From the sequence record KY555145.1: a DNA stretch of 64,000 bases; one strand, given 5' to 3'. The notes under the pieces are model-generated. The model made no database searches. It was given only the letters and a program-made list of their open reading frames with translations, and was not told where the DNA came from. Shown piece by piece: positions 1 to 64,000 of this stretch. The translations under genes were made by a program, and so were the position numbers. How positions within the stretch are numbered: position 1 is the stretch's first letter; every line of letters begins with the position of its first letter.

Positions 1-281
1 CAGGCGGCGCCCTGGGCGATTTCGTAGGTGATCTTCGAGACGCCGATATCGACCACGAACCGGTCGGGCGAGCCGTCGAACACGTAGTTGGCCTGACACC
101 CGATAGGCATCATCTTGCCGTTGTCCATCCAGATCGCGTCCGGCGTGGCCTCGACCACGCCGCGCACCTGCGCCTGGGCCGGAGAAGGTTGCATTTCCAC
201 GCCGCCCACGGTGATCGCCACGGCCGCGAGACGCGCGCCCGGCTGGTTCAACTTGGCGATCAGGTCCTGGATCGAGTTCAC
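1..281 (-). CDS. hypothetical protein, runs off the window edge (MNSIQDLIAKLNQPG...)
   Basis: Hand-translated: GTG at 281, AAGGAGG RBS, open frame to the window edge, downstream of the promoter at 296-341; not in the ORF track. Confidence 0.75.
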   Translation of the reverse strand, partial: MNSIQDLIAKLNQPGARLAAVAITVGGVEMQPSPAQAQVRGVVEATPDAIWMDNGKMMPIGCQANYVFDGSPDRFVVDIGVSKITYEIAQGAA

Positions 282-295
282 GCGGCCTCCTTCTG

Positions 296-341
296 TCGTT
301 GTGTCGACATAAGCTCTAGCCGTGGTTTTCCGGCCTGTCAA
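296..341 (-). promoter_or_regulatory. sigma70-type promoter with variant leader (CGACACAACG)
   Basis: Minus strand TTGACA-17-TAGAGC-6-CGACACAACG followed by AAGGAGG. Confidence 0.75.
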
Positions 342-360
342 CACACAACCGCCAAGGGTC

Positions 361-392
361 AAAAGAAAACCGCCGCCCCGAAGGACGGCGGT
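361..392 (-). terminator. rho-independent terminator
   Basis: Minus strand ACCGCCGTCC-TTCG-GGGCGGCGGT followed by TTTTCTTTT, just after the stop of 419..2542. Confidence 0.8.
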
Positions 393-418
393 CATGACAG
401 AGCATGTCAGGAGGGACG

Positions 419-2542
419 TCAGACGTCCAGAGCGAAGGCCGGCGGGGAGACGTCCGGCTTCTGAATGATGAACCCCCGATCCAAGAGGGGCGGGAAGACC
501 TGCTTGAGCACGCCGGCCGCGACCCCGGCTTCCTCGGCGATTTCGGCGAACGTGAAGGCCTCGCGCTGACCGGCGCTGGCGACAAACAGATCGTTGAGCG
601 CCAGGATCACCGCGCCCGCCGGACTGATCTCGTAGGCCATGTCGAAATTCGGGTCTTCCGACAGCCGCAGCAGGCCCTCGGCCTCCAGGTTCGCGATGAG
701 CGCCTTGAGTTGGTCGACCTTGACCGCGCCAAGATGGGTTTGGATTTCCCAGGGCGCCGCCGGCTCCTCGGCGCGCACGGCTTGCAGCGTCGCGATCAAG
801 GCGATCGCCGGCATGGCCCGCACGATCATCTCGTCGCCAACCGTCAGGTCCGGGGCGTTGACCAGCAGGTCATTGATCACCGCGTCGCCGTGGGTCTCGA
901 CATAGGTCCGCAGCCGCTTGAGGGCGACCAGGAAGTCGTCCTTGGTGATCGGCTCGATGCGGAAGGTCAGGAGCGGGTCGGTCGGAATCTCCGAGAAGTA
1001 GGCCCGACCCCGGTGGCTCCAGCCCTCGACCACATGCAGGAAGAGATCGATCGGCATGGCGACGGCGCCAAAGCCCAGTCGCGCATCGTCCGTCGCCTCC
1101 TCGACCTGCGCCAGGGCGTTATCGATCGCTTCGAGCGTGAAGCCCCCGACAAGGCCGTTTTCCGCCGCGTCCAGCACGTTGGCCGCTTCTTCGGTGCCGA
1201 GCCCCTCGACGACCATTTCCGAGGCCTCCTGAGCCGTTTCCTGCGGCAGGGCGTCGGCGAGCTTGCTCATCGCCTCGGCGACGCCGCTCGTGTCGAGTTC
1301 CAGCTTCAGGGCCAGCTTCTCGGGACGCGCCGAGTAGGGCACGCCCTGGATCACCACGGCGCCCAGGTCGCCGACGACGCGCTTGGTCACTTCCAGATAG
1401 GCGTAGCGCGAGGCGGCGTTGAGCAGCGACAGCCGTTCGAAGACGATCTGCTGCTCCTGCTCGCGCGACATGATGCCCGTCTCCAGGATAAACAGCGGCT
1501 CGGAGCCGTCCAGCGGCGGCTTGGCCTCGCCGTCGTCTTCCGGATGATCCTCGTCGAACTCGGCGCCGCTGATCGGCTCGCTCTCCGGCGGGATGAAGCG
1601 GATGCCCGGCTCGCGGGGCGGTTCGGCGGGAGTGGCGTCGTCAAGAGGCATGTCGGTCCTTTGAGGCTTGGAGGTGATGAAGAGCGTGGTGAGATCGACG
1701 TCCCAGACCCCAGACCCATCGGTGAAGAGCGCCATGAAGGTCCCCAGGCGCGCGTCCCAGCGGATGGTCTGGATCACGCCGTTGACGTCGCCATAGACGC
1801 CGGTCGCCCCCACGAGTTCATCGCGCAGGACCTCCGCATGGTCGTGGCACTCACCAAGCGTCGCCGGACGCACGGCGTGGAACGGGTATTGCTGATAGGC
1901 GCCCGGCGGCGAGACGAGGCGGACATTGACGTAGAGCGGCCCCAGATGGGTGTGGGCGTCGCGCAGGAAGCCGACCACGGTCTCCCCGTCGTTCTGGGTC
2001 GCCACCACAGGCATGCCGGCGCAGTTAGCGGTCAGGACCGCCGGATAGTCCTGGGGATAGGCCACGGCGTAAAGGTGGAGATGATCACCCCGGCGCTGGG
2101 CCTTCCAGTCGGCGACACACCAAGCCGCCACGCGCGTGGCCCCGAACTCCGGCGTCTCCTCGATCAAGACGCCGCCGTCCGGAAGGTCCGCTTGCCCAAT
2201 ATAAGGAACGACCTCGCTATGGCTGACGCTCCAGGCGGGCTTGGGAAATTGCGGGGTGATCATGAGCTTCTCGGTGAAGGTGAGATTGATGGCGTCGGCG
2301 TAGTGGACATACGGGCCGACCGGGGTAGTCCAGGGCGGATCGCCCTTGCGAATGTCCGACAGCGGCACCGCGACGTGCCTGCCGTTGGGCTGGACGATGT
2401 CGGCCAGGATGCGCGGCGGCTGGTGCATCAGGGTCACGACGTGCCCCTCGCCCGCCTCGAAGGTGCGACTCTTGGGCCACCAGACCTTGGACCCGGCCCA
2501 GTGGATCGACTGGATGACGAGGTCTTGTTCGGTCCCGATCAT
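419..2542 (-). CDS. 707-aa hypothetical protein with probable C-terminal tandem winged-helix domains
   Basis: Long ORF with phage-like codon use; C-terminal LIANLEAEGLLRL and FAEIAEEAGV...LLDRGFII resemble wHTH. Confidence 0.8.
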   Translation of the reverse strand: MIGTEQDLVIQSIHWAGSKVWWPKSRTFEAGEGHVVTLMHQPPRILADIVQPNGRHVAVPLSDIRKGDPPWTTPVGPYVHYADAINLTFTEKLMITPQFPKPAWSVSHSEVVPYIGQADLPDGGVLIEETPEFGATRVAAWCVADWKAQRRGDHLHLYAVAYPQDYPAVLTANCAGMPVVATQNDGETVVGFLRDAHTHLGPLYVNVRLVSPPGAYQQYPFHAVRPATLGECHDHAEVLRDELVGATGVYGDVNGVIQTIRWDARLGTFMALFTDGSGVWDVDLTTLFITSKPQRTDMPLDDATPAEPPREPGIRFIPPESEPISGAEFDEDHPEDDGEAKPPLDGSEPLFILETGIMSREQEQQIVFERLSLLNAASRYAYLEVTKRVVGDLGAVVIQGVPYSARPEKLALKLELDTSGVAEAMSKLADALPQETAQEASEMVVEGLGTEEAANVLDAAENGLVGGFTLEAIDNALAQVEEATDDARLGFGAVAMPIDLFLHVVEGWSHRGRAYFSEIPTDPLLTFRIEPITKDDFLVALKRLRTYVETHGDAVINDLLVNAPDLTVGDEMIVRAMPAIALIATLQAVRAEEPAAPWEIQTHLGAVKVDQLKALIANLEAEGLLRLSEDPNFDMAYEISPAGAVILALNDLFVASAGQREAFTFAEIAEEAGVAAGVLKQVFPPLLDRGFIIQKPDVSPPAFALDV

Positions 2543-2964
2543 GCGGACGCCGCCGCGCCGGCCGGCGTCAAGCCGTAGATGGTGGGGCCTCGCGGCGACT
2601 TGCCGAGCGCGACCACTTCCAGATAGCCCATATTATTCAAAGCCTTTGCCGTTTCATGATCGGGATGGTCGGTGAAGACGTTGAGCCGTCCGCCCTCGCC
2701 CATTGCCTGGGCGGCGCGCAGAAGGCTCGCCTCGGCTTCGGTCAAGGTGACCAGGGCGACATCCTCCAGCGCCACGTCGATCACGCAGGTCTGGCCCTGA
2801 TGAACGAACTCGATGATCGCCAGCCGGCGATAGGTCCCCGGCAGGACCGCAAGGCAGACGCCTCGGACCTCGACCTTCTGGCGGGCGGTGATCGGGAGAT
2901 AGAGGCTCGTCTTGACGGCCTTGCCCTTGAGGGACAGATGCTCGTGCGTCGCCAGCGGGATCAT
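2539..2964 (-). CDS. hypothetical protein with C-terminal winged-helix-like segment
   Basis: 4-nt overlaps with neighbours; TAKALNNMGYLEVV...YGLTPAG pattern. Confidence 0.75.
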   Translation of the reverse strand: MIPLATHEHLSLKGKAVKTSLYLPITARQKVEVRGVCLAVLPGTYRRLAIIEFVHQGQTCVIDVALEDVALVTLTEAEASLLRAAQAMGEGGRLNVFTDHPDHETAKALNNMGYLEVVALGKSPRGPTIYGLTPAGAAASA

Positions 2965-3206
2965 GGCTCGACCTTCCGGACAGTGTAGGAGAATTCGTCG
3001 TGGACGCGACCGTCGAAACTAGCCTCGTAGCCGGGGCCGAGTTCGGCCAGGATGCGCGCCTCGATCTCGGCGAAGTCGATTTTCGCCATCGCCTGTTCGG
3101 CCGCCCGCATCTGCTGGAGGAAGCCGTCCTTGATCTGGCGCCCCGCCTCGGTGCGGATCGGGATGTTCTGGATCGGCGGCTCGGATTTCGACAGACGCTC
3201 GCCCAT
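2961..3206 (-). CDS. 81-aa protein resembling the DNA polymerase I (family A) motif-A segment
   Basis: RLSKSEPPIQNIPIRTEAGRQIKDGF...IDFAEIEARILAEL versus Pol I [26 protein letters not shown]...ADYSQIELRIMAHL (recalled alignment). Confidence 0.7.
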   Translation of the reverse strand: MGERLSKSEPPIQNIPIRTEAGRQIKDGFLQQMRAAEQAMAKIDFAEIEARILAELGPGYEASFDGRVHDEFSYTVRKVEP

Positions 3207-3754
3207 CAGGCCCTCCGGCGATAGACCCGCACCGGGCGGGTGGGGAGGCGTTTCTCAGGCGGCTTGTAGGCGACCAGGGCATGGCTGATGCAGTAGACGC
3301 CTGCCTCGGCGCGGCATCCGCAATGGCCAAAGTCCGGCGAGTTCGGGTCGCCATAGGGCCAGCGGCACATTCCGCGCTTGAGTTCGGCCGTCGCGAACAG
3401 CCGCGCCGGGCGCGGCGGGATGACCGCCGTCCCTTCAGGGACCAGGGCGAGCTTAGGCTTGGCCGGCGGAGCGGGCTTTTCGACCTTCTTGGGCTTACGC
3501 GCCGTGGCCTTCTTGACCTTGCGGACCTGGATGCCCAGGCCGCGCGTCTTCTTGCGGCGGGCGGTCGGAGGCGGAACCTTCTCGCCCAGTTCGCCGGCGG
3601 CCTTCAGTCGGTCGGCCTTACCGCAGACGGCGCTCTTGGTGCGCGGCACGCTCAGGCGCTGACCGATCTCCTTGGTCCCGACCGGCTCCGCCCAGAGCTT
3701 CTTGAGCAGGGCGATATCCTCGTCCGGCCAGTCGGAATTCCGCTTCTTCACCAC
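3206..3754 (-). CDS. gcrA: GcrA-family cell-cycle regulator
   Basis: N-terminal WPDEDIALLKKLW...RTKSAVCGKADRL and C-terminal MCRWPYGDP...HCG...YCISHALVAY match GcrA hallmarks; AAGGAG RBS. Confidence 0.92.
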   Translation of the reverse strand: MVKKRNSDWPDEDIALLKKLWAEPVGTKEIGQRLSVPRTKSAVCGKADRLKAAGELGEKVPPPTARRKKTRGLGIQVRKVKKATARKPKKVEKPAPPAKPKLALVPEGTAVIPPRPARLFATAELKRGMCRWPYGDPNSPDFGHCGCRAEAGVYCISHALVAYKPPEKRLPTRPVRVYRRRA

Positions 3755-3761
3755 GCTTGCA

Positions 3762-3941
3762 CTACTCCTTGATCTCGACGCTCTTGGGCGGATTGGGATG
3801 AGGAACGAAGACCAGGGCCACGTCCTGACCGCCGGTATAGCGCGTGCGCCGACTGTAGAGCCAGCCGCCTTCCACCGCCAACCGCTCGGTCACCTGACCA
3901 TCGGCTTCGTCGATCTTTTCCCACTTGGACTTCTTAGCCAT
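3762..3941 (-). CDS. 59-aa hypothetical protein (MAKKSKWEKIDEADGQVTERLAVEGGWLYS...ALVFVP...)
   Basis: Hand-translated, below the ORF-track cutoff; GAGGGG RBS, ATG 3941, TAG 3762; similar to 12341..12637. Confidence 0.75.
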   Translation of the reverse strand: MAKKSKWEKIDEADGQVTERLAVEGGWLYSRRTRYTGGQDVALVFVPHPNPPKSVEIKE

Positions 3942-3962
3942 CTTCCCCTCGAATTTGGCGGC

Positions 3963-3991
3963 ACCCTAGAGGAGCGTTCGAGTGTTGACAA
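3963..3991 (-). promoter_or_regulatory. leftward sigma70-type promoter of the gcrA operon
   Basis: Minus strand TTGTCA-17-TAGGGT. Confidence 0.6.
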
Positions 3992-4017
3992 GCACCAATG
4001 TCGCTGGCTTTCGAGTG

Positions 4018-4062
4018 TTGACAAGTCCGGTGCTCGTCTATAGGGAGATCGGGACGACAACG
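4018..4062 (+). promoter_or_regulatory. sigma70-type promoter with GACGACAACG leader
   Basis: TTGACA-17-TAGGGA-6-GACGACAACG followed by AAAGGAG. Confidence 0.8.
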
Positions 4063-4075
4063 AAAGGAGCCCGCC

Positions 4076-4384
4076 ATGCGCTATGTGCTCGACTATGCCG
4101 ACGACCGGGACAAGCCGGTCTACACCGACTTCCAGGCCGGCGACCGCAAGGCGGCCATCGCCAAGGCCAAGCGCCTGCTCGCCAAGGCGATCAAGACCGT
4201 CGATTTCTCGCTCCATGGGGCCTACATCTTCGTCGATCCGACGGGCGTCGCCCGCGACGTCGACGACATGATCCCGTTCGGCATGCTGAGCACGATGGCC
4301 TACGCCAGCATCATCACCCCGTCGATGATCTCGTTCGACGACCGCGACGCCAAGGCGGCGATCGCCGCGAGGCTCGCCCAATGA
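4076..4384 (+). CDS. hypothetical protein
   Basis: ATG after AAAGGAG; 102 aa. Confidence 0.8.
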   Translation: MRYVLDYADDRDKPVYTDFQAGDRKAAIAKAKRLLAKAIKTVDFSLHGAYIFVDPTGVARDVDDMIPFGMLSTMAYASIITPSMISFDDRDAKAAIAARLAQ

Positions 4385-4593
4385 TGGATCGTCAGGACGT
4401 CAAGCCCGGCTTCATCTATCGCGGCGGCAAGAACGGTGCCCTTCGGCAGGTCGTGAGCTACGGCGCCACGCCTGACTACGTCTGCTGGGCCAATCCGCAT
4501 GATCGCTTGCCCTATGGCGGCTTCATGTCCACCACCTGCACCTCCAAGGCGTCCTTCGCCCGCTGGGCCGACAAGATCGAGGAAGAGGTCTGA
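4381..4593 (+). CDS. hypothetical protein (MMDRQDVK...), copy A
   Basis: ATGA overlap with upstream stop; duplicated at 5299. Confidence 0.8.
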   Translation: MMDRQDVKPGFIYRGGKNGALRQVVSYGATPDYVCWANPHDRLPYGGFMSTTCTSKASFARWADKIEEEV

Positions 4594-4865
4594 TGAACAC
4601 CTTTTTCCTCCGGCAGACCAAACGGGACGAGCAGGGCCGGCGCTACTTCGAGTTCGTCGATCCTGACCTGACCCAGCGCCTCTATGTCCGCAAGCCGCCG
4701 GACGACTGGTCCGAGGGCTTCCCGATCGTCCTGGAGGACTTCGTCGACGGCAAGCCCGCCGGCTCCATCATCTGCCCGGCCGGGAAGAAGCGGGGGCACG
4801 GCTTCGCGGCCTTCTTCAAGGCCAACCCCAAGGATTTCCGCAAGCTCAAGAAAGGTCGCCTATGA
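4593..4865 (+). CDS. hypothetical protein (MNTFFLRQ...), copy A
   Basis: TGATG overlap; identical protein at 5789. Confidence 0.8.
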   Translation: MNTFFLRQTKRDEQGRRYFEFVDPDLTQRLYVRKPPDDWSEGFPIVLEDFVDGKPAGSIICPAGKKRGHGFAAFFKANPKDFRKLKKGRL

Positions 4866-5128
4866 GGATTCCCCAGCCCGTCGAGTTCACCGTGGCCGAC
4901 CTCATCGCCCACCTTGCGACCCTGCCCCAGGACGCCAAGGTCGGCGTGCGCGGCGGGTTCGGGGGGTTCGGGGGCTTCCGGCCGCTCGACGAGATCGCCC
5001 CGATCGAACTCGTCACCTTCTACGGCGAGACCGACGTCGACCGCATGACGCTGGCGACCGCCGACCCCATCGCCATCAACTGGAAGGGCAAGCGCGGCGA
5101 GCCCTTCACGGCCATCATTCTCGACTAG
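4862..5128 (+). CDS. hypothetical protein (MRIPQPV...), copy A
   Basis: ATGA overlap; copy at 6058. Confidence 0.8.
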   Translation: MRIPQPVEFTVADLIAHLATLPQDAKVGVRGGFGGFGGFRPLDEIAPIELVTFYGETDVDRMTLATADPIAINWKGKRGEPFTAIILD

Positions 5129-5136
5129 GAGGACCC

Positions 5137-5298
5137 ATGACCAACCGTGTCTGGATTGAACTCGAACCGTCGCGACGTCGACGACATGATCCCGTTCGGC
5201 ATGCTGAGCACGATGGCCTACGCCAGCATCGTCACCCCGTCGATGATCTCGTTCGACGACCGCGACGCCAAGGCCGCGATCGCCGCGAGGCTCGCCCA
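5137..5298 (+). pseudogene. duplication junction: 12-codon 5' fragment of the 6324 gene joined to the 3' fragment of the 4076 gene
   Basis: MTNRVWIELEPS at 5137 is identical to the start of 6324; sequence from 5171 matches 4253 onward. Confidence 0.8.
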
Positions 5299-5511
5299 AT
5301 GATGGATCGTCAGGACATCCAGCCCGGCTTCATCTATCGCGGCGGCAAGAACGGAACCCTGCGTCAGATCGTGAGCTATGGGGCGACCGAGGATTTCGTC
5401 TGCTGGGCCAATCCCCACGACCGCCTGCCCTACGGCGGCTTCATCTCCACCATCTGCACGTCCAGGACGTCGTTCGCCCGCTGGGCCGACAAGATCGAGG
5501 AAGAGGTCTGA
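5299..5511 (+). CDS. hypothetical protein (MMDRQDIQ...), copy B
   Basis: 10 of 70 residues differ from 4381..4593. Confidence 0.8.
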   Translation: MMDRQDIQPGFIYRGGKNGTLRQIVSYGATEDFVCWANPHDRLPYGGFISTICTSRTSFARWADKIEEEV

Positions 5512-5792
5512 TGCTGTACAGCATGATCACGGGCGACTCTCCCGAAGACGAATTCGCCGACTATGAGTTCGCCAACGGGACCCAGGTCCACAATTCTCAA
5601 GCCGAGGACGATGGAACCTTCCGTCGCATGATCACCACGCCCAAGGGGATCAACGTCACCTTCTGGAACGTGATGCCCGTCGAGATCGTGGGCGAGGTCG
5701 CGGCCGAACTCGATCGGGTCGCGGCGGTCAACTTCGAGCAGGGCAAGCGTGCGAAGGCAGGTGAAATCATTCGCGTGTTGGGGCTCGGATGA
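5511..5792 (+). CDS. hypothetical protein present only in copy B
   Basis: TGATG and ATGA overlaps on both sides. Confidence 0.8.
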   Translation: MLYSMITGDSPEDEFADYEFANGTQVHNSQAEDDGTFRRMITTPKGINVTFWNVMPVEIVGEVAAELDRVAAVNFEQGKRAKAGEIIRVLGLG

Positions 5793-6061
5793 ACACCTTC
5801 TTCCTTCGGCAGACCAAACGGGACGAGCAGGGTCGACGCTACTTTGAGTTCGTCGATCCTGACCTGACCCAGCGCCTCTATGTCCGCAAGCCGCCGGACG
5901 ACTGGTCCGAGGGCTTCCCGATCGTCCTGGAGGACTTCGTCGATGGCAAGCCCGCCGGCTCCATCATCTGCCCGGCCGGGAAGAAGCGGGGGCATGGCTT
6001 CGCGGCCTTCTTCAAGGCCAACCCTAAGGATTTCCGCAAGCTCAAGAAAGGTCGCCTATGA
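5789..6061 (+). CDS. hypothetical protein (MNTFFLRQ...), copy B
   Basis: Duplicate of 4593..4865. Confidence 0.8.
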   Translation: MNTFFLRQTKRDEQGRRYFEFVDPDLTQRLYVRKPPDDWSEGFPIVLEDFVDGKPAGSIICPAGKKRGHGFAAFFKANPKDFRKLKKGRL

Positions 6062-6315
6062 GGATTCCCCAGCCCGTCGAGTTCACCGTGGCCGACCTCA
6101 TCGCCCACCTTGCGACCCTGCCCCAGGACGCCAAGGTCGGCGTGCGCGGCGGGTTCGGGGGCTTCCGGCCGCTCGACGAGATCGCCCCGATCGAACTCGT
6201 CACCTTCTACGGCGAGACCGACGTCGACCGCATGACGCTGGCGACCGCCGACCCCATCGCCATCAACTGGAAGGGCAAGCGCGGCGAGCCCTTCACGGCC
6301 ATCATTCTCGACTAG
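6058..6315 (+). CDS. hypothetical protein (MRIPQPV...), copy B
   Basis: Duplicate of 4862..5128 with one fewer GGF unit. Confidence 0.8.
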   Translation: MRIPQPVEFTVADLIAHLATLPQDAKVGVRGGFGGFRPLDEIAPIELVTFYGETDVDRMTLATADPIAINWKGKRGEPFTAIILD

Positions 6316-6323
6316 GAGGACCC

Positions 6324-6563
6324 ATGACCAACCGTGTCTGGATTGAACTCGAACCGTCCGCGTCCGAGGGCCACGCCCGCGCCGCCGCCGCGTCGGCCAT
6401 GCTGAAGCGCCTGGGTGTCGACGTCGGCGTCCACAAGCCGGTGTTCTGGCACGAGCGCAATGAGCGCTACTGCTTCACGCTCGACGCCTCGGGCGTCTAC
6501 GTCGAGGCCGAGGACCACGGCCACTGGTACAACCTCGATTTCCTGGCGGGCGCCGATGTCTGA
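6324..6563 (+). CDS. hypothetical protein (MTNRVWIELEPS...)
   Basis: AGGAGG RBS, ATG 6324. Confidence 0.8.
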   Translation: MTNRVWIELEPSASEGHARAAAASAMLKRLGVDVGVHKPVFWHERNERYCFTLDASGVYVEAEDHGHWYNLDFLAGADV

Positions 6564-6951
6564 GGTCTTCCCGCCGATCCGCCCCCGCGAGGCCAGGGAC
6601 GAGGAAATCCACGGCTTCGTCGTCCGCTACGGCTGGTTCTGGAACGTGACCCTGCTGAACGGCACGATCCTGGCCTTCGATCCCGACGATGTCGACCCCT
6701 GCCGCTACGGCGTGACGGGCAAGGACGACTTCCGCAACCTCGCCGGCGCGCCCGAGACGATCGCGGCCTACGAGTGCGTCCAGGGCTGGCACGCCAAGGC
6801 CAAGCACCTCTCGGGCTGGACCGAACGTCACGACGACCGGCTCGAAGCCCTGCGGACGGCTTATCGCCGCCTGGAGGAGCAGCGCGAGCGCAATAGCCGC
6901 GCCCTGGAGGAGCACGGCGGCATCTTCAAGTTTCTGGAAGGTCAGGACTGA
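6556..6951 (+). CDS. hypothetical protein (MSEVFPP...)
   Basis: ATG overlapping the upstream stop. Confidence 0.75.
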   Translation: MSEVFPPIRPREARDEEIHGFVVRYGWFWNVTLLNGTILAFDPDDVDPCRYGVTGKDDFRNLAGAPETIAAYECVQGWHAKAKHLSGWTERHDDRLEALRTAYRRLEEQRERNSRALEEHGGIFKFLEGQD

Positions 6952-7193
6952 TGCAGAGGACCCTCCATTCGACTGGCCAGGAACTCTCGGTCAAGTTCAA
7001 GTTCCCCAGTGAAAACCTGACCTTGACCGTGCATGCCGAACAGGACAGCCCGATGGCGTTCCTCTGGGTCGAAGGCCGCTCGGTCGACTATTTCGAGAAG
7101 CTCCTGAGCTTCGAGCCGGCCGATCTCGATCTCTTGATCGCCACCCTGTCCGAGGCGCGCAAGATGATCCGCGAGCGCGAGCCGCAGGACTGA
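6951..7193 (+). CDS. hypothetical protein
   Basis: TGATG overlap. Confidence 0.75.
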   Translation: MQRTLHSTGQELSVKFKFPSENLTLTVHAEQDSPMAFLWVEGRSVDYFEKLLSFEPADLDLLIATLSEARKMIREREPQD

Positions 7194-7194
7194 C

Positions 7195-7449
7195 ATGCTG
7201 ACCAAGGACGAGATCACCTTCGCGGGCCTGATCAAGGCCATGGAGGACGCCCGACGCACCGCCAAGGCGGCGGGCGATCTCGTCAGCACGGCCGAGATCG
7301 ACCGCTGGTTCAAGGAACACGCGCCGATCATCCGGGAGGTCCGCGACAAGGCCGAGGCCGACGAATTCGACGCTGGCGCGAGAGTGTTGACAACCTCTGA
7401 GGAAGGGACTAAAGACACCCTCGACGACAGCGAAAGGAGCCTGCCTTGA
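7195..7449 (+). CDS. hypothetical protein; C-terminus runs through the next promoter
   Basis: ORF track; packed in operon. Confidence 0.7.
   Translation: MLTKDEITFAGLIKAMEDARRTAKAAGDLVSTAEIDRWFKEHAPIIREVRDKAEADEFDAGARVLTTSEEGTKDTLDDSERSLP
7387..7432 (+). promoter_or_regulatory. sigma70-type promoter with CGACGACAGCG leader
   Basis: TTGACA-17-TAAAGA-6-CGACGACAGCG followed by AAAGGAG. Confidence 0.75.
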
Positions 7450-8465
7450 CCGACTTCCCGATCATCCGCGCCGCCATCTCGCCCCGCCGGGCCGCCCAGT
7501 TCGACGCCGCCCTGGCGAACGTGAAGGCCTTCACCGAGGAAGGCGTCCTGATCAAGGCCGAGTGGAACGACATCAAGGACACGTTCAGCCGCGCGATCGC
7601 CGAGACCTGGGACGCGTTCAAGGACAAGGAATACTACCCCCGCGCCCGCCAGGGCGAGCACGAGAACGTCGGCAAGCTCTACTGGGAGCTTCTGAGCCCC
7701 TACCCCCATGTCCTGGCCGGCTATCTGAAGAAGGCCCAGAACGCCAAGAACATCGAGCCGGCGATCCTGCGCGATTTCCCGATCGCCTTCTTCACCGAGG
7801 CCCTGCCGCTCAACGACATGCTGGTCGCCCTGAAGCCGCTGATCGGCAAGCGCGCGCCGAAGAAGACCAAGGTCCAGATCGAGCGCGAGGGCAAGGAGCG
7901 GACCTGTCAGGTCTGCGGTCGCGGCATCCTGGCCGAGAACGGCCGGATCGCCCACCACGGCTATCAGCGCCCCGGCATGGGCTATCAGACCCCCTCGTGC
8001 AGCGGCGCCCTGGAACTGCCCTTCGAGATCAGCCGCGACGCCTTGGGCGCCGACATCGAGAACCTGAAGGCCTACCGCGCCCGCCGCCAGACCTATCGCT
8101 CCGACGTCAACCTGGAACTGGTCAGCCTGCCGGTCAAGTATCAGGTCTCCGAGCAGGACCCGCGCCGCGCGCCGGGCTTCAAGCACGTGGTCGACAAGAT
8201 GATCCACGTCACCCGCGCCGACTGGGACGCCCAGAAGGCCGAAACCCCCGAGGCCTTCGCCGGCAAGTACGGGCCGCGCAAGCCCAACTACACCTACGAG
8301 CCCTTCACCTTCGACGCCCTGAAGACCCAGGTCCTGGGCATGGTCGACGGCGAGATCGAGTTCATCACCGGCACGATCCGGGCGCAGCAGAAGCGCTATG
8401 ACGACTGGAAGCAGACGATGGAGTTCGTCGACGGCCAGTATCGGATGCTGGAGGTCGCGGCTTGA
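7446..8465 (+). CDS. 339-aa hypothetical protein with probable Zn-binding motif
   Basis: TTG after AAAGGAG; CQVCGR...HHGY...PSCSG. Confidence 0.8.
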   Translation: MTDFPIIRAAISPRRAAQFDAALANVKAFTEEGVLIKAEWNDIKDTFSRAIAETWDAFKDKEYYPRARQGEHENVGKLYWELLSPYPHVLAGYLKKAQNAKNIEPAILRDFPIAFFTEALPLNDMLVALKPLIGKRAPKKTKVQIEREGKERTCQVCGRGILAENGRIAHHGYQRPGMGYQTPSCSGALELPFEISRDALGADIENLKAYRARRQTYRSDVNLELVSLPVKYQVSEQDPRRAPGFKHVVDKMIHVTRADWDAQKAETPEAFAGKYGPRKPNYTYEPFTFDALKTQVLGMVDGEIEFITGTIRAQQKRYDDWKQTMEFVDGQYRMLEVAA

Positions 8466-8650
8466 CTATCACTGCCCACGCAGAATCCGTCCTGGCGCTC
8501 CAGGCGCAGGCCGCCGACACCCTCAATCGGGTGATCGGAGAGCGCAACGCCGCCACGGGCGCGAAGAAAACGCGCCTGCGCCGCCTGACCCTGATCCTTG
8601 AAGACGTGATGGGCGCCTGCAACGACGCCGTGGAGGAGATGCGCCGGTGA
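8462..8650 (+). CDS. hypothetical protein
   Basis: 4-nt overlaps; GGAGG upstream. Confidence 0.65.
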   Translation: MTITAHAESVLALQAQAADTLNRVIGERNAATGAKKTRLRRLTLILEDVMGACNDAVEEMRR

Positions 8651-9042
8651 TCTTCAGTTCCAAAACCCAGCCCCACTGCCGCTGCTGCGCCAAGCCGATC
8701 AAGAAGCACACTCGCCGCCACTATTTCGGCTCCAGGGAAGCCAAGGACAACGGCTGGTCGCTCGACCGGATCGAGACCCCGATGTCGGAGGACGAACTGC
8801 GCCGGCTGGTGAACGGTCATATCGTCTCGTTCGCCTGGAGCCACGACGTCACCTACGACGCCAACTACAAGGCCGTGCGGAAGAAGACCCACATCGCCTG
8901 GGCCAACGTCTGGGACGGAGAGACCTACGAGGACGGCTATTTCTGCACCCTGCGATGCGCCGCCGCGTTCGGGAGCATGGTGGCCGAGCACTATCCCGAT
9001 ATCCACACCCAGGCCTATGCCGACTTCAAGGGCAAGCGATGA
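8647..9042 (+). CDS. hypothetical Zn-finger-like protein
   Basis: CRCC...FCTLRC; GGAGGAG upstream. Confidence 0.75.
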   Translation: MIFSSKTQPHCRCCAKPIKKHTRRHYFGSREAKDNGWSLDRIETPMSEDELRRLVNGHIVSFAWSHDVTYDANYKAVRKKTHIAWANVWDGETYEDGYFCTLRCAAAFGSMVAEHYPDIHTQAYADFKGKR

Positions 9043-9761
9043 ACGACGAGATCAAGAGAACCCACGAGGCCTACGGGACCATCGGCTATAGCCACACCCA
9101 GGGCGACACCGATCTGGTCGGCGTCGACTACGCCCAGGGCCACTATGTGACCCTGACGATCAAGACGGCCGTCGCCTATGAGGGCGAGACCCATGACCGC
9201 TTCCACGGCGACAAGTACATCTGCAAGGTGGCGATGAGCGAGGTCCAGTGGGCCGCCTTCATCGCCAATCCGAACCGGGGCGACGGCGTGCCTTGCACCT
9301 TGCAGTTCTATCGCGATCCGCTGACCGGCGAGACCAAGCACCCAAAGTATCATCGCGAGCAAATGACCCGCGTCGAGCGCACCCGCGAGGCCGTCACCGC
9401 CCGCGCCAAGGCCCTGTCGACCAAGGTCAAGGAGGCCCAGGCCGAGCTTCAGAGGTTGATGGACGGCGGCCCGATCAAGAAGGGTGATCTGAAGACGCTC
9501 AAGGACCTGCTCTACTTCGCCAACCAGGACATGGAGTCGAACCTCGGCTACTTCGTCGAGCGGGTGGAAGAGACCATCGACAAGGCGGTGGTCGACGCCA
9601 AGGCCCAAGTCGACGCCCATCTCGACTTCGTGGTTCGCGAACTGGGGGTGCGGGCTCTGGGCGCGCGGCTCCAGGAGGCCATCGACGCGGGGCATGATCC
9701 TGGCTCCGTGGGGCAGGCCCTGATCGGGCTCGTGGCGCCGCCGGAGGCAGACCCGACGTGA
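9039..9761 (+). CDS. hypothetical protein (MNDEIKRTHE...)
   Basis: ATGA overlap; 240 aa. Confidence 0.8.
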   Translation: MNDEIKRTHEAYGTIGYSHTQGDTDLVGVDYAQGHYVTLTIKTAVAYEGETHDRFHGDKYICKVAMSEVQWAAFIANPNRGDGVPCTLQFYRDPLTGETKHPKYHREQMTRVERTREAVTARAKALSTKVKEAQAELQRLMDGGPIKKGDLKTLKDLLYFANQDMESNLGYFVERVEETIDKAVVDAKAQVDAHLDFVVRELGVRALGARLQEAIDAGHDPGSVGQALIGLVAPPEADPT

Positions 9762-10003
9762 GCCGCCGGTTCCTCAACCGCTGGGCCGAGGCGGTCGACG
9801 GCTCGCCCCAGTCCAAGCCCTTCCGGACCAAGGGCCTGTCGTTCGCCCATGCCCGCAGGACGGCGCGGGAGACCCAAGGGGTCGTCGCCGTCGAACACCA
9901 AGAACCCGTCAGCGACGGCTCGCCCAACTGGGCGGTGATCGAGCGCTGGGAATTCTATCCCGACGGCCGTGAGCGCCGCACCCTCAAGCTGGAGACCGTC
10001 TGA
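9758..10003 (+). CDS. hypothetical protein
   Basis: GTGA overlap; GGAGG upstream. Confidence 0.7.
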   Translation: MSRRFLNRWAEAVDGSPQSKPFRTKGLSFAHARRTARETQGVVAVEHQEPVSDGSPNWAVIERWEFYPDGRERRTLKLETV

Positions 10004-10004
10004 C

Positions 10005-10502
10005 ATGACCCGCAGCACCGCCGACATCATCGCCCGCATCAAGGTCCTGGAGGAGGACCCCACCGACTTCTTCGGCTTCCAGGCCAATGATCTGGTCTGC
10101 TACCTGCCGTTCGAGGCCGCCAAGCCTTGGCTGAATGAAAACGCAACGCCCGAGGTCTGGACGCCCAACGTCAACACTCCCGAGGCGATCAAGCAGGTCA
10201 TCCTCGACTACATGGAGTTCGCCTGGGATAAGGCCAACAACCGGCGCGGCCTGTCGGCCGGGCGCTCCCTCGACCACATGAAGGCGTGGCTCTGGATGCT
10301 GGACGAGGACGCGGCCTGGGTCGCGGCCCTGAAGCTCTCCGACTACACCCACTACGGCAAGCCGCAGCTTCGCGCGATCTGCAAGCGTTTCGGCTGGGAC
10401 TGGACCGCCTGGGACGACGGCGCCTGGGGCAACAGCGAACACCGCGAAATCGACGTCAGGCCCGAGGACGTCCCCGAGGTCGGGATCGTCGAGACGGCCT
10501 GA
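10005..10502 (+). CDS. hypothetical protein (MTRSTADII...)
   Basis: ATG after GGAG. Confidence 0.8.
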   Translation: MTRSTADIIARIKVLEEDPTDFFGFQANDLVCYLPFEAAKPWLNENATPEVWTPNVNTPEAIKQVILDYMEFAWDKANNRRGLSAGRSLDHMKAWLWMLDEDAAWVAALKLSDYTHYGKPQLRAICKRFGWDWTAWDDGAWGNSEHREIDVRPEDVPEVGIVETA

Positions 10503-10524
10503 GTCCTTTCCTGGCGCGAAAGTG

Positions 10525-10571
10525 TTGACAAGGCCCTCGGACCTCCTCTATACCCACGCTCGACGACAACG
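10525..10571 (+). promoter_or_regulatory. sigma70-type promoter with CGACGACAACG leader
   Basis: TTGACA-18-TATACC-6-CGACGACAACG followed by AGAGGAG. Confidence 0.8.
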
Positions 10572-10583
10572 AGAGGAGTTCCC

Positions 10584-12344
10584 ATGGCCGAGACCATGTC
10601 CCTGAGTTTCCGGATCGAAGGCGCCGCCCTGGTGGAGCGGGCGCGCGATCGCGTCATCGAAGGTAACTGGGAGCACGGCCTGCGCATCCTGGTCGAGGGC
10701 CTGCACGGCATGTCCTACGAACTCGCGATCGACATCCTGCTTGGCAAGCACACCCTGGGCGGCTGGTCCTCGGACCCCGAGGGCGTCTATCTCACCGACC
10801 AGGACCCGGAGGACGAGACTTTCAAGCGCTACAAGGAAACCCTCGACTACCAGTTCGCCGGCGTCTTCAAGCTGGACGACGGCCGGATCATGCGCCCCTA
10901 CGCGGTGGTCGACAGCTTCTCCAAGATCGACTTCGACTCTAGGGTCCGCTTCCTGCGGCTGGCCCAGGGCTCGGACCCGGTGTTCTCGCGCCCCAAGCGC
11001 TATCACGACCCCCGCGCCGAGATCAACGGCGAGGAGATCGACTGGGCCTATCGCGCCCTGCACTACGCCGACGAGCCGACCCAGGACATCGTCCGTCTGG
11101 TCCGCATGGAGGGCTTCCACCCCACGATCCGCGCGGCGGTCCTGTTCAAGGAAGTCCGCGACTACCCCAAGCTCCTGCTCCCGAAGGTCGAGACCGACGC
11201 CCAGAAGGCCGTCGACGTGGCGATCAAGGCCCAACGCGGCCTCTCCAAGCGTGGGCACGTCTACGAGTACGGCGCCGGTCAGGACTTCGACAAGGAGCAC
11301 TACAAGACCACCATGGGGATCGATCAGGTCCCCACCGCGTGGTCCGTGCGCAATCCGAAGTACGTCGATCCCGACGCCAAGTTCGTGAAGGACACCCTGG
11401 CCGAGATCGACGGCGACAAGCGCCCGGCGCCGGCCGGTGATTACGCCGGCGCCATGAACCGGATGATCAAGGATGAGATGGACGGCGGCATGGACATCAG
11501 CGCGGCCGTCGCCATGACCCAGGCCAAGATGGCGCTGCTGGGCGGCATGGCCGAGGACCCCGAGCAGCGCCTGCGGGCGATCAACGACGCCTACGCCGCC
11601 AAGTACGAGAAGGCCGAGGGCCGCAGCGTCGAGGAGTACCGCAAGGCCATCATCGCCCAGGCCGGCGATGACTTCTTCGATCTCGCGTACACGGATGTGG
11701 ACGGCAAGGAGGTCGTCCTGAAGGTCCCGACCGCGCCGTTCGAGCAATGGGCTCTGTGGCGCACCGCCGGCGCCCATCTGGCCAAGCCCTGGAAGCGGGT
11801 GACCTACACCGGCTTCAAGACCTTCGGCGATGATCCCTACCACACCGACTGGGTGCTGGGCGCGGGGCTCAACCCCGAGGACTGGCCGATCATCGAGGCC
11901 GACAATCCGCCGCTCCACAAGGCCGCCTGGGACAAGCGCTTCCGGGTCGCCGAGGAGAAGCTGGGCGGCAACATGCGCGTCCTGCTCGGCAAGGGCTACG
12001 TGACCGGCAAGATCGTGATGCTCAAGCCGGGCGAGGCCCTGTCGCCGGGCGAGATCGGCGTGATCCGCAACGCCGGCCCTGACTACGTCCAGGCCGCCCA
12101 GAGCGCCATCGAGCACAACTCCGCCTTGATCTGCGAGAACGGCGGCAGCGTCGCCCACCTCGTGGTCGAGTACCTGGACAAGCCCCTGCGTCTGGCGCGG
12201 ATCGAGAACGCCCGCAAGATTTTCAAGGACGGCATGACCGTCTACCTCGACTTCGACAAGTCCACGCGCGAGATCGGCAAGGGAAGCCTTGGCCCGAGCC
12301 CGGCGGACCTTGGACTCGATACACAATGGGAGATTTTCGAATGA
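10584..12344 (+). CDS. 586-aa protein with C-terminal PEP-utilising-enzyme mobile (His-swivel)-like domain
   Basis: C-terminal GYVTGKIV...PGEIGVI...SALICENGGSVAHLVV...IFKDGMTVYLD follows the swivel-domain pattern; His codon at 12156. Confidence 0.7.
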   Translation: MAETMSLSFRIEGAALVERARDRVIEGNWEHGLRILVEGLHGMSYELAIDILLGKHTLGGWSSDPEGVYLTDQDPEDETFKRYKETLDYQFAGVFKLDDGRIMRPYAVVDSFSKIDFDSRVRFLRLAQGSDPVFSRPKRYHDPRAEINGEEIDWAYRALHYADEPTQDIVRLVRMEGFHPTIRAAVLFKEVRDYPKLLLPKVETDAQKAVDVAIKAQRGLSKRGHVYEYGAGQDFDKEHYKTTMGIDQVPTAWSVRNPKYVDPDAKFVKDTLAEIDGDKRPAPAGDYAGAMNRMIKDEMDGGMDISAAVAMTQAKMALLGGMAEDPEQRLRAINDAYAAKYEKAEGRSVEEYRKAIIAQAGDDFFDLAYTDVDGKEVVLKVPTAPFEQWALWRTAGAHLAKPWKRVTYTGFKTFGDDPYHTDWVLGAGLNPEDWPIIEADNPPLHKAAWDKRFRVAEEKLGGNMRVLLGKGYVTGKIVMLKPGEALSPGEIGVIRNAGPDYVQAAQSAIEHNSALICENGGSVAHLVVEYLDKPLRLARIENARKIFKDGMTVYLDFDKSTREIGKGSLGPSPADLGLDTQWEIFE

Positions 12345-12637
12345 GCGAGAAGTGGCAACCGGTTGAGGAAGCCGGCAATAACCTCTCCGGCTGGAACGTG
12401 CGCTCGGCCCAGATGGCGGTCGCCGGCGGGACCCTCTACCGGACGATCGTCTCGCGCGACAGCCAGGGCGCGGCGCCGGCGGTGAGCACCACCTTCGTCC
12501 CGAACGCCCCGCCGCAGTTCACCGTCCAGGTCACCGACGAGGACCTCCGTAGCCTTGCCGAGTGCAAGGACGTCGCCAGGGCGCGCAGCCTGTTCCGGGG
12601 CATCATGAAGGCTCACGGCCTGGAGATCATCGCCTGA
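12341..12637 (+). CDS. hypothetical protein (MSEKWQ...), similar to 3762..3941
   Basis: ATGA overlap; AVAGGTLYR...TTFVP motif. Confidence 0.75.
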   Translation: MSEKWQPVEEAGNNLSGWNVRSAQMAVAGGTLYRTIVSRDSQGAAPAVSTTFVPNAPPQFTVQVTDEDLRSLAECKDVARARSLFRGIMKAHGLEIIA

Positions 12638-12861
12638 TGCCGCTGTTCGAGCTTTCCGTCACCGCGATCCATCGCGACACCGTCACGATTGAAGCCGATA
12701 GCGAAGCGGAGGCCCGCACCCGCATCCTCGAAGAAGGCTATGCCAACGGGGACGATATCAAGTCGGTTCACCACGATGTCGATCCCGAAATCGAGATCGG
12801 CGACGCGCGCGATGTGACGGACGAGCAATGGATCACCAGCACCTCGGACGAGGAGGACTAG
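12637..12861 (+). CDS. acidic hypothetical protein (MPLFELSV...)
   Basis: TGATG overlap. Confidence 0.75.
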   Translation: MPLFELSVTAIHRDTVTIEADSEAEARTRILEEGYANGDDIKSVHHDVDPEIEIGDARDVTDEQWITSTSDEED

Positions 12862-13368
12862 ATGGCCGACTTCAGCCGCGCCCGCCGGTCCATGGAGACC
12901 GCCGACCTGATCGAGCGCCTCAAGGCCCTCTACGACCTGGAGGACGCCCGCGACATCCCGGACGAGGAGACCAAGAGCGCCTTGAAAGAGGCGGTGGTCC
13001 AACTTGGACAATTGTACGAGCAGGTCGAACTCGGGGAGACCCTCCAGAAGTCCTACCAGAACCTGATCAACTACTACAAGACCGACGCCCTGGCCTCGTC
13101 CCAGGAGCCGGACTTCAAGCGCGCGGCCTGCGAGCTTCACCTGATCGAGTCCTACCCGCCCAGGCTGCGCCTCGCGGTCGGCGGCTTCCGCAAGGCCATG
13201 GACGAGCAAGGCTTCCTGACCGGCGAGACCGGACGGGCGATCAGCCGGCTGATCAGCAAGCATCTCGACCACGATCTGGCGGGGCTGCTGGGGTCCGAGA
13301 TCAATTATTACACGCGTAAGGCTATCGCCGCCTTGCGGGGGTTGGCCCCCGAGGAGCCCAAAGCATGA
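12862..13368 (+). CDS. hypothetical protein
   Basis: GAGGAGG RBS. Confidence 0.8.
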   Translation: MADFSRARRSMETADLIERLKALYDLEDARDIPDEETKSALKEAVVQLGQLYEQVELGETLQKSYQNLINYYKTDALASSQEPDFKRAACELHLIESYPPRLRLAVGGFRKAMDEQGFLTGETGRAISRLISKHLDHDLAGLLGSEINYYTRKAIAALRGLAPEEPKA

Positions 13369-13937
13369 TCGATCCGAAAGCCAAACTCGCTGACCAAGTC
13401 GCCGGCCTCGGCCGTGACGGCGCCCGGCTCTGCGCCGAGGTGCAGGAGCGCTGCACCAGCAACATCGCCGACTCCGTCCTGGAATTCGTCGCCAACGCCG
13501 AGACGATCATCGAGCGTCAGCAAAAGCGCGTCGATGAACTCCAGGTCTCGACGGCGCGGCGGATGCACGTCGAGCGGGCCTATCTGCGGGTGATCCAGGA
13601 GTTCATCGCCGCCAAGCGCCTGCCGAGCCTGACGGCGTTCCATGATGCGGTCGGCATGCTCCAGGCCCAGACCGAGCAGATGAACGGCGACATCGAGCGG
13701 CTCGCGACCTATCTGCGCCAACTGGACCGCCGCACGATGGACCCGAAGATGAAGGACCTCGTGGATCACCTGGACTTCTACATCTTCCACGAGTTGATGC
13801 GGAAGATTCACTACATCGAGCATTTCGTCCTGCGGGACGCCCGCCTCGCCCTGGTCAGCCTGACCGAGGCCGACTTCGGGCGGATGGGGCTGGGCGAGCG
13901 GCCCGAGCCGCCGATCAGCCAGGATATGCCGTCATGA
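13365..13937 (+). CDS. hypothetical coiled-coil-rich protein
   Basis: GAGGAG RBS, ATGA overlap. Confidence 0.8.
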   Translation: MIDPKAKLADQVAGLGRDGARLCAEVQERCTSNIADSVLEFVANAETIIERQQKRVDELQVSTARRMHVERAYLRVIQEFIAAKRLPSLTAFHDAVGMLQAQTEQMNGDIERLATYLRQLDRRTMDPKMKDLVDHLDFYIFHELMRKIHYIEHFVLRDARLALVSLTEADFGRMGLGERPEPPISQDMPS

Positions 13938-14164
13938 TCGAGCACGTCTGGCGCCGTGATCCGCGCGGGCCTGCCTATGGCTTCCAGCGCCTGGACCTGG
14001 ACGAGGCCTTGAAGATCGTCGCGGCCGAGAAGCAGGACTTCCTCCTTCATCTGGTCGCGGTCCTGCACGAGAACAACCTCCTGCGCGACGCCGACGTCAT
14101 GGAACTGCTCGGCAAGGGCTGGGCGCTCGACTCCTACGATCTCCACCACATCGACGACGATTAG
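13934..14164 (+). CDS. hypothetical protein
   Basis: ATGA overlap. Confidence 0.75.
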   Translation: MIEHVWRRDPRGPAYGFQRLDLDEALKIVAAEKQDFLLHLVAVLHENNLLRDADVMELLGKGWALDSYDLHHIDDD

Positions 14165-14167
14165 GCG

Positions 14168-14213
14168 TTGACAACACTCTCGCGCCAACATAGAACCGCC
14201 CTCGACGACAACG
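14168..14213 (+). promoter_or_regulatory. sigma70-type promoter with CGACGACAACG leader
   Basis: TTGACA-17-TAGAAC-6-CGACGACAACG followed by AGGAGG. Confidence 0.85.
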
Positions 14214-14224
14214 AGGAGGCTTCG

Positions 14225-14608
14225 ATGAAGCTCGCGACCCAAGACCGCACCGACCCGCGCCTGAACGCGCGCTACCGCCTCGCCAAGGCGGTGTTCTACT
14301 ACGGCGGCCCGCACGAGTACCCGATCCACCTGAACGACTGGTGGAACGAGGTGACGCCGGCCGACGTCGAGGACCGCATCTCCGAACTCTGCCGCGAACT
14401 GTCCAAGCTGTCGGGCCGGACCCTGGCGCCGGCGACCTTCTACGAGCGGATGAAGCTGGGCTTCGTCGACCTCCCGGAAGTGAAGGACGAGGACTTCGCC
14501 GCCCTGTCGGAGACGACCCGCAACAACCTGCTCGCCATGCAGGATCGCTTCTCGGTCCACGGCAGCGGCTTCATGCTCTACTGGAACATCGTGAAAGAGG
14601 AGGCCTGA
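14225..14608 (+). CDS. hypothetical protein (MKLATQD...)
   Basis: ATG after AGGAGG. Confidence 0.8.
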   Translation: MKLATQDRTDPRLNARYRLAKAVFYYGGPHEYPIHLNDWWNEVTPADVEDRISELCRELSKLSGRTLAPATFYERMKLGFVDLPEVKDEDFAALSETTRNNLLAMQDRFSVHGSGFMLYWNIVKEEA

Positions 14609-14611
14609 GCC

Positions 14612-14971
14612 TTGGACCACAACGACCCCGCCAAGCCCTTGTGCAAGATCGCCGTCCTGGCCGGCCCTCTGTGGGAGGTGGACACCGACAACTGCGAGAC
14701 CCTGCTGGTCCCGGTCAAGGATGTTCCCCACCCCTGCGCCGAGAACTTCCAGGACGAGATCGACATGGCCTTGAACATGAGCGGCGAGGCCATGGACTGG
14801 CGCCGCGTCGAGGGCTTCGCCGCCGTCCTGCGCGACCCGCGCGGCTCGGACATGTCGCCCGTCGAGGGGCCGTTCGCCAGCGCCGAGGAGGCCTTCAACT
14901 ACGTCAAGGACCAGTGGAGCGACCGCATCCCTGGCTCGATGGGGCTGGCGCCCTACGAGGCCCCGCAGTGA
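14612..14971 (+). CDS. acidic hypothetical protein
   Basis: TTG after GAGGAGG. Confidence 0.75.
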   Translation: MDHNDPAKPLCKIAVLAGPLWEVDTDNCETLLVPVKDVPHPCAENFQDEIDMALNMSGEAMDWRRVEGFAAVLRDPRGSDMSPVEGPFASAEEAFNYVKDQWSDRIPGSMGLAPYEAPQ

Positions 14972-15237
14972 TCAAGATCACGCGCCGCATGACCTGGGCT
15001 GACGCCGGCCGCTGCTCGAAGACCGACTGGACCGCGTGGCTCATCCCAGCCGGCCCGCTGATCGCGGCGCTGCCGTTCGCCGCCCTGACCGGCGCGTGCC
15101 TGTCGATCAAGGACCCGACCCACACCAATCTGGCCATCGCCTTGCTGCCCGGCGCGGCGATGCTCTTCAACGGCTGGATGGCGACGTTCGCCTTCGACCA
15201 GTTCCTGCGTGGGCGGGCCGGCGAGGAGGTCCGCTGA
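14968..15237 (+). CDS. small membrane protein (about 2 TM)
   Basis: GTGA overlap; hydrophobic segments WLIPAGPLIAALPFAALTGACL and LAIALLPGAAMLFNGWMATF. Confidence 0.7.
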   Translation: MIKITRRMTWADAGRCSKTDWTAWLIPAGPLIAALPFAALTGACLSIKDPTHTNLAIALLPGAAMLFNGWMATFAFDQFLRGRAGEEVR

Positions 15238-15238
15238 C

Positions 15239-15667
15239 ATGAAGCTCTTCATCATCATCCTGGCGGCGATCCTGTGGCTGGGCGACACCGCCCGCGCCCA
15301 GTCCCTGCCGTTCCGCCTGACCCAGCCGCTGAACTACGGCAGTGATCTCCACTACACCGAGACGCGCGACGCGTCCGCCTCGCGCGAGCCGCTCAAGCGG
15401 GTGATCGTCGACCTGTCGCGCTCGCCCACGGTGGTCATCGAGCGGGCCTGGACCTATGCCGAACTCGCCGGTGCCCAGACGACCTGCGGCGAGATCGTCC
15501 TCAACGGCCGTCGTCAGAGGTTCGTCCTCCAGGAAGGCCCCAAGACCGCCGTGATCGGCCCGGCGGTGCCCGCCTACTTCTGGTCGCTCGACGTGCCGGA
15601 CTACCAGTTCCGCAACGCCGGGTGCCTGCGCGACCGCGCCGCCCTGATCATCCCTCCGAGGTTCTGA
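15239..15667 (+). CDS. putative exported protein with Sec signal peptide
   Basis: MKLFIIILAAILWLGDTARA/Q; GAGGAGG RBS. Confidence 0.75.
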   Translation: MKLFIIILAAILWLGDTARAQSLPFRLTQPLNYGSDLHYTETRDASASREPLKRVIVDLSRSPTVVIERAWTYAELAGAQTTCGEIVLNGRRQRFVLQEGPKTAVIGPAVPAYFWSLDVPDYQFRNAGCLRDRAALIIPPRF

Positions 15668-15683
15668 TCCTGGCGTTCTTGTG

Positions 15684-15730
15684 TTGACAAGGCCGGCGCC
15701 GCTGGCCTAGAACGTCGTGGACGACAACAG
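15684..15730 (+). promoter_or_regulatory. sigma70-type promoter with GACGACAACAG leader
   Basis: TTGACA-18-TAGAAC-6-GACGACAACAG followed by GAGG. Confidence 0.8.
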
Positions 15731-15738
15731 GAGGGACC

Positions 15739-16095
15739 ATGCCGCTCTACGACTTTCCGACCGGACCGACCACGATGGAGGACATCGAGGCGTTCGTCGC
15801 CGGCGCCCAGGCGGTGGTGACCGCCCAACTGGCCAAGGCCTTTCCCGGCGTGTCCGCGCCGGTGCTGGAGATCGCGCCGGTTCACCCGAGCAGCCAGTTC
15901 GCCAAGATCGTCGCGGTCGACGCCAGCCAGCGCTCGGCCTGGGCGTTCGTCCGGCTGGAGAACGGCCTGATCTACAAGCCCTCGTCGTGGAAGGTGCCGG
16001 CCAAACATGCGCGTGGCACGATCCACACCGCCGCGCACGGCGCCGAGTACGTCGACTGGACCGGCCCGCGCTACGTGAAGGACCTGCGTCGATGA
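15739..16095 (+). CDS. conserved phage hypothetical protein (KPSSWKVPAK motif)
   Basis: AGGAGG RBS; FVRLENGLIYKPSSWKVPAKHARG resembles a widespread phage family. Confidence 0.8.
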   Translation: MPLYDFPTGPTTMEDIEAFVAGAQAVVTAQLAKAFPGVSAPVLEIAPVHPSSQFAKIVAVDASQRSAWAFVRLENGLIYKPSSWKVPAKHARGTIHTAAHGAEYVDWTGPRYVKDLRR

Positions 16096-16358
16096 GGAAC
16101 TTCTCCGTTCTCCTGTCGCTGCATGACGAGCGCCGCCTCTACGTGGTCGAGGCGTCGGACCCCGGCAAGGCGGTGGCCTTCGCCAAGCGCGTGGCGGCGG
16201 CGCACGACACCGTCGGCTCCAACTGGGAGATGGAAGTCGTCTTCCACGGCGCTTCCTACCTCGCCATGAAGGGCGCTTCCGTCAAGGTCATCGATCTGCG
16301 CTCCAGCGCGCAGGAACAGGAACCGGTGCCGCACGCTCAGCGTGGGGGTGGCTGCTGA
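16092..16358 (+). CDS. hypothetical protein (MRNFSV...)
   Basis: ATGA overlap. Confidence 0.7.
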   Translation: MRNFSVLLSLHDERRLYVVEASDPGKAVAFAKRVAAAHDTVGSNWEMEVVFHGASYLAMKGASVKVIDLRSSAQEQEPVPHAQRGGGC

Positions 16359-16771
16359 TGCGCGTCGAGGATGGAAAGGCCATCGTCGATGACGTCTGGG
16401 CGGTGGTCAAGGGCCACCTGCCCGGCGCCATCCATTTCGTGCGCCTCAACTGGGCCGGTCGCCTGCTGCACGGCGGCGACATGCTCCACTACTGGGGCAT
16501 CCAACAGCCGACCCAGATTCCCGGCGTCGCCTATGTCTGGGACGACGAGACCAATGACGGCCCGCTCGGAGGCTGGATGGGTCCGGAGACCAAGATCATC
16601 GCCCGCTTCGCCGACCAGCGCCAGGGCCTGGACGTCCTGCGCGCGGCGATGGAGACCAAGGCGCGCTTCGACGCCCTGGTCCGCCAGGGCGAGGACCTGC
16701 TGCTCGCCCTCAAGGTCCAGCGTGACCAAGCCCTGTTCGCGGCCCTGACCCAGGGGGTTTCCGAGGCATGA
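16358..16771 (+). CDS. hypothetical protein
   Basis: TGATG overlap. Confidence 0.75.
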   Translation: MRVEDGKAIVDDVWAVVKGHLPGAIHFVRLNWAGRLLHGGDMLHYWGIQQPTQIPGVAYVWDDETNDGPLGGWMGPETKIIARFADQRQGLDVLRAAMETKARFDALVRQGEDLLLALKVQRDQALFAALTQGVSEA

Positions 16772-17178
16772 GCTTTGCGATCCGCTACTTCCCCGGCCCG
16801 CGTCTGGGCTATGGCAAGGTCGTTTCCAGGCATGGGATGCACGTCCTCTTTCAGGCCTATGTCGGGAATGAGCCCCAGCCTGGGACCCTGCCCGAGGTCG
16901 TTCACTGGGACGACATCATCGAAGGTCGCTTTGCCTCGGTCGCCAAGGTCATCCTGGCGATCGACGAATCCATGCGCTGGTTCAAGGCCCTGGAAGCCGA
17001 ACGCGGCGCCGAGCAGTCCGCCGAGGTCCTCATGACGCATCTGCGGCGCTATGAGCGCGACGACTGCGAGGTTTGCCACGGCGCGCGCGGCGGGGTGCGG
17101 GGCAACGAGAACATCGTCGATGGCAAGGTGGTCTGCGACTACTGCACCATGGATATCCTCGACGCGAGGAAAAGCTGA
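16768..17178 (+). CDS. hypothetical protein with C-terminal Zn ribbon
   Basis: CEVC...CDYC. Confidence 0.75.
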   Translation: MSFAIRYFPGPRLGYGKVVSRHGMHVLFQAYVGNEPQPGTLPEVVHWDDIIEGRFASVAKVILAIDESMRWFKALEAERGAEQSAEVLMTHLRRYERDDCEVCHGARGGVRGNENIVDGKVVCDYCTMDILDARKS

Positions 17179-17393
17179 TGGGGGCCTACGCCTACTGCCA
17201 GAACCCTCACTGCGGCGCGCCACAGGATCGCCCGACGGCCCGCGAGGTCGTGGAGCGCGATCGCCGCTGCTACGCCTGCGGCAAGGCCGTCCCGGTCTAT
17301 GACGACTTGGCCGACGTCCTCGAACGGATTGAGAGCCGGATCGACGATCTGGAAGCCGAGGTCAAAGCCCTGAAGGAAGGCGGAACCCAATGA
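17178..17393 (+). CDS. small Zn-finger/coiled-coil protein (MGAYAYC...)
   Basis: CQNPHC...CYAC; TGATG overlap. Confidence 0.75.
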   Translation: MGAYAYCQNPHCGAPQDRPTAREVVERDRRCYACGKAVPVYDDLADVLERIESRIDDLEAEVKALKEGGTQ

Positions 17394-17791
17394 CCGCGTC
17401 ACGCCAAGAGATCAAGGACGTCCTCGACCGCGTGGCGAACCTGCGCGAGCCTGACCGTGATGTCGAGCTTGCCGTCTGGAACGTCGTCAGCACCCAGGGC
17501 CGCTGGGCGTGGCACGCTCGCCACGAGACGATCCACCAGATCGCCAGCAGCGATGGGCGGTACGGCTATGGCATCTGCTCGCTGGAGCGCCTGACCTCGT
17601 CGATCAACGACGTGCTGTCGTTCGCCCACTATGCCGATCTCCATTCTCTCGAACTCCTGGAGAAGGGGCTGGCGCGGGTCAAGTTGCTTCCGCGCCATCT
17701 CTACGACCAGGACTATGACGTCCAATTCTTCCTCTGCCGCGACATGCTCATGGTGATCCTGGAGCATTGTCTTGAGAAAGCCAGCGCATGA
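17390..17791 (+). CDS. hypothetical protein
   Basis: ATGA overlap. Confidence 0.75.
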   Translation: MTASRQEIKDVLDRVANLREPDRDVELAVWNVVSTQGRWAWHARHETIHQIASSDGRYGYGICSLERLTSSINDVLSFAHYADLHSLELLEKGLARVKLLPRHLYDQDYDVQFFLCRDMLMVILEHCLEKASA

Positions 17792-18177
17792 GCTTCGTCT
17801 ATCTTGCGATCCCCTACACCTCCCAACTGGAGGACGAGGCCGAAGCCAGGGCCGAGCGCGACGCCCGGATGGTCGAATTCTGGAAGGCCGCCGCCTTCCT
17901 GATCGAACGGGGCGATCACGTCGTCTCGCCCATGACCCTGGAACCGGCCCTGGTCGCCGTGCCCGACATGCCCTACCGCTGGGAGCACTGGAAGGAATAC
18001 TCGATCAAGATGATCGGGATTTCGTCGAAGCTGGTGGTTCTGCAATTGCCCGGCTGGTCGACCAGCCGGGGTGTCATCGGCGAGATGCACGCGGCGGGTC
18101 AAGCCGGCATCGAGATCGAGTTCCTGACCCTTCAGACGGTCGCGACGTGGTTGAGCACCAGGGAGATTGAAGCGTGA
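17788..18177 (+). CDS. DUF1937/DUF4406-like protein (nucleoside 2-deoxyribosyltransferase-like fold)
   Basis: VYLAIPY...VSP...W...VLQLPGWSTSRGVIGEMHAA pattern. Confidence 0.7.
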   Translation: MSFVYLAIPYTSQLEDEAEARAERDARMVEFWKAAAFLIERGDHVVSPMTLEPALVAVPDMPYRWEHWKEYSIKMIGISSKLVVLQLPGWSTSRGVIGEMHAAGQAGIEIEFLTLQTVATWLSTREIEA

Positions 18178-18629
18178 TCCAGTTCCTCAAGGACATCACG
18201 GGCGTCACCGCGCGCGCGGACGCCCAGGAACGCGCCAGGGCTAAGGCCCAACACGCCGCCCGGCTGGCCCAGGCGCGCAAGGTCGGGGAATTTCAGGTGG
18301 TGCAGGAAGACCGCAAACTCTTCCACTATCAACTGTTTCTCACCCCCTCCACGCTCGACGGGTCTTGGTTTTACCTGGGGAGCTACGGCCACATCTGTAG
18401 CCGGGCCAACGCCCACTCCTTCTCGTCCCTGGAAGAGGCCAAGGCGGCGGGCGCGGCGGCGGGCGCTCAATGCCGCGAGCGCATCGCCGGCGAGATGGAG
18501 CGCCAGCAGCAGTTCCGCAACATCTACGCCCCGCCGGAGTTCCTGGCCAAATCCGTCAACGCCTTCAAGTCGAGTGAGGACCTGCTGATCGAGGTCGCTC
18601 AGGCGGTGTCCCAGAGGTACCAGCGATGA
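18174..18629 (+). CDS. hypothetical protein
   Basis: GTGA overlap; GGGAG upstream. Confidence 0.75.
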   Translation: MIQFLKDITGVTARADAQERARAKAQHAARLAQARKVGEFQVVQEDRKLFHYQLFLTPSTLDGSWFYLGSYGHICSRANAHSFSSLEEAKAAGAAAGAQCRERIAGEMERQQQFRNIYAPPEFLAKSVNAFKSSEDLLIEVAQAVSQRYQR

Positions 18630-18892
18630 GCGCGGTCGCCCTGAAGTTCGACACGCGCGACGAGGCCGAGATGGCGGTCGCCCAGGCGCTCTACGAGCAC
18701 TGGGTGCGGAGCGAGCGCGCTCGTCATGTCACCTGGAACCTCCCCGGCTGGGTCGAGCCGCCCGCCTGGGCGGACATGAACTGGACCGAGCGCACCCACT
18801 GGCTGGTCGAGGCCGGCCTCGTCGTCGACTGCCTGCTCGAATTCGTCAAGAACAACCCCGGCGCCTATGGAGAGAGCCATGAACCGTCGTGA
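18626..18892 (+). CDS. hypothetical protein
   Basis: ATGA overlap. Confidence 0.75.
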   Translation: MSAVALKFDTRDEAEMAVAQALYEHWVRSERARHVTWNLPGWVEPPAWADMNWTERTHWLVEAGLVVDCLLEFVKNNPGAYGESHEPS

Positions 18893-19499
18893 ACTGATCC
18901 TGGGCACCGGCGCGGTCGTCGCGGCCTCGGCCCTGCCGACCGTGGTCGAGGCCGCGCGCATCAAGCCCATTCGACGCTTGCTCCTGGAGAGCGGCTTCGT
19001 CCAACACGAGACCTTCGCCACCTCCTGGATGGCGACCTGGACGGAAGACTCCCACGCCTCGCGGCATGCCGAGGTCGTGCGGGCCTGGATCGACGAAACG
19101 GTCCAGAGCGGCTATCTCAAGTGTGGCGGCGAGACCCTCATCCTCGACAAGCACGTGCGGCTTCCGCAGGTGGACTTCACGATCTCGCCGGCCGACAAGG
19201 TCTGGTCGCACTGGTCGGGCTGGGTCGAGGAGGCGGGGCTGAAGGTCGTCGTGCGCGTGCTCGCGTCCGATCCCCAGGTCGATGCGACCTTCGATCCGGT
19301 CTATCTGATGAAGACCCGCTGGCAGGCCGACGGGACCCAGGCTCCGGAGGAGACTCGCTACCTCGTCCGCCGGCCGCTCCTGCGCTACCACGAGGAGCGC
19401 GAGCTTCGCTACGCCCTCGGAGACACCGCCGGCTACTCGCCGAACTCGTTGATCGAGTTCGACAATAGCTGGCTCCTGGATATGGCGAAGACCGCATGA
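18879..19499 (+). CDS. protein with twin-arginine (Tat)-like signal peptide
   Basis: MNRRELILGTGAVVAASALPTVVEA/A. Confidence 0.7.
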   Translation: MNRRELILGTGAVVAASALPTVVEAARIKPIRRLLLESGFVQHETFATSWMATWTEDSHASRHAEVVRAWIDETVQSGYLKCGGETLILDKHVRLPQVDFTISPADKVWSHWSGWVEEAGLKVVVRVLASDPQVDATFDPVYLMKTRWQADGTQAPEETRYLVRRPLLRYHEERELRYALGDTAGYSPNSLIEFDNSWLLDMAKTA

Positions 19500-19999
19500 T
19501 CCGCTCGACCGGAGAAGCGCCCGAGACCCGCGCCGGCCGTCTTGCCGAGGGCTATGCCGCGCAGAAAGCCGCGATCAAGAAGCTGCTGGACAGTCCGCCC
19601 GAGGTGGTGAACGCCCATTGGCAGCACCTGAGCGCGATGATCTGGGCGCACTGTGATCTGCGGGTCCTCGGGGAGTGGCAGGAACGGCCGGTCCGGGGCT
19701 GGATCGCCGAGCACATCAACGCCCCGTTCGACATCTGCCTTTCCCAGGACGGGAACGGCCGCACGATCAGCGATACTGATCTGGCGATCTCGATGATCAC
19801 CAATCTGCTCCCGACGGCCTCGATCGAAATTCGAAAGTGGCCTCCCGGCGGAATCCAGATGCCCTGGGAGTTGAAGCTGGACACGCGCTTCAGCGCCGGC
19901 CGCCACCAGGGCCTTCTCTGGGGTTTCGGCCACAATATCGCCCAGGCCGCTTGGCGCGCCTATTTCAGCTACATCAACAAGGAGCCCACCGATGTCTGA
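19496..19999 (+). CDS. hypothetical protein
   Basis: ATGA overlap. Confidence 0.75.
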   Translation: MIRSTGEAPETRAGRLAEGYAAQKAAIKKLLDSPPEVVNAHWQHLSAMIWAHCDLRVLGEWQERPVRGWIAEHINAPFDICLSQDGNGRTISDTDLAISMITNLLPTASIEIRKWPPGGIQMPWELKLDTRFSAGRHQGLLWGFGHNIAQAAWRAYFSYINKEPTDV

Positions 20000-20210
20000 C
20001 GTCTTCGACGAGGTCGAGCGCCGCCTGAACCGCCGGCGTCCTGGCTTCTGGATTCACAAGGTCGCCATCGCGATCATCGTGGTGATCGGCCTGTTGGTCG
20101 TCGCCGGCGCCGCCGTCCAGGTCTTCAACCCGACCCTGGCGGTCCAGTGGCAGGCCAAGCAGGACGCGGCCTATGACCGCGCCTACGAAGAAGCCCGGCG
20201 GGCCGAGTGA
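19992..20210 (+). CDS. small single-pass membrane protein
   Basis: AAGGAG RBS; VAIAIIVVIGLLVVAGAAV. Confidence 0.8.
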   Translation: MSDVFDEVERRLNRRRPGFWIHKVAIAIIVVIGLLVVAGAAVQVFNPTLAVQWQAKQDAAYDRAYEEARRAE

Positions 20211-20701
20211 TGGCGATCTTCGCGCCTGAATACACCTGGGAGGCGATCGGCACCGATGTCGCCGTTGGCCTGACCGAGGCGGTGATCCGGGGCGAGGCCG
20301 CGCCGGTCTGTGTCGGCTCCTCGCTGCACGCCATGGAATTCCATGTCATCTGGCGCGGCGATCTCTACCGGGCCTTCACCGGCATGGGGAGCGATCCCGA
20401 CTGGACCTGCGCCGAGAAGGGCGTGCGGGTTCCGCATCCGCTGGACGGCAAGAAGATCGATGAGATCGAGAAGGTCCAGTATCGCGACGAGGAACGCTAT
20501 CGCCGCGAGATCGAGACCATGCCCGGTCGGCACCTCTACATCTGCCGCAAGACCGACGACCTCCAGGACATCCTCGCCCGCATCCCGATGGACCTGCGGA
20601 TGCGCCACGAGATGTCGAACATGATCACCCTCCTGGCCCGGATGATGCTGGTCCAGAACTCCACCCGCACGCTTTCCCGCTCCAAACTCGACCGGTTCTG
20701 A
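20210..20701 (+). CDS. hypothetical protein
   Basis: TGATG overlap. Confidence 0.75.
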   Translation: MAIFAPEYTWEAIGTDVAVGLTEAVIRGEAAPVCVGSSLHAMEFHVIWRGDLYRAFTGMGSDPDWTCAEKGVRVPHPLDGKKIDEIEKVQYRDEERYRREIETMPGRHLYICRKTDDLQDILARIPMDLRMRHEMSNMITLLARMMLVQNSTRTLSRSKLDRF

Positions 20702-20702
20702 C

Positions 20703-21224
20703 ATGACCACCCAACGCCTCGATTTCTCCAGCGACGTCAACTGGCCCCCGAAGGTCGACTTCGATCTCAAGAAGCTGCGCTACGACGTGGCGGTCGAAAT
20801 CCTGGAGACCCTGTGGCCCAAGCACCGCCACGACAAGCGCCACGACCTGTCGCTGCTGGGCTCGCTCTGCAAGGTCAAGTTCGGCGCGGCCGGCTTCAAG
20901 GCCGACGACATCAAGGAGCAGACCCTGGCGGTCATGCGCACGCTCGAAGCGGCCAACTTCGTGCGCAACGACGGCGGCGACTGGCACCTGACGGCGACTG
21001 GCGCGATCTGGGTCCTGGTGGCCCGGACCGCGCCCTCGGGCTGGGCGACCGAGAGCGCCCTGCTTCACCACATCGAACTGGCGACCTTCCCCGCCGCCGA
21101 GATCATCTGGGCGGTCGAGTCCTGCCCCTATTTCCACATCCGCAAGGGAAGCCTGTTCGACGACAAGGTCTTCGATCTCCAGGCCTACCAGCAGCCGCTC
21201 GACGGGTGGAACGGATGGCGCTGA
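20703..21224 (+). CDS. hypothetical protein, possible winged helix
   Basis: VMRTLEAANFVRNDGGDWHLTATG. Confidence 0.7.
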   Translation: MTTQRLDFSSDVNWPPKVDFDLKKLRYDVAVEILETLWPKHRHDKRHDLSLLGSLCKVKFGAAGFKADDIKEQTLAVMRTLEAANFVRNDGGDWHLTATGAIWVLVARTAPSGWATESALLHHIELATFPAAEIIWAVESCPYFHIRKGSLFDDKVFDLQAYQQPLDGWNGWR

Positions 21225-21751
21225 TCCCCAAGACCTGGGACAGCCTGATTCTCGACCTGCGGACCGCCGCCGAGGACAAGGACCGCGAGGCCTGGGACGA
21301 CGCGATCCAGGCCCTGGAAAGCGCCTTCGACGAGCATGTCGAGGGACCGCTGGAGAGCCATCCCAACACCCTGGCCTGGAAGAAGAGCCTCGACGAGAAG
21401 ACGCGGTTCCTGGCCGGCTGGCGCCACTGGGGCGGCGGGGCGCGTGACGTCCCCGACGCCTACCGGGGCGACCCGCACTTCAACCGGGGCCGGTCCGGCG
21501 CGGCGATCGCCCAGGACATGAGCGCGGTGAAGGACCTTGACGCGTGTCACCATCCGGTCAAGCATCGGATCGCCGGCGGGGATAATCAGGTCCTGCCGCG
21601 CCACCCGGCCGTCTATGGCTCCTACGCGGTCGAAATCTGCCGCCTCTGCCGGGGGTGGTCCCTGGTCCAGCACGGGACGCCCCGGTGGCGTCCTGGTCCG
21701 TACTATGACGCCTACGAGAAGGCGACGCGCGAGGAAGAGGAGCGCTGCTGA
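21215..21751 (+). CDS. hypothetical protein (MALIPKTW...)
   Basis: Packed between neighbours; 178 aa. Confidence 0.75.
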   Translation: MALIPKTWDSLILDLRTAAEDKDREAWDDAIQALESAFDEHVEGPLESHPNTLAWKKSLDEKTRFLAGWRHWGGGARDVPDAYRGDPHFNRGRSGAAIAQDMSAVKDLDACHHPVKHRIAGGDNQVLPRHPAVYGSYAVEICRLCRGWSLVQHGTPRWRPGPYYDAYEKATREEEERC

Positions 21752-22446
21752 TGCTCTATGTGTTCGGGGATATCCACGGCCGCCTCGACCTCCTGGAGAA
21801 GGCGCGACACGAAATCCGTGTACGCGGCGACTGCACGCAGATGATCTTCCTCGGGGACTATGTCGATCGCGGCCCTGACAGCAGGGGCGTGGTCGAGGCC
21901 GTGATGGCGCTCCAGGCCCAGGGCGAGATCGCCCTGATGGGCAACCATGAGGAAATGATGCTGACCGCCTGTCAGATCAAGTCCTACAACGCCATGTCCA
22001 AGCTCTGGGTGTCGAACGGCGGCAAGCAGACCCTGAAGTCCTACGGCGCCGGCGACAATGCCTGGAACGCCAAGTGGGACCTGATCCCCCAGGAGCACGT
22101 CGACTGGCTGGCGCGGCTCAAGCCGATCCACGAGACGCCGGGGCGGGTGTTCGTTCACGCCGGCCTCGCGCCGGGCGTGGCGGTCAAGATGCAGGAGGAG
22201 GAACACCTTCTCTGGATCAGGGACAAGTTCCTCAACGCCTCGGCCGACCAGTTCGAAAAGCACGTCGTCCACGGCCACACCCACACCCATGCGCGCAAGA
22301 AGATCGAAGAGCCCGAGCTTCTCGCCCACCGGACCAACCTCGACACCGGGGCCTTCTATACCGGCGTCCTGGCCGTCGGGGTGTTCGATCCGGACGGCTA
22401 TGGCGGACCCGAGGAGGTGCTGTTGATCCGCGAGGACGACGCATGA
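21751..22446 (+). CDS. metallophosphoesterase, lambda-type Ser/Thr protein phosphatase family
   Basis: GDIHG, GDYVDRG, GNHE, HAG and HGHT motifs. Confidence 0.92.
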   Translation: MLYVFGDIHGRLDLLEKARHEIRVRGDCTQMIFLGDYVDRGPDSRGVVEAVMALQAQGEIALMGNHEEMMLTACQIKSYNAMSKLWVSNGGKQTLKSYGAGDNAWNAKWDLIPQEHVDWLARLKPIHETPGRVFVHAGLAPGVAVKMQEEEHLLWIRDKFLNASADQFEKHVVHGHTHTHARKKIEEPELLAHRTNLDTGAFYTGVLAVGVFDPDGYGGPEEVLLIREDDA

Positions 22447-23018
22447 TCCCAGACTTCGTCCAGAAGGCGCGCAAGCTCCTGCGCCTCTATGGCGACAAGC
22501 CCAAGGTCAAGCCGGCCGATCCCGCCGCGCCGCTCGGGGGAAGCGTGTCTTCGCCGCCCCTCCCGGCGGCGCCGTCTCTATCCTCCACCCACGGGTTCTG
22601 GGGCGGCCCTGGCGGCGGCTCGATCCACGTGGGCTCCGGCCATGCGACCGCCATGGGCTCGGGCGGGGGCGGTAGCACCCAAATCCTGGTCTACAACGGC
22701 GGGACGGTGGGCTGGGCGACCATGCCCCAGGCCGTGGTCACGGATGTCAAGACGGTCAGCAAGACGCGGCCCGGCCTGACGGCGGGAGAGGACGAGGTCA
22801 TCACGACCATGGTTCGCTATGGCGATGTCGAACTGGTCCTGGAGCGCGACCGCAGGTTCGCCTTCGTCCGTTTCGGCCTGGAGCTTGCCTATCCCCGTGT
22901 CTCGGGCCGTATGCTCAAGTCCTTGATCAAGAAGGGCTATCTGAAGGCTATCGAGCATGACGAGATGGGCGGGCCGCAGGTGGTGGTGGTCGTGGCGGGC
23001 AAGGTCGCGGTCTGCTGA
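22443..23018 (+). CDS. hypothetical protein, Gly/Ser-rich linker and C-terminal winged-helix-like segment
   Basis: ATGA overlap; SGRMLKSLIKKGYLKA. Confidence 0.7.
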   Translation: MIPDFVQKARKLLRLYGDKPKVKPADPAAPLGGSVSSPPLPAAPSLSSTHGFWGGPGGGSIHVGSGHATAMGSGGGGSTQILVYNGGTVGWATMPQAVVTDVKTVSKTRPGLTAGEDEVITTMVRYGDVELVLERDRRFAFVRFGLELAYPRVSGRMLKSLIKKGYLKAIEHDEMGGPQVVVVVAGKVAVC

Positions 23019-23038
23019 ATTTTGTTGGCGTTAGAACG

Positions 23039-23084
23039 TTGACAGCCTCGGCGTGATGTCATAAAAGCCTCCTCGACGACAACG
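23039..23084 (+). promoter_or_regulatory. sigma70-type promoter with CGACGACAACG leader
   Basis: TTGACA-17-TAAAAG-6-CGACGACAACG followed by AGGAGG. Confidence 0.85.
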
Positions 23085-23095
23085 AGGAGGCCCAC

Positions 23096-23515
23096 ATGGC
23101 TTACGCAATTCCGGACCTGAGCACGTTCACGTTCCACGATCCCAAGGTCGAACGTTTCGCCAAGGCGATGATCTCGACGATCGAGACCGCCCAGACCATC
23201 CTCACGGCCTTCGCCAACGATCTCGCCGACAATCCTCTTCAGGCGTTCGAGCATAGCTACGGCGCCAAGATGGCCGCCGCCCACAGGGACGTCGCCAAGG
23301 GGCTGCTCAACGAAGTCCTCGACGCGCTGCTGCACGGTCAGGACAAGACCTGGGCCTACATCGGCCAGGACCTGCGCGAGCGGCTGATGTATCGCGTGAT
23401 CTACGCGGCCTCGAACCCGCCGCGCTCGACCAACGTCGAGGGCAACGACATGGCCCGCTTCGTCCTGCGCGCCGAGGCCGACATGCTCGACCGCATGACC
23501 AAGAGCCGCTTCTGA
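23096..23515 (+). CDS. hypothetical protein
   Basis: AGGAGG RBS. Confidence 0.8.
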   Translation: MAYAIPDLSTFTFHDPKVERFAKAMISTIETAQTILTAFANDLADNPLQAFEHSYGAKMAAAHRDVAKGLLNEVLDALLHGQDKTWAYIGQDLRERLMYRVIYAASNPPRSTNVEGNDMARFVLRAEADMLDRMTKSRF

Positions 23516-23829
23516 TGCGGATCGTCGACTTCGCGACGTTCGTGACGCTTCCGGCTGGGACCCTCTACCAGGAGATCGATCAGTACGGGAGCCCCATCAG
23601 CGCCCTGGCGATCCGCCACGACGTGCTGTTCGACGGCGATCGCCCGTTCGACTTCATCTACGAGGAAATCCTCTACCAGACGGCCGACGGCTTCCTGGGC
23701 GACCCGCCGAAGCTGGCCGAGTTGGGGACCAAGCGCTGGGGGCTCTTCGATGACGAGACCCTGTTCATCGTCTACGAGACGCAGGACCGCGCCCGGCTGG
23801 CCAAGATCATCCTGGGAGACGCCGCATGA
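23515..23829 (+). CDS. hypothetical protein
   Basis: TGATG overlap. Confidence 0.75.
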   Translation: MRIVDFATFVTLPAGTLYQEIDQYGSPISALAIRHDVLFDGDRPFDFIYEEILYQTADGFLGDPPKLAELGTKRWGLFDDETLFIVYETQDRARLAKIILGDAA

Positions 23830-24209
23830 AGCCGCTCGACGAACGCATCCGCGACGCGATCGACACCCCGCGCCCGGCCTGGATCGAGCGCGTCGGGAGC
23901 CGCTATCAGGTGATCACCAAGGGCGTGCTGTTCCCGAACACGCGCAATCCGGTCGGCAAGACCTGGAGCCTGAAGAGCGGCGCCCTGACCTACGTTCGCC
24001 AGCAATACCTCACCCTGCTGGAGGGCGACTGCCCGCTGCCCGCCCCGACCCAGGAAGAGCGCGACGCCTATCAGAACGAAGGGCGCGAGCGCCGCGCCGC
24101 CGTCGAGCAACTGTCGATGGAACTGGACCGGCCCTATGCCGAGGTCTGGCGCGCGGTCCGCAACCTGGAGGCCAAGGGCCTGATCCGTTTCGAGGAGGCT
24201 CGCCCATGA
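23826..24209 (+). CDS. hypothetical protein with C-terminal HTH-like segment
   Basis: VEQLSMELDRPYAEVWRAVRNLEAKGLI. Confidence 0.75.
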   Translation: MKPLDERIRDAIDTPRPAWIERVGSRYQVITKGVLFPNTRNPVGKTWSLKSGALTYVRQQYLTLLEGDCPLPAPTQEERDAYQNEGRERRAAVEQLSMELDRPYAEVWRAVRNLEAKGLIRFEEARP

Positions 24210-24427
24210 CGTCGCAGACCCAGAGAACCCTCATCCTGTCCGGCGTGGGCTTCTTCATCGGCTTCATGCTGGTGTTTGGCTTCATGAGCGTCTCGCAGGC
24301 CTCCTACAACCGAGGCTATCGAGACGCCAAGGCCGACACGCGCCGGGACGAGCCCGCATGCTTTACCTCCCAGCGCTGCTACCTGGGCCAGGACGCCGAC
24401 GGGCGGTGGTTCATCGAGCCGAAATAG
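24206..24427 (+). CDS. small single-pass membrane protein (MTSQTQ...)
   Basis: GAGGAGG RBS; LILSGVGFFIGFMLVFGFM. Confidence 0.8.
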   Translation: MTSQTQRTLILSGVGFFIGFMLVFGFMSVSQASYNRGYRDAKADTRRDEPACFTSQRCYLGQDADGRWFIEPK

Positions 24428-24441
24428 TTGGCGTTCAAGTG

Positions 24442-24487
24442 TTGCCAAAGCTGATCTGATCAGCTAGAACCCTCGCCGACGACAACG
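24442..24487 (+). promoter_or_regulatory. sigma70-type promoter with CGACGACAACG leader and palindromic spacer
   Basis: TTGCCA-17-TAGAAC-6-CGACGACAACG; AGCTGATC-T-GATCAGCT at 24449-24465. Confidence 0.75.
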
Positions 24488-24506
24488 CAAGAGGAGCCCC
24501 CGAGCC

Positions 24507-24887
24507 GTGGAACACCTGAACCGCGCCATCGACCCCCGCATCGGCTACCTGAACTCGGGCGTCTACTACGCCTTCGTCGACGGCTACGACAAGCCCGAGA
24601 CGCGGGGCACGCTAGAAGAGGTCGAGATCGCCCTGGGCCTGCGCGCTGCGAAGCCGGCTCCGACCAAGCGCATCGTCGCCGCCCAGCCGGCCGTCAAGAC
24701 CTACTCGGTCCACATGCGGTTCGAATATCCGGGCTGGAGCTACGTCGACGGCATCACCTACGACGGTATGCTCGGCCGCACGAAGGCCGAAGCGATCCGC
24801 AACGCCCGCGCCGAGGCCTTTGCCGACGGTCACCTCGGCGTCGGCCAGGGCCGGGTGTGGTTCAAGGCCACGGAAGAGGACGCCTAG
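24507..24887 (+). CDS. hypothetical protein
   Basis: GTG after AGAGGAG. Confidence 0.75.
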   Translation: MEHLNRAIDPRIGYLNSGVYYAFVDGYDKPETRGTLEEVEIALGLRAAKPAPTKRIVAAQPAVKTYSVHMRFEYPGWSYVDGITYDGMLGRTKAEAIRNARAEAFADGHLGVGQGRVWFKATEEDA

Positions 24888-25121
24888 ATGAGCCGCATCC
24901 GCGTCATCGACCGCGACGGGTTCATGCAGGGCTGGGTCGACGCCCGCGTCGGCCTTCCCACCTATTCCGGTCCCGTCACCCGCTGGACCGAGAAAGGCTC
25001 GTTCTGGACCACCGGCTCGGACGGCGAGGAGCGCCTGTGGAAGGCCGGCAACCACCAGCCCTGCGTCTACAGGAGCAAGCTCCGCAAGAGCGATATCATC
25101 CACGAGCGACGGGAGGGCTGA
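24888..25121 (+). CDS. hypothetical protein
   Basis: AGAGG RBS. Confidence 0.7.
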   Translation: MSRIRVIDRDGFMQGWVDARVGLPTYSGPVTRWTEKGSFWTTGSDGEERLWKAGNHQPCVYRSKLRKSDIIHERREG

Positions 25122-25122
25122 C

Positions 25123-25440
25123 ATGGGCCTGCTGAGCATCTACCTGACCGGCGCGGCGCTCACCGGCGCGGCGACGGCCGTCTATCTCTTCAAGGTCCGG
25201 GCTCCGGCGACCAAGGAGACCTACACCACCACCTGGGGCTATGTCGAAACCGACGACGTCAATGAGACCGGCAACCACCTGGGGGCGATCCTCCTGATGG
25301 CGGTCCTCTGGTTCCTCACCGTCCCGCTCGCGATCGTCATGGGCCTCTGGCATCTCCTGGTCCGCGCCATCGACAAGGCTTGGCGCCGCTGCACGCCGCG
25401 CCGCGAGAAGACGCACGTTGGCACCCATCGCTATCTGTGA
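25123..25440 (+). CDS. membrane protein (2 TM)
   Basis: GGGAGG RBS; two hydrophobic segments. Confidence 0.75.
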   Translation: MGLLSIYLTGAALTGAATAVYLFKVRAPATKETYTTTWGYVETDDVNETGNHLGAILLMAVLWFLTVPLAIVMGLWHLLVRAIDKAWRRCTPRREKTHVGTHRYL

Positions 25441-25469
25441 TCGCCGCCAGCCCGGCTGGCTTCAGTGTG

Positions 25470-25498
25470 TTGACGGCGCGTCGATCGCCCGCTAAGAA
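25470..25498 (+). promoter_or_regulatory. sigma70-type promoter without the CGACGACAAC leader
   Basis: TTGACG-17-TAAGAA, preceded by hairpin GCCAGC-CCG-GCTGGC (25446-25460). Confidence 0.6.
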
Positions 25499-25556
25499 GG
25501 GCTGACGGTCACGCTCTGGCTGCATGAATTTTCAAGAGACAAAGGGCCTTAAGTCC

Positions 25557-27587
25557 ATGGATTTCCACGTCTTTAAGACGGCCGTCGCCAAGCAGTGGGC
25601 CGCGATGACCAAGGATGACGCGACCCTGTTCCGCGTCGACGTCGACAAGGACCTCCTGTGGTCGACCTACCTGAAGGCGTTCCCGGCTGGGACCGATCCG
25701 ATCTTCCGCGAGCGCTCCGAGCACGACTGCTCGTGCTGCCGCAACTTCATCCGCAACGCCGGCGACGCCGTGGCGGTGGTCAACGGCCAGATCGTGACGA
25801 TCTGGGATGGCAAGATCGAGGGCGAGCCGGCCTATCAGCAGGTCTCCCAGACCCTGGCGGCGCTGGTCCGCTCGCGCCCGGTGCGCGACATCTTCCTGCA
25901 CGACCAGAAGACCATCGGGACCGACAAGAACGTCGAGACCATGCTGGGCGGCGACGTCACCTGGAACCACTTCTTCGTCAATGTCCCCTCGCGCTTCGTC
26001 AAGAAGGGCAAGGACATCCCGACCGCGCTCCACCTCCCGCGCACGGCGCAGGAAACGCTCCTGCGCGCCGTCAATGAGATCACCGACGAGGCGATCGACA
26101 CGGTGCTGGACCTGATCGCCCAGAACGCGCTCTATCGCGGCGCCGAGCACAAGGCGGCGGTGGTGGCGTTCCAGAAGGCCAAGAAGACCTTCGAGGGCCT
26201 GTCGGCCGCCGACAAGGCGCTGAAGGCTTGGGTCAACGTCGCCAGCGGCGAACTCTGGGGCTCGGTCTCGGGCATCCGGAGCACGGTGATCGGCTCGCTG
26301 CTGGTCGACCTGTCGGCCGATGTCGACCTGGAGGAGGCGGTCAAGAAGTTCGAGGCCAAGGTCGCGCCGTACAATTACAAGCGCACGACCGCCCTGGTGA
26401 CCAAGAAGCAGATCGAGAACGCCAAGAAGACGATCTCCGACCTGGGCCTGACCTCGGCCCTGGAGCGGCGCTACGCCGTCCTCAAGGACGTGTCGATCAA
26501 CGACGTGCTGTTCGCCGACCGCGACGCCAAGTCGGTGATGAACGACGTCTTCGACGATCTGGCGGCCGACGTCGCCGAGAAGACCAAGTCCTATGATAAG
26601 GTCGAGGAGGTGTCGATCGACAAGTTCCTGGCCGACATCCTCCCGAGGGTGACGAGCGTCGAGGCCCTGGTCGAGAACCGCCTGACGAGCAATTTCGTCA
26701 GCCTGATCGCGCCGGTCGATCCGACCGCCGGCTCCCTCTTCAAGTGGGGGAATAACTTCTCCTGGTCCTATGCCGGGGAGGTGGCGGACTCGATCAAGGC
26801 CCGCGTCAAGGCGGCCGGCGGCAACGTCACCGGCGATCTCTGCTGCCGTCTGGCGTGGTTCAACTATGACGACCTCGACTTCCACATGAAGGAGCCGGGC
26901 GGCAACCTGATCTACTTCCGCCAGAAGTCCTCGCCCTACACGGGCGGGCGCCTCGACGTCGACATGAACGCCGGCGGGGGCCATACCCGCGAGCCGGTCG
27001 AGAACATCTTCTACGGCGACCGCCGGACGATGAAGGAAGGCGTCTACGAACTGATGGTCCATCAGTACAGCAAGCGCGAGTCCAGCAACGTCGGCTTCGA
27101 GGTGGAGATCGACTACCTGGGCTCGGTCACCCGCTACGCCTACACCACGGCCCTGCGCCAGGAGCAGGTCGTCAAGGTGGCGCAGTTCAAGTACAGCCAC
27201 GCGCGCGGCATCGAGTTCATCTCCTCGCTCCCGGCCTCGTCGGCGAGCAAGGACGTCTGGGGCGTGAAGACCGAGACCTTCCGCAGGGTCAACGTCATCA
27301 TGCTCTCGCCCAACCACTGGGAAGGCGAGCCGGGCGTGGGGAACAAGCACTGGTTCTTCATGCTGGACGGAGGCGTCAACGAGGACGGCGCCCGTGGCTT
27401 CTACAACGAGTTCCTGAAGGATAGCCTCACGCCCCACCGTCGCGTCTTCGAGATGCTGGGGTCCAAGCTGAAGCCCGCGCCGGCGACTGAACAACTCTCC
27501 GGCCTGGGCTTCTCCTCGACCAAGCGCGACGAACTCGTCGTGCGCGTCAAGGGGGCCTTCACGCGTACCCTCAAGATCAAATTCTAA
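25557..27587 (+). CDS. large conserved phage protein with a YfaP/DUF2135-like segment
   Basis: N-terminal HDCSCC; DDLDFHMKEPGG...LDVDMNAG...PVENI...GVYELMVHQY pattern; start may be 25524. Confidence 0.75.
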   Translation: MDFHVFKTAVAKQWAAMTKDDATLFRVDVDKDLLWSTYLKAFPAGTDPIFRERSEHDCSCCRNFIRNAGDAVAVVNGQIVTIWDGKIEGEPAYQQVSQTLAALVRSRPVRDIFLHDQKTIGTDKNVETMLGGDVTWNHFFVNVPSRFVKKGKDIPTALHLPRTAQETLLRAVNEITDEAIDTVLDLIAQNALYRGAEHKAAVVAFQKAKKTFEGLSAADKALKAWVNVASGELWGSVSGIRSTVIGSLLVDLSADVDLEEAVKKFEAKVAPYNYKRTTALVTKKQIENAKKTISDLGLTSALERRYAVLKDVSINDVLFADRDAKSVMNDVFDDLAADVAEKTKSYDKVEEVSIDKFLADILPRVTSVEALVENRLTSNFVSLIAPVDPTAGSLFKWGNNFSWSYAGEVADSIKARVKAAGGNVTGDLCCRLAWFNYDDLDFHMKEPGGNLIYFRQKSSPYTGGRLDVDMNAGGGHTREPVENIFYGDRRTMKEGVYELMVHQYSKRESSNVGFEVEIDYLGSVTRYAYTTALRQEQVVKVAQFKYSHARGIEFISSLPASSASKDVWGVKTETFRRVNVIMLSPNHWEGEPGVGNKHWFFMLDGGVNEDGARGFYNEFLKDSLTPHRRVFEMLGSKLKPAPATEQLSGLGFSSTKRDELVVRVKGAFTRTLKIKF

Positions 27588-27606
27588 CGGAAGGACCTGA
27601 AAGACC

Positions 27607-28029
27607 ATGAGCACCGACCTCTTCGAGATCGCCGCGCGCGAGAAGTTCCGCTTCGAAAGCCCCAAGGGCCTCCTGGGCGTGGAAGAACTGTTCGACCTGC
27701 CGCTGACCAGCACCGTCGCCGGCAAGGCCAACCTGAACGATATCGCCGTCGACCTGTTCAAGCAGATCAAGGACCTCGACAACATCTCGTTCGTCACGCC
27801 CAAGAAGGTCGACCCCTCGATCGGCCAGCGCCTGGACATCGTCAAGCGGGTGATCGAGATCAAGCAGGCCGAGAACGCGGCCAAGCTGAAGACCGCCCAG
27901 GACAAGGAGACCCTGCGCATCCTCGACGAGGCGATCGCCGCCAAGAAGTCCGAGAAGATCGCCGGCACCTCGCTGGAAGACCTCGAAGCCCAGCGCGCGG
28001 CCTTGCTCTCGGGCGGCGCCTCCGCCTAA
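27607..28029 (+). CDS. conserved phage coiled-coil protein (FRFESPKG...LFDLPL)
   Basis: AAGGA RBS; follows the large protein. Confidence 0.8.
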   Translation: MSTDLFEIAAREKFRFESPKGLLGVEELFDLPLTSTVAGKANLNDIAVDLFKQIKDLDNISFVTPKKVDPSIGQRLDIVKRVIEIKQAENAAKLKTAQDKETLRILDEAIAAKKSEKIAGTSLEDLEAQRAALLSGGASA

Positions 28030-28055
28030 GCCTTCGGGCGGGCTGACATAGGCGC

Positions 28056-28101
28056 TTGACAACACTCTCGCGCCAACATAGAAGGGCCTCCGACGACAAC
28101 G
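28056..28101 (+). promoter_or_regulatory. sigma70-type promoter with CGACGACAACG leader
   Basis: TTGACA-17-TAGAAG-6-CGACGACAACG; core identical to 14168 and 30811. Confidence 0.85.
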
Positions 28102-28116
28102 CCGGAGGCCCTTTTC

Positions 28117-28347
28117 ATGCACTGCATGACCCCGATCAAGAAGCCCGTCACCGATCCCGAGTTCGGGATGTCGGTGAAGGATGTCGAACTGAACGGCCGC
28201 AAATACCGCGTCAGCCGCTCTGGTGAGGTTCGAGGCTACGTGCGGAACGCCCGCGTTCTGACCATCCAACACTGGGACCTTCGCCTGCTGCCGCTGACGG
28301 GTCCCACGGCGATCCGTGCGCGCGCCGCGTCGGGATGGTTCGAATGA
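28117..28347 (+). CDS. hypothetical protein
   Basis: GGAGG RBS. Confidence 0.7.
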   Translation: MHCMTPIKKPVTDPEFGMSVKDVELNGRKYRVSRSGEVRGYVRNARVLTIQHWDLRLLPLTGPTAIRARAASGWFE

Positions 28348-28574
28348 CCTACGCTGCACACCGCGACGAAATCAAGGCCTGGAACAAGGCCAATCCCAAA
28401 TTCTGGATGAACTACGACTACCTGACCGCGTCGGGTCGTCCGGCCAAGCGTCCGTTCATCCTCAACATCAAGATCGGCGGGGCTGAGCACCACCTGCACT
28501 TCGTCGCCCGCTACGCCTCGTTCGCCGGCGCCCAGAAGGCCGCCGCGAGCCTCGAAGCCGAGGTGGCTGCATGA
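28344..28574 (+). CDS. hypothetical protein (MTYAAH...)
   Basis: ATGA overlap. Confidence 0.7.
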   Translation: MTYAAHRDEIKAWNKANPKFWMNYDYLTASGRPAKRPFILNIKIGGAEHHLHFVARYASFAGAQKAAASLEAEVAA

Positions 28575-29023
28575 CCTACCCCATCCAGATCGATCCCGCG
28601 ATCCTCGCCCTGGGCGCCGCCTGGAAGGCGGCTGACATCCTGGAGCGCGACCTGCGCGCCAAATGGACCTACGACAGCCACGACCGCGCCACCTACGAGG
28701 CCTGGAAGCTCGCCGACGACGCGCGCAACGCCGCCTTCAAGGCGATGACCAGCGCCCTGCCCGATCCGGGCAAGCCGGTGTTCATCAGTCCCACCGACTG
28801 GCTGGCCCAGCAGGGCAACTGGCGCACCTACTATGCGCCGGTGAAGGCCTGGAACTCGGCGCCGCACTGGAACAACTGGTACCCGTGCCTGGGCCACTAT
28901 GAGTTCAACGCCCACACCGGCGAGCACTTCTACCGTGGGGCCGAGATGTACGACCGCTGCATCGAGGAGGCCGTCCGGCGCAATGCCGAGTACGCGGCAT
29001 ACTACGCCAAGAAGGCCGCCTGA
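28571..29023 (+). CDS. aromatic-rich hypothetical protein
   Basis: GAGG RBS, ATGA overlap. Confidence 0.8.
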   Translation: MTYPIQIDPAILALGAAWKAADILERDLRAKWTYDSHDRATYEAWKLADDARNAAFKAMTSALPDPGKPVFISPTDWLAQQGNWRTYYAPVKAWNSAPHWNNWYPCLGHYEFNAHTGEHFYRGAEMYDRCIEEAVRRNAEYAAYYAKKAA

Positions 29024-29024
29024 C

Positions 29025-29273
29025 ATGACCAAGTCCATCCAGGTCCAGCGCGGCAAGACCACCTATCTCGTCACCTTCGACGAGGCTGGGCAGGTCTCGT
29101 CGATCATCGGCGTCGCGGTGGTCGGCAAGGTCCCGCGCTACAAGGGCGGCACGCGCCGCGTCACCTATTCCGGCGGCGGCAACGGCTGGTACGCCAGCGC
29201 CGGCCGCCCCATCCCCATGCAGCTTCGCCCGATCGCGGACGAGGCGTTCCAGATCAAGGAGGCCCAGTCTTGA
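29025..29273 (+). CDS. hypothetical protein (MTKSIQ...)
   Basis: Packed in operon. Confidence 0.7.
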   Translation: MTKSIQVQRGKTTYLVTFDEAGQVSSIIGVAVVGKVPRYKGGTRRVTYSGGGNGWYASAGRPIPMQLRPIADEAFQIKEAQS

Positions 29274-30079
29274 GCGACTTCCAGCTTTCCGCCCAGCACC
29301 AGCGGATCGTCAACAACACGATCGACGCGCTGGACTATCTCTTTCGGCGCAATGGCGAGCCGTCCTCGGGCGGTGAGATGCCGTTCAACCGCCTCGATCT
29401 CGGGAGCATCGCCGACAACCTCTCGGCCGTCCTGGCGGTGCTCCCCAGCCACGCCGACATCCTGACGAAGTACCTCTTCATCGCCCAGGGGCTGCTTCGC
29501 GAGATCGCCAACTATCACGCGGCAAAGCCCGACGAACTGCGCCGGATGGCGCAGGCCCTGCGCCCCTTCTACAAAACCCGCGCCGCCGGCGGCCTGTCGC
29601 CCGCCGCCCAGCAGACCCTTGACTTCATGGTCGAGGGCCTTCGCTTCCTGGCTGAAAACGACTGCGAGCCCCCGTCGGGCGGCGAGCAGATGTACAACCG
29701 TATCTCGCTCCTGAGCCGCACCGGCTCGGACGCCAAGCGCCTGCGCCAGGAGGCGCCCAACCTCGACGTGGTGATCACCCAGGTCGAGGCCCTGTTCATC
29801 GACCTCTGGCACTATCGCGCCATCGCCATGAAGGACGTCAAGGACGCCTTGGAGGCCCTGGAGCCCTACTATGTTCCGCCCGCCTGGACGGTCACGCCGG
29901 CCCCCGCGCCGGCGGCGGCAAAGCCCGCCGCTCGCATCGTTTCGAAGGCCGAGGCCCTGGAACTGCTCGACCACATCGCGGTCACGGCCTCGACCCTGCG
30001 GATGCAGATGGGGCCGGCCAACGCCGACATCACGCTGGAGCGGGTCAAGACGCTCGAAGCCTTCGTCAATCAGCAATAG
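29270..30079 (+). CDS. hypothetical protein with internal domain duplication
   Basis: TTG after AAGGAGG; EPSSGGEMPFNR and EPPSGGEQMYNR repeats. Confidence 0.8.
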   Translation: MSDFQLSAQHQRIVNNTIDALDYLFRRNGEPSSGGEMPFNRLDLGSIADNLSAVLAVLPSHADILTKYLFIAQGLLREIANYHAAKPDELRRMAQALRPFYKTRAAGGLSPAAQQTLDFMVEGLRFLAENDCEPPSGGEQMYNRISLLSRTGSDAKRLRQEAPNLDVVITQVEALFIDLWHYRAIAMKDVKDALEALEPYYVPPAWTVTPAPAPAAAKPAARIVSKAEALELLDHIAVTASTLRMQMGPANADITLERVKTLEAFVNQQ

Positions 30080-30087
30080 AGGCCAGC

Positions 30088-30537
30088 ATGACCACTCCGC
30101 TCTGCCTGAACCCGGACGGTGCCGACTTCCAGGCCCAGGCCGTCCTCGCCCTGGTTCGCTTCGTCATTGGCGATGACTTCGAGCCATCCTGGAACGCCCA
30201 GAAGCAGGTCTTCGAGGGCGAGCCCCAGGTCGCCCACTTCGATAGCCCCCGCTGCCACGGCTACGTGATCTGGCTGGTCGATCGTCGCGCCCTGGCGCTC
30301 GGCGGCGAGGCCCGGCAGATCAACATCGTCTTCTACCAGCACGGGGTCAGCGACGAGATCGTCATCAACGCGTGGCTGGGCGAGACCAACCGCTGGATGG
30401 TCCCGACCTATCACGACATGCCCGACATCGAGAAGATGTTCAGGCGCGTCACCTTCCGCTGCCTGGACGTCAAGTCGGCCGCCTACTACGTCGCCGACCT
30501 GATGAAGGATTTCTGGGCCGAGGGCTCGCCGCGATGA
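30088..30537 (+). CDS. hypothetical protein
   Basis: AGAGG RBS. Confidence 0.75.
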   Translation: MTTPLCLNPDGADFQAQAVLALVRFVIGDDFEPSWNAQKQVFEGEPQVAHFDSPRCHGYVIWLVDRRALALGGEARQINIVFYQHGVSDEIVINAWLGETNRWMVPTYHDMPDIEKMFRRVTFRCLDVKSAAYYVADLMKDFWAEGSPR

Positions 30538-30836
30538 GCGACCACGACGCCTGCCTGACCAACTGGGTCCTCTGCGACGCGCCCGCCGGCGGGCTGGTGG
30601 TGATCGGCGAGATCATGGCCGACAAGCGCGGGCGCTGGCCGGACGGGCGGCTCATCCACACCTCGCTCCTCCGGGTCAAGGCCGAGGCGGTGGCGCCGGG
30701 CGCGGTGGTCGCCACGCTCAACTCCCGCTACATCCTGGGGCGCAAGGCCGAGGAGATCACCGTCCGTCACTTCGTCGGGGCGATGCTCGCCCGCGTCGCG
30801 ATCAGACCGCTTGACAACACTCTCGCGCCAACATAG
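30534..30836 (+). CDS. hypothetical protein (MSDHDAC...)
   Basis: ATGA overlap; DKRGRWPDGRLIHTS...TLNSRYILG. Confidence 0.75.
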   Translation: MSDHDACLTNWVLCDAPAGGLVVIGEIMADKRGRWPDGRLIHTSLLRVKAEAVAPGAVVATLNSRYILGRKAEEITVRHFVGAMLARVAIRPLDNTLAPT

Positions 30837-30888
30837 AAGGGTCCTCGACGACAACGGCTGTCCGAAATTTGTAGACGGATTTCGGACA
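30811..30888 (+). promoter_or_regulatory. sigma70-type promoter with CGACGACAACG leader followed by a 10-bp hairpin
   Basis: TTGACA-17-TAGAAG-6-CGACGACAACG; TGTCCGAAAT-N10-ATTTCGGACA at 30859-30888. Confidence 0.8.
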
Positions 30889-30903
30889 TAGAGGAGCACC
30901 CCG

Positions 30904-31287
30904 ATGGCCCAGCGCCTGAAGATCAAGGAAGTCGTGGTGGCGCAGCAGGACGCTGTCTACCACTGGCGTGGCGAGGAAGGCGACGAGTATCAGGTCATGA
31001 GCCTCGTCCACGTCCAGACCCTGGACGGCCGCTGGTTCCTGATGCCGGCCATGCGCCCCTACACCCGCGCCGAGGAGGCCGCGTTCGACGAGGCCTGCGG
31101 CGAAATCCTGTTCGGGATGAAGACCCGCTACTCGGACCCGCAGGCCTTCGCCGCCATCGTTCGCGCCGCCGGCTCGATCGATCCTGATCTGTGGGTCGAG
31201 TATCAGCCCGACACCCGCACCCTGGAAGAGAAGTTCCACGACGACTGGGTCGAGGAACAGTTCGACCGCCAACGCTTCGCCGCCTGA
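30904..31287 (+). CDS. hypothetical protein
   Basis: AGAGGAG RBS. Confidence 0.8.
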   Translation: MAQRLKIKEVVVAQQDAVYHWRGEEGDEYQVMSLVHVQTLDGRWFLMPAMRPYTRAEEAAFDEACGEILFGMKTRYSDPQAFAAIVRAAGSIDPDLWVEYQPDTRTLEEKFHDDWVEEQFDRQRFAA

Positions 31288-31298
31288 GGAGGACCCCG

Positions 31299-31766
31299 AT
31301 GAGCTACCAACAAGCCATGATGGACGCCCAGGTGGAGTTCCACGCCCGCGAGATGGACGTCAGCGACCGCGCCTGGGAGCGCTTCGTCAAGAAGCTGGAG
31401 GACGTCCTGGGCTTCGACATCGACGCCGACAACTCCGAGGAGGCCAAGGCCTTCTACTGCGACATGGGCTACTCGCTCGACGAGACCTTCGAGATGTTCG
31501 ACAAGGGCATGAGCGTCGAGCAGGCCCGCGTCGCCATCCTGCGCGGCGCCTATGAGGCCGCCGCCCGCGCCGCCGGCGTGGGCCTGGACGCCCTGGTCGA
31601 GGCCAAGAAGCGCGCCGTCGCCACCCGTGACGCCCTGCCCGAAAAGCGCAAGGTGGACCGCGAGCAGTACGCCCGCTACGCCGAACTGCTGGGCAAGATG
31701 ATCGCCCGCATCCGCGAGGTCGGTGACGACTCGGGCGCGGCGCTTGAGAAGGCGTTCGGCCAATGA
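31299..31766 (+). CDS. hypothetical protein (MSYQQA...)
   Basis: GAGGAGG RBS. Confidence 0.8.
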   Translation: MSYQQAMMDAQVEFHAREMDVSDRAWERFVKKLEDVLGFDIDADNSEEAKAFYCDMGYSLDETFEMFDKGMSVEQARVAILRGAYEAAARAAGVGLDALVEAKKRAVATRDALPEKRKVDREQYARYAELLGKMIARIREVGDDSGAALEKAFGQ

Positions 31767-31990
31767 GCGGCGGTCTCCACATGCGCCGGATCGATCACCC
31801 GCCGGGCCATGAGCTTCATGGCGTCACCGAGCGCGAGTTCGAGTGGTTCGGCAAGTCCTACCACGTGCGCAAAGAATCTGGCGCCGTGCGGGTCTGGGTC
31901 CGCAAGAAGCGTGGAAGCCACTACCGGTTCCTGTCGCGCGACAGCGTGATCGCCGCCTGCGTCCGCCAAGCCTCGGGGCTGTTCCAATGA
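31763..31990 (+). CDS. basic hypothetical protein
   Basis: ATGA overlap. Confidence 0.7.
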   Translation: MSGGLHMRRIDHPPGHELHGVTEREFEWFGKSYHVRKESGAVRVWVRKKRGSHYRFLSRDSVIAACVRQASGLFQ

Positions 31991-32379
31991 GCCGCCCGTC
32001 GATCGCGGTGGTCGCCGCCACGCCCGCCCTGACGCCCATGCACTGGGAGATCGTCGACCTCAAGGTCTGCGACGACAGCCGGGTCAAGCTGAACGGCGAT
32101 GGGACGATGTTCGCCCGCGCCGCCGACCCGACGGCGCTGGGCTGGATTCCGTTCAAGATCGTTCTGGGCTGCTTTGAGACCTTCGCCGACGCCTACGAGG
32201 CCCGCCACAAGGCCCGGTCGCTCTGGTTCAAAGCGGCCGAAACGGTCGACGCCGCCGCCGAGGCGGTGGTCGCCGCCGAACAGGCCCTAGCGCGCGCCCG
32301 CGCCGTTCAAGCCCAAGCCGAAAGCGCCCAGCGCGCGTCCTGTCGCGAGCCGTTCCTCGGCACGCCCACCGACTACTAG
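31987..32379 (+). CDS. hypothetical protein (MSRPSI...)
   Basis: ATGA overlap. Confidence 0.7.
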   Translation: MSRPSIAVVAATPALTPMHWEIVDLKVCDDSRVKLNGDGTMFARAADPTALGWIPFKIVLGCFETFADAYEARHKARSLWFKAAETVDAAAEAVVAAEQALARARAVQAQAESAQRASCREPFLGTPTDY

Positions 32380-32387
32380 GAGGTCCC

Positions 32388-32765
32388 ATGCGCAAGCCCA
32401 AGAAGACCGAGCAGGCCTATATCGTGTCGGGGACGTGGCCGTTTCCAACCGACATGCTGCGCTATGACGACGCCCGCCCGGCGACCGAGGGCGACGCCAA
32501 CCTGATCAAGGCCCTGGAGAGCGAGGACCCCTCACTTTCGGACCTGCGCAATCGCGTCCAGATCAAGCTGATCCGCCCGGCCAACGGCCTGCCCGCCGTC
32601 AAGCGCTGGGAGTCCTTCCTCTGGAAGGTCGTGGGCGGCGACGAGGAGGTCGCGGCGGACGTGGCGTGGCGCGACGCCCTGGATAACCGCGACGCCCTGC
32701 GCAAGTCCGGCCTCGCCAAGCTGACCCCCGCCGAGCGCGCCGCGCTCAATCTCGACATCCGCTAG
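32388..32765 (+). CDS. conserved phage hypothetical protein (FPTDMLRYD motif)
   Basis: AGGAGG RBS. Confidence 0.8.
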   Translation: MRKPKKTEQAYIVSGTWPFPTDMLRYDDARPATEGDANLIKALESEDPSLSDLRNRVQIKLIRPANGLPAVKRWESFLWKVVGGDEEVAADVAWRDALDNRDALRKSGLAKLTPAERAALNLDIR

Positions 32766-32779
32766 GACAAGGAGGCCCC

Positions 32780-33265
32780 ATGCCCTGCAATTCCGAATAC
32801 CAACAGCCCAACCAGCGCGAAGCCGAGTCCAAGAAGGTCGCCGGCCTGCTGGTCTACGTCCACAACAAGCTGGGCCGCACCGATCTGCCGCGCAGCGTCG
32901 AGTTGGCCGCCACCACCTACTATGGCGCGCCCGAACGCTGCGATGAACTGACCGAGCGCCTCTGCTCGATGCTGCGCGATCTGACGGTCGACGAGCAGAA
33001 CGCGGTCCTCTACGACGGCCGCATCCCCAAGGCCCGCGAACTGGCCGACTGGTGGGAGCGCCACCAGGAGCATGACCGCCAGCGCGCCGAGGCCGAAGCC
33101 CGCGCCGCCAAGCCGACCCTGAAGCAAGCCGTCTCCTCGGTGATCGCCCAACTCGACTATTCGGCCAACGCCAAGGTGTTCCCGACCGAGGGCGGCGAAG
33201 CCCTGCCGCCGAAGCTGGCCCAGGCGCTGAACGAGATGACCGACGCCTGGAACGACGGTCGTTGA
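32780..33265 (+). CDS. hypothetical protein (MPC...WWERHQEHD)
   Basis: AAGGAGG RBS. Confidence 0.8.
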   Translation: MPCNSEYQQPNQREAESKKVAGLLVYVHNKLGRTDLPRSVELAATTYYGAPERCDELTERLCSMLRDLTVDEQNAVLYDGRIPKARELADWWERHQEHDRQRAEAEARAAKPTLKQAVSSVIAQLDYSANAKVFPTEGGEALPPKLAQALNEMTDAWNDGR

Positions 33266-33282
33266 TCGTTGGCTCCGATGTG

Positions 33283-33330
33283 TTGACAAGAAGCGGCGGC
33301 CTCCTGTAGAAGCTCTCTCGACGACAACAG
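33283..33330 (+). promoter_or_regulatory. sigma70-type promoter with CGACGACAACAG leader
   Basis: TTGACA-18-TAGAAG-6-CGACGACAACAG followed by GAGG. Confidence 0.85.
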
Positions 33331-33341
33331 GAGGCCCCGCC

Positions 33342-33836
33342 TTGACCAGCCAGATCGTAGCCGGAACCCAGTTCGAAGACGCCGTCACCCTCGGCGTCGA
33401 GATCATCCAGACCAAGCCGGCGCACCTGACCGCCGGTGAAGCGGTCGAGAAGTTCCAGCACCAGCCGGATGAGTTCCGTGAACTGGTGACCCGCTTCAAC
33501 AAGGCGACCGCCGCCCTGCCGGCGGTGGTCAATGGCCACCAGAGGCAATCGACCTGCGCCCAGTGGGTGCTCGACGCGAGCCAGCGGCTCATCGACCTGC
33601 CGTTCGAGACGATCGAGCAGCGCGTGGAATTCTACGCCAAGCAGATGGCGATCCCAGCCTACGGCTATCTGATGGATCGCTACAAGGACCGGCTCGACGC
33701 CAAGATCGCCATCGTCCGGGCCTGCCTGGAAGACCGCAACCACATCGGGGCCAGCTACAACCTGAAGGGCCTGGAGGAGGACTTCCAGGAGATGGTTGAC
33801 CGCCACGACGACCTCGTGTCGGACGGCTATCCGTAA
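33342..33836 (+). CDS. hypothetical protein
   Basis: TTG after AGGAGG. Confidence 0.75.
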   Translation: MTSQIVAGTQFEDAVTLGVEIIQTKPAHLTAGEAVEKFQHQPDEFRELVTRFNKATAALPAVVNGHQRQSTCAQWVLDASQRLIDLPFETIEQRVEFYAKQMAIPAYGYLMDRYKDRLDAKIAIVRACLEDRNHIGASYNLKGLEEDFQEMVDRHDDLVSDGYP

Positions 33837-33847
33837 GGAGACTCGAC

Positions 33848-34204
33848 ATGCCCAAGCCCATCCCCCAAGGCCGTTATGGCATCGCCGGTTTCACCGGCTG
33901 GTCGCCCCAGCACTTCAAGGTCGTCGATCTCAACACCACCGTCCATGAAGAGGACGAGGACGACGAGAACTGGTACGCCCTGGACCTGGATGGCGAGCCG
34001 TTCAGTTATGGCGTGATCAAAGCGCGCTTCGCCACCGCCGAGGACGCGCAGGCCAACCTCTTGGCGGCGCAGGCCGCCTACGCCGAGCAAGACAAGATCG
34101 TCAAGGGTCTTCAGGCTGCCTACGAGGATGTCAAGCGCAAGCTCGAACTGGCCGTCTCCAAGCGCGGGCTGGAATACCGCAAAGCCATGATGGGCGAGGC
34201 TTGA
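33848..34204 (+). CDS. hypothetical protein with C-terminal coiled coil
   Basis: TAAGGAG RBS. Confidence 0.8.
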   Translation: MPKPIPQGRYGIAGFTGWSPQHFKVVDLNTTVHEEDEDDENWYALDLDGEPFSYGVIKARFATAEDAQANLLAAQAAYAEQDKIVKGLQAAYEDVKRKLELAVSKRGLEYRKAMMGEA

Positions 34205-34214
34205 AAAACCCCCA

Positions 34215-34243
34215 TTGCAGTCCAGCCGGGTCCAGCTTAGCTT
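34215..34243 (+). promoter_or_regulatory. candidate promoter for the 34280-35051 cassette
   Basis: TTGCAG-17-TAGCTT; spacer holds TCCAGC twice; no CGACGACAAC leader. Confidence 0.45.
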
Positions 34244-34279
34244 CGGCGCGCCGCGCTGTTGCGGCCGTGAGGATTCGGT

Positions 34280-34540
34280 ATGGACAGGCTCAAAGTCAAA
34301 CTCTTCGCCAAGGGGATTCAGACCTCGGCGGAAGCGCTGGTCGATGCGATCGCGACGCTCCCCGACGGTCCGGAGAAGGACGCGGTGGTCGCGGCCGAAC
34401 AGCAGCTTCATGCCCGCCTCAACTGGGGCGCGGCGAAGGCCGGCGAGTTCTTCGGGGACGAATCGATCTCGCTCCTGGCGCGCCGTCGCACCGGCGGCGA
34501 AGACAAGCCGGACGCTCCGGAAGTTCCGCCCGGCGGCTGA
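34280..34540 (+). CDS. 86-aa helical protein with C-terminal RRRTGGEDKP tail
   Basis: GAGGA RBS. Confidence 0.75.
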   Translation: MDRLKVKLFAKGIQTSAEALVDAIATLPDGPEKDAVVAAEQQLHARLNWGAAKAGEFFGDESISLLARRRTGGEDKPDAPEVPPGG

Positions 34541-34550
34541 CGGGTGCGTC

Positions 34551-35051
34551 ATGGGTCTGACGGGCTGCGCCTTCGCGGCCCTGACGACCGGCTCGGTCGC
34601 CTACGCGATCGACCGTGGCGGCAAGGCGCTGAAGCTCAGCGCCTTCCTGCTGCTGGCGTCCTGGGTGTTCTCGGTCACCCTGGGCCAGACCCTGCACGCG
34701 GGCATGAAGCCCTATGTCTATGCCTGGGTCGACGCCCTGTTCGCCGGCGCGATGGGGATATTGATCTCCGCCCGGCTCCAGCGCTGGCGGGTCGCCCTCT
34801 TCACCCTGGCGATCGCCCAGATGGGCCTCCACCTGATCATGATCGGGGGCTGGGATTTCTCGCTGCACGCGCGGCGCCTCCACGTCCTGGCCCTCAACCT
34901 GACCTACGGCCTGGAACTCTTCGTCCTGACGATCGGGGCGGCGACCTATCGCGTCGAGGTCGAGGACGACATGCCGGCGCTGATCGAGACTGACGGCCCC
35001 GGACCCGGCTGGCTTGAATGTGTTGACAAAGCCAGAGAGCCCGTCCTATAA
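34551..35051 (+). CDS. polytopic membrane protein (4-5 TM)
   Basis: Successive hydrophobic segments; ATG 10 nt after the upstream stop. Confidence 0.75.
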   Translation: MGLTGCAFAALTTGSVAYAIDRGGKALKLSAFLLLASWVFSVTLGQTLHAGMKPYVYAWVDALFAGAMGILISARLQRWRVALFTLAIAQMGLHLIMIGGWDFSLHARRLHVLALNLTYGLELFVLTIGAATYRVEVEDDMPALIETDGPGPGWLECVDKAREPVL

Positions 35052-35069
35052 GCTCCCTCGACGACAACG
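35023..35069 (+). promoter_or_regulatory. sigma70-type promoter with CGACGACAACG leader
   Basis: TTGACA-18-TATAAG-6-CGACGACAACG followed by AGGAGG. Confidence 0.85.
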
Positions 35070-35080
35070 AGGAGGCCTCC

Positions 35081-35518
35081 ATGCGCCGTACACCCAAGAC
35101 CGCAACTATCTCCCGCGCCCTCGCCTATCTGGCGATCACCGGTGGGACCTCCTGCCTGACGATCAATACGCGTCTGGCCCTCTATCCCTATCACAATCTG
35201 GTCGAGCAGAAGTACAAGATCGGCGACACCGAACTGACCCGCCACGTCTACAAGCTCACCCCGGAGGGCGAGGCCCTGGCCCAGAAGAGCCGCCTGTGGC
35301 GCGGGCATCAGAAGCTCCTCGACATGGGCTTCCGCTTCAAGCCCTCACGCCGCCGGCGCCAGTCCTCGCGGTTCCTGTCCTACGATCACGCCGAGCACAT
35401 GTGCCGCAACGACCGTCGCGGCGCTTTCATCTCCGGCGATCACGTCTACGCCCAGCCGGCGCCGGGGCAGACGCCCGAAGGCAAGAAGGACTGGGACTAC
35501 ATCGAGGTGAGCCTGTGA
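35081..35518 (+). CDS. basic hypothetical protein
   Basis: AGGAGG RBS. Confidence 0.8.
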   Translation: MRRTPKTATISRALAYLAITGGTSCLTINTRLALYPYHNLVEQKYKIGDTELTRHVYKLTPEGEALAQKSRLWRGHQKLLDMGFRFKPSRRRRQSSRFLSYDHAEHMCRNDRRGAFISGDHVYAQPAPGQTPEGKKDWDYIEVSL

Positions 35519-35874
35519 GCGCGCGCACCGCGACCGACATCCTGATCGCCGCCGCCGAACTCCTGGAGACGCAGGGCTGGGGCCAGGGCGCCGCCGTGGT
35601 CGACACCGCCGACATCGGCGGCGCCCTCTGCGCCAATATCGCGCTGGGTCACGCCTCGGTCCGCATCGACCCCAAGGACTACGCCGCCTACACCAGCGCC
35701 CAGGTCGCCCTCCTGAAGCATCTGGACATCGACCTGGGTCCGGCCCTGCTCCAGCAGACGACCAAGGCCAGCCTGATCATCGAGTGGAACGATGCGCCGG
35801 GGCGCACCGCCCACGAGGTGACCGACGCCCTGCGCGGCGCGGCGGACGCTCTTCGTCTGGAGGTGCAGTCGTGA
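35515..35874 (+). CDS. DUF6197-like protein, paralogue 1 (MSARTATD...)
   Basis: AAELLETQGWGQG...C...WNDAPGRTAHEV. Confidence 0.7.
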   Translation: MSARTATDILIAAAELLETQGWGQGAAVVDTADIGGALCANIALGHASVRIDPKDYAAYTSAQVALLKHLDIDLGPALLQQTTKASLIIEWNDAPGRTAHEVTDALRGAADALRLEVQS

Positions 35875-36248
35875 TCACGCCCGTCCAGCAAATCCTCACC
35901 GACGCGGCCGTTCTGCTCGAAGAGCGCGGCTGGGGCCAGGGCAGCGACACGATCCGGACCGCCGACCTGGGCGGCGCCATGTGCCTCAACCTCGCCCTCG
36001 GCGCGGTCCCGCAAGAGGATATGGCGATCTTTCGCGCGGCCCAGTACGCCCTCATCAACCATCTGGGCCTGGAGGTGGTCACCGAATATGACCGCTTCGC
36101 CGGCCTGATGCGGGAGATGCCGGGCGTGACCCTGGTCAACTGGAACGACGCGCCGGGGCGAACCGCCCGCGAGGTGATCGACGCCCTGCGGGCCACGGCG
36201 CTGTCGGTGACGGTCGACGCCCTGGTGGCGGCGGAGGTCCTGGCCTGA
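35871..36248 (+). CDS. DUF6197-like protein, paralogue 2 (MITPVQQ...)
   Basis: AAVLLEERGWGQG...C...WNDAPGRTAREV. Confidence 0.7.
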   Translation: MITPVQQILTDAAVLLEERGWGQGSDTIRTADLGGAMCLNLALGAVPQEDMAIFRAAQYALINHLGLEVVTEYDRFAGLMREMPGVTLVNWNDAPGRTAREVIDALRATALSVTVDALVAAEVLA

Positions 36249-36592
36249 TGCCGCGCCCCGCCCAACGCCGCCACGCCCTTTACCTGCTGGTCGTCAGTTG
36301 CGGCCCGCTGGTGATCATGAAGGGGCCGGAGGCCTTCACCCCCTGGCCGGTCCTGCGCAAGGCGATCCTCAAGACCATGCGCGAGGCGCACGGGCTGAAG
36401 GCCTCCGAGGTTTCGGCCGTCGAGGGTCTGGCCGATCCGCGCAGCGAAGACCCGCAAGACCGCAACGCCGTCGAGAAGTTCGCCGCCGCCTTCGCCGGCT
36501 CGGACAACTTCCCGGCCTTCCATCTCTACGCCTGGACTGGCGAAGGCTTCGCCCTGGTCCGCGCCCCTCTGGAACAGGAGACCGCCGCTTGA
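36248..36592 (+). CDS. hypothetical protein
   Basis: TGATG overlap. Confidence 0.7.
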   Translation: MPRPAQRRHALYLLVVSCGPLVIMKGPEAFTPWPVLRKAILKTMREAHGLKASEVSAVEGLADPRSEDPQDRNAVEKFAAAFAGSDNFPAFHLYAWTGEGFALVRAPLEQETAA

Positions 36593-37122
36593 CCCCGACC
36601 GATGAGCTTTTGAACCGCGCCGCCCAGCGCCTGGAACAGCGTGGCGGGCGAGACGCCTACAGCGCCCTGCTCGACGTCTCGCAAGGCGGCGAGAGCATCG
36701 CCGAGGCCTTGGAGGCGGTGATCCTCCACCTGGGCCTGCCCTATGATCCGACCCGTCGTCTGCGCGGGCCGGTCCTGCGCTGGTGCCTCGCCGAGGACCG
36801 CACCCAGACCGAAGTGCTGGGCGCCCTGCGCGGCGCGGCCCTGTCCATCAAAAAGGCCCGCATGAGGGACCCTTACGAGATCATCAACGGCTGGTGGTGG
36901 CTGAGCTTCGCCGACGACACCGGCTTCCTGGGCGTGGCGGTCCTGCACGCCGAGAGCTTCGACGCGGCGCTGCGCAAGAGCGGAGCCACCGGGCTCAATC
37001 CGGGCGGCTCGGTTCAGGGCGTGCCCCTCCCCGAGGAGTACGTCCCGGCCGAGCCCTATCGCAATCGCCTGCTGAACGCGGCCGAGGCCATCTCCGCCGG
37101 CGGGATCAAGGTGAGCGCATGA
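36589..37122 (+). CDS. degenerate DUF6197-like domain fused to a second domain (MTPTDELL...)
   Basis: TTG after AGGAG; AAQRLEQRG...WCLAEDRTQTEVLGALRGAA then WWWLSFAD domain. Confidence 0.65.
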   Translation: MTPTDELLNRAAQRLEQRGGRDAYSALLDVSQGGESIAEALEAVILHLGLPYDPTRRLRGPVLRWCLAEDRTQTEVLGALRGAALSIKKARMRDPYEIINGWWWLSFADDTGFLGVAVLHAESFDAALRKSGATGLNPGGSVQGVPLPEEYVPAEPYRNRLLNAAEAISAGGIKVSA

Positions 37123-37598
37123 CCGAGGCCCGCATCTACAACGGCGCGGCCGGCGCCATCTTCATCCGCAACCCCAAGTACGGGGTGATCGAGACCGACT
37201 CCCTGGTGGTGATCGACCGCCCGGACGACCTCGACCATCACGGCCTGATCGGGCGGCTCCACATCCAGCCCGGCATGGACACGGTGATCGTCAAGGCCGG
37301 CGTCGTCCACGTCAACGTCTATCCGTGTCAGGTCCGGCCGCTGAAGCTGGGCGAGCGGATCGGCGACCCCGAGGCCAACGCCCACCTCAACCAGATCGCC
37401 GAGATGGTCGGCGAGGGCGAGGACGTCGGGGCGGCCTGGGAGAGCGTCCAGGCGATCATCACCGAGCGGGACAACCTCAAGACGGCGGCCGAGCGCGTGC
37501 GCGACTGCCTGCGGTCGGCCAACCTGACCGACTCGGTTCAGGACGTCCGCTACGAGATCGAGACGGCCGCCAATTTCATCGCCGAGGCCCTGTCATGA
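37119..37598 (+). CDS. hypothetical protein (MTEARIY...)
   Basis: ATGA overlap. Confidence 0.75.
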   Translation: MTEARIYNGAAGAIFIRNPKYGVIETDSLVVIDRPDDLDHHGLIGRLHIQPGMDTVIVKAGVVHVNVYPCQVRPLKLGERIGDPEANAHLNQIAEMVGEGEDVGAAWESVQAIITERDNLKTAAERVRDCLRSANLTDSVQDVRYEIETAANFIAEALS

Positions 37599-38203
37599 AG
37601 GTCCCGCTGAAGCAATGCCCGCCCGGCCCGTTCCTCTATGAGGGCGTCCTGGGCTTCAAGACCGAGTACGGGGCGATGTCCACGCGCGAGCTTCCGAGCC
37701 CGCCGCTGTCGGGGCGCCTCCAGCGCGAGTGGTACGTCACCGACCACGCCGACGCCTATTGCATGTCGTCCGGCGAGGCCTTCTGGGCGGGCGCCAAGAC
37801 GCGCGAGGAGCGGGACGAACTCCTGGTCCAGCCGCTCTACGAGGGCTGGCTGAAGCTCAACCGACCGAGCGATCGCGAACGCCCCTCGGCGGCCGTCCTG
37901 CGCGAGGCGATCGACACGGCCCTGGTCCAGATCAGTGGTGGTCTCTGCTACTTCACGGCCGACGCCAAGCACGCCCAGCTTCGCGACGCCGAGAAGACCC
38001 TGGAGCGGGCGCTGAATGGCGACGAGACCCCGTTCGAAAAGCGGGTCTATGGCGAAGAGCCGGCGGCCGACTGGAGCCTGGAGCTTCACGTCTTTCACGC
38101 CGCCAACAACCCCGACCTGCCGCAGGCCACGCGGGGTCTTCTCAAGACCCTGTGGAAGGCCTACTGCGAGATGGAACAACGCTGCGAAGGAGCCTCGACT
38201 TGA
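37595..38203 (+). CDS. hypothetical protein (MKVPLK...)
   Basis: ATGA overlap. Confidence 0.75.
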   Translation: MKVPLKQCPPGPFLYEGVLGFKTEYGAMSTRELPSPPLSGRLQREWYVTDHADAYCMSSGEAFWAGAKTREERDELLVQPLYEGWLKLNRPSDRERPSAAVLREAIDTALVQISGGLCYFTADAKHAQLRDAEKTLERALNGDETPFEKRVYGEEPAADWSLELHVFHAANNPDLPQATRGLLKTLWKAYCEMEQRCEGAST

Positions 38204-38748
38204 ACATTCTGCAAGACCTCCTCGCCCACCCCGAGAACATGACGGACGCCTACGCGTCCTGCATCTCGATGCGGATCGGCGACACCCTGGCCAGCCCTCG
38301 GCGCCAGGACCTCTTCGATCTGGCGACCACCCTGACCTCGATCTCGCACGCCCTGCTGGCCCAGGCCCCGCAGGAGGTGCGCAACGTCCTGATCCACGAC
38401 AAGGGCGACATGGGCGATCCGGTCATGGTCGCCTTCCGTCTCGGGCAGTTGTCCATGGCCGGCGAGATCATGGGCTACGAGGCCAGCCGCCGGGCCGATG
38501 ACGACATCATCGAGGTGGTTCGCGCCCATCGCGGGTTCCTCGCCGACATCGCCGCCGGCCGCAACACCCAGCGCGAACTCGCCGCCCAGTTCGGGATGTC
38601 GGGTCGGGAGGTCCGCGTCACCCTGCGGCTCCTCGGGAGCAAGGGCCTCGTCAACACCGTGCTCGGCAAGAAGGTCGGCGAGTTCGAGGCCCGGCTGACG
38701 CCACTGGCCGAATCGGTGCTCGACCAGATCAGGAGGGCCGCCGCATGA
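38200..38748 (+). CDS. winged-helix (MarR-like) DNA-binding protein
   Basis: TTG after AAGGAG; TQRELAAQFGMSGREVRVTLRLLGSKGLV...ARLTP. Confidence 0.7.
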   Translation: MNILQDLLAHPENMTDAYASCISMRIGDTLASPRRQDLFDLATTLTSISHALLAQAPQEVRNVLIHDKGDMGDPVMVAFRLGQLSMAGEIMGYEASRRADDDIIEVVRAHRGFLADIAAGRNTQRELAAQFGMSGREVRVTLRLLGSKGLVNTVLGKKVGEFEARLTPLAESVLDQIRRAAA

Positions 38749-39101
38749 GCGAGGGCGCCAAGCGCAAGCGGGCCGCCCGGCGCGCGCCGCAAAAGACGCT
38801 GATCGAAAAGCTCGACACGATTCTCGACGAGAGCCTCGCCGGGATCGAGCATCCCTCGCAGGTGGCGATCAATGTCTGCGTGCCCCGCGCGGACCTTCAG
38901 GAGGCCGTCAGGGGCCTGAAGCTGCGGGAGGTGTCCACCGGCCTGCCCGAGGACTTCCTGGTCGCCTGGGACGATCTGCGGCGGGCGATCACCGCCGTCG
39001 AGACCGCCAGCCTCTACTCGATCGGCGAGGCCGTCCGCTGGCTGGAGGAAGAGCGCATGAAGTTCGACGCCAAGGTTCGCGACACGGCAAGGTACGCATG
39101 A
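38745..39101 (+). CDS. hypothetical protein
   Basis: AGGAGG RBS. Confidence 0.75.
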   Translation: MSEGAKRKRAARRAPQKTLIEKLDTILDESLAGIEHPSQVAINVCVPRADLQEAVRGLKLREVSTGLPEDFLVAWDDLRRAITAVETASLYSIGEAVRWLEEERMKFDAKVRDTARYA

Positions 39102-39424
39102 CTCCCAAGACCTTCATCGACAAGCTGCGGGTCGGCGCTCAGAAGGCGCTCGCTCGCTCCAGGGCCTGGACGCCCGAGGAGAACATCGTGCTCCAGACCC
39201 TGGTCTGGGCGCCGGCCAACATCCAGCAGCGCTCGGACCTCTATGTGGCGGGCGTCATGCGCGGCATGCTGGCCCTGATCTCGACCATGAGCGGCAAGGT
39301 CTCCGAGGAGATCAAGACCCTCCTGTGGATGGCCGGCGAGGCGACCGAGACCAACGCGCCCGTGCCGGATGATCAGGTCCTGACGGCGCTGGCGGCCCTC
39401 GACGGCCTGCATGCGAGGGGCTGA
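39098..39424 (+). CDS. hypothetical protein
   Basis: ATGA overlap. Confidence 0.75.
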   Translation: MTPKTFIDKLRVGAQKALARSRAWTPEENIVLQTLVWAPANIQQRSDLYVAGVMRGMLALISTMSGKVSEEIKTLLWMAGEATETNAPVPDDQVLTALAALDGLHARG

Positions 39425-39819
39425 TGGTCAGCGCCTACCAGCAATCGCTCAACGCCCAGGCCTCGGGTCTGTCGACCCAGGCTGATCCGCTCGCCCGAGG
39501 CTATTGGAAGAACGGCCAGTGGGTGCGCAACTCGCTGCACGATCGCCTCAAGGCCTACATCGCCAGGGTCCCAGACGTGGAGTTCCATCGCTACTCGACG
39601 CGCCCGGCCGGCTCAATCACCGTCGCGGGCATCTCGCCGAACGCCTATGTCCCGGTCACCGACCAGAGGAGCCCGCCGGCCCCGTTCAGCAAGGACAGAT
39701 GGTGCTACATGCCCAAGACGATGCGCGCCCTGGTCGAGGCCGGCGTCCTGATGGTCGCCAGCCTCGACGTCCAGATGGACGGCAGCACCAAGGTGGCGAT
39801 CTACAAGCCGGTGCGCTGA
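39424..39819 (+). CDS. hypothetical protein, winged-helix-like C-terminus
   Basis: KTMRALVEAGVLMV. Confidence 0.75.
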   Translation: MVSAYQQSLNAQASGLSTQADPLARGYWKNGQWVRNSLHDRLKAYIARVPDVEFHRYSTRPAGSITVAGISPNAYVPVTDQRSPPAPFSKDRWCYMPKTMRALVEAGVLMVASLDVQMDGSTKVAIYKPVR

Positions 39820-40097
39820 TGCGACGGTTCATGCGCGCCCCCAGCCTGTCGACCTATCCGATCCCCTACCAGCTTGAGCGCTACCTGCTCAACAACCGCG
39901 ACGTGCGGCTGGTGCGCTGCCGTGACGGCTGGCGTCTCCAGGGCCGAACCGGCGTCTTCCACCGATCCCGTGTACCCGGCACCGGGCGCTACTCCTGGCG
40001 GTCGGTGGCGATCTGCCTGGATAGCCTCTGCGTGGTCGAGAGCTATGACGAGACCATGCGCCCCGACGTTGTCGGGCTCGCCAAGGACGTGGTGTGA
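39819..40097 (+). CDS. hypothetical protein (MRRFMRAP...)
   Basis: TGATG overlap. Confidence 0.65.
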   Translation: MRRFMRAPSLSTYPIPYQLERYLLNNRDVRLVRCRDGWRLQGRTGVFHRSRVPGTGRYSWRSVAICLDSLCVVESYDETMRPDVVGLAKDVV

Positions 40098-40459
40098 TGG
40101 TCTGGTGGGACCCTCAGGCGCGGGTCAAGAGTCACTGGTCCTATGATCCGAAGGACGGCACGCGCCCCTATTACATGTTCGACGGCCGGCGCTACAAGAG
40201 CGCCATCGCCGCCGCCACCGCCGAGGTGCTGAGCAATCGCCTGTGGGCGTTGTTCGACGTCCTCCCGATCCTGCTGCGCTGCGCCGACGGCTCCTATGTC
40301 GTCGACTGCGAACCGATCGGGAGCGAGCCGCACCTGCCGGCCCCGGACATCCGGGTCTCCAAGCGCATCGCGCTTGGGCTGGTCGAGGCCGGGCTGCTGC
40401 TGATCACCGAGTACAACGAGCGCGGCGTCCCTGACCGCCTGGAGCTTGCCGCCACATGA
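40094..40459 (+). CDS. hypothetical protein, winged-helix-like C-terminus
   Basis: SKRIALGLVEAGLLLI. Confidence 0.7.
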   Translation: MMVWWDPQARVKSHWSYDPKDGTRPYYMFDGRRYKSAIAAATAEVLSNRLWALFDVLPILLRCADGSYVVDCEPIGSEPHLPAPDIRVSKRIALGLVEAGLLLITEYNERGVPDRLELAAT

Positions 40460-40722
40460 GAGGCCTTCCCAAGCCCGCCGAGGTCCAGCTTCGCCGGTAC
40501 CTCCAGGGCGGTCACTTCAAGCACCTGATCCGGGCCTATCGCGGCTGGCGGCCCTACAATCCCGCCACCGGGACCATCCACGTCGACAAGCGGTTCTCGA
40601 CCAAGACGGTCCAGCGGGCCGTCAGCGCCGGCACGCTCGACGTCTACGAGTTCGACGAGGAGGGGCAGGTCCAGGTCTACGCCCTCGGCGCCCAGTTCCT
40701 CGGCTGGAAGTCCTCGTCATGA
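40456..40722 (+). CDS. hypothetical protein, winged-helix-like
   Basis: STKTVQRAVSAGTLDV. Confidence 0.7.
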   Translation: MRGLPKPAEVQLRRYLQGGHFKHLIRAYRGWRPYNPATGTIHVDKRFSTKTVQRAVSAGTLDVYEFDEEGQVQVYALGAQFLGWKSSS

Positions 40723-41027
40723 CCCCGCACGAAAAGGCGATGACCAAGTCGGTGATGCGCATCTGCGACGATATCCGCATGGTCGGCGGCGGGACGGGCG
40801 AGGCGACCGCGCTCTGGAAGTTCGTCTATCGCCCGGCGATCGAGCCGGGGCGCGCCGGGCGCTACGCCTTCGTGACGGCCAAGCGCGACATGCCCTTGCC
40901 AATGCGGACTGCCAGGGGTTATCGTCGCTGCGAGATGGAGGCGGTGGTCGACGTCGGCTATGCGGGGCTGCGCCCCGTGGCCTGGGACGAAACTGGCCGT
41001 GTCCTGGAGTATCGGGGTCGGGCGTGA
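40719..41027 (+). CDS. hypothetical protein (MTPHEK...)
   Basis: ATGA overlap. Confidence 0.7.
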   Translation: MTPHEKAMTKSVMRICDDIRMVGGGTGEATALWKFVYRPAIEPGRAGRYAFVTAKRDMPLPMRTARGYRRCEMEAVVDVGYAGLRPVAWDETGRVLEYRGRA

Positions 41028-41644
41028 AGGCCGATTGGCGCGAGACATTGGCGGTCGCTTTTGACCGGCCTCTTCCGGCTGCGGACGAGGTCAAGGACCC
41101 CTACGCCTTCGATCCCACCGCGCCGGCCATCATCCTCGACTTCGCCACCCCGCCCGAGCCGCCGCCCGAGAACGAATATCGTTGGCTGGCCCTGGACGCG
41201 GCGGGCGAACCGCTGGGGGAGTTCTGGACCATCCCGCTGGCGGCCGAGGGGCTCGCCCATATCCTCTATCCAGGCCACGCCCAGATCGTGCGGGGCAACG
41301 CCACCAGCCGCCTGCGGGCCAAGCGCCTGTCGCGCCTCTGCGAAGCCCAGAACTGGCGCTGCTGCTACTGCTACGGGGTGATGCGCCTGCCGGTCGAGTG
41401 CCTGCCCCAGGCGCCGGACATGGCGACCCTGGAGCACCTGCACCGCCAGACCGACGGCGGCGGCGGGCGGCTGGACAATCTGGTCGCCGCCTGCGCGTCC
41501 TGCAACTCCCATCGGGGCGGCTTCACGCCGCTGAAGTGGTGGAAGGTCCGCCAGCGCCTGCTCCCGGTCTGGCCCGCCTGCACGACGATGACCGAGGCCG
41601 CCCGATACAATCTGCGCGGCTATGGCCCGCTGCGGGCCGGCTAG
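41024..41644 (+). CDS. HNH endonuclease
   Basis: QNWRCCYC...ATLEHL...GG..LDNLVAACASCNSHRG. Confidence 0.88.
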   Translation: MKADWRETLAVAFDRPLPAADEVKDPYAFDPTAPAIILDFATPPEPPPENEYRWLALDAAGEPLGEFWTIPLAAEGLAHILYPGHAQIVRGNATSRLRAKRLSRLCEAQNWRCCYCYGVMRLPVECLPQAPDMATLEHLHRQTDGGGGRLDNLVAACASCNSHRGGFTPLKWWKVRQRLLPVWPACTTMTEAARYNLRGYGPLRAG

Positions 41645-41697
41645 GTTGAACAACCGTTTTTGGTTGTATTTCCGGAATACAACCGTTTTTGGTTGTA
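41644..41697. promoter_or_regulatory. operator-like array: two ACAACC-GTTTTT-GGTTGT palindromes 29 bp apart
   Basis: 41650-41667 and 41679-41696, separated by TTTCCGGAA. Confidence 0.65.
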
Positions 41698-41708
41698 GCG
41701 CGACTGTG

Positions 41709-41738
41709 TTGACAGAGTTTACAGAACCGGGCTAGACC
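41709..41738 (+). promoter_or_regulatory. sigma70-type promoter, probably giving a leaderless mRNA
   Basis: TTGACA-18-TAGACC; ATG 7 nt downstream. Confidence 0.65.
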
Positions 41739-41745
41739 GGAGGCC

Positions 41746-42174
41746 ATGATGGCTTCCGCCCCATTCATCCCGATGCTCCTCAAGGTCGGCGCGACCCGCC
41801 GGCGCTTGGCCGCCGCGCCCCAGCGGGTGCGCGACAAGGTCAACGCCCAGGCGGAGTTCTACACCGACGCCAAGGAGAAGGCCCGCCGGCGCCGGGCGTT
41901 CGTCCTGACGGCCCTGCTCGACGAGTTCCTGCACGGCACGGTGGTGTTCGAGCGCAACGCCCACGGGACCTACGACGCCCATTTCATTGGCACCTCGGCG
42001 CAGTTCCAGGCCCTGGATCGGCCGAGCGCCCATCTCCTGTTGGACGCGCGCTGGTCGCTCAAGACTCTGCGCTACCCCTTGTCGGTGGGCGATCTGGTGG
42101 TCGACGCCATGGACGAGAACAGGACGCCGCTGCGGCTGATCCAGCCCCCGATCCTTCCGGAGGACGCGGCGTGA
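41746..42174 (+). CDS. hypothetical protein
   Basis: GGAGG upstream; 142 aa. Confidence 0.75.
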   Translation: MMASAPFIPMLLKVGATRRRLAAAPQRVRDKVNAQAEFYTDAKEKARRRRAFVLTALLDEFLHGTVVFERNAHGTYDAHFIGTSAQFQALDRPSAHLLLDARWSLKTLRYPLSVGDLVVDAMDENRTPLRLIQPPILPEDAA

Positions 42175-42527
42175 AGCGCCAGACCCAGATGGACCTCAAC
42201 GGGATCACCCGCGCCGAGGCCGCCTGTGTCGCGGCCCTGATCCACGGCACGCGGCTGAAGTTCGTCGACCGCGCGCCCGACGGCTATTATCGGGTCGTGG
42301 CCATGGTGACGCGCGACCTGACGCACCAGAAGCCCGACGGGCGGGTGCGGCTGAAATGCTACGAGCGCAAGTTCTCCCGCCCGACCATCGACAAGCTGGT
42401 GGCGCGCCGGGCGCTCCAGGTCGTCCAGATGGACGAGCACGGCCGCGTCCAGATCGCCGCCTCGGCCGAGATGGTTCACGCCTGCATGGCGCTGCACGGG
42501 ATCAGGCTGAAGAGACCGGGCGGATGA
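42171..42527 (+). CDS. hypothetical protein, winged-helix-like
   Basis: GGAGG RBS; SRPTIDKLVARRALQV. Confidence 0.75.
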   Translation: MKRQTQMDLNGITRAEAACVAALIHGTRLKFVDRAPDGYYRVVAMVTRDLTHQKPDGRVRLKCYERKFSRPTIDKLVARRALQVVQMDEHGRVQIAASAEMVHACMALHGIRLKRPGG

Positions 42528-42853
42528 AGACGCGCCGCGTCACCCGGCGACAGGCCGAGGCCAGGGCCGCCTATCGCGTCGCCGACGCGGTCGGCTATCT
42601 GGGGCCGCACCGGCTCCTGGTCGAGAAGGTTCACGGCGGCTGGGTGCTGGTCGACCGCCTGGAGGGCTCCTACGCCCGCCGCGAGCCGCAGGACTTCATG
42701 ACCGTCACGACCGAGGACCTTTCGGAGGCCACGCGCTGGACCTGGAGGGCGATCGCCGAGGCCTGCGCCCAGTGCCGCCTTTCACTCCAGGCCATCGCCT
42801 GGGATCACCTGCTGCGCCCGGTCCAGTACACCCTCAACAAGGAGCCCCTGTGA
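42524..42853 (+). CDS. hypothetical protein (MKTRRV...)
   Basis: ATGA overlap. Confidence 0.7.
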   Translation: MKTRRVTRRQAEARAAYRVADAVGYLGPHRLLVEKVHGGWVLVDRLEGSYARREPQDFMTVTTEDLSEATRWTWRAIAEACAQCRLSLQAIAWDHLLRPVQYTLNKEPL

Positions 42854-43182
42854 GCGCCGCCTTCCGCGTCAAGCGCATCCTCGACTACATCGAGGGCCTG
42901 CGCGCCACGGGCGATGGTCGCCCCGCGACGATCCACGTCGACCACATCCGGGGCGACGTCTACCGCCTGCGGGTGATCGAGGCCAACGGCGAGACGTCCT
43001 ATGGCTTCTACTCGCCGCGCCACTATTCGGCCGACCTCATCCCCGCCGCGCGCGGCGTCTTCTCGCGCTTCCGCCTGGGCTCGATCCGCGACGGCGTCAT
43101 GCTCTGGCGCGACGACGCGGACCTGGAGATGATCTCCTGCGACCACCGCCAGCGGCCGATCGACTTCGTCGTCCGGTCCTGA
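42850..43182 (+). CDS. hypothetical protein (MSAAFRV...)
   Basis: GTG after AAGGAG. Confidence 0.75.
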   Translation: MSAAFRVKRILDYIEGLRATGDGRPATIHVDHIRGDVYRLRVIEANGETSYGFYSPRHYSADLIPAARGVFSRFRLGSIRDGVMLWRDDADLEMISCDHRQRPIDFVVRS

Positions 43183-43193
43183 GAGGCCCCAAG

Positions 43194-43535
43194 ATGCAGA
43201 CCAACGCCAAGACCCGCGCGCTCCTGATGGACCTCTTCGCGACCACCGAGCACGCCTGGAAGGCCATTCCCTCCTCGCACTCGGCCAAGCGCGCCTTCCA
43301 CCTGCGGCTGCTCGACGACCACACCGCCTTCCTGTTCAAGAACCCCGACGGCCTGTGGTCGCTCCAGCGCCAGGGCCACGCCCCGCGCGCCCTGTTCCAC
43401 GCCTTCGACATCGGGATGGCGATGCTCGAACACGCCGGCCGCGCCCAGGTGATCGACCACCTCGCCACCTGGGGCGGAAGCCTCACCTTCATCCCGCACG
43501 GCTATGTCGCGAACCGTGACCGTCATGACGCTTGA
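43194..43535 (+). CDS. hypothetical protein
   Basis: AGAGG RBS. Confidence 0.75.
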   Translation: MQTNAKTRALLMDLFATTEHAWKAIPSSHSAKRAFHLRLLDDHTAFLFKNPDGLWSLQRQGHAPRALFHAFDIGMAMLEHAGRAQVIDHLATWGGSLTFIPHGYVANRDRHDA

Positions 43536-43560
43536 CACGCCCGCAGGGCCGCGCTAACCA
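43532..43560 (+). promoter_or_regulatory. sigma70-type promoter with about 150-nt leader to the 43713 gene
   Basis: TTGACA-17-TAACCA. Confidence 0.55.
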
Positions 43561-43712
43561 TTTTCCTTAACGCAACCCATACGAAAATCCTGGTCCAGGG
43601 CGCCGCTGAACAGGCTCCCCGGCCGCGCGAAGCCCCGGACCCCAAAAGGGTGTCGCCCGAGGGCGCCGTAGGCGGACGCCAAATTTTTTCGTAAGAATGA
43701 GGAAATACATCC

Positions 43713-44834
43713 ATGCCCCGTGGTCCGCTGGTCGAGAAGTACGTCAAGGGCAAGCTCTACAGCCAGCGCCAGTTCCGCCGGCTGATCATCGACACCCTGC
43801 GGGCCATCCTCGATCTGCCCGGCTATGAGAAGGGCGCGCGCGCCCGCGACATCGCCGACAAGTTCGGCGACCCCGCCTGGGTCGAGGCCGAGAACCTGCG
43901 GCTGATCGCCGTCACCCTGAACAACCTCAAGACCCAGGGGCTGGTCAAGCAGGTCGAGCGCGGGCTCTACAAGGTCAACGAGGCCAAGGTCGATCTGGGC
44001 CTGGACCAGATGGAGCAGACCGAGCAGACCATCGCCGAGGTCCTGCGGGCCGAAGGGGGCTACGCCAAGCGCCGCGTGATCGACCGCGAACACGACGCCG
44101 ACAGCCAGTCGACCGCCTCCAACCAGGGCGACATCCAGCGCACCCTCACCCGCGTGCTGATGAACAGCCAGCGAATCCAGAAGGCCTACGGGGGCATGGT
44201 CTACGCCTTCTACAATCTCCCCCAGGCCGAGTTGTCCCTGCTGCCCCAGATGGGGAAGTGGCTGCACCTCCAGTCGGCCGCCGCCACCCGCATGCTGACC
44301 GGCCAGCCCTCCCACGAGGTCTACAACCTGATCGAGAAGGCCGCCCGCCTCCAGTACCGCCACATCGGGGCGGTCTTCAAGTTCGTGATCGACCACATCG
44401 ACGAGGACTTCGCCGACGCCGCGCGCGGCTTTGAACCCCTGCACGAGGCGATGGCCGAATTCAACGACGCCTTCTCGGACGTCAACGCCGGAGCCCGGAA
44501 CAAGATCGAAGACCGGTTCGGCCCCGAGGGCGAGGACCACCGCCAGATGCGCGAGGCCGGCAAGACCTACACCGAGATCGACGACGCGCGCGAAGCGGCC
44601 TTGCGCGCCTACGACGCCGAAGCCCCGCTGCGGCTGATCGACCTCTTCTGCGAGGGAAACCCCCAGGCCCACGAGCGCGCGCCGCTCTCTTTCTACGAAG
44701 CGTTCGCCGACTGGGCGATGCTCGACGCGGCCCAACTCAGCCGGGGCATCCTCGTCGCCGACTTCACCCGCGCCAAGCGGATCAAGAAGCTCGACGACCG
44801 GGAAGACGGCCCGCTGCCCGGCTATGAGGGCTGA
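43713..44834 (+). CDS. 373-aa protein with tandem N-terminal winged helices; candidate origin-binding or regulatory protein
   Basis: ARDIADKF...VTLNNLKTQGLVKQVERGLYKV plus a second similar segment; adjacent to the AT-rich island. Confidence 0.7.
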   Translation: MPRGPLVEKYVKGKLYSQRQFRRLIIDTLRAILDLPGYEKGARARDIADKFGDPAWVEAENLRLIAVTLNNLKTQGLVKQVERGLYKVNEAKVDLGLDQMEQTEQTIAEVLRAEGGYAKRRVIDREHDADSQSTASNQGDIQRTLTRVLMNSQRIQKAYGGMVYAFYNLPQAELSLLPQMGKWLHLQSAAATRMLTGQPSHEVYNLIEKAARLQYRHIGAVFKFVIDHIDEDFADAARGFEPLHEAMAEFNDAFSDVNAGARNKIEDRFGPEGEDHRQMREAGKTYTEIDDAREAALRAYDAEAPLRLIDLFCEGNPQAHERAPLSFYEAFADWAMLDAAQLSRGILVADFTRAKRIKKLDDREDGPLPGYEG

Positions 44835-44879
44835 TCGGCTGGAGGCCCAAAAGGGCTGGCCGCTCTGGGTTTGTCAACC

Positions 44880-45140
44880 AAAGCCCTACTCCTCTATGGT
44901 CCATAAAGGTACACATATTAAATACATTCTTAGTTTACTCTGTATATGTAAACCTCTCCCTATACTCTCTATACCCTCTAAAAGCTAACCTAATTAAATA
45001 CATAGTTAGTAATATGTGTGTCTTTCTACCATTTTACTACCCAGTTATTTATTATAGTTAGTTTTTCTCCTATAGTGTAGGGTAGAGAAGAGAAGAAAGG
45101 ATGAAAAGTGGACTATCTACTAAATGAATAGATAATAATC
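44880..45140. other. AT-rich non-coding island, candidate replication origin
   Basis: Abrupt AT richness in GC-rich DNA; inverted repeat ACACATATTA (44911) / TAATATGTGT (45010); direct repeat ATTAAATACAT (44917, 44993). Confidence 0.55.
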
Positions 45141-45168
45141 CCTGCCGGGCAGACCTCGAAATTGGCGT

Positions 45169-45429
45169 CGAGCAAATCCCGAGCAAATCCTGGTCGCCTC
45201 GCCTGAGGGGATCGACACGGTATGCAGGACCCGGAGGGAGAGCGGAGCGTGTCCAGGCCGTGTCGGCGGACCCACCCTATCTCGTCGGACCCGTCGACCG
45301 TCCTGCCGGGAGACCCGTCGACCGTCCCACCCGTCGACCACCCTGCCGAGAAACGACCCGTCATCTGACACGGCGTCCAGGTCCCGGAGGGCAAGAGCCC
45401 GATAGGGCGGGTTCGGGCCGTGTCGGCGG
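45169..45429. repeat. iteron-like short repeats
   Basis: CGAGCAAATCC x2 (45169, 45180); ACCCGTCGACC x3 (45289, 45313, 45329); GGCCGTGTCGGCGG x2 (45256, 45416). Confidence 0.75.
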
Positions 45430-45433
45430 GGAG

Positions 45434-45468
45434 TTGACAGTCGTTGATCACGACGCTAGACGTCGTGA
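45434..45468 (+). promoter_or_regulatory. sigma70-type promoter with inverted repeat around the -10
   Basis: TTGACA-17-TAGACG; TCACGACG-CTAGA-CGTCGTGA at 45448-45468. Confidence 0.6.
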
Positions 45469-45545
45469 ATCTTGACATACGCCCGTCTGCATGAGAGACG
45501 TGGTTAACGAGATGGGCTGCTCCCAAGGCCCCTCGGGAGCCGCCT

Positions 45546-46250
45546 ATGCCGACCACCCTCCGCTCGACCTCGCCGTCCGATCCGCGCCCCACCGCCATCG
45601 ACCCTGACGTCCTGGCCCTGGCGATCGGCAAGGTCCTGCCCGACATCCTGGGCTGGGCGCGTCTGCGTCAGCCGGGCTTTGGCGAGGCCGATGTCCGCCA
45701 TGCGGTGGTCGAGGCGCTGCACATCGCTGGCCTGGACGCCTTCCGCCTCGGCGTGGTCCTGGCCTCGCAGTTCAACTGGTCGGTCGACTACAGCCTCGTG
45801 CGCCTGCTCGACAGCGTCATCGAGGCCCTGCCGACCGCCTACCGGGCGGTGACCGGCCGCTGGGTCGCCCGCACCGGCATCCGCTTTCCGGCCAAGGAAG
45901 GCGACACCATCGAGTTCTTCGACGCGTCCGGTCGTCGCCGCGTCGGCAAGGTGGTCGGGGTCTCGGGCCTGACCGCCACGGCCTATGTCCAGCCCGCCGT
46001 CGGCACCGAGTTCACCGACCCGCCGATCGAGATCGCCGCCGAGGCGGTCGCCGCCAACGTCACCCAGAAGCGCTACCAGCCCGAGCACCCGATCCTGGGC
46101 GCACGCTACGATGACGCCCCGGCGCTGGGGGCTCTGGCCGAGGCCGAACGCGCCCGCCGCACTGACGCGGCGGCTTCGCCGAGAACGCCGGCGCCCCACC
46201 CGCACCTGACCGACTTCCGCCCGGACCCTGACGGGCCGGCCATCGCCTGA
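45546..46250 (+). CDS. hypothetical protein
   Basis: GGGAG RBS; 234 aa. Confidence 0.75.
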   Translation: MPTTLRSTSPSDPRPTAIDPDVLALAIGKVLPDILGWARLRQPGFGEADVRHAVVEALHIAGLDAFRLGVVLASQFNWSVDYSLVRLLDSVIEALPTAYRAVTGRWVARTGIRFPAKEGDTIEFFDASGRRRVGKVVGVSGLTATAYVQPAVGTEFTDPPIEIAAEAVAANVTQKRYQPEHPILGARYDDAPALGALAEAERARRTDAAASPRTPAPHPHLTDFRPDPDGPAIA

Positions 46251-46258
46251 GACCCTCC

Positions 46259-46432
46259 ATGAGCCTTTCTTTCAACGACGATCCCGAGCAATGCGTGCGT
46301 GACGCGCTGGACCTCGACCTGGACGAGGTGGCGGTGGTCTGCCGCGACGCCTCGGGCGAGGTCTATGTCCTGGCCTCCACCAAGGGCCGGCGCCTGGAAC
46401 GCCTGCTCGCCGATGGGGTCGACCTGACGTGA
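46259..46432 (+). CDS. 57-aa hypothetical protein (MSLSFNDDPEQ...)
   Basis: Hand-translated; fills the gap and overlaps the resolvase start (GTGA). Confidence 0.6.
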   Translation: MSLSFNDDPEQCVRDALDLDLDEVAVVCRDASGEVYVLASTKGRRLERLLADGVDLT

Positions 46433-46944
46433 AGATCATCGGCGTCGATCCGGGCATCGCCGGCGGCGTCGTGCTGCTGGACACCAAGGCCTGCACCCTG
46501 GCGGTTCACGACATGCCGACCGAGCCCTCGACCAAGGGCCGGCGGCTGGCGTCCTCGGCCCTCTTGACCGTCTTCCTGCACGACGTCGCCCCCGATCACA
46601 TCTTCCTCGAAGAGGTCGGGGTCCGGCCCGGCGAGGGCGCGGTCGGGGCCTTTTCGTTCGGGCGCGGCATGGGACGCCTGGAGGGCGTGGCGGCCGGCAC
46701 CCGCACCCCGCTGACCATGGTCACGCCCCAGGAATGGAAGCGCGTCACCAAGACCCCGGCCGACAAGAAGCGCGCCATCGCCCGCGCCTACCAACTCTTC
46801 CCCCGCTGCGTGAAGCTCTTCCAGGGGCCGCGCGGCGGTGAAAAGGACGGGCGCGCCGAAGCCGCCCTGATCGCCTTCTACGGGGCGATGAAGCTCGGCG
46901 CCGTCCCCTCCTCTCCCATCGACCCGGCGGAGTTTCCGGCTTGA
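46429..46944 (+). CDS. RuvC-like Holliday junction resolvase
   Basis: IIGVDPG...FLEEV...FSFG...G.LEG...PQEWK...DGRAEAALIA. Confidence 0.9.
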   Translation: MKIIGVDPGIAGGVVLLDTKACTLAVHDMPTEPSTKGRRLASSALLTVFLHDVAPDHIFLEEVGVRPGEGAVGAFSFGRGMGRLEGVAAGTRTPLTMVTPQEWKRVTKTPADKKRAIARAYQLFPRCVKLFQGPRGGEKDGRAEAALIAFYGAMKLGAVPSSPIDPAEFPA

Positions 46945-47576
46945 CCCAGCCCCAGTACCTGACGCGCCAAGCGCTTTTCCGCCGCCGCCATCGCGGCGAC
47001 ATTTGGCCCGTCCATGACGAGATGGACTACGCCGCCAGCGCCTCCACCGTCGTCGACGATCCGCGCGAGCCCAGCATCGTCCCGACCGGGGTGCTCGACG
47101 CGGCCGGCGAGATGCTGCTGAAGGTCCACATGCCGATCAAGGTCCCGCTGGGCTTCGCCATCCCGCTGGTCGACCGCGACGACGCCGACGAGGTGGTCTC
47201 CTACGTCCCCGAGAGCCAGTTGATCGTCTCCGACATCGGCCTGGGTCGCGGCTATGTCACCCCCGAGGAAGCCGACGCCGGCGAGATCGACGGCCATGAG
47301 GCCCACGAGGAACACCCCGGTCAGGCCTCGATCCGCATCCCCGCCACCAAGGCGGTGATCGCCGCCCACGGGGCCATGGGCGAGGCGGCCGAACGGGTCG
47401 CCGATCAGGTCACCGCCCTGCATGTCGATCTCACCCCCGAGGGGATCATCGTGCTGCGCGGCCTGATCGCCGCCCAGGGCGAGGCGCTGATCGCCTTCCT
47501 CCAGGCGGCCCACACCGCGCGGGCCGAGGGTGGCGAGGACGACGAGGACGAGGACGATGGCCCCGAAGAAGCCTGA
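46941..47576 (+). CDS. acidic hypothetical protein
   Basis: TTG after GGAG. Confidence 0.7.
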   Translation: MTQPQYLTRQALFRRRHRGDIWPVHDEMDYAASASTVVDDPREPSIVPTGVLDAAGEMLLKVHMPIKVPLGFAIPLVDRDDADEVVSYVPESQLIVSDIGLGRGYVTPEEADAGEIDGHEAHEEHPGQASIRIPATKAVIAAHGAMGEAAERVADQVTALHVDLTPEGIIVLRGLIAAQGEALIAFLQAAHTARAEGGEDDEDEDDGPEEA

Positions 47577-47862
47577 CCTCTCGACCCGGTCGGGCGCGGC
47601 CCGCCATAGCGCCGAGCGCGACAGAGCCCTCGATGCGGCGGTCTGCGCCTTCCACGAGGCGGTGCGGATGTACACGGGCCTGACCGCCCAGGCCAACCTC
47701 AACAAGGTCCGCCCGGCCATCGTCGAGGAGTACCGCTTTGGGGCGCTCGCCGCCTTCGAAGCCCTGCTCGACAACATGAAGACCGCCTCCGACGCCCTGG
47801 TGATCCTCAACGCCGTGCGCGGGGCCTCCCCGCCCGACAAGCCCAAACGCACCGAGCTTTAA
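47557..47862 (+). CDS. hypothetical protein (MAPKKPD...)
   Basis: GAGGA RBS. Confidence 0.65.
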   Translation: MAPKKPDLSTRSGAARHSAERDRALDAAVCAFHEAVRMYTGLTAQANLNKVRPAIVEEYRFGALAAFEALLDNMKTASDALVILNAVRGASPPDKPKRTEL

Positions 47863-47866
47863 GACC

Positions 47867-48742
47867 ATGCCGCGCCTTGCCAACGACCGCCACGAGCTAT
47901 ACGCCCTGATGCGGGCCAAGGGCATGAAGCCCCAGGCCGCCGCCCAGGCCGCCGGCTTCGTGGCCGGCTCGTCGATCTACGCCGAACTGGAGAAGGACCC
48001 CGAGGTCCAGGCGCGCGCCCAGGAACTGCTCGACGAGAACAACCTCAAGCGCGAGCAGATGCGCACCGCCGCCACCGAGGCGGCCAAGGTCGTCGGTCAG
48101 GTCTCGGGCCTGTCCAAGGCCTGGGTGCTCCAGAAGCTGGCCGAGAACGCCCAGATGGCGGCCCAGGACGGCGACTACAAGGAGAGCAACGCCGCCCTCA
48201 AGCTGATCGGCGACGAGTTTGGCATGTTCAGCGGCGCCTCCTCGGAAGGCACCGAGGGCCAGAACGGCGAGCGCACTTACGACCTCGACGCGATGAGCGC
48301 CCTGCTGGTCAAGGGAACCGCCACGATCCCGGTCGCGCCGCCTAAGGTCGACCCGTCCGCCGCCTTCGACCTGATCGCCGGCAACGGGGCCGCCGCCCGC
48401 CGCGCCCGTGAGAGCCGGGCCTTCTCCGACGGCGAGGAAAGCGACGCGGTGTTCTCCGAGGACGCCGATATCGACGCGGTCATGGACGGGTCCTGGAGCG
48501 GCCCCAGCCCCGACGACTACCTGGAGGCCGAAAATTCGCATCAGGAGGCCCCTGAAAGCCCCGACCGACCCGAGCCCCCGGCCGACCCCGTTCCGGCCGC
48601 TGGCGAGCCCTCCGAGCCCGAAGGGACCTGGGAGCAGATCGACCCCAAGACCTCTCCCGAAGCGATCATGGCGCGCATCCAAGCCGCCGGCCAATCCCCG
48701 ACGTCCAGCGATGACCGGCCCAAGCGCCGCTCCTCGCGCTGA
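47867..48742 (+). CDS. terS: terminase small subunit (putative)
   Basis: LANDRHELYA..RAKG...AAAQAAGF...WVLQKL...AALKLIG..FGMF; immediately upstream of terL. Confidence 0.75.
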   Translation: MPRLANDRHELYALMRAKGMKPQAAAQAAGFVAGSSIYAELEKDPEVQARAQELLDENNLKREQMRTAATEAAKVVGQVSGLSKAWVLQKLAENAQMAAQDGDYKESNAALKLIGDEFGMFSGASSEGTEGQNGERTYDLDAMSALLVKGTATIPVAPPKVDPSAAFDLIAGNGAAARRARESRAFSDGEESDAVFSEDADIDAVMDGSWSGPSPDDYLEAENSHQEAPESPDRPEPPADPVPAAGEPSEPEGTWEQIDPKTSPEAIMARIQAAGQSPTSSDDRPKRRSSR

Positions 48743-48754
48743 CCCTAGAACGCC

Positions 48755-51487
48755 GTGAGCTACTATCCGATCGAGGACCGCGCCAAGGCCCGGTCCGTCG
48801 TCAAGAACCTGCTGGACCTTCAGCGCGAGGCGGTCAAGGCCTCGCGCGGCGGCCTGATCCTGCCGCCCGACCAGAAGGCGATCATCACCCAGGTCACCGA
48901 GACCGAGGACCCGGCCCGCTGGGTCGATCTGCTGGGTCAGTTCGCCGATCGCGTCCAGACCGATCACCTCGCCCGGCTCAAGCCCCTGGCCAAGCACGAC
49001 TTCAACGCCTTCTGCGAATACGTCAATCCCGAGGAGGCCCCGGCCTCCAAGTGGCACGTCTACCTGACCTCGCTCCTCCAGGAGATCGAGAACAACCACG
49101 AGCTTGAGCGCTTCGTGCTCAACTGCCCGCCCGGTCACGCCAAGCCGCTCGACGTCGACACCGAGGTCCTGATGGCCGACGGGTCCTGGAAGCGCCTGGG
49201 CGACATCGAGGTCGGAGAATACGTGGTCGGCGAGAGCGGCGCGCGTTGCAAGGTCACCGCCGTCCATGAGCAGGGCGATCTCGCCACCCTGAAGATCACC
49301 ACCGCCCACGGCCGCCAGATCATCGCCGCCCCCGATCACGCCTTCCGGGTCGGAAACACCTGGAAGGAGGCGGGCAAGCTGCGGCCGGGCGACGCGCTGT
49401 CCGTGGTCGGCGCCGCCAACCTCAACTACGACGCCAGCGGCAAGACCATCGACCACTTCGAGCTTGCCGCCTACCTCCAGGCCAAGGGCGGACGCTCCTA
49501 CTTCCACCGCATCCACAAGAGCGGGCCGAAGACCTATCGCAACGTCTTCCTGTGGACCTCCGACCACCGCGAGGCCAGCAAGATCAGCGCCTGCCTCAAG
49601 CGCCTGGGGATCGCCTTCAAGGGGCGCCTCGCCAAGCACGAGCAGGTCTGGAAGATGCGTCTGGCCACCGAATGGGGCGACGCCCTGGCCGAGGAGTATG
49701 GCCTGGACGCGCGGATCGACGCGCGCCGGGTTCCGGCCTTTGTCACGAAAGGCGACGAGGAGCAGATCGCCCGCTACCTGTCGACCTACGCCTCCCTGGC
49801 TGGCGAGGCGCCCGACCGCTACACCATCCCGCGCATCATCCTCTACTTCAAGAACCCGGCCTTCGCCCGCGACATCCAGCGCCTGTTCGCCGTGGTCGGC
49901 GTCAACGCCCGCATCGAGGGGCGCAAGACCGGCCGCACCCGGCTGATCCTGTCGGGGCCGGACCTGGAGGCCTACTTCGCCGCCGGCCTGACCTACACCG
50001 GCCCCAACGCCGACAAGCTCGACGACAAGCGCGCGGCCTTCCCGACCGCGCCCTCGCTCTTGGCCGACACCGTCACCTGGATCGAGCCGCACGGCGTGCG
50101 CCCCTGCCGCTGCCTGACCGTCGAGGACGAGCACACCTTCATCGCCGAAGGCGTGGTGGTCCACAACTCGACCTACGCCTCGCGCCTGTTCGTGGCGTGG
50201 CGCCTGGGGCGCGATCCGCGCCAGAAGATCATCGGCGGCGGTCACTCCCAGCGCTTCGTCGAGAACGAGTTCTCCGGCAAGATTCGCAACCTCGTGCGCA
50301 CCCCGCAATACCGCGACGTGTTCCCCGACGTGGTCATCGACCACGCCACCTCGGCCAAGGACATGTGGGCGATCGCCGGGCACGGCGGACAGTACGCCGC
50401 CAAGGGCGCGGGGCAGGCCATCCACGGTCTGCGCGCCCACTTCGTCTGCGTCGACGACCCCTACCGGTCGATCGAAGTGGCCGAGTCCGCGATCGAGCGC
50501 GAGAAGATCAAGACGTGGTTCTTCGGCGACGTTGGCTCGCGTCTGTTGCCGCTCGCCAAAGTATTCCTCATCATGACGCGCTTCCATGAGGAAGATTTGA
50601 CCGGGGAGATCATCAAACTCAACCAAGAAGTTCTCACCGGCGCCGACCGTTATCACATCGTTGAAGCGCCCGCCCTGTGCTACGACCCCGAAAACGACGT
50701 CCTGGGCAGGGCTCTGGGCGAAGTTTTGTGGGACTACTATGACTTGCATTATTTCAAGCGCAAGCGGTCCGAGTGGAAGTACCAAAGATTTGCTTTGGTT
50801 TATCAACAACTTGCCGACGCGGCCTCGGACACCTCCATCGCGTCCAAGTTTCAGACCTACGATCACCTGCCCCACCTGGAGCCGAAGGTGCTCAAGGCCC
50901 GGCTTGACGCGGGTCACGCCGACGAGCGCAGGCGGCCGATTCCGGACCGCAAGGAGCACTTCCGGCGGGTGGTGGTCAGCGTCGACTCGGCCAACAAGCC
51001 CGGCGCCCGCAACGACTACAGCGTCGCCCAGGTCTGGGGGGAGACCCACGCCCGCAAGCACTACCTGATCTACCAGGAGCGCAAGAAGGTCGACATCACC
51101 GGCCTGACCGAGATGATCGAGCGGGTGGCCAAGCGCTACGAGGTCGACGCCATCCTGGTCGAAGACAAGGGCAACGGCACCGCCTACATCCAGGCGCGGG
51201 GCCAGACCGACAGCCAGCGGCGGCTCGCCCCGGCCCCGATCGAGGCGATCCAGGTCCCGAGCACCTATTCCAAGGAGTTCCGCTTCAACGAGATCGTCCC
51301 GATGATCGAGGCCGGCGAGGTCTTCCTGCCGGGCAAGGCTCCGTGGCTCGACCTGCTGATCCGTGAAATCGGTCAGTTCCCCGAAGGCGCCCATGACGAC
51401 CAAGTCGACGCCATGACGCAGTACCTCCGCTGGGCCAAGTCCAAGCGCACGCGGTTCGGGGCGCGCAAGGTCGGCTCGATGGGCTGA
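48755..51487 (+). CDS. terL: terminase large subunit, intein-containing
   Basis: Walker A PPGHAK/ST split by intein; Walker B VCVDD; nuclease VSVDSA...VEDKGNG...HDDQVDAMT. Confidence 0.95.
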   Translation: MSYYPIEDRAKARSVVKNLLDLQREAVKASRGGLILPPDQKAIITQVTETEDPARWVDLLGQFADRVQTDHLARLKPLAKHDFNAFCEYVNPEEAPASKWHVYLTSLLQEIENNHELERFVLNCPPGHAKPLDVDTEVLMADGSWKRLGDIEVGEYVVGESGARCKVTAVHEQGDLATLKITTAHGRQIIAAPDHAFRVGNTWKEAGKLRPGDALSVVGAANLNYDASGKTIDHFELAAYLQAKGGRSYFHRIHKSGPKTYRNVFLWTSDHREASKISACLKRLGIAFKGRLAKHEQVWKMRLATEWGDALAEEYGLDARIDARRVPAFVTKGDEEQIARYLSTYASLAGEAPDRYTIPRIILYFKNPAFARDIQRLFAVVGVNARIEGRKTGRTRLILSGPDLEAYFAAGLTYTGPNADKLDDKRAAFPTAPSLLADTVTWIEPHGVRPCRCLTVEDEHTFIAEGVVVHNSTYASRLFVAWRLGRDPRQKIIGGGHSQRFVENEFSGKIRNLVRTPQYRDVFPDVVIDHATSAKDMWAIAGHGGQYAAKGAGQAIHGLRAHFVCVDDPYRSIEVAESAIEREKIKTWFFGDVGSRLLPLAKVFLIMTRFHEEDLTGEIIKLNQEVLTGADRYHIVEAPALCYDPENDVLGRALGEVLWDYYDLHYFKRKRSEWKYQRFALVYQQLADAASDTSIASKFQTYDHLPHLEPKVLKARLDAGHADERRRPIPDRKEHFRRVVVSVDSANKPGARNDYSVAQVWGETHARKHYLIYQERKKVDITGLTEMIERVAKRYEVDAILVEDKGNGTAYIQARGQTDSQRRLAPAPIEAIQVPSTYSKEFRFNEIVPMIEAGEVFLPGKAPWLDLLIREIGQFPEGAHDDQVDAMTQYLRWAKSKRTRFGARKVGSMG
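49145..50167 (+). mobile_element. 341-aa intein in the TerL Walker A; Pro1, Cys at block F4, degenerate LAGLIDADG domain
   Basis: PLDVDTEVLMADG...IIAAPDHAF...PCRCLTV...VVVHN/S; removing it restores PPGHAKST. Confidence 0.9.
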
Positions 51488-51559
51488 CGAGGCCCGTTAA
51501 CCACGTTTGTTAACCTCCGCCGGGGCCTTAACCCTAACACGGCGAGGGTTAACAGGCCA

Positions 51560-51713
51560 GGGACCCTGGGGAATTAACCCTCCGGGGACCCTTGGAAATC
51601 GAAAGACGGGGACCCTGGGCATTTTCCGCCTGGGGACCCTCCAAAATCCACCGTCGGGGACCCTGGGAAATTCATCTTCCGGGGACCCTGGGAAATTCAA
51701 AGCCGGGGACCCT
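51560..51713 (+). repeat. 7 copies of (G)GGGACCCT at a 24-25 bp period
   Basis: Copies at 51560, 51584, 51608, 51632, 51656, 51681, 51705, each followed by an A/T tract. Confidence 0.9.
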
Positions 51714-51733
51714 GGCGAATCATGGAGCCGACG

Positions 51734-51925
51734 ATGGCCGGATTTCTCAACCTGATCCCGAACCTCGCGCCGTTCGCGCTCTGGGGCGTCCTGCTCTGGA
51801 TCGCGGCCGAGGTCGTCTGGTCGATCAGCCTGTGGGTCTATGGCCTGCGGACCCTGTTCAAGCTGCACCGCGACGATGTGGCCGAGGCCCTGACCCTGGA
51901 GCGGGCTCTGGCACCGTTCGACTGA
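51734..51925 (+). CDS. small membrane protein (MAGFLNL...)
   Basis: GGAG RBS; hydrophobic, Trp-rich core. Confidence 0.6.
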   Translation: MAGFLNLIPNLAPFALWGVLLWIAAEVVWSISLWVYGLRTLFKLHRDDVAEALTLERALAPFD

Positions 51926-51928
51926 CCC

Positions 51929-51956
51929 AAGTCACAGACTGTAGGTTTCATGACAA
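51929..51956 (+). repeat. AAGTCAY-N14-RTGAC motif, copy 1
   Basis: Matches 52235 and, reversed, 59723 and 62365. Confidence 0.7.
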
Positions 51957-51994
51957 GGTGAGATATTTCACAACGATTTCAAGGGCTTATTGCC

Positions 51995-52231
51995 ATGTCG
52001 CTCCGCACGTTCTTCCACGATCTGGCCGTCCGCTTCGTCGTTTTGGGGTGGATTTTTGCCCAAAAACCCCGAAAAACCCCTCCAAAAGGGCATAATTTTC
52101 AGCCCCATCCGCCGGCCCAGGCCCGAGACCCGGACGACATCCTGATCTGGTCGATCTCACTCGCGGCGGCGGCCGTCTGGTTCGCGCTCACAGTCAGGCC
52201 GATTCGTCAAGCCATCTCGACCACCGCCTGA
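51995..52231 (+). CDS. possible small membrane protein overlapping phased A/T tracts
   Basis: ORF track; no clear SD. Confidence 0.4.
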   Translation: MSLRTFFHDLAVRFVVLGWIFAQKPRKTPPKGHNFQPHPPAQARDPDDILIWSISLAAAAVWFALTVRPIRQAISTTA

Positions 52232-52234
52232 CCT

Positions 52235-52262
52235 AAGTCATAGACCGTGGGCTTCGTGACAG
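52235..52262 (+). repeat. AAGTCAY-N14-RTGAC motif, copy 2
   Basis: AAGTCAT AGACCGTGGGCTTC GTGAC. Confidence 0.7.
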
Positions 52263-52490
52263 GATCACGCTTTCGTTACCGCTCCAGCCCTTGTGAGGCC
52301 TCGGATGTTCGCCTTTCTCCGCCGGCTCAGCCTCGCCGCCGTCCATGGCGCGCTCTGGGCGATCCTGCTGGCGATGGTCGCCGTGGGCGGCCCGCGCCGC
52401 GCGCCCTAAAGCGCCATATCTGACGCATAAGGCCCTCTAAGGCCTCATCTGTGAGACATTCAACGCCCTCGTGTTCCTCTGAACGCGGGG

Positions 52491-52603
52491 GCGTTTTGAC
52501 GTCGGCGCGTTTTCGACTTGACGCGCGAGCGTTTTGACGCGGGCGCATTTTTGATTCGACGCGCGAGCGTTTTGACGTCCGCGCATTTTTCAACTTGACG
52601 TCG
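52491..52603 (+). repeat. about 3 degenerate copies of a 38-bp unit with phased T tracts
   Basis: Units start at 52491, 52529 and 52567 (GCGTTTTGACG...GACGCGCGA). Confidence 0.85.
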
Positions 52604-52623
52604 TTTCATTTACCGGGAGCGCC

Positions 52624-52820
52624 TTAGGGTTAACGCCGGCCGCCGAGCCCTGGGGCGATTTACCACCGCAGCGTTAACCTAACGCCTGTTAACCTATCGG
52701 TTGTTAAGGTTAACGCCCCGTTAGGGTTAACGCCCCGTTAGGGTTAACGCCCCTTAACCCTGCGCCCGTTAAGGTTAACGCGCCCCGGCCCCGGCCCAGG
52801 CCGCCGGCGTTAACCTTAAC
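52624..52820. repeat. GTTAAC cluster including the 17-bp tandem unit GGTTAACGCCCCGTTAG
   Basis: 8 GTTAAC sites; 17-mer at 52708, 52725 and partially at 52742. Confidence 0.85.
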
Positions 52821-52842
52821 CGCCAGACCCCCGCGCCCAGGC

Positions 52843-52878
52843 CATACCCGGTAGGGCCTGACGGCCCTACCGGGTATG
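52843..52878. repeat. perfect 16-bp hairpin
   Basis: CATACCCGGTAGGGCC-TGAC-GGCCCTACCGGGTATG. Confidence 0.9.
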
Positions 52879-52940
52879 ACTCCGCCCCGGCCGGGGCCAG
52901 GGACTCGCGCGGCGAGCCCGGCGCTGATTTGCGCCCCGCG

Positions 52941-53000
52941 TTTACGGTTTGTTAACGTCTGGCCTCTAGGGTCGCCCTTGTCCCGGCGCGATCCCGCGCC
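52941..53000 (+). promoter_or_regulatory. CtrA-box promoter with GATCCC-loop hairpin
   Basis: TTTA-CGGTTTG-TTAA-11-TAGGGT; GGCGC-GATCCC-GCGCC. Confidence 0.75.
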
Positions 53001-53019
53001 ATGCAAGGAGCCGCCCGCC

Positions 53020-53205
53020 ATGATCCCCGACTCGATCATGAACCCCCGCGACCATTTCCACCGCCTGCGCGAGGAAACCGCCCGCGCTCTGGTCGAGGCC
53101 TTCGCCGAAACCGACCCCGGCGAGGATTACCGCGCCGAAGAGAAGGCCGGCGCGTGGGTTGTCGCCTATTACGACGAGTCCGGCGCTTTCGTCGCCTATC
53201 TCTAG
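53020..53205 (+). CDS. small hypothetical protein (MIPDSIM...)
   Basis: AAGGAG RBS. Confidence 0.75.
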   Translation: MIPDSIMNPRDHFHRLREETARALVEAFAETDPGEDYRAEEKAGAWVVAYYDESGAFVAYL

Positions 53206-53228
53206 CCGCCTTCGCCCCTGGCGCCGCG

Positions 53229-53260
53229 TTAACGGTTTGTTAACATGTTGGCGCCAGGGT
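53229..53260 (+). promoter_or_regulatory. CtrA-box promoter
   Basis: TTAA-CGGTTTG-TTAAC-10-CAGGGT. Confidence 0.75.
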
Positions 53261-53303
53261 CGCCCTTGCCCGGCGCCGCCGCGCGCCTTCGGAGAAAAGC
53301 CCC

Positions 53304-54107
53304 ATGCTCTACACCCCCGCCGCTCGCCGCCTTCGCGCCTATCGCGAAACCGCCGCGAAGAACGCCGAAATTCACGCCCGCCCGCATATGGCCGGCAACG
53401 TCGCCGGCTATAACGAATCGGTTTGGCCGACGACGGCGCTAGGCGTCGCCGCCAAGGCCGGCGCCTTCAAGCGCCCCGAAACCGCCGGCAACTGGTCGGA
53501 AGATCGCAAGGCCTATCACGCCCCCGCGTGGCCGGCCGGCTGGCGCGTGCTGGGCACGGCCGAAGAGGTCTGCCGCAAGGAAGGATCGCGCCGGGTGGAA
53601 CATTCGGGATGGTACACGACGCCCGACGACTACAGCGCCACCCTTTCGGGCTATGTGCTGCAAATCCCCGCCCGCGACGGGGTCGCCCAATACGTCGCCG
53701 GGGTCGCCCATAGCGAGTTTGACAGGGTCACCGTCTACCCCTCGCGCCGTTTCGACAACCCGCTAGACGCGGCGAGCGCCGCCGACCAAATCGCCGAACG
53801 CGACGCCGAAGAGGAACGCGAATATCAAAGCGCGTGGCAAGCGGGCGTGCGCTTCGCCGAACTGGGCGCCGAGGTCAAGGAGGCCCGCGCCGAAGCCCTG
53901 GCGATCCTTGGCGAGCGCCGCAAGGTCAAGGGGCTGGAAACCCCCGCCTTGTGCGGCGCGATCCGGGCGCAAGTCGAGTCCTTGCTGGAGAAGATCGAAG
54001 AGGCCCGCGCCAAGCGCGACGCCCTGGCGCAAGGCAATGACCCCGGCCTCATGTTCTACCCCTCGCCGCGTCTGGTCGCGGCGTTCAATGAGGGGGCCGC
54101 GTCGTGA
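53304..54107 (+). CDS. hypothetical protein
   Basis: CTTCGGAG RBS; 267 aa. Confidence 0.8.
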   Translation: MLYTPAARRLRAYRETAAKNAEIHARPHMAGNVAGYNESVWPTTALGVAAKAGAFKRPETAGNWSEDRKAYHAPAWPAGWRVLGTAEEVCRKEGSRRVEHSGWYTTPDDYSATLSGYVLQIPARDGVAQYVAGVAHSEFDRVTVYPSRRFDNPLDAASAADQIAERDAEEEREYQSAWQAGVRFAELGAEVKEARAEALAILGERRKVKGLETPALCGAIRAQVESLLEKIEEARAKRDALAQGNDPGLMFYPSPRLVAAFNEGAAS

Positions 54108-54313
54108 GGGTCGCCCGCGATAGCTTCGCCGTGTTCTGGTCGCGTCCTGGCCAGAAATGGGGGTTTCACGCCGACATGAAACGGGCGCTTTACCCGACCC
54201 CCAAAGCCGCCGCCGACGCCTTCCGCGTCATGTTCCCGCGTGACGTGGTTCGGAGCGTCCGCGACGCTTCCGGCCGCTTCCTCGCCTTCAAGGAGTCCGC
54301 CCCGTGCGCCTGA
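54104..54313 (+). CDS. hypothetical protein
   Basis: GTGA overlap; GAGGG upstream. Confidence 0.65.
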   Translation: MRVARDSFAVFWSRPGQKWGFHADMKRALYPTPKAAADAFRVMFPRDVVRSVRDASGRFLAFKESAPCA

Positions 54314-54585
54314 TCAGCTACAACGTCAACGGAACCGGTTTCAAGGGCGGCTCTGCCCCGCCCGCCCCATGCCCTGGCCTCGCCGGTCACGCCGACGACG
54401 CGGGGCTATGGGTTCCCGACCGTGAGACGGTCGCCGCGCTTCTCCCCCGGCGCTGGCGCCACGCCTTCGCCCGCGCGGCGTTTTGGTATGACGCCCGCGA
54501 CAACAAAAAGCCTTGCCGCGCCGACCTCTACGACGCGCGCGGCCGGTACCTGACTCAGGTCTGGGCGCATCCGGTTTTCGCCTGA
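54304..54585 (+). CDS. hypothetical protein
   Basis: GTG after AAGGAG. Confidence 0.7.
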   Translation: MRLISYNVNGTGFKGGSAPPAPCPGLAGHADDAGLWVPDRETVAALLPRRWRHAFARAAFWYDARDNKKPCRADLYDARGRYLTQVWAHPVFA

Positions 54586-54591
54586 CCAGAC

Positions 54592-54617
54592 GCCCCGGAA
54601 AATCTTCCGGGGCATTT
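54592..54617 (+). terminator. probable terminator abutting a CtrA box
   Basis: GCCCCGGAA-AATC-TTCCGGGGC-ATTT. Confidence 0.6.
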
Positions 54618-54674
54618 ACCTTTTGTTAAGGAATGGCCTCTAGGTTAGCCCTTGCCGCCGGGCAATCCCGCCCG
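54615..54674 (+). promoter_or_regulatory. CtrA-box promoter with AATCCC-loop hairpin
   Basis: TTTA-CCTTTTG-TTAA-11-TAGGTT; CGGGC-AATCCC-GCCCG. Confidence 0.75.
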
Positions 54675-54694
54675 CCGCTTCGGAGTTTCGGCCC

Positions 54695-55213
54695 ATGCCT
54701 CAATTCGTTCTGGACACGTCGGGCCAAGTCGCCCCGCCCGCTTCGGCCAAGCTTTGGCCCTATCCCCTCGCTTGGGATCAACTGAGCCCCTTCGCGCAAG
54801 GCTATATCGAGGCCCTGTTTTTCACCGAATCGTCGCTGGCCTATAATCGCGCCGAATGGTTCGGCGCCGAGTGTCAAGAGGCCTTGGAGGAAGGCACGTC
54901 GGGCGGGAACATTCCGGGCGACGTCGGGTTTTCCGACCTCGCGCCCGACACCCTCAACCGCATCTTGAACGATTGCGCCCGCTTCCAACGCGAGCACGCC
55001 GACACCCTGGCCAAGGCCTATAACCACGGGGGCGACGCGGGCGACTATGACGAAACCGCCGCCGGCCGTGATTACTGGTACACCCGCAACGGCCATGGCG
55101 TCGGGTTCTGGGATCGCGGCCTAGGCGAGATTGGCGAGGCCCTGGCCAGCGCCGCCCGCTACAGCGAACAAAACGCCTCTTTTGAAGAGGACGGAAAAGT
55201 CTACCTCTCTTAA
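54695..55213 (+). CDS. conserved phage hypothetical protein (TRNGHG.GFWDR motif)
   Basis: CTTCGGAG RBS; AGRDYWYTRNGHGVGFWDRG. Confidence 0.8.
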   Translation: MPQFVLDTSGQVAPPASAKLWPYPLAWDQLSPFAQGYIEALFFTESSLAYNRAEWFGAECQEALEEGTSGGNIPGDVGFSDLAPDTLNRILNDCARFQREHADTLAKAYNHGGDAGDYDETAAGRDYWYTRNGHGVGFWDRGLGEIGEALASAARYSEQNASFEEDGKVYLS

Positions 55214-55273
55214 CCTTTTGTTAAGACTTGTCCTCTAGGTTTGACTTCGCCGCCGGGCAATCCCGCCCGGCGG
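55210..55273 (+). promoter_or_regulatory. CtrA-box promoter with AATCCC-loop hairpin
   Basis: TTAA-CCTTTTG-TTAA-11-TAGGTT; CCGCCGGGC-AATCCC-GCCCGGCGG. Confidence 0.8.
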
Positions 55274-55296
55274 TCCTCTTCTCAGGATCGCCCCTT

Positions 55297-56349
55297 ATGA
55301 CCTCTCATTCCATGGTTGCGCACCGTTGGGCGCAGGACGACGAGAACGGCCGCACCGCGCGCGGCTTCAACATGTATTTCGAGCGCTACGGACGCGGCGC
55401 CGACCGCGTCAACGTGATTTTTTCCTACGGGACTCACTTCCCGGCCGCCGCCTTCGTGACCGACGCGCACGGCCGCCGCGTGGTCCTCTACACGACGCGC
55501 CGCCGGAGCGTTTCGACCGCGAAACACCTTTCGCATATCCGCTACGCTATCCCGTCGGGCGTGCCGGTGTTTTCCGTGCCGAACGTGTCGCGGATGCACA
55601 AGCCGGGCGGCGCGGGCGACTTCCACGGGGACAACCTGCGCGCCTATATCGAGAGCGCCGCCGGCCTCGCCGAAAAGGCCAAGCGCGCCCGCGTCAACGG
55701 CCCTTGGCTGCTTAGCCAAGCCCGCGACCAACTCGCCGAAGCGCAACGCTACGCCGACGCCTTCAAGGTCAAGGGCTTCAAGGTCCCGGCCTTGGAAGAC
55801 GTCGCCGGCCAATGGGCGAAGATGACGGCCGCCAAGGCGCGGGCCGAAGCCAAGGCCCGCAAGGAAGCCGAAAAGCGCGCCCGCGAAGCCCGCGAAGCCG
55901 AACGGCTCGCCGACGCCGAAGCCTTCGCCGCGTGGATGCGCGGCGAGCGCCAGAGCGCCCCGTTTAGCTACCGGGTGCGCGATGACGGGACCGTCTATCT
56001 TCGCCGCTTCCGGGGCGTGGTCCGCGACCTGCGCAGCCAAGAGCGCGACGGCTCGCGCGTCGATGAACTGCAAACCTCGCAAGGCGCGGCCGTGCCGTGG
56101 GAACACGCGGTCAAGGCCTTCCGGTTCATCAAGCTTTGCCGCGAACGCGGCGAGAGCTTCCACCGCAACGGCCGGGTGATTCGCGTCGGACACTTCCAAG
56201 TTGACGCGATCAGCCCGAACGGGGACATGACGGCCGGTTGCCACCGGTTCGCGTGGGATGAAATCGAACGCATCGCCAGGGCCGAAGGGGTTTTCGACCT
56301 CCCCGCCGACGCTGGCGCCGTCGAAACCCGGCAAGCCGAACCGGCCTAA
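55297..56349 (+). CDS. 350-aa hypothetical protein (MTSHSMV...)
   Basis: ATG after AGGATCG. Confidence 0.8.
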   Translation: MTSHSMVAHRWAQDDENGRTARGFNMYFERYGRGADRVNVIFSYGTHFPAAAFVTDAHGRRVVLYTTRRRSVSTAKHLSHIRYAIPSGVPVFSVPNVSRMHKPGGAGDFHGDNLRAYIESAAGLAEKAKRARVNGPWLLSQARDQLAEAQRYADAFKVKGFKVPALEDVAGQWAKMTAAKARAEAKARKEAEKRAREAREAERLADAEAFAAWMRGERQSAPFSYRVRDDGTVYLRRFRGVVRDLRSQERDGSRVDELQTSQGAAVPWEHAVKAFRFIKLCRERGESFHRNGRVIRVGHFQVDAISPNGDMTAGCHRFAWDEIERIARAEGVFDLPADAGAVETRQAEPA

Positions 56350-56366
56350 GCCTCCCCGCCCCTCTC

Positions 56367-56393
56367 GCGCCCCGGCTCCCCGCCGGGGCGTTT
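56367..56393 (+). terminator. rho-independent terminator
   Basis: CGCCCGGC-TCCCC-GCCGGGGCG-TTTT. Confidence 0.6.
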
Positions 56394-56404
56394 TCGTGTA
56401 CGCG

Positions 56405-56469
56405 GTAACCTTTTGTTAACTTCTGGCTTCTAGGGTGACTTTCGCCGCCGGGCAATCCCGCCCGCCGGC
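56405..56469 (+). promoter_or_regulatory. CtrA-box promoter with AATCCC-loop hairpin
   Basis: GTAA-CCTTTTG-TTAA-11-TAGGGT; GCCG-C-CGGGC-AATCCC-GCCCG-C-CGGC. Confidence 0.75.
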
Positions 56470-56484
56470 CAAGGATCGCAGACT

Positions 56485-56784
56485 ATGAATCTTTTCGTTG
56501 TCGCCATTGACCCCGCCCTCATCCCTTCGGCCGCCGGCTTCGTGGTCGCCTCCCCCTACGGGTGCGGCAAGTGGCGCGCGTGCGTCGGGAGCGAGGCGGA
56601 CATGATCGCGCTTCGCGACAAGATGCGCCGCGCGCACCCGGCCCCGGAAGGCTACAGCGTCCAGCCCCTGGCGTCGTTCCTGGCCTATCTGGAGACGGTC
56701 GGGCAAAGCCCCTACGACCAGTTTCGCGCCCGCGACGCCGCCGCCCGCATCCTTGACACCCTGACAACGCACCTCGCCGCCTAG
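56485..56784 (+). CDS. hypothetical protein
   Basis: ATG after AAGGATCG. Confidence 0.75.
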   Translation: MNLFVVAIDPALIPSAAGFVVASPYGCGKWRACVGSEADMIALRDKMRRAHPAPEGYSVQPLASFLAYLETVGQSPYDQFRARDAAARILDTLTTHLAA

Positions 56785-56790
56785 TCCCGC

Positions 56791-56820
56791 CGCCCCCGGC
56801 CGCGCGCCGGGGGCGCTTTT
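56791..56820 (+). terminator. terminator-like hairpin
   Basis: CGCCCCCGGC-CGCGC-GCCGGGGGCG-CTTTT. Confidence 0.65.
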
Positions 56821-56841
56821 CCCTCGAAAGGATCGCCGACC

Positions 56842-57150
56842 ATGACAACCCGTCTTATCGCCGTGCGCGGCCCGACCGCCGCCGAACTCGCCGACCCGTC
56901 CAGCCGCGCGGGCGGCGCCGAAGTCGTTTTCGAGCGGCGCGACCGCGAAGGCCGCACGCGCCTTGTGTTCGCCGCGACCTGCTACGGCTCATATCAGCAA
57001 TGGGGCGAAACCCGCGACGTGCTCGCCGACAACGTCGAGGCGGTCACGCTCTGGGCCGAAGGCATGGCGGCCGTTGCCGCCCTCATCGACGAGAGCGACG
57101 ACGACGAGGGCGACGACGCCCCGGCCGAAGATGACGACGGGGAGGCGTGA
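56842..57150 (+). CDS. hypothetical protein with acidic tail
   Basis: ATG after AAGGATCG. Confidence 0.75.
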   Translation: MTTRLIAVRGPTAAELADPSSRAGGAEVVFERRDREGRTRLVFAATCYGSYQQWGETRDVLADNVEAVTLWAEGMAAVAALIDESDDDEGDDAPAEDDDGEA

Positions 57151-57153
57151 GCC

Positions 57154-57573
57154 ATGCGCACAACCAAGGCTCAACGCTTCGCCGCCATCGCCTTTGACGC
57201 CCTGGCCAAGGCCCTAAGCGAGCCGCGCCAAGCCGTCGCCCGCGTGACCAAATGGGAGGGCGCGGGCCATAGCTTCGCCAACCTGCAACGCGATTATGAG
57301 CGGTACGGCCCCGGCGCCCGCTCATGGTTCGGCCGGGCTGAAATGCGCTTCTTTGGGACGCGCCTAGAGGCCGCGCCGCTGGATTTCCCGGCGCTGGGCT
57401 GCACCCTCTTTCTGACCTCCGAAACCCCGCCCGGCGCCGGCCGGGTCTGGACCCTTCGCGCCTATGTCTGGGCTTCGGCCGATATCACCACGCTAACCCA
57501 TGGCGACGAAACCGACGCGGCGACCGCGCAAGCGGCCTTTGACCTGCTTTGGCGGGTCCTTTCGCAGCGGTAA
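57154..57573 (+). CDS. conserved phage hypothetical protein (WF...MRFFGTR...FLTSE motif)
   Basis: GGGAGG RBS. Confidence 0.75.
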   Translation: MRTTKAQRFAAIAFDALAKALSEPRQAVARVTKWEGAGHSFANLQRDYERYGPGARSWFGRAEMRFFGTRLEAAPLDFPALGCTLFLTSETPPGAGRVWTLRAYVWASADITTLTHGDETDAATAQAAFDLLWRVLSQR

Positions 57574-57633
57574 CCTTTTGTTAACTTCTGCCCGCTAGGG
57601 TCTTCTTGCGGCCGGGCAATCCCGCCCGGCCGC
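57570..57633 (+). promoter_or_regulatory. CtrA-box promoter with AATCCC-loop hairpin
   Basis: GTAA-CCTTTTG-TTAA-11-TAGGGT; perfect GCGGCCGGGC-AATCCC-GCCCGGCCGC. Confidence 0.8.
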
Positions 57634-57649
57634 TCAAGGATTGGATCGC

Positions 57650-57922
57650 ATGACCCGCGCTCAAGCCCTCGCCGACATGAACGCCCTTCCCGGTATCATC
57701 GCCTCCTTTGAGCGCGAGACGGGTGAATATCGCGTCACCCTGCGCTTTGGCCTGCTCCCCATGGGGCGCGGCGCCCAAGAGTGGATGCACGCGCGCCGCG
57801 AAGCCGTCGCCAGCTACAGCGACGACAAGGCCGACGCCCTGGCCACCGCCCGCGACATGTCCGCCCGCTGGGAGGCGATGAGCGCCGAAGAGCGTTCGCG
57901 CCTCTATCACAACCCCGCCTAA
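57650..57922 (+). CDS. hypothetical protein (MTRAQ...)
   Basis: ATG after AAGGATTGGATCG. Confidence 0.75.
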   Translation: MTRAQALADMNALPGIIASFERETGEYRVTLRFGLLPMGRGAQEWMHARREAVASYSDDKADALATARDMSARWEAMSAEERSRLYHNPA

Positions 57923-57987
57923 AGCCCCCGCGCCGCCCTGGCCTTCGCCGGGGCGGCTCCCTCAACCCCTCGCAAGGATCGCACCCC

Positions 57988-58272
57988 ATGACCGCCCGTA
58001 AGCCCCTGACCAAGGAACAAAAGGCCCGCCGCCGCGCGACCCGTCGCGCCGCCCGCCTCAACTGGTCGGATGAGCGCCGCGCCCGCGAATTCGAGCGTCA
58101 AGCCCGCTTCTTCCTGATGATCGCCACCCGCGCCCAAGGCGCCGGCCAAGGCCGGGAAGCCGCCCGCCTCGCCACGGCCGCACAACGCAAGGTGACTAGC
58201 TGGCGCATGGCGCAAGCCTGCGCCCGAATTAACGCCCTGGCCGCGCATCCTTGGGCGGGGGTCGCCGCCTGA
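57988..58272 (+). CDS. Arg/Ala-rich basic protein (MTARKPL...), copy A
   Basis: ATG after AAGGATCG. Confidence 0.75.
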   Translation: MTARKPLTKEQKARRRATRRAARLNWSDERRAREFERQARFFLMIATRAQGAGQGREAARLATAAQRKVTSWRMAQACARINALAAHPWAGVAA

Positions 58273-58454
58273 TGGCCCGCCGCGTCCGCTACATGCCGTC
58301 CGAAGCTCTGGACCTCGCCGACGCGCTCGGCGAGGGGCTGGACCTCGTCAAGGCGATGAGCGAGGCCCGCCGCGCGGGCGCGCCGATCGCCGACACCCTC
58401 GCCGCCCTCGAAGACTGGGCTTTAACCGCCGTCAACCTCATCGAAGAGGACTAA
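58272..58454 (+). CDS. small hypothetical protein (MARRVRY...), copy A
   Basis: TGATG overlap. Confidence 0.7.
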   Translation: MARRVRYMPSEALDLADALGEGLDLVKAMSEARRAGAPIADTLAALEDWALTAVNLIEED

Positions 58455-58459
58455 ACCCG

Positions 58460-58642
58460 ATGACGCACCCTCACGCCCTGGCGCTGATCGCCCTCGCGGA
58501 AAAGGTGTTGCCGCTTACCCGGCTGCACCCGCTGGACCAACGCGCCGCCGCCGTCGATCTAATCGGCGACCTCTACGCCCTCGCCGACTCCATCGACGCC
58601 GACCCGCAACCCGCCGCCTTGGCGCAACCGAAGGCCGCCTAA
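58460..58642 (+). CDS. small hypothetical protein (MTHPHA...), copy A
   Basis: AGAGGA RBS. Confidence 0.75.
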   Translation: MTHPHALALIALAEKVLPLTRLHPLDQRAAAVDLIGDLYALADSIDADPQPAALAQPKAA

Positions 58643-58645
58643 GCC

Positions 58646-59230
58646 ATGACCGCACGCCCGACCCCCGCCGCCCTTCTCGCCGCGTCCGACACCCTGGCGA
58701 ATTATCTTCGCGGTTCCGCCTCGCATCGCGCCTATCCGGCGCCGGTTCTCGCCGCCCTCGAAGTGCTCGAAGATGAGGGCGCAACCGGCGCCTTTGAGCG
58801 AGGCGACCCGGACTCCGAGCCGACCCCCGGCGCCCTGAAGCTCCTAGCCGGCATGGTTTCGGCCGCCGCGTCCAATGAGGCCGAAATCATCGCCGCGAAC
58901 CTGACCAAATCGGCGACACTGGCCGAAGCCGTGGCCAGTTATGACGCGATGAGCGATCTTGCCGCATGGCTGGAATACCAAGGCGAGGACGCCGCCGCCG
59001 ACGAAATGCGCGGCTATTATCTCCCTCTGGAGGGCGAAGTGAACGCCGCCCGCGCGACGGGGGAAGCCCTCGCCGCCGCGATCAAGCCCGACCCGGACGC
59101 CATGTCACGTCTAACGCAATCGCTCGCCGAATTCGTCGGACCCTCGCGCGCCCTGCAAATCGTTGGCGAACTCCCCGCCGCCCTCAATGACGCGGACCTG
59201 ATTCTAGTCCGCAAGCCCAAGGAGGCTTAG
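58646..59230 (+). CDS. hypothetical protein (MTARPT...), allele A
   Basis: Distantly similar to 61191..61781. Confidence 0.75.
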   Translation: MTARPTPAALLAASDTLANYLRGSASHRAYPAPVLAALEVLEDEGATGAFERGDPDSEPTPGALKLLAGMVSAAASNEAEIIAANLTKSATLAEAVASYDAMSDLAAWLEYQGEDAAADEMRGYYLPLEGEVNAARATGEALAAAIKPDPDAMSRLTQSLAEFVGPSRALQIVGELPAALNDADLILVRKPKEA

Positions 59231-59233
59231 ACC

Positions 59234-59722
59234 ATGCCCCGCGACGTTTCCCGCTTCGCCACCCCTGAAAAGATCATCGGGGGTTACCTCATGACCGCCC
59301 AACGCGACGGGGCCATGACTGAGGCCGCCGACGTCATCGCCACCCTAGAGGCGGCCGGCTATGTGATCGCCCGCCGCCGCGACGTCTACACCGACTCCGG
59401 GGTCAAGTTGGGCGACGCCCTGGCGGCGCTTTACGACGCCGTTCCTAACTACGCCGTGCGCTCGCAACGGCTCGCCGACGCCCTGACCCCGGCGCGGGAT
59501 TACGTCTATCAACCCCGGTTCCGGGTTAAGTTGGACGCCGCCCCCGGCGCGCGCCTGACTGACTGCGAAACCGGCGCGTGCGTCTATTTCCAGCCCGGTG
59601 ACGACGCCGAAGCCTTCCGCGCCCTCTTCGCCCCCTGGCTTCGCGATAACGACGAGACGGGCGACGGTAAGGCCCTGGCCTCGATGATGAACGCCACGGC
59701 CGAAGAATACTTTTCCGGCTAA
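59234..59722 (+). CDS. hypothetical protein (MPRDVS...), copy A
   Basis: AAGGAGG RBS; homologous to 61786. Confidence 0.8.
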   Translation: MPRDVSRFATPEKIIGGYLMTAQRDGAMTEAADVIATLEAAGYVIARRRDVYTDSGVKLGDALAALYDAVPNYAVRSQRLADALTPARDYVYQPRFRVKLDAAPGARLTDCETGACVYFQPGDDAEAFRALFAPWLRDNDETGDGKALASMMNATAEEYFSG

Positions 59723-59817
59723 GTCATCATTCCTACCGTCTATGACTTGTCACCGGCCGAACTCTTGCCCGGTGACAGTCTGGGCAAGTAAAGCTCACTC
59801 TGGATTTTATGACTTAG
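59719..59817. other. structured intergenic element with reversed GTCAY-N14-RTGAC motif and nested inverted repeats
   Basis: CTAAGTCAT (59719) / ATGACTTAG (59809); TGTCACCGG...CCGGTGACA; repeated at 62361-62459. Confidence 0.6.
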
Positions 59818-59903
59818 CGCAAAGGATTGAAATTGCTCGAAAAATTCCTAGAAGCTCACAAAGTCGTTTTCTGGCTGCTCTTGCTGGCCTGTTTGTGGCG
59901 CTT

Positions 59904-59969
59904 TTAACGGTTTGTTAACCCCTGGCCCTCTAGGGTCGAATTCCCGGCGCGGCAATCCCGCCGCCCCGG
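59904..59969 (+). promoter_or_regulatory. CtrA-box promoter with AATCCC-loop hairpin (covariant stem)
   Basis: TTAA-CGGTTTG-TTAA-12-TAGGGT; CCGG-C-GCGGC-AATCCC-GCCGC-C-CCGG. Confidence 0.8.
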
Positions 59970-59990
59970 CCTTCCTTCGGAGCTTCCAAA

Positions 59991-60437
59991 ATGTTCGCTT
60001 CCGTGACCCTTCCCGCCCATGACGCCCAAGGCCTGAGCCTCGAAACCGTCCACATGGTTTTCGCCCGCGAACTGGCGCAACATTTCGACCACGTGACTTC
60101 CGCCCCCGTGGTCGAAAGCTGGACCGACGAGGAAACCGGCGCCGACCACGCGCAAGCCGCCGTCTGCTTCACCGTTTCGGCGACCCCGGCCGCGTGGGAA
60201 GCCAAGGGCGGGCGGCTCGCGCGCCGGCTGGAAAACCTCGCCGCGCGCTATGCCGCCGACTGCGACGCCCCGGCCCTGACTGTCACCCATTGCGACGGGC
60301 AAACGGTCTATGTCGGCGCTCTGGAAGCCCTGGCGCGCCCCGCTCCGGTGCAAGGCCCGACCCGCGACGCGGACCCGGCTTTCCTCCCCCGCCAGCGTGA
60401 GGACAAGGCCGCCCGCTTCGATCGCCTGACCGCCTAG
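59991..60437 (+). CDS. hypothetical protein (MFASVTL...), copy A
   Basis: CTTCGGAG RBS. Confidence 0.8.
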   Translation: MFASVTLPAHDAQGLSLETVHMVFARELAQHFDHVTSAPVVESWTDEETGADHAQAAVCFTVSATPAAWEAKGGRLARRLENLAARYAADCDAPALTVTHCDGQTVYVGALEALARPAPVQGPTRDADPAFLPRQREDKAARFDRLTA

Positions 60438-60453
60438 CCCCTGGCCTTCCCCT

Positions 60454-60487
60454 AGCGCACCGCCCCTAGAAAGGCGGTGCGCTTTTC
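60454..60487 (+). terminator. rho-independent terminator (duplicated at 63096-63129)
   Basis: AGCGCACCGCC-CCTAGAAA-GGCGGTGCGCT-TTT. Confidence 0.8.
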
Positions 60488-60495
60488 TGTGTCTG

Positions 60496-60528
60496 TTTAC
60501 TTGTTGTTAAGGAATAGCCTGCTAGTGT
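60496..60528 (+). promoter_or_regulatory. CtrA-box promoter, leader removed at the duplication junction
   Basis: TTTA-CTTGTTG-TTAA-12-TAGTGT, then directly TTG of the next gene. Confidence 0.7.
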
Positions 60529-60532
60529 CTCC

Positions 60533-60817
60533 TTGACCGCCCGTAAGCCCCTGACCAAGGAACAAAAGGCCCGCCGCCGCGCGACCCGTCGCGCCGCCCG
60601 CCTCAACTGGTCGGATGAGCGCCGCGCCCGCGAATTCGAGCGTCAAGCCCGCTTCTTCCTAATGATCGCCACCCGCGCCCAAGGCGCCGGCCAAGGCCAG
60701 GAAGCCGCCCGCCTCGCCACGGTCGCACAACGCAAGGTGACAAACTGGCGCATGGCGCAGGCCTGCGCCCGGATTAACGCCCTGGCCGTGCATCCTTGGG
60801 CGGGGGTCGCCTCCTAA
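60533..60817 (+). CDS. Arg/Ala-rich basic protein, copy B (TTG start, no RBS)
   Basis: Near-identical to 57988..58272; ATG and SD replaced at the junction. Confidence 0.55.
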   Translation: MTARKPLTKEQKARRRATRRAARLNWSDERRAREFERQARFFLMIATRAQGAGQGQEAARLATVAQRKVTNWRMAQACARINALAVHPWAGVAS

Positions 60818-60999
60818 TGGCCCGCCGCGTCCGCTACATGCCGTCCGAAGCTCTGGACCTCGCCGACGCGCTCGGCGAGGGGCTGGACCTCGTTAAGGCG
60901 ATGAGCGAGGCCCGCCGCGCGGGCGCGCCTATCGCCGACACCCTCGCCGCCCTCGAAGACTGGGCTTTAACCGCCGTCAACCTCATAGAAGAGGACTAA
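60817..60999 (+). CDS. small hypothetical protein (MARRVRY...), copy B
   Basis: TAATG overlap; identical protein. Confidence 0.7.
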   Translation: MARRVRYMPSEALDLADALGEGLDLVKAMSEARRAGAPIADTLAALEDWALTAVNLIEED

Positions 61000-61004
61000 A
61001 CCCA

Positions 61005-61187
61005 ATGACGCACCCTCACGCCCTGGCGCTGATCGCCCTCGCCGAAAAGGTGTTGCCGCTTACCCGGCTGCACCCGCTCGACCAACGCGCCGCCGCCGTC
61101 GACCTAATCGGCGACCTCTACGCCCTCGCCGACTCCATTGACGCCACCCCGCAAGCCGCCGCCCTGGCGCAACCGAAGGCCGCCTAA
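61005..61187 (+). CDS. small hypothetical protein (MTHPHA...), copy B
   Basis: Near-identical to 58460. Confidence 0.75.
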   Translation: MTHPHALALIALAEKVLPLTRLHPLDQRAAAVDLIGDLYALADSIDATPQAAALAQPKAA

Positions 61188-61190
61188 GCC

Positions 61191-61781
61191 ATGAACCCGA
61201 ACCGCTACCGCCTCGCGCCCCGCGACCGCTTCAGCCGCGAGCTTGCCGAAACGCTCTATCAGGCGGCCGAAGCCGTCGCCCGCGTGATTCCGCTAGTGCC
61301 GGAGTCCGTCCCCGATGAGCGCCGCGCGCTGGGCAAGGTCCGCGCCGACCTGCTAACCCATAGCGCCGGCGCCCTTGTTCCCAAGCCGCCGGCCGCCGTG
61401 CTCGCAACCCTCGTTTGGGTTGTCGAGATGGCGCAAGATCGCGCGACCAACGCCGATTTCAACACCGCCCAAGAGGGACTCGACGAACACGAGTCCCTAG
61501 CCTTTGTCGCCGACTGGCTGGAAGCCGAAGGCCAGGACGTGACGCCGATTCGCAACGCGCAACCGTCCGCCGACGCCCTGGCCGAACTCGCCGCCCGTCG
61601 CGACGCCGAACAAGAGGCGCTAGACGCCTTGGAGGCCGCCGCCCTGGCCGAAGCGCCGGGCGACGTGATCACCGAAGCCTTGCGCCCCTATCTGGGCGCC
61701 ACCCTGGCCGAAAACCACGCCGACGACGTGCTAGACGCCCTCACGCGCGCCGGCTTCCAAATCACCCGCAAGGAGGCTTAA
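61191..61781 (+). CDS. hypothetical protein (MNPNRY...), allele B
   Basis: Same slot as 58646; shares the A(D/A)WLE..G.D segment and KEA end. Confidence 0.75.
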   Translation: MNPNRYRLAPRDRFSRELAETLYQAAEAVARVIPLVPESVPDERRALGKVRADLLTHSAGALVPKPPAAVLATLVWVVEMAQDRATNADFNTAQEGLDEHESLAFVADWLEAEGQDVTPIRNAQPSADALAELAARRDAEQEALDALEAAALAEAPGDVITEALRPYLGATLAENHADDVLDALTRAGFQITRKEA

Positions 61782-61785
61782 GACC

Positions 61786-62364
61786 ATGTCCCGCGCCGTT
61801 TCCACCTTCGCCACCCCTGAAAAGCTCATCGGGGGTTACCTCATGTCGGCGGCCCGTCACGGGGCCATGACCGAAGCCGCCGAAGTCATCGCCACCCTAG
61901 AGGCGGCCGGCTATGTGATCGCCCGCCGCCGCGACGTCTTCACCGATGAGGGCGAGAAGCTGGGCGACCTGTTGGCGGCGCTTTATGACGCCGTCCCGAA
62001 CTACGCCGTAAGATCGCAGCGCCTCGCCGACGCCCTCAAGCCGGCGCGAGACTACGTCTATCAGCCCCGGTTCCGGGTCAAGCTGGACGCCGCGCCCGGC
62101 GCGCGCCTGACCGACTGCGACACGGGCGCAACGGTCTATTTCCAGCCGGGCGACGACGCCGACGCCTTCCGGGCCGAATTCGCCCCGTGGGTTCACGACG
62201 CCAATGTGACGGCCGAAGGCGCGGCCCTGGCCTCGATGATGAACCCGACGGCCGAAGAGTATTTCAGCGCCAGCGGGGAAGATGACGACTTGCCCGGCGC
62301 GCTTTCCGCCTTCGATTCCGCCGGCTCCGGCCAAAGACTGGGCTACGTTCGCCCGCCTCGCTAA
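61786..62364 (+). CDS. hypothetical protein (MSRAVS...), copy B with C-terminal extension
   Basis: AAGGAGG RBS; homologue of 59234 plus 30 aa. Confidence 0.8.
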   Translation: MSRAVSTFATPEKLIGGYLMSAARHGAMTEAAEVIATLEAAGYVIARRRDVFTDEGEKLGDLLAALYDAVPNYAVRSQRLADALKPARDYVYQPRFRVKLDAAPGARLTDCDTGATVYFQPGDDADAFRAEFAPWVHDANVTAEGAALASMMNPTAEEYFSASGEDDDLPGALSAFDSAGSGQRLGYVRPPR

Positions 62365-62545
62365 GTCATCATTCCTACCGTCTATGACTTGTCACCGGCC
62401 GAAGTCTTACCCGGTGACAGTCTGGGCAAGTAAAGCTCACTCTGGATTTTATGACTTAGCGCAAAGGATTGAAATTGCTCGAAAAATTCCTAGAAGCTCA
62501 CAAAGTCGTTTTCTGGCTGCTCTTGCTGGCCTGTTTGTGGCGCTT

Positions 62546-62611
62546 TTAACGGTTTGTTAACCCCTGGCCCTCTAGGGTCGAATTCCCGGCGCGGCAATCC
62601 CGCCGCCCCGG
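62546..62611 (+). promoter_or_regulatory. CtrA-box promoter with AATCCC-loop hairpin (duplicate of 59904)
   Basis: Offset 2642. Confidence 0.8.
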
Positions 62612-62632
62612 CCTTCCTTCGGAGCTTCCAAA

Positions 62633-63079
62633 ATGTTCGCTTCCGTGACCCTTCCCGCCCATGACGCCCAAGGCCTGAGCCTCGAAACCGTCCACATGGT
62701 TTTCGCCCGCGAACTGGCGCAACATTTCGACCACGTGACTTCCGCCCCCGTGGTCGAAAGCTGGACCGACGAGGAAACCGGCGCCGACCACGCGCAAGCC
62801 GCCGTCTGCTTCACCGTTTCGGCGACCCCGGCCGCGTGGGAAGCCAAGGGCGGCCGGCTCGCGCGCCGGCTGGAAAACCTCGCCGCGCGCTATGCCGCCG
62901 ACTGCGACGCCCCGGCCCTGACTGTCACCCATTGCGACGGGCAAACGGTCTATGTCGGCGCTCTGGAAGCCCTGGCGCGCCCCGCCCCGGTGCAAGGCCC
63001 GACCCGCGCGGCGGACCCGGCTTTCCTCCCCCGCCAGCGCGAGGACAAGGCCGCCCGCTTCGATCGCCTGACCGCCTAG
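62633..63079 (+). CDS. hypothetical protein (MFASVTL...), copy B
   Basis: One residue differs from 59991. Confidence 0.8.
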   Translation: MFASVTLPAHDAQGLSLETVHMVFARELAQHFDHVTSAPVVESWTDEETGADHAQAAVCFTVSATPAAWEAKGGRLARRLENLAARYAADCDAPALTVTHCDGQTVYVGALEALARPAPVQGPTRAADPAFLPRQREDKAARFDRLTA

Positions 63080-63137
63080 CCCCTGGCCTTCCCCCTAGCG
63101 CACCGCCCCTAGAAAGGCGGTGCGCTTTTCTGTGTCT

Positions 63138-63203
63138 GTTTACTTGTTGTTAAGGAATAGCCTGCTAGTGTCTCCTTGTCGGCGGACGCATCCCGCGCCC
63201 GCC
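63138..63203 (+). promoter_or_regulatory. CtrA-box promoter with ATCCC-loop hairpin
   Basis: TTTA-CTTGTTG-TTAA-12-TAGTGT; GGCGG-A-CGC-ATCCC-GCG-C-CCGCC. Confidence 0.75.
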
Positions 63204-63222
63204 CCTCTCTGGATCGCTCCCC

Positions 63223-63615
63223 ATGGCCCGCCCCTCTGACCTGCTCAACGTCAACGCCGCCCGCGTCCTGGCTTGCCTTGAGCCTATCGCCGCCGCCGCT
63301 AAGACGGCCCCGGCCGCCGACCGCGCCGCCCTTTCCTACCTGCTCGACGCTGGCGAGTATGTCGCCGCGTGGCGCCGCAACCTCACGGAAACCGACCGCC
63401 GCAAGGCCTATGGCGCGGCCTGCGCCGCCGAAGCCCTGGCGCTCGCCAACGCCTATCAGCCCGCCACCCTGCAAGGCGGCGCCGTCCGCCGCGCTCTGGG
63501 CGCCTATGCCGCCGCCCTAAAGGTCCTGCTAGACGGGGAGCCGGTCAAGGCGGTGCGCGCCGCCGAAGGCGCGGCGCTTTCGGTCCGCGCCCGCTACGCC
63601 AACACCCGCCTTTAA
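63223..63615 (+). CDS. Ala-rich hypothetical protein
   Basis: ATG after TGGATCG. Confidence 0.75.
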   Translation: MARPSDLLNVNAARVLACLEPIAAAAKTAPAADRAALSYLLDAGEYVAAWRRNLTETDRRKAYGAACAAEALALANAYQPATLQGGAVRRALGAYAAALKVLLDGEPVKAVRAAEGAALSVRARYANTRL

Positions 63616-63643
63616 CCTCTTGTTAACACCCCCCGGCTATGGT
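63612..63643 (+). promoter_or_regulatory. CtrA-box promoter
   Basis: TTAA-CCTCTTG-TTAA-11-TATGGT; inverted repeat CCCCCCGG/TCGGGGGG around the -10. Confidence 0.75.
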
Positions 63644-63669
63644 CGGGGGGTCGCAAGGAGACACCCGAC

Positions 63670-63864
63670 ATGACCCGCCCCGGCCCCGCCTCGCTCTTGA
63701 CCCCGCAAGCCCGCTTCTCGTCGTCGCGCGTCCTGATCCTTCCGGGCGCGGCGCCTATGCCGATTCGCCAGCCGCGCGGCCTTAGCGCCGTCGAGTGCGT
63801 CGCCCTTGGCGTGACGCTGGGCGCGGCGCTCTACCTCGCCGCCCGCGTGTTCGGTCTGGTCTGA
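63670..63864 (+). CDS. small protein with C-terminal TM helix
   Basis: AAGGAG RBS; VALGVTLGAALYLAARVFGLV. Confidence 0.7.
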   Translation: MTRPGPASLLTPQARFSSSRVLILPGAAPMPIRQPRGLSAVECVALGVTLGAALYLAARVFGLV

Positions 63865-63875
63865 CCAGACCCCCG

Positions 63876-63901
63876 CCCCGGCCCTACCGGTAGGGCCGGG
63901 G
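63876..63901. repeat. perfect 26-bp palindrome related to the 52843 hairpin
   Basis: CCCCGGCCCTACCGGTAGGGCCGGGG, preceded by CCAGACCCCCGC as at 52823. Confidence 0.9.
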
Positions 63902-64000
63902 GTGTGTCCCATAATGAGACACCCCCCGCCACCTAGTATCTTTTTTGATTCGGAGGGACCCAAAGGCCCCCTACGTTAACCATTTTTCGCGGCGCCCCCC

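Follow-up and report, generated by a model that had tools for sequence, protein, structure and literature searches.

Polar dyad sites in the terminal repeats of Caulobacter phage Ccr29 and its relatives look like protein-read DNA sites rather than terminator hairpins

The conserved inverted repeats (CIRs) of the temperate Streptomyces phage phiC31 are bound by the phage repressor, and in mycobacteriophages L5 and Bxb1, asymmetric 13-bp stoperators follow the direction of transcription and are thought to halt elongating RNA polymerase. Recombination sites of the dif/XerA kind consist of an 11-bp arm, a 6-bp centre, and a second 11-bp arm, while intercistronic hairpins that stabilise or process mRNA include the RNase III sites of T7, REP elements, and those of the Rhodobacter puf operon. 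Two regulator motifs are known for phiCbK, i.e., CtrA boxes and the sites of TgrL, an XRE protein (PMC9437464, PMC10688885), and a term search of the text of these two papers found no mention of the dyad described here. CtrA boxes occur in the same terminal repeat and intergenic regions as the dyad, and one lies ~160 bp to the right of site C, but they differ in sequence (Table 1). TgrL sites differ as well, since their ChIP-seq matrix has a C-A-A-C/G-C core and a weak second half (S2 Table, PMC10688885) and holds neither GTCAC nor GTGAC. Apparently, a 24-base dyad family at the gene borders of phiCbK and its relatives is new to the literature.

The window that we analysed is the 64,000-nt right end of Caulobacter phage Ccr29 (KY555145.1), and all four copies of the dyad reside in its right direct terminal repeat (DTR; Table 1). 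Window positions 51000-56000 are 100% identical to record positions 292-5292, and the repeat_region of the record spans 1-13292. An identical twin of every window site is present in the left repeat, and matches to the pattern appear again at record positions 217250-227707. An earlier note on this DNA had described four copies of GTCAY-N14-RTGAC, in two orientations and just after stop codons, as we confirmed: four exact matches occur where 0.14 would be expected by chance, none of 100 dinucleotide shuffles yielded four or more, and each copy starts 0-5 nt past a stop codon. The copies are real but not independent. Since the third and fourth are a single site doubled by a 2,642-bp tandem duplication (99%-identical part from 59718), the window holds three independent sites, A, B, and C, with C' being the copy of C.

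Each DTR site is a polar hybrid of one "strong" half (GTCAC-GAWWC) and one lineage-specific "variant" half (GTCAT-AGAC in Ccr29). Site A lies 5 nt past the gp002 stop, with the next ORF 40 nt further on; site B lies 5 nt past the stop of ORF 51995-52231, with gp003 beginning 32 nt on; and site C directly abuts the TAA stop of gp018. All genes in this region are transcribed rightward. When the flanking AA/TT is included, a site comprises an 11-bp arm, a 6-bp centre that is asymmetric in A, B, and C, and another 11-bp arm. In its minus-strand reading, C shares four of six central bases with B and five of six with A, and the centres of A and C diverge further in Rogue and Karma; variation is greatest at the innermost arm bases, which adjoin the centre. 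The hairpin that follows site C has a second copy at 62391-62418 and is retained, with altered stem bases, in Rogue and BL10; the segment holding both site and hairpin (59717-59782) folds at -21.7 kcal/mol (z -3.15). The extra CTAAGTCAT half-sites that the note had placed at 59809 and 62451 on the minus strand are also present. Their counterpart in Rogue and BL10 is TTTCGTGACATAG, i.e., the strong half, and a 15/16 match occurs at record positions 118705-118720, upstream of the tyrosine recombinase gene. These orphan half-sites are located in putative promoter regions.

Table 1. Coordinates of the dyad sites and associated features in the Ccr29 window.
Feature	Position	Strand	Description
Right direct terminal repeat (DTR), Ccr29	50709..64000	+	13,292 nt (13.3 kb); contains 4/4 copies
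Site A	51929..51956 (24-bp core 51931-51954)	+	Left variant half GTCAC-AGAC; right strong half GTTTC-ATGAC
Site B	52235..52262 (core 52237-52260)	+	GTCAT-AGAC ... CTTC-GTGAC
Site C	59721..59748 (core 59723-59746)	-	A/B-type polar site turned round, strong half left
Site C'	62363..62390 (core 62365-62388)	-	C copied by the tandem duplication
Hairpin GTCACCGG ... CCGGTGAC	59749..59776	+	Site arms, spacing 18; 2 nt past site C
Orphan half-site GGATTTTATGACTTAG (CTAAGTCAT on the minus strand)	59802..59817	+	Copy at 62444-62459
CtrA boxes TTAA-N7-TTAAC	53229, 59904, 62546, 63612		None at dyad sites

The note had named absence of the motif from relatives as a ground against it; orthologous sites were found across the phiCbK-like lineages. 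On the sequences compared, every Dolichocephalovirinae lineage that was scanned has A, B, and C at conserved positions and with conserved polarity. The sites run A+, B+, C- wherever examined in detail, and the variant-strong order of A and B and the strong-variant order of C recur in Shapiro-, Poindexter-, and Bertelyvirus, Bajun, and Kikimora. Orthologues of site A occur in phiCbK, Karma, Rogue, BL10, and Bajun; Marchewka has A/B-like sites just beyond terL together with a distant cluster. Conservation persists between lineages whose terminases are only 44-68% identical, with the sites forming invariant islands amid variable flanks out to the Brevundimonas phage Bajun. The variant half changes by lineage (AGAC in Ccr29, AGGT in Bajun, AGTT/AGAT in Bertelyvirus, CYTTG in Kikimora), and it shifts jointly in all DTR sites of a lineage, the inverted site included. 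The core AGACNGTRGG reported in the note does occur at exactly these four places in the window, on the strands given there, but it is kept only in Shapirovirus: in Rogue and BL10 just AGAC is left at site B, and Bajun has AGGT in its place. No clear motif was found in Lacusarx or DSS3P8. Symmetric-type sites (up to two mismatches) were absent from five Caulobacteraceae genomes (19 Mb). Exact symmetric-type matches in 2.9 million viral contigs amounted to 16 stretches, 13 of which could be assigned to phiCbK-like DNA, either from the identity of the contig or by tblastx against Ccr29; the other three (L111, L115, and L118) showed neither a palindrome nor homology.

Genome-wide, Ccr29 contains nine distinct sites, all intergenic: A, B, and C in the repeat and six elsewhere. 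Ten matches with an arm spacing of 14 were found in the non-repeated 216 kb, compared to 0-4 for each other spacing from 0 to 40. The polar form is confined to the terminal repeat. The symmetric members are palindromes with a 10-bp stem, built from the strong half of the DTR sites, and adjoin the capsid, giant lectin-like, and tail-tube genes; the exonuclease gene also has a family member. The tail-tube gene is flanked on both sides, by F (6 nt before its start) and G (7 nt after its stop). The symmetric members are internal to transcription units, with sigma-70-like promoters upstream of them, and no site overlaps a recognisable promoter.

We suggest, at a probability of roughly 0.4, that the sites are double-stranded DNA sites of a putative phage protein that controls transcription at cistron borders. 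The three polar 24-bp sites (one duplicated), conserved orthologously, belong to a lineage-wide GTCAY-N14-RTGAC family, and as recognition sites they would be read by a dimeric, phage-encoded protein. The sites may mark cistron borders, with the strong halves turned toward the inside of the terminal repeat, and act as operators or road-blocks governing transcription across these borders. Reading at the level of DNA is favoured by the fixed spacing of 14, by a polarity kept regardless of the direction of transcription, by the joint change of the variant half across a lineage's DTR sites, by the retention of arms and spacing in A, B, F, and H without a hairpin, by the phylogenetic footprint out to Bajun, by phage-specific occurrence, and by the orphan half-sites in putative promoter regions. 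Moreover, since transcription is rightward throughout, A/B and C would yield different sense RNAs. The working analogy would be with the phiC31 CIRs and the L5 stoperators. Like the CIRs, one short, phage-specific dyad sequence recurs at many intergenic places, presumably for one phage reader, and the hallmark of an operator family, a repeated intergenic site missing from the host, fits the nine Ccr29 sites and their absence from the Caulobacteraceae genomes; Ccr29 differs in being virulent, in having 24-bp sites whose 14-bp interior is fixed, and in a polar subclass that is confined to the terminal repeat. Stoperators similarly occur in many copies in short intergenic spaces near stop codons, within transcription units and off promoters, whereas here C opposes A/B under one-way transcription and most members are palindromic. 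Several results count against a DNA-level reading: no reader protein was found (among the DTR proteins, Pfam gave no DNA-binding domain save a faint wHTH match in gp018, E 0.07), symmetric members form strong hairpins with compensatory changes inside transcription units, and the sites do not overlap recognisable promoters. In addition, of the six sites that occupy long intergenic regions, five are no more than 8 nt away from a start or stop codon, which an operator model does not predict.

The idea of a directional site in the note holds up in part, in that the sites resemble polar DNA sites for a protein more than terminator hairpins. Site A folds at -5.7 kcal/mol (z -0.25 vs. shuffles) and site B at -7.1 kcal/mol (z -0.26), i.e., at shuffle level, and no site has a U-run after a stem. 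A, B, and C show neither the stable G+C-rich stem nor the U-run of an intrinsic terminator. No stem in a terminator consensus scan coincided with a full site, although one weak prediction (52255-52269) shares bases with B's right arm; the same scan found canonical U-tract terminators elsewhere in the Ccr29 terminal repeat, so the phage is not short of ordinary ones. RNA-seq contigs of a phiCbK-like phage span A and B and stop at ~52452-52484, near a terminator-like site (52452-52546), partial termination being invisible in contigs; their alignment picks up again at 52235 (site B) after a replaced 116-nt stretch. That the copies have no function, being chance matches, duplication remnants, or ordinary rho-independent terminators, is scarcely tenable. 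Their position after stop codons is a common one for terminators and C' is indeed a duplicate, but the shuffles, the enrichment of a single spacing, conservation despite diverged terminases, the weak folding of A and B, and the contigs that traverse them all contradict it.

A possible, if rather unlikely, alternative is an RNA element: stem-loops in the transcript, closed by GUCAY/RUGAC, would be recognised by a nuclease or RNA-binding protein of phage or host origin and would serve in the stabilisation, processing, or attenuation of mRNAs from adjacent cistrons, or adjust how these are translated. All sites lie within transcription units, A and B are transcribed, five of the six long-spacer sites adjoin a start or stop, and F and G bracket one gene. 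The symmetric D', D, E, and G are stable (-12.5 to -19.2 kcal/mol, z -4.3 to -8.2), and their stem positions 7-9 covary (AU/UA/CG): double changes number 11-12 in 30 sequences at each of the pairs 7-18, 8-17, and 9-16 (24-mer numbering), pairing reaches 82.6% vs. 68.7% when shuffled, 0/500 shuffles matched the pairing/covariation score, and pair 6-19 has five G-U and zero A-C in the sense strand. Such members resemble the known intercistronic hairpins in being stable stem-loops after the stops of highly expressed genes, within operons and with compensatory changes; they differ in a stem base that is invariant over many loci and genera and in a fixed length. Where Ccr29 has G, Bajun and CcrSC carry hairpins of unrelated sequence, which favours an RNA role for the post-tail-tube subclass. 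Yet the compensatory changes are limited to symmetric members, and in DNA palindromes these can stem from template switching without selection on RNA. A and B form no stable hairpins, F and H also fold at shuffle level (z +0.32 and -0.63) with arms and spacing intact, and C is weak (as plus-strand RNA, an 8-bp stem with a 14-nt loop, -7.9 kcal/mol, z -2.5). Because C is inverted under unidirectional transcription, its sense RNA would carry the complement of the conserved core and, in Bajun and CcrSC, a C-A mismatch in the closing stem; the joint lineage change of the variant half extends to C. The E loop is flipped between Karma and Ccr29, and Rfam gave no match at any site (50700-64000, E up to 1).

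Very improbable, in our estimation, is another polar signal of the DTR, for instance a boundary or looping site that would draw both repeat borders together when ends are formed, a polar barrier to replication or a loading site beside an origin, or part of a T5-like injection stop. In every lineage examined in detail, A/B and C are opposed with their strong halves pointing inward into the repeat; B is ~1.5 kb from its left border and C a near-constant 1,606-1,612 bp from its right border in phiCbK, Ccr29, Rogue, and BL10. Further GTCAC-armed repeats and half-sites come after C. However, conserved genes in between explain the constant distance, and members far away at the capsid, tail-tube, and exonuclease genes misfit a repeat-specific role. 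The same members count against the recombinase or terminase site proposed in the note as a general meaning of the family, since recombination beside capsid and tail-tube genes would be lethal. Nor did inversion between opposed sites hold up: in alignments (>71 nt) to Ccr29, the repeats of phiCbK, Rogue, BL10, Bajun, Colossus, and CcrSC were purely collinear, with plus-strand matches only, the central bases at which crossover would occur are non-identical, and the phiCbK-like RNA contigs contained no joint at the sites. An invertible segment of the Fim, Hin/Gin, or shufflon type is thus not evident in these six relatives.

It is improbable, though less so than a further DTR signal, that the phage's orphan 208-aa tyrosine recombinase (gp145 in Ccr29, gp143 in phiCbK) uses the polar DTR sites as its core sites, the left- and right-repeat copies of which would recombine as in P1 Cre/loxP. 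The sites share with dif (Xer) and loxP (Cre) inverted arms, a short asymmetric centre, a total of ~28 bp in an 11 + 6 + 11 layout, and a phage-encoded tyrosine recombinase, and with P1 cyclisation a location in the terminal redundancy, the polar form giving two direct copies per virion DNA. gp145 belongs to the core genes shared by the entire group. Its Phage_integrase catalytic domain is complete (E 6e-20), and the RxxE, HxxR, GH, and tyrosine-containing motifs line up with XerA 4A8E. A strong-half-like 16-mer precedes the gene by 32 nt, and the variant half tracks recombinase identity (a shared AGAC at 78-100%, a different half at ≤45%). Gill et al. (2012) named no target site for the enzyme and described it as missing the N-terminal DNA clamp domain (PMC3556154). 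On the other hand, nine sites per genome compare with one or two for dif/loxP, three per repeat exceed the need, single-copy members sit at essential late genes, and recombination between D and H, which have identical central six bases in direct orientation, would delete 63 kb. The least conserved bases adjoin the centre, unlike known core sites; no product was seen in relatives or contigs; Lacusarx and DSS3P8 carry the recombinase without a clear motif; and the joint presence of two core features is no proof.

Slightly more doubtful again is the version in which the polar sites are targets of this catalytic-domain-only recombinase aided by an accessory arm-reader. If it is true, an accessory protein on the invariant GTCAY arms would substitute for the missing clamp domain, and this protein would also occupy the symmetric sites beside late genes, where no recombination would follow. 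The recombinase is conserved in these virulent phages, whose terminal repeats measure roughly 10-24 kb, and recombination between left and right repeats would then circularise the injected genome in a Cre/loxP-like step or resolve multimers.

Positions 292-5292 of the Ccr29 record (KY555145.1) are 100% identical to positions 51000-56000 of the window, and Ccr10 behaves likewise; moreover, the record annotates the direct terminal repeat (DTR) of Ccr29 as 1-13292, and matches to the dyad pattern recur at record 217250-227707. Therefore, the window is the final 64 kb of the genome and ends in the right DTR, within which every gene runs from left to right. The four GTCAY-N14-RTGAC sites described in the earlier note are present in this repeat, where shuffles give an expectation of 0.14 and 0 of 100 shuffles reached four. 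Also borne out were the AGACNGTRGG core, which is confined to these sites and lies on the strands originally reported, the placement just past stop codons (every site begins 0-5 nt after one), and both additional half-sites. However, although all four copies exist, the last two (C and C') represent one site doubled by a 2,642-bp tandem duplication, whose 99%-identical part starts at the left edge of C. The duplicated region, gp014-019, is a mosaic: to the left of C the copies are 85-96% alike with indels, one being BL10-like and the other phiCbK-like. Separately, a ~35-nt block just right of A (GATATTYCACA...TCA...GCTTA) is conserved out to the Brevundimonas phage Bajun.

A scan of the whole Ccr29 record gave five further exact matches (D, E, F, G, and H) and one at 27540 that lies within a gene and was taken for chance. 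A half-site scan added D', in which the right arm is one base off; D' was also the sole gain when the arms were relaxed to one mismatch, which raised the background. Within the non-repeated 216 kb, a spacing of 14 gave 10 matches while any other spacing from 0 to 40 gave 0-4, and an everted control showed no spacing peak. The members outside the DTR are symmetric (consensus GTCAC-GAWWC-N4-GWWTC-GTGAC), while A, B, and C are hybrids of this strong half (GTCAC-GAWWC) and a variant half, GTCAT-AGAC (GTCAC-AGAC in A). Between D and the capsid gene lies a stem-loop, AATTCCCTCGG ... CCGAGGG, which Colossus retains with altered inner bases; the phiCbK annotation places the capsid start inside this stem-loop, ~100 nt upstream of the start calls for Ccr29 and Colossus.

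Family members and other features. Member positions were placed by the Ccr29 and phiCbK annotations; "record" is KY555145.1, and L numbers are our sequence segments.
Feature	Position	Strand	Context
Right DTR	window 50709-64000		
A	window 51931-51954	+	right DTR
B	window 52237-52260	+	right DTR
C	window 59723-59746	-	right DTR
C'	window 62365-62388	-	right DTR, duplicate of C
D'	record 34088		between gp073 and major capsid gene
D	record 34228		between gp073 and major capsid gene
E	record 40168		between gp082 and giant lectin-like gene
F	record 61252		6 nt ahead of tail-tube start codon
G	record 63122		7 nt past tail-tube stop codon
H	record 97588	other strand	8 nt ahead of RecE-like exonuclease gene start
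Block right of A	window 51955-51995		
Tandem duplication	window 57986-63183		99%-identical part starts 59718
Stem-loop after D	record 34252-34300 (L003 20252-20300)		
Same, Colossus	L014 1650-1700		
Sigma-70-like promoters	record 33162, 52448, 55765, 61172, 84912 (L003, L004)		
Recombinase gene	record 118753-119379 (L005 4753-5379)		
GcrA homologue	window 3206-3754	-	
~65-nt modules	L001 about 2513, 3903, 4502, 5694, 6859, 9197, 9774, 11839, 12417		window = L001 + 50708
26-codon ORF	window 59827-59907 (copy 62469-62549)		
CtrA box	window 59904-59919		at ORF stop

All eight places are present in phiCbK, Karma, Rogue, and BL10. The capsid and post-tail-tube sites are kept in Colossus, CcrPW, and uncultured relatives, in which each clear genomic site has its inner arms reversed to GTTTC...GAAAC. 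The DTR sites are conserved deeper, reaching Bajun (terminase 68% identical), Bertelyvirus (44%), and Marchewka and Kikimora (52-54%), where sites follow terL by a few hundred bases, with more of them 9-20 kb away. Wherever the halves were read (Shapiro-, Poindexter-, and Bertelyvirus, Bajun, and Kikimora), the terL-proximal sites were variant-strong and the distal ones strong-variant; therefore, the strong halves point to the interior of the repeat. The variant half is uniform across the DTR sites of a lineage and differs between lineages (AGAC, AGGT, AGTT/AGAT, or CYTTG). Alignments of three regions showed the 24-mers to be invariant islands amid poorly conserved flanks out to Bajun. Among 2.9 million viral contigs, the symmetric form occurred in 16 stretches, 13 of them phiCbK-like (known phage contigs or by tblastx to Ccr29) and the other three non-palindromic and without homology; in Lacusarx and DSS3P8, which fall outside the subfamily, it occurred at background level only.

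RNA folds of D', D, E, and G ranged from -12.5 to -19.2 kcal/mol (z -4.3 to -8.2), that of C was weak, and those of A, B, F, and H were no better than shuffled sequence. None of the family sites leads into a T-run, while the repeat does contain standard U-tract terminators at other places. RNA contigs from four RNA-seq runs of phiCbK-like infection span terL through A and B and break near 52452-52484, not far from a terminator-like site and from phiCbK's annotated terminator. The family sites thus do not look like terminators, nor A and B like hairpins; the RNA contigs continue through A and B, although contigs would not reveal partial termination. As regards the two doubts that the earlier note had raised about its own reading, relatives do carry the motif, and it is not just a hairpin of the terminator kind.

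Evidence on whether the family works as DNA or as RNA is split by subclass. Among the symmetric members, variable stem positions covary (pairing of 82.6% vs. 68.7% in shuffles, with 0 of 500 shuffles reaching 82.6%), which argues for an RNA element, as does their location inside operons, downstream of sigma-70-like promoters (GTCGTGAATC-TTGACA-N17-TAGGGT). F is ~50 nt downstream of such a promoter, so it lies in the tail-tube leader and not in the promoter. An RNA element is also favored by hairpins of unrelated sequence right past the tail-tube stop codon in Bajun and CcrSC, and by the proximity of five of the six family members that lie in intergenic regions of at least 140 nt to an ORF edge (at most 8 nt; product of chance terms 1.6e-5). 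Single mismatches in near-perfect stems, read on the sense strand, comprise five G-T and one A-C, a tally of few events. Palindrome arms can homogenize through template switching, and the loop of E is flipped between Karma and Ccr29, which fits such dynamics. For A, B, and C, the evidence points to DNA because they form no stable fold, because C is inverted despite one-way transcription, because all three, inverted C included, show concerted change of the variant half, and because F and H keep their arms and spacing without a stable hairpin. Given this split, our first choice, at a probability of roughly 0.4, is a site that a phage protein reads as double-stranded DNA; an RNA element, which we consider unlikely, comes second, and the symmetric hairpins could well act both as DNA and as RNA.

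The polar, protein-read DNA site proposed in the earlier note is a reasonable reading, but the inversion and terminase roles attached to it are not supported. Between the repeat of Ccr29 and those of six relatives the alignments are in plus orientation alone, the minus-strand matches being 38-71 nt long, the opposed sites differ in their central bases, and phiCbK-like RNA contigs contain no joint at A or B. One candidate reader of the DTR sites is a 208-aa tyrosine recombinase (gp145 in Ccr29, gp143 in phiCbK) that consists of the catalytic domain alone and, aligned with XerA, has the conserved catalytic-type motifs. Its gene belongs to the core genome of Dolichocephalovirinae and also to that of relatives of the Lacusarx, DSS3P8, and Erythrobacter phage types, all of which we take to be virulent. 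As would suit this enzyme, the DTR site together with its flanks is laid out 11-6-11, like dif; both repeats hold direct copies of it, and an almost identical orphan half-site is found 32 nt upstream of where the recombinase gene starts. Against it, no recombination product was seen in the repeats of the six relatives or in the RNA contigs at A and B, the sites are too many, and family members adjoin essential late genes. Gill et al. (2012; PMC3556154) report no target for the recombinase and propose a need for an accessory protein. Other readers were rejected: TgrL (XRE), whose published matrix is unlike the motif; CtrA, whose boxes are located elsewhere; a host regulator, since none of five Caulobacteraceae genomes (C. 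vibrioides not among them) carried the symmetric form, even with two mismatches allowed; and a phage RNA polymerase with hairpin promoters, since five large unknown proteins scanned gave no polymerase-like match. The DTR proteins showed no recognizable DNA-binding domain, and gp018 was set aside as a DNA binder, having only a faint wHTH match (E 0.07), nothing in the ESM Atlas, and an AlphaFold pLDDT of 41.

Several other elements were observed. Further promoters of the sigma-70-like family occur in L014, L110, L112, L117, L119, L130, and L131; the one ahead of the tail-tube gene is conserved from Ccr29 to Colossus, Bajun, and CcrSC. Their -35 is often abutted by a GANTC (CcrM methylation) site, which may be linked to the phage GcrA homologue. 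The post-tail-tube hairpins of Bajun (L130) and CcrSC (L131) are perfect, G+C-rich, and without a U-tract, and a GTCAC-type hairpin holds that position in Ccr29, Rogue, and Colossus. About nine copies of a ~65-nt intergenic module are spread through the terminal repeat, and a CtrA box is present in the two that were checked (9197 and its duplicate, 11839). These modules may correspond to the repeated early promoters of Mascolo et al. (2022; PMC9437464). An ORF of 26 codons that is missing from the annotation begins with TTG and is hydrophobic in its second half; Rogue and BL10 retain it, most of the differences being synonymous or conservative, and its TAA stop lies within a CtrA box.

Text searches of Gill et al. 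(2012; PMC3556154) and of the Lacusarx paper (PMC5648845) brought up no passage relevant to the dyad motif, and in the full-text literature six diagnostic 10- and 11-mers matched unrelated primers only. No earlier description of the family was found in the literature searched, which leaves most subscription journals out of reach. The dyads are real and conserved and, as a cis-element family in a model phage group, apparently have not been described before; their function we infer. PhiCbK is the standard phage for Caulobacter cell-cycle work and, to our knowledge, the way in which its own gene expression is ordered is little understood. In the papers searched, the motifs described for it are host CtrA boxes and those of the XRE factor TgrL; text searches of Mascolo et al. 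(2022; PMC9437464) and of McLaughlin et al. (2023; PMC10688885) brought up CtrA and XRE motifs alone. In each subfamily lineage scanned, a conserved, phage-specific dyad marks capsid, tail-tube, and terminal-repeat cistron borders, which points to an unrecognized trans-acting reader, and the sites are exact probes for fishing it out. The DTR sites also give the orphan tyrosine recombinase of these presumably virulent phages its first concrete candidate targets, and their polar, inward-facing layout offers a lead, which can be tested, on how phages use or make repeats of this length.

What the first reader, a model, noticed from the sequence alone, without database searches (positions are those of the whole stretch)
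52985..63203. Covarying 5'-leader hairpin with an invariant ATCCC loop behind eight CtrA promoters
Seen: about 6-17 nt after the -10 lie GGCGC-GATCCC-GCGCC (52985), CGGGC-AATCCC-GCCCG (54659, 56449), CCGCCGGGC-AATCCC-GCCCGGCGG (55250), GCGGCCGGGC-AATCCC-GCCCGGCCGC (57608), GCGGC-AATCCC-GCCGC (59949, 62591) and CGC-ATCCC-GCG (63187). Stem sequences differ but pairing is preserved (CGGGC/GCCCG versus GCGGC/GCCGC versus GGCGC/GCGCC). Several share a single mismatch at the same position, and the loop is fixed. Inference: a protein-binding RNA element analogous to lambda boxB. These units are separated by strong terminators, so antitermination is plausible; translational control or 5' protection are alternatives. 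I know of no description of this motif. With the CtrA box it may define a two-layer regulatory system for the first-expressed genes.
Basis: partly seen in the sequence, partly recalled or inferred. Interest (0 to 1): 0.82.

Follow-up and report, generated by a model that had tools for sequence, protein, structure and literature searches.

The report
Leader hairpin behind phage CtrA promoters
Most of the first-expressed genes of this Caulobacter phage begin with the same small, evolutionarily maintained RNA stem-loop right at the predicted start of the message; it has not been described before, most likely protects or organises the early messages, and is probably not a lambda-style antitermination signal.

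Summary
The window is the right end of Caulobacter phage Ccr29, a phiCbK-like phage. The finding lies in its 13-kb terminal repeat. Each starts 6-12 nt after a TAGGGT/TAGTGT -10 that follows a CtrA box.

The CtrA promoters are already published (Mascolo 2022). The hairpin is not mentioned there or in the phiCbK genome paper, and Rfam has no match.

Pairing is under selection. In 25 distinct copies from 9 phages, 87% of cells pair against 69% after shuffling, and 8 of 10 pairs show double-sided changes. Orthologous genes carry unrelated hairpins at the same place. ATCC sits in the sense-strand loop 38 times, against one GGAT.

The loop is fixed only within this window. Across three phage genera it is AAUCCC or AUCCC most often, but also AUCGG, CGG, ACUUCC and ACCCC. 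Related Brevundimonas phages and CcrBL9 have CtrA promoters without the hairpin.

The best reading is a 5'-terminal stem-loop carried with the promoter as one cassette, acting as a stabiliser or insulator of early mRNAs. A loop-binding factor remains possible. The boxB/N antitermination analogy fails its testable features. I rate this a real new RNA motif of moderate interest, with function untested.

The parts
52941..52972 (+). CtrA box TTTACGGTTTGTTAAC plus -10 TAGGGT, promoter of the gp004-like ORF (53020-53205)
52985..53000 (+). Leader hairpin GGCGC-GAUCCC-GCGCC. Alternative fold: 6-bp stem with AUCC loop.
   Evidence: (29.1 bits)
54615..54646 (+). CtrA box plus -10 TAGGTT, promoter of ORF 54695-55213
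54656..54677 (+). Leader hairpin CGcCGGGC-AAUCCC-GCCCGcCG, with a C.C mismatch at pair 6
   Evidence: (38.6 bits)
55210..55241 (+). CtrA box plus -10 TAGGTT, promoter of the gp008-like ORF 55297-56349. The box contains the stop codon of the upstream ORF.
55249..55274 (+). Leader hairpin GCCGCCGGGC-AAUCCC-GCCCGGCGGU, 10 bp, starting at the predicted +1 G
   Evidence: 42.4 bits; z -3.66
56405..56436 (+). CtrA box GTAACCTTTTGTTAAC plus -10 TAGGGT, promoter of ORF 56485-56784
56444..56469 (+). Leader hairpin GCCGcCGGGC-AAUCCC-GCCCGcCGGC, with a C.C mismatch at pair 6
   Evidence: (42.4 bits)
57570..57601 (+). CtrA box plus -10 TAGGGT, promoter of the gp012-like ORF 57650-57922 and of the downstream operon that includes the Arg-rich ORF 57988-58272
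57608..57633 (+). Leader hairpin GCGGCCGGGC-AAUCCC-GCCCGGCCGC, a perfect 10 bp. It is identical in 6 phages (Ccr29, phiCbK, Karma, Swift, Rogue, BL10) although the flanks have diverged; Ccr5 differs in the outer stem.
   Evidence: 43.4 bits; z -2.95
59904..59936 (+). CtrA box TTAACGGTTTGTTAAC plus -10 TAGGGT, promoter of the gp018-like ORF 59991-60437. The phiCbK orthologue was shown to be CtrA-activated.
59944..59969 (+). Leader hairpin CCGGcGCGGC-AAUCCC-GCCGCcCCGG
   Evidence: (38.8 bits)
62546..62611 (+). Duplicate copy of the gp018 promoter and hairpin (hairpin 62586-62611)
63139..63171 (+). CtrA box TTTACTTGTTGTTAAG plus -10 TAGTGT, promoter of the gp019-like ORF 63223-63615
63181..63203 (+). 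Leader hairpin GGCGGaCGC-AUCCC-GCGcCCGCC, with a 5-nt loop and an A.C mismatch. In BL10 and BL57 the stem is one pair shorter on both arms and has no mismatch.
53229..53287 (+). CtrA promoter of the gp005-like operon, with hairpin GGCGC-CGCCGC-GCGCC (53272-53287). It has the same stem as 52985 but no ATCCC loop.
60497..60535 (+). Copy of the 63139 promoter fused at a duplication junction directly to the TTG codon of the second Arg-rich ORF. No leader hairpin.
63612..63650 (+). CtrA promoter of gp020. Its inverted repeat CCCCCCG/CGGGGGG brackets the -10 instead of following it.

Best explanation
Each site encodes a G+C-rich RNA stem-loop at the extreme 5' end of an early phage mRNA.

**Shown**
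- The hairpin is physically coupled to a CtrA-box/-10 promoter, is strand-specific, and keeps its pairing through compensatory changes.
- Where a hairpin is present, its place is kept even when its sequence is replaced.
- It belongs to a promoter-leader cassette that stands in front of unrelated small early ORFs in the terminal repeats of Shapirovirus, Poindextervirus and Colossusvirus phages.

**Inferred**
- Host RNA polymerase activated by CtrA~P starts at the first purine 7-10 nt after the -10. These are G 52980, 54654, 55249, 56444, 57608, 59946 and 63178.
- The stem would then begin at +1 to +6, leaving 0-5 unpaired nucleotides, and end 1-10 nt before the Shine-Dalgarno.

**Most likely function**
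- A 5'-terminal stem-loop of this kind hinders 5'-end-dependent decay (pyrophosphate removal and RNase E entry).
- It also locks up the G+C-rich leader so that the ribosome site stays single-stranded.
- The result would be stable, well-translated messages in the first minutes in a swarmer cell.
- The preference for an A-N(1-3)-CC loop suggests some further sequence-specific constraint that is not identified.

My confidence that this is a selected RNA-level 5' leader hairpin is about 0.85. My confidence in the stabiliser/insulator function is about 0.45.
For: - **Position.**
  - Of 83 distinct CtrA-promoter leaders from 10 phages, 70 have a hairpin of at least 5 bp starting no more than 13 nt after the -10.
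  - The mode is 6-10 nt.
  - In one search's set of 85 leaders, 84% have a hairpin scoring at least as high as five G-C pairs within 40 nt, against 31% of random windows from the same repeats.
- **Covariation.**
  - 86.8% of cells pair, against 69.0% after shuffling (0 of 500 shuffles reach the observed value).
  - 8 of 10 pairs show changes on both sides.
  - Sliding the 3' partner gives 34-54% paired.
- **Orthologue replacement.**
  - The gp012 gene carries GCGGCCGGGC-AAUCCC-GCCCGGCCGC in six phages, a close variant in Ccr5, GCGGGCGGGGG-AUCG-CCCCCGCCC in BL57 and GGCGGGA-CGG-UCCCGCC in Colossus and CcrPW.
  - The gp004 gene has five different hairpins.
- **Sense-strand signal.**
  - ATCC occurs in 38 loops and GGAT in one.
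  - CcrPW 16022 differs from Colossus 14848 by two transitions that give U.G and G.U. These pair only in the sense RNA.
- **Conservation.** Hairpin arms and loop are 0.79-0.82 identical between clades, against 0.69-0.74 for the neighbouring spacers.
- **Folding.** The centroid folds of the leaders show the hairpin with the Shine-Dalgarno unpaired.
- **Promoter geometry.** Most CtrA-induced promoters have the CtrA box at -35 (PMC11264516).
- **Promoter activity.** phiCbK gp005 and gp018 promoter fragments are CtrA-activated in uninfected cells (PMC9437464).
- **Known effect of the structure.** 5'-terminal stem-loops stabilise bacterial mRNAs, and pyrophosphohydrolases need unpaired 5' nucleotides (review PMC3997798).
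- **Loop diversity.** A role that does not need one particular loop fits the family-wide variety of loops.
Against: - No transcription start site has been mapped, so the 5'-terminal position is inferred from promoter geometry.
- A pure stabiliser does not explain two things. AUCCC or AAUCCC recurs in three genera on different stems, and one 26-nt hairpin is identical in six phages whose flanks have diverged.
- Related Brevundimonas phage Marchewka and CcrBL9 run CtrA promoters of the same geometry without such a hairpin, so it is not needed for CtrA-dependent expression as such.
- Folding-energy z-scores are unremarkable for five of seven leaders.
- In the published reporter assay, the construct without the ATCCC loop (gp005) gave the higher activity. 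That comparison was not designed to test the hairpin.
Confidence: 0.45

Rival explanations
1. The hairpin is an RNA operator. A phage early protein or a host protein recognises the A-N-UCC(C) loop on the G+C stem. It thereby controls all CtrA-driven early messages together after transcription, for example by translational shut-off next to the Shine-Dalgarno, or by selective protection while host mRNA is degraded.
For: - The loop is strongly biased: 56 of 70 loops start with A, 46 of 70 end in CC, and 38 of 70 contain AUCC.
- AUCCC recurs on different stems in three genera.
- One hairpin sequence is identical in six phages with diverged flanks.
- A recurrent C.C mismatch lies 5-6 pairs from the loop.
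- The 3' arm ends 0-10 nt from the Shine-Dalgarno, and abuts CUGGAG in Colossus and CcrPW.
- The motif is absent from bacterial genomes at the pattern tested, which would fit a phage-encoded partner.
Against: - Several unrelated loop classes (AUCGG, CGG, CUGGAAA, UCGC) occupy the same place.
- The loop is no better conserved than the arms.
- No candidate binder has any recognisable RNA-binding domain.
- Identity across phages could come from exchange of cassettes rather than from selection.
Confidence: 0.25
2. This is a lambda N/boxB-like or put-like processive antitermination signal. The nascent hairpin, alone or with the Arg-rich protein, modifies RNA polymerase so that it reads through the terminators between units.
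For: - Strong terminators exist at 54592, 56367, 60454 and 63097.
- An internal terminator lies at 56791 inside the 56405 unit.
- An early 94-aa protein has an Arg-rich N-terminal helix followed by Trp.
Against: - The loop is pyrimidine-rich and 5-6 nt long, unlike the purine GNRA-like boxB pentaloop.
- The only conserved block 5' of the stem (CYCYTTG) lies between the -10 and the predicted start, so no boxA is expected in the RNA.
- The hairpin is at the predicted +1 of almost every unit, including units with no terminator at their 3' end, whose stop codon sits inside the next CtrA box.
- Every terminator is followed by its own CtrA promoter, so read-through is not needed.
- PDB sequence search with the Arg-rich protein gives only one chance-level hit at E up to 10, unrelated to antitermination, and fold search gives only generic helical hairpins at E of 1 or more.
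- The gp018 leader works without phage proteins.
Confidence: 0.07
3. This is a DNA-level element. An asymmetric operator or 'stoperator'-like site (GCAATCCCGC), or an extrudable cruciform at +1 to +30, is bound by a phage or host protein to shut off or tune the early promoters.
For: - The position is fixed relative to the promoter.
- Strand asymmetry is compatible with an asymmetric DNA site.
- A second class of covarying inverted repeats brackets the -10 itself. Only its 3' arm lies downstream of the -10, so it cannot form in that promoter's own transcript.
Against: - A sequence-reading DNA protein does not explain arms that change on both sides while staying complementary.
- It does not explain replacement by unrelated hairpins at the same place.
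- It does not explain transitions that keep only sense-strand G.U pairing.
Confidence: 0.1
4. The hairpin has no function of its own. It is a G+C-rich quasi-palindrome that hitch-hikes with a promoter cassette which is duplicated and exchanged among phages (PeSL-like shuffling). Its arms are kept complementary by template-switch correction.
For: - Identical cassettes stand in front of non-homologous ORFs.
- 31% of random windows in these repeats already contain a hairpin of about five G-C pairs.
- Single-sequence z-scores are modest.
- Ccr29 shows recent rearrangement at a promoter, at 60497-60535.
Against: - Hairpins are far more frequent at this position than in the background: 84% against 31% at the lower score cut-off, and 47% against 6% at the higher one.
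- Unrelated hairpin sequences occupy the same place in orthologous leaders.
- The hairpin is better conserved than the adjacent spacers.
- The Ccr29 junction is a microhomology join, not recombination within the hairpin.
Confidence: 0.1

Closest known systems
5'-terminal stabilising stem-loops of bacterial and phage mRNAs (ompA hp1, papA; the phage T7 phi10 leader, the last from my own knowledge)
   Same: - A short stable hairpin lies at or within a few nucleotides of the predicted 5' end, upstream of the ribosome site.
- No particular loop is required.
- As in T7, the hairpin would come with the promoter, so that every transcript of the class carries it.
- References are listed in review PMC3997798.
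   Different: - The start sites here are predicted, not mapped.
- The loop is strongly biased (AUCCC or AAUCCC).
- The element is tied to a cell-cycle regulator's promoter.
- Any effect on half-life is untested.
PeSL cassettes (promoter-early stem-loop) of T4-like phages (PMC2839356, PMC4122927)
   Same: A small composite motif of early promoter plus stem-loop is repeated many times in a plastic region full of small ORFs of unknown function, and stands in front of unrelated genes.
   Different: - In PeSLs the stem-loop is a terminator paired with the promoter, and the motif is credited with mediating recombination.
- Here the hairpin lies downstream of the -10, has no U tract, and would be part of the mRNA leader.
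- The one rearrangement junction seen in the window is not inside it.
Lambda nut site (boxA + boxB) with N protein
   Same: - A small hairpin lies in early transcripts of a phage.
- An Arg-rich early protein is encoded nearby.
- Terminators are present in the region.
   Different: - The loop chemistry differs.
- No boxA is expected in the RNA.
- The hairpin sits at the predicted +1 of about ten units rather than once per early operon.
- It is also present where no terminator follows.
- Basal expression does not need phage factors.
Translational operator hairpins of phages (MS2 or PP7 coat protein operators, T4 RegA targets; from my own knowledge)
   Same: A short hairpin with a defined loop lies next to a ribosome site and could let one protein repress many early messages.
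   Different: - Those operators include the start codon or the Shine-Dalgarno, whereas this one ends 1-10 nt upstream of the Shine-Dalgarno.
- No binding protein is known.
Published CtrA-binding sites in phiCbK-like terminal repeats (Mascolo et al. 2022, PMC9437464)
   Same: These are the same promoters. gp005 and gp018 of phiCbK were shown to bind CtrA and to depend on it.
   Different: That work treats only the DNA sites. The words hairpin, stem-loop, leader and inverted repeat do not occur in it.

Membership tests
Lambda N / nut (boxA-boxB) antitermination | boxB: a 5-bp stem with a purine-rich pentaloop (GAAAA or GAAGA type) that folds like a GNRA tetraloop | tested here: not met
   Loops are AAUCCC, AUCCC or GAUCCC, pyrimidine-rich and 5-6 nt long. 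Stems are 5-11 bp.
Lambda N / nut (boxA-boxB) antitermination | A boxA sequence (CGCUCUUA type) in the RNA a few nucleotides 5' of boxB | tested here: not met
   The only conserved block 5' of the stem is CYCYTTG, directly after the -10. It lies at or before the predicted start, so mostly not in the RNA. This depends on the predicted start site.
Lambda N / nut (boxA-boxB) antitermination | An N-type protein with an arginine-rich motif that binds the hairpin | tested here: inconclusive
   - The 94-aa ORF 57988-58272 has an Arg-rich N-terminal helix.
- It has no Pfam family, belongs to a PHROG of unknown function, and gives only one chance-level, unrelated PDB sequence hit at E up to 10.
- Foldseek gives only generic helical hairpins.
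- Binding cannot be tested here.
Lambda N / nut (boxA-boxB) antitermination | Sites placed once per early operon, upstream of terminators that must be read through | tested here: not met
   The hairpin stands at the predicted +1 of 8 of 11 units, including units with no terminator. Every terminator is followed by a new CtrA promoter.
5'-terminal mRNA stabiliser stem-loop | The hairpin begins within about 0-4 unpaired nucleotides of the 5' end | tested here: inconclusive
   The stem starts 6-12 nt after the -10 hexamer. With the first purine 7-10 nt downstream as +1, 0-5 nt are unpaired. No start site has been mapped.
5'-terminal mRNA stabiliser stem-loop | Works through structure, not through a particular loop sequence | tested here: met
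   Pairing covaries. Unrelated hairpins with different loops replace each other at the same place in orthologous leaders.
5'-terminal mRNA stabiliser stem-loop | Lengthens mRNA half-life | not testable with these tools
   This needs rifampicin chase of wild-type, disrupted and restored leaders.
PeSL (promoter-early stem-loop) cassette | A composite of early promoter and stem-loop, repeated in a hyperplastic region in front of unrelated ORFs | tested here: met
   About 10 units per terminal repeat stand in front of ORFs that fall in different PHROGs of unknown function.
PeSL (promoter-early stem-loop) cassette | The stem-loop is a terminator associated with the promoter | tested here: not met
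   The hairpin lies downstream of the -10 and has no U tract. Separate terminators precede only some promoters.
PeSL (promoter-early stem-loop) cassette | Serves as the point of homologous exchange | tested here: inconclusive
   Identical hairpins with diverged flanks would fit this. The only junction seen in the window (60533) is a 2-nt microhomology join at the start region, not within the hairpin.
Any curated RNA family (Rfam 15) | A covariance-model match | tested here: not met
   No match at E of 1 or less overlaps any hairpin.

The most novel reading that the evidence does not exclude
The A-N-UCC(C) loop on its G+C stem is the operator of a dedicated RNA-binding factor, either a phage early protein such as the Arg-rich phrog_6524 product or a Caulobacter protein. 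That factor acts on all CtrA-driven early messages at once. It would give phiCbK-like phages a post-transcriptional regulon layered on the host cell-cycle regulon, for instance to shut early translation off, or to spare phage messages during host mRNA decay.
Probability: 0.25. Interest if true: 0.7.

Novelty: new variant of a known kind. Interest (0 to 1): 0.45.

Why it matters
phiCbK is the standard phage of the Caulobacter cell-cycle model. Its terminal-repeat genes are the first to be expressed, and all have unknown function. Published work stops at the finding that CtrA drives them.

A conserved RNA structure at the predicted first nucleotides of most of these messages adds a second design element that is easy to test. 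It could explain how a phage secures strong early expression in a swarmer cell. It also offers a compact promoter-plus-leader part for expression in G+C-rich alphaproteobacteria.

If the loop proves to bind a factor, the motif would define a new phage RNA-protein control system. The motif can also be added to RNA family libraries: a 30-position model separates it cleanly, at 29-45 bits for true copies. The only other hits above 22 bits are a terminator-like hairpin after gp003 in Swift (30.6 bits) and one site in CcrPW (24 bits).

Tried and rejected
- **Host or wider distribution.** Scans of 185,579 species genomes and of JGI metagenomes for TTGTTAAS-N20-45-SSSGCAATCCCGCSSS gave 13 and 14 loci. 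That is about my own rough estimate of the chance number. None has complementary arms or a CtrA box. IMG/VR returned copies of phiCbK-like phages, one coding-region chance hit (L017) and one odd family of 52-54% G+C (L013, L019, L020) that I did not pursue.
- **Loop pairing with the ribosome site.** GGAU-type sites occur only with AUCC loops, but GGAG sites are just as common with them. Internal genes without hairpins use the same AAGGAUCGC site. I found no convincing co-variation (direct reading).
- **A trans-acting small RNA kissing the loop.** GGAUUG at 59824 is complementary to CAAUCC but is not conserved in Swift, Rogue or BL10. The region looks like a small ORF.
- **CcrM site, sigma-dependent pause element, boxA.** None fits the sequences (direct reading).
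- **tRNA T-arm resemblance.** Loop length and sequence do not fit.
- **phiCbK infection RNA-seq tables (PMC10462132).** The phage sheets are not in the stored supplement, so there is no expression or 5' end information.
- **Arg-rich protein.**
  - Pfam, PHROGs, PDB sequence search, AlphaFold2 and Foldseek gave a confident helical hairpin and nothing else.
  - Its occurrence in the same 26 records as the hairpin is what any gene of this clade would show.
- **Folding energy as evidence.** Only two of seven leaders beat shuffles clearly.

Full report
**Where the window comes from.** The region 52800-60500 is 100% identical to Caulobacter phage Ccr29 (KY555145). It is 92-94% identical to phiCbK, Karma, Magneto and others, and lies inside their annotated direct terminal repeat. 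Record position 1 corresponds to about window 50709, so the window is the right end of the genome and the finding lies in the 13.3-kb terminal repeat. The large-terminase ORF (48755-51487) runs into the repeat.

**Checking the observation.**
- Direct reading shows 13 TTGTTAA boxes, all on the + strand and all between 51507 and 63626 (0.47 expected).
- Eleven of them are followed 10-11 nt later by a TA-N3-T hexamer (TAGGGT, TAGGTT, TAGTGT or TATGGT).
- GCRATCCCGC occurs 7 times against 1.44 expected, and 0 of 100 shuffles reach 7.
A C.C mismatch lies at the sixth pair in four of them, and an A.C mismatch in the last.
- The hairpins start 6-12 nt after the -10 and end 15-22 nt before the start codon.
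- Three promoters in the window lack the motif.
  - 53229 has the same GGCGC/GCGCC stem as 52985 but a CGCCGC loop.
  - 60497 is a copy of the 63139 promoter joined at a duplication junction directly to the second copy of the Arg-rich ORF.
  - At 63612 the inverted repeat brackets the -10 instead of following it.
- 62586 is the duplicate of 59944, so there are seven independent sites.

**What is already known.**
- Mascolo et al. [quoted passage not shown]
- They showed CtrA binding to the phiCbK gp005 and gp018 upstream regions, and CtrA-dependent lacZ expression of both in uninfected C. crescentus.
- The words hairpin, stem-loop, leader and inverted repeat do not occur in that paper. Hairpin, stem-loop and inverted repeat are also absent from the phiCbK genome paper PMC3556154.
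- Rfam 15 has no match on any hairpin.
- The promoters are therefore known. As far as I could search, the leader hairpin is not.

**Is it a structure under selection?** I collected terminal repeats of phiCbK, Karma, Ccr5, Swift, Rogue, CcrBL10, BL57, CcrColossus, CcrPW and CcrBL9.
- Among 83 distinct CtrA-promoter leaders, excluding CcrBL9, 70 have a hairpin of at least 5 bp starting no more than 13 nt after the -10. The mode is 6-10 nt.
- In one search's set of 85 leaders, 84% have a hairpin scoring at least as high as five G-C pairs within 40 nt, against 31% of random windows from the same repeats. At the higher score cut-off the figures are 47% and 6%.
- For 25 distinct six-nucleotide-loop copies (alignment A1, gap-free) with the 10-pair structure:
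  - 86.8% of cells pair, against 69.0% after shuffling (0 of 500 shuffles reach this);
  - 8 of 10 pairs show changes on both sides;
  - the covariation score is 0.404 against 0.133;
  - sliding the 3' partner by 1-3 columns drops pairing to 34-54%.
- The inner five pairs occur as CGGGC/GCCCG, GCGGC/GCCGC, GGCGC/GCGCC and GGCGG/CCGCC.
- Orthologues tell the same story.
  - The gp012 gene carries the identical 26-nt hairpin in Ccr29, phiCbK, Karma, Swift, Rogue and BL10. This holds although the promoter spacer, the -10 and the post-hairpin leader differ. Ccr5 carries a close variant.
  - The same gene has GCGGGCGGGGG-AUCG-CCCCCGCCC in BL57 and GGCGGGA-CGG-UCCCGCC in Colossus and CcrPW.
  - The gp004 gene has five different hairpins.
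  - The gp019 hairpin is one pair shorter on both arms, without the mismatch, in BL10 and BL57.
- Between clades, the arms and loop are 0.79-0.82 identical. The CtrA box is 0.89, the -10 is 0.87, and the adjacent spacers are 0.69-0.74.
- Single-sequence folding energies are not persuasive. Z-scores run from -0.04 to -3.7, because any 80% G+C leader folds well. In every leader the centroid fold shows the hairpin and leaves the Shine-Dalgarno unpaired.

**RNA or DNA?**
- The element is strand-specific. ATCC is in the sense-strand loop 38 times, against a single GGAT.
- The model scores the antisense of its best site at 20 bits against 43.
- CcrPW 16022 differs from Colossus 14848 by two transitions that turn C-G and G-C into U.G and G.U. 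These pair only in the sense RNA.
- A DNA-reading protein would not explain arms that change on both sides.
- I therefore read it as an RNA hairpin, with a DNA-level role kept as a minor rival. The second class of covarying repeats, which bracket the -10 itself, keeps that rival alive (also in Brevundimonas phage Marchewka).

**Where in the transcript?**
- Most CtrA-induced promoters have the CtrA box at -35 (PMC11264516).
- Here the TTAAC half-site ends 10-11 nt before the TA-N3-T hexamer.
- A pyrimidine run ending in TTG or TCG follows, and the first purine lies 7-10 nt after the hexamer.
- Taking that G as +1 (an inference), the stems begin at +1 (55249, 56444, 57608, 59946), +3 (54656), +4 (63181) or +6 (52985).
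- This is the geometry of 5'-terminal stabiliser stem-loops. Such loops hinder pyrophosphate removal and 5'-end-dependent RNase E attack (review PMC3997798 and the work it cites).

**The loop.**
- Within the window it is AAUCCC six times, GAUCCC once and AUCCC once.
- Family-wide it is not invariant. Counting all promoter units, the loops are AATCCC 32, ATCCC 15, ATCGG 10, CGG 6, ACTTCC 4, ACTCCC 3 and ACCCC 3, with singletons.
- The bias is nevertheless strong. Of 70 loops, 56 start with A and 46 end in CC.
- AUCCC sits on the GGCGC stem in Colossusvirus and on other stems in the other two genera.
- A purely structural role does not explain this bias, which is why I keep a loop-binding factor at 0.25.

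**Distribution.**
- The covariance model R1 finds nothing else in the 50 kb of the window outside the repeat.
- Across 244 kb of eleven sources, all hits above 31 bits are promoter leaders. The one non-leader hit above 25 bits is a 30.6-bit terminator-like hairpin after gp003 in Swift.
- BLAST with one unit finds 26 records, all Caulobacter phiCbK-like phages.
- Pattern scans of bacterial genomes and metagenomes give only about the number my rough estimate predicts by chance, without complementary arms.
- CcrBL9 (Bertelyvirus) and the Brevundimonas phage Marchewka have many CtrA promoters. Marchewka's have the same geometry, but the leaders are short and lack the hairpin.
- So the hairpin is a lineage-specific addition in three genera, not a requirement of CtrA-dependent transcription.

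**The antitermination idea.**
- Strong terminators lie at 54592, 56367, 60454 and 63097, each immediately followed by the next CtrA promoter. One lies inside a unit at 56791.
- Other units have no terminator at their 3' end. Their stop codon lies inside the next CtrA box (55211, 57571, 63613).
- The hairpin is present regardless.
- The loop is unlike boxB, and no boxA is expected in the RNA.
- The gp018 leader is expressed without phage proteins.
- The Arg-rich 94-aa protein (57988-58272, with a second copy at 60533-60817):
  - belongs to phrog_6524, of unknown function;
  - has no Pfam family, and only one chance-level, unrelated PDB sequence hit at E up to 10;
  - is predicted with pLDDT 86 as two long helices;
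  - matches only generic helical hairpins at E of 1 or more;
  - occurs in the same 26 records as the hairpin, with a distant relative in Colossus and CcrPW. Any gene of the repeat would show this.
- Antitermination is not excluded for the 56791 site, but nothing specific supports it.

**Verdict.**
It is a selected RNA leader hairpin, but the boxB analogy does not hold and the loop is not invariant.
- The most likely role is a 5'-terminal stabiliser or insulator carried with the CtrA promoter as one cassette.
- A loop-recognising factor is the main rival and the most interesting open possibility.
- Everything about function is inferred. The decisive steps are start-site mapping and disrupt-and-restore mutants.

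Noticed in passing
window 51560-51713: Seven GGGACCCT(GG) repeats about 24 bp apart lie just after the end of the terminase gene, near the left edge of the terminal repeat. They are conserved in phiCbK, Swift, Rogue and BL57. They may be a packaging or replication site.
   Followed up: no
window 52490-52830: There are three GTTTTGACG repeats at a 38-bp period (52493, 52531, 52569). They are followed by a dense array of GGTTAAC/TTAAC CtrA half-sites on both strands with no -10 element (52620-52830).
   Followed up: no
window 57991-60535 versus 60536-63180: This is a diverged tandem duplication in Ccr29, which explains its 13.3-kb repeat against 10.3 kb in phiCbK. The junction puts the 60497 promoter directly onto the TTG at 60533 of the second Arg-rich ORF, so that copy has no leader and no hairpin.
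   Followed up: partly
window 63629-63650; also L002 9878, L006 9339, L007 10315 and 7241, L004 6269, L052 28379 and 41289: A second class of inverted repeat brackets the -10 hexamer (CCCCCCG-gctatggt-CGGGGGG). It covaries between phages (CCTCCCG/CGGGAGG, CCCCCTG/CAGGGGG). Only its 3' arm lies downstream of the -10, so it cannot form in that promoter's own transcript. It could form in DNA or in read-through RNA.
   Followed up: partly
window 55211-55213, 57571-57573, 63613-63615: The TAA stop codons of upstream ORFs lie inside the TTAAC half-site of the next CtrA box. These units abut without any terminator.
   Followed up: no
window 59742-59918 and 62384-62560: An unannotated 58-codon ORF with a hydrophobic C-terminus lies in an unusually A+T-rich spacer conserved across the family. 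The motif AAGTCATAGAC recurs at 51929 (+), 52235 (+), 59748 (-) and 62390 (-).
   Followed up: partly
L008 5087 (+), 1891 (-), 3456 (-), 8229 (-); L049 6079 (+), 1940 (-), 3996 (-), 8943 (-); L007 2281 (-): In CcrColossus, CcrPW and BL57, some CtrA promoters drive a conserved ORF-less unit (...GGGCTCTTCGAACCGTAGGGGCGC...). In some copies it ends in a GC stem followed by TTTTT. These are candidate CtrA-driven small RNAs and are absent from this window.
   Followed up: no
L013 837-900, L019 about 250-330 (-), L020 about 8930-9010 (-): IMG/VR contigs of 52-54% G+C carry a CtrA-like box (TTAGC or TTCAC, N6, TTAAC). About 35 nt later comes GCGGC-AATCCC-GCCGC, before an ORF. The count is at chance level for the scan, but the combination is curious.
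   Followed up: partly
window 52975-53011, 57602-57644; L007 6487-6530: The pyrimidine block before the stem (CCTTG) is complementary to the CAAGG of the ribosome site after it. In BL57 the helix extends to 15 pairs and buries AAGG. In read-through transcripts this could mask the ribosome site.
   Followed up: no
window 48755-51487: The large-terminase ORF (910 aa) is annotated in phiCbK, Karma and Swift as containing an intein. It extends about 780 bp into the terminal repeat.
   Followed up: no
L004 1696-1725, L003 1674-1703, L005 1693-1722: A 12-bp G+C hairpin with a GAGCCC, CAGCCC or GCGCCC loop follows directly after the gp003 stop in Swift, Ccr5 and Rogue. It scores 21-31 bits with the leader model but is not behind a promoter. 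No counterpart was found at the corresponding place in the window.
   Followed up: partly
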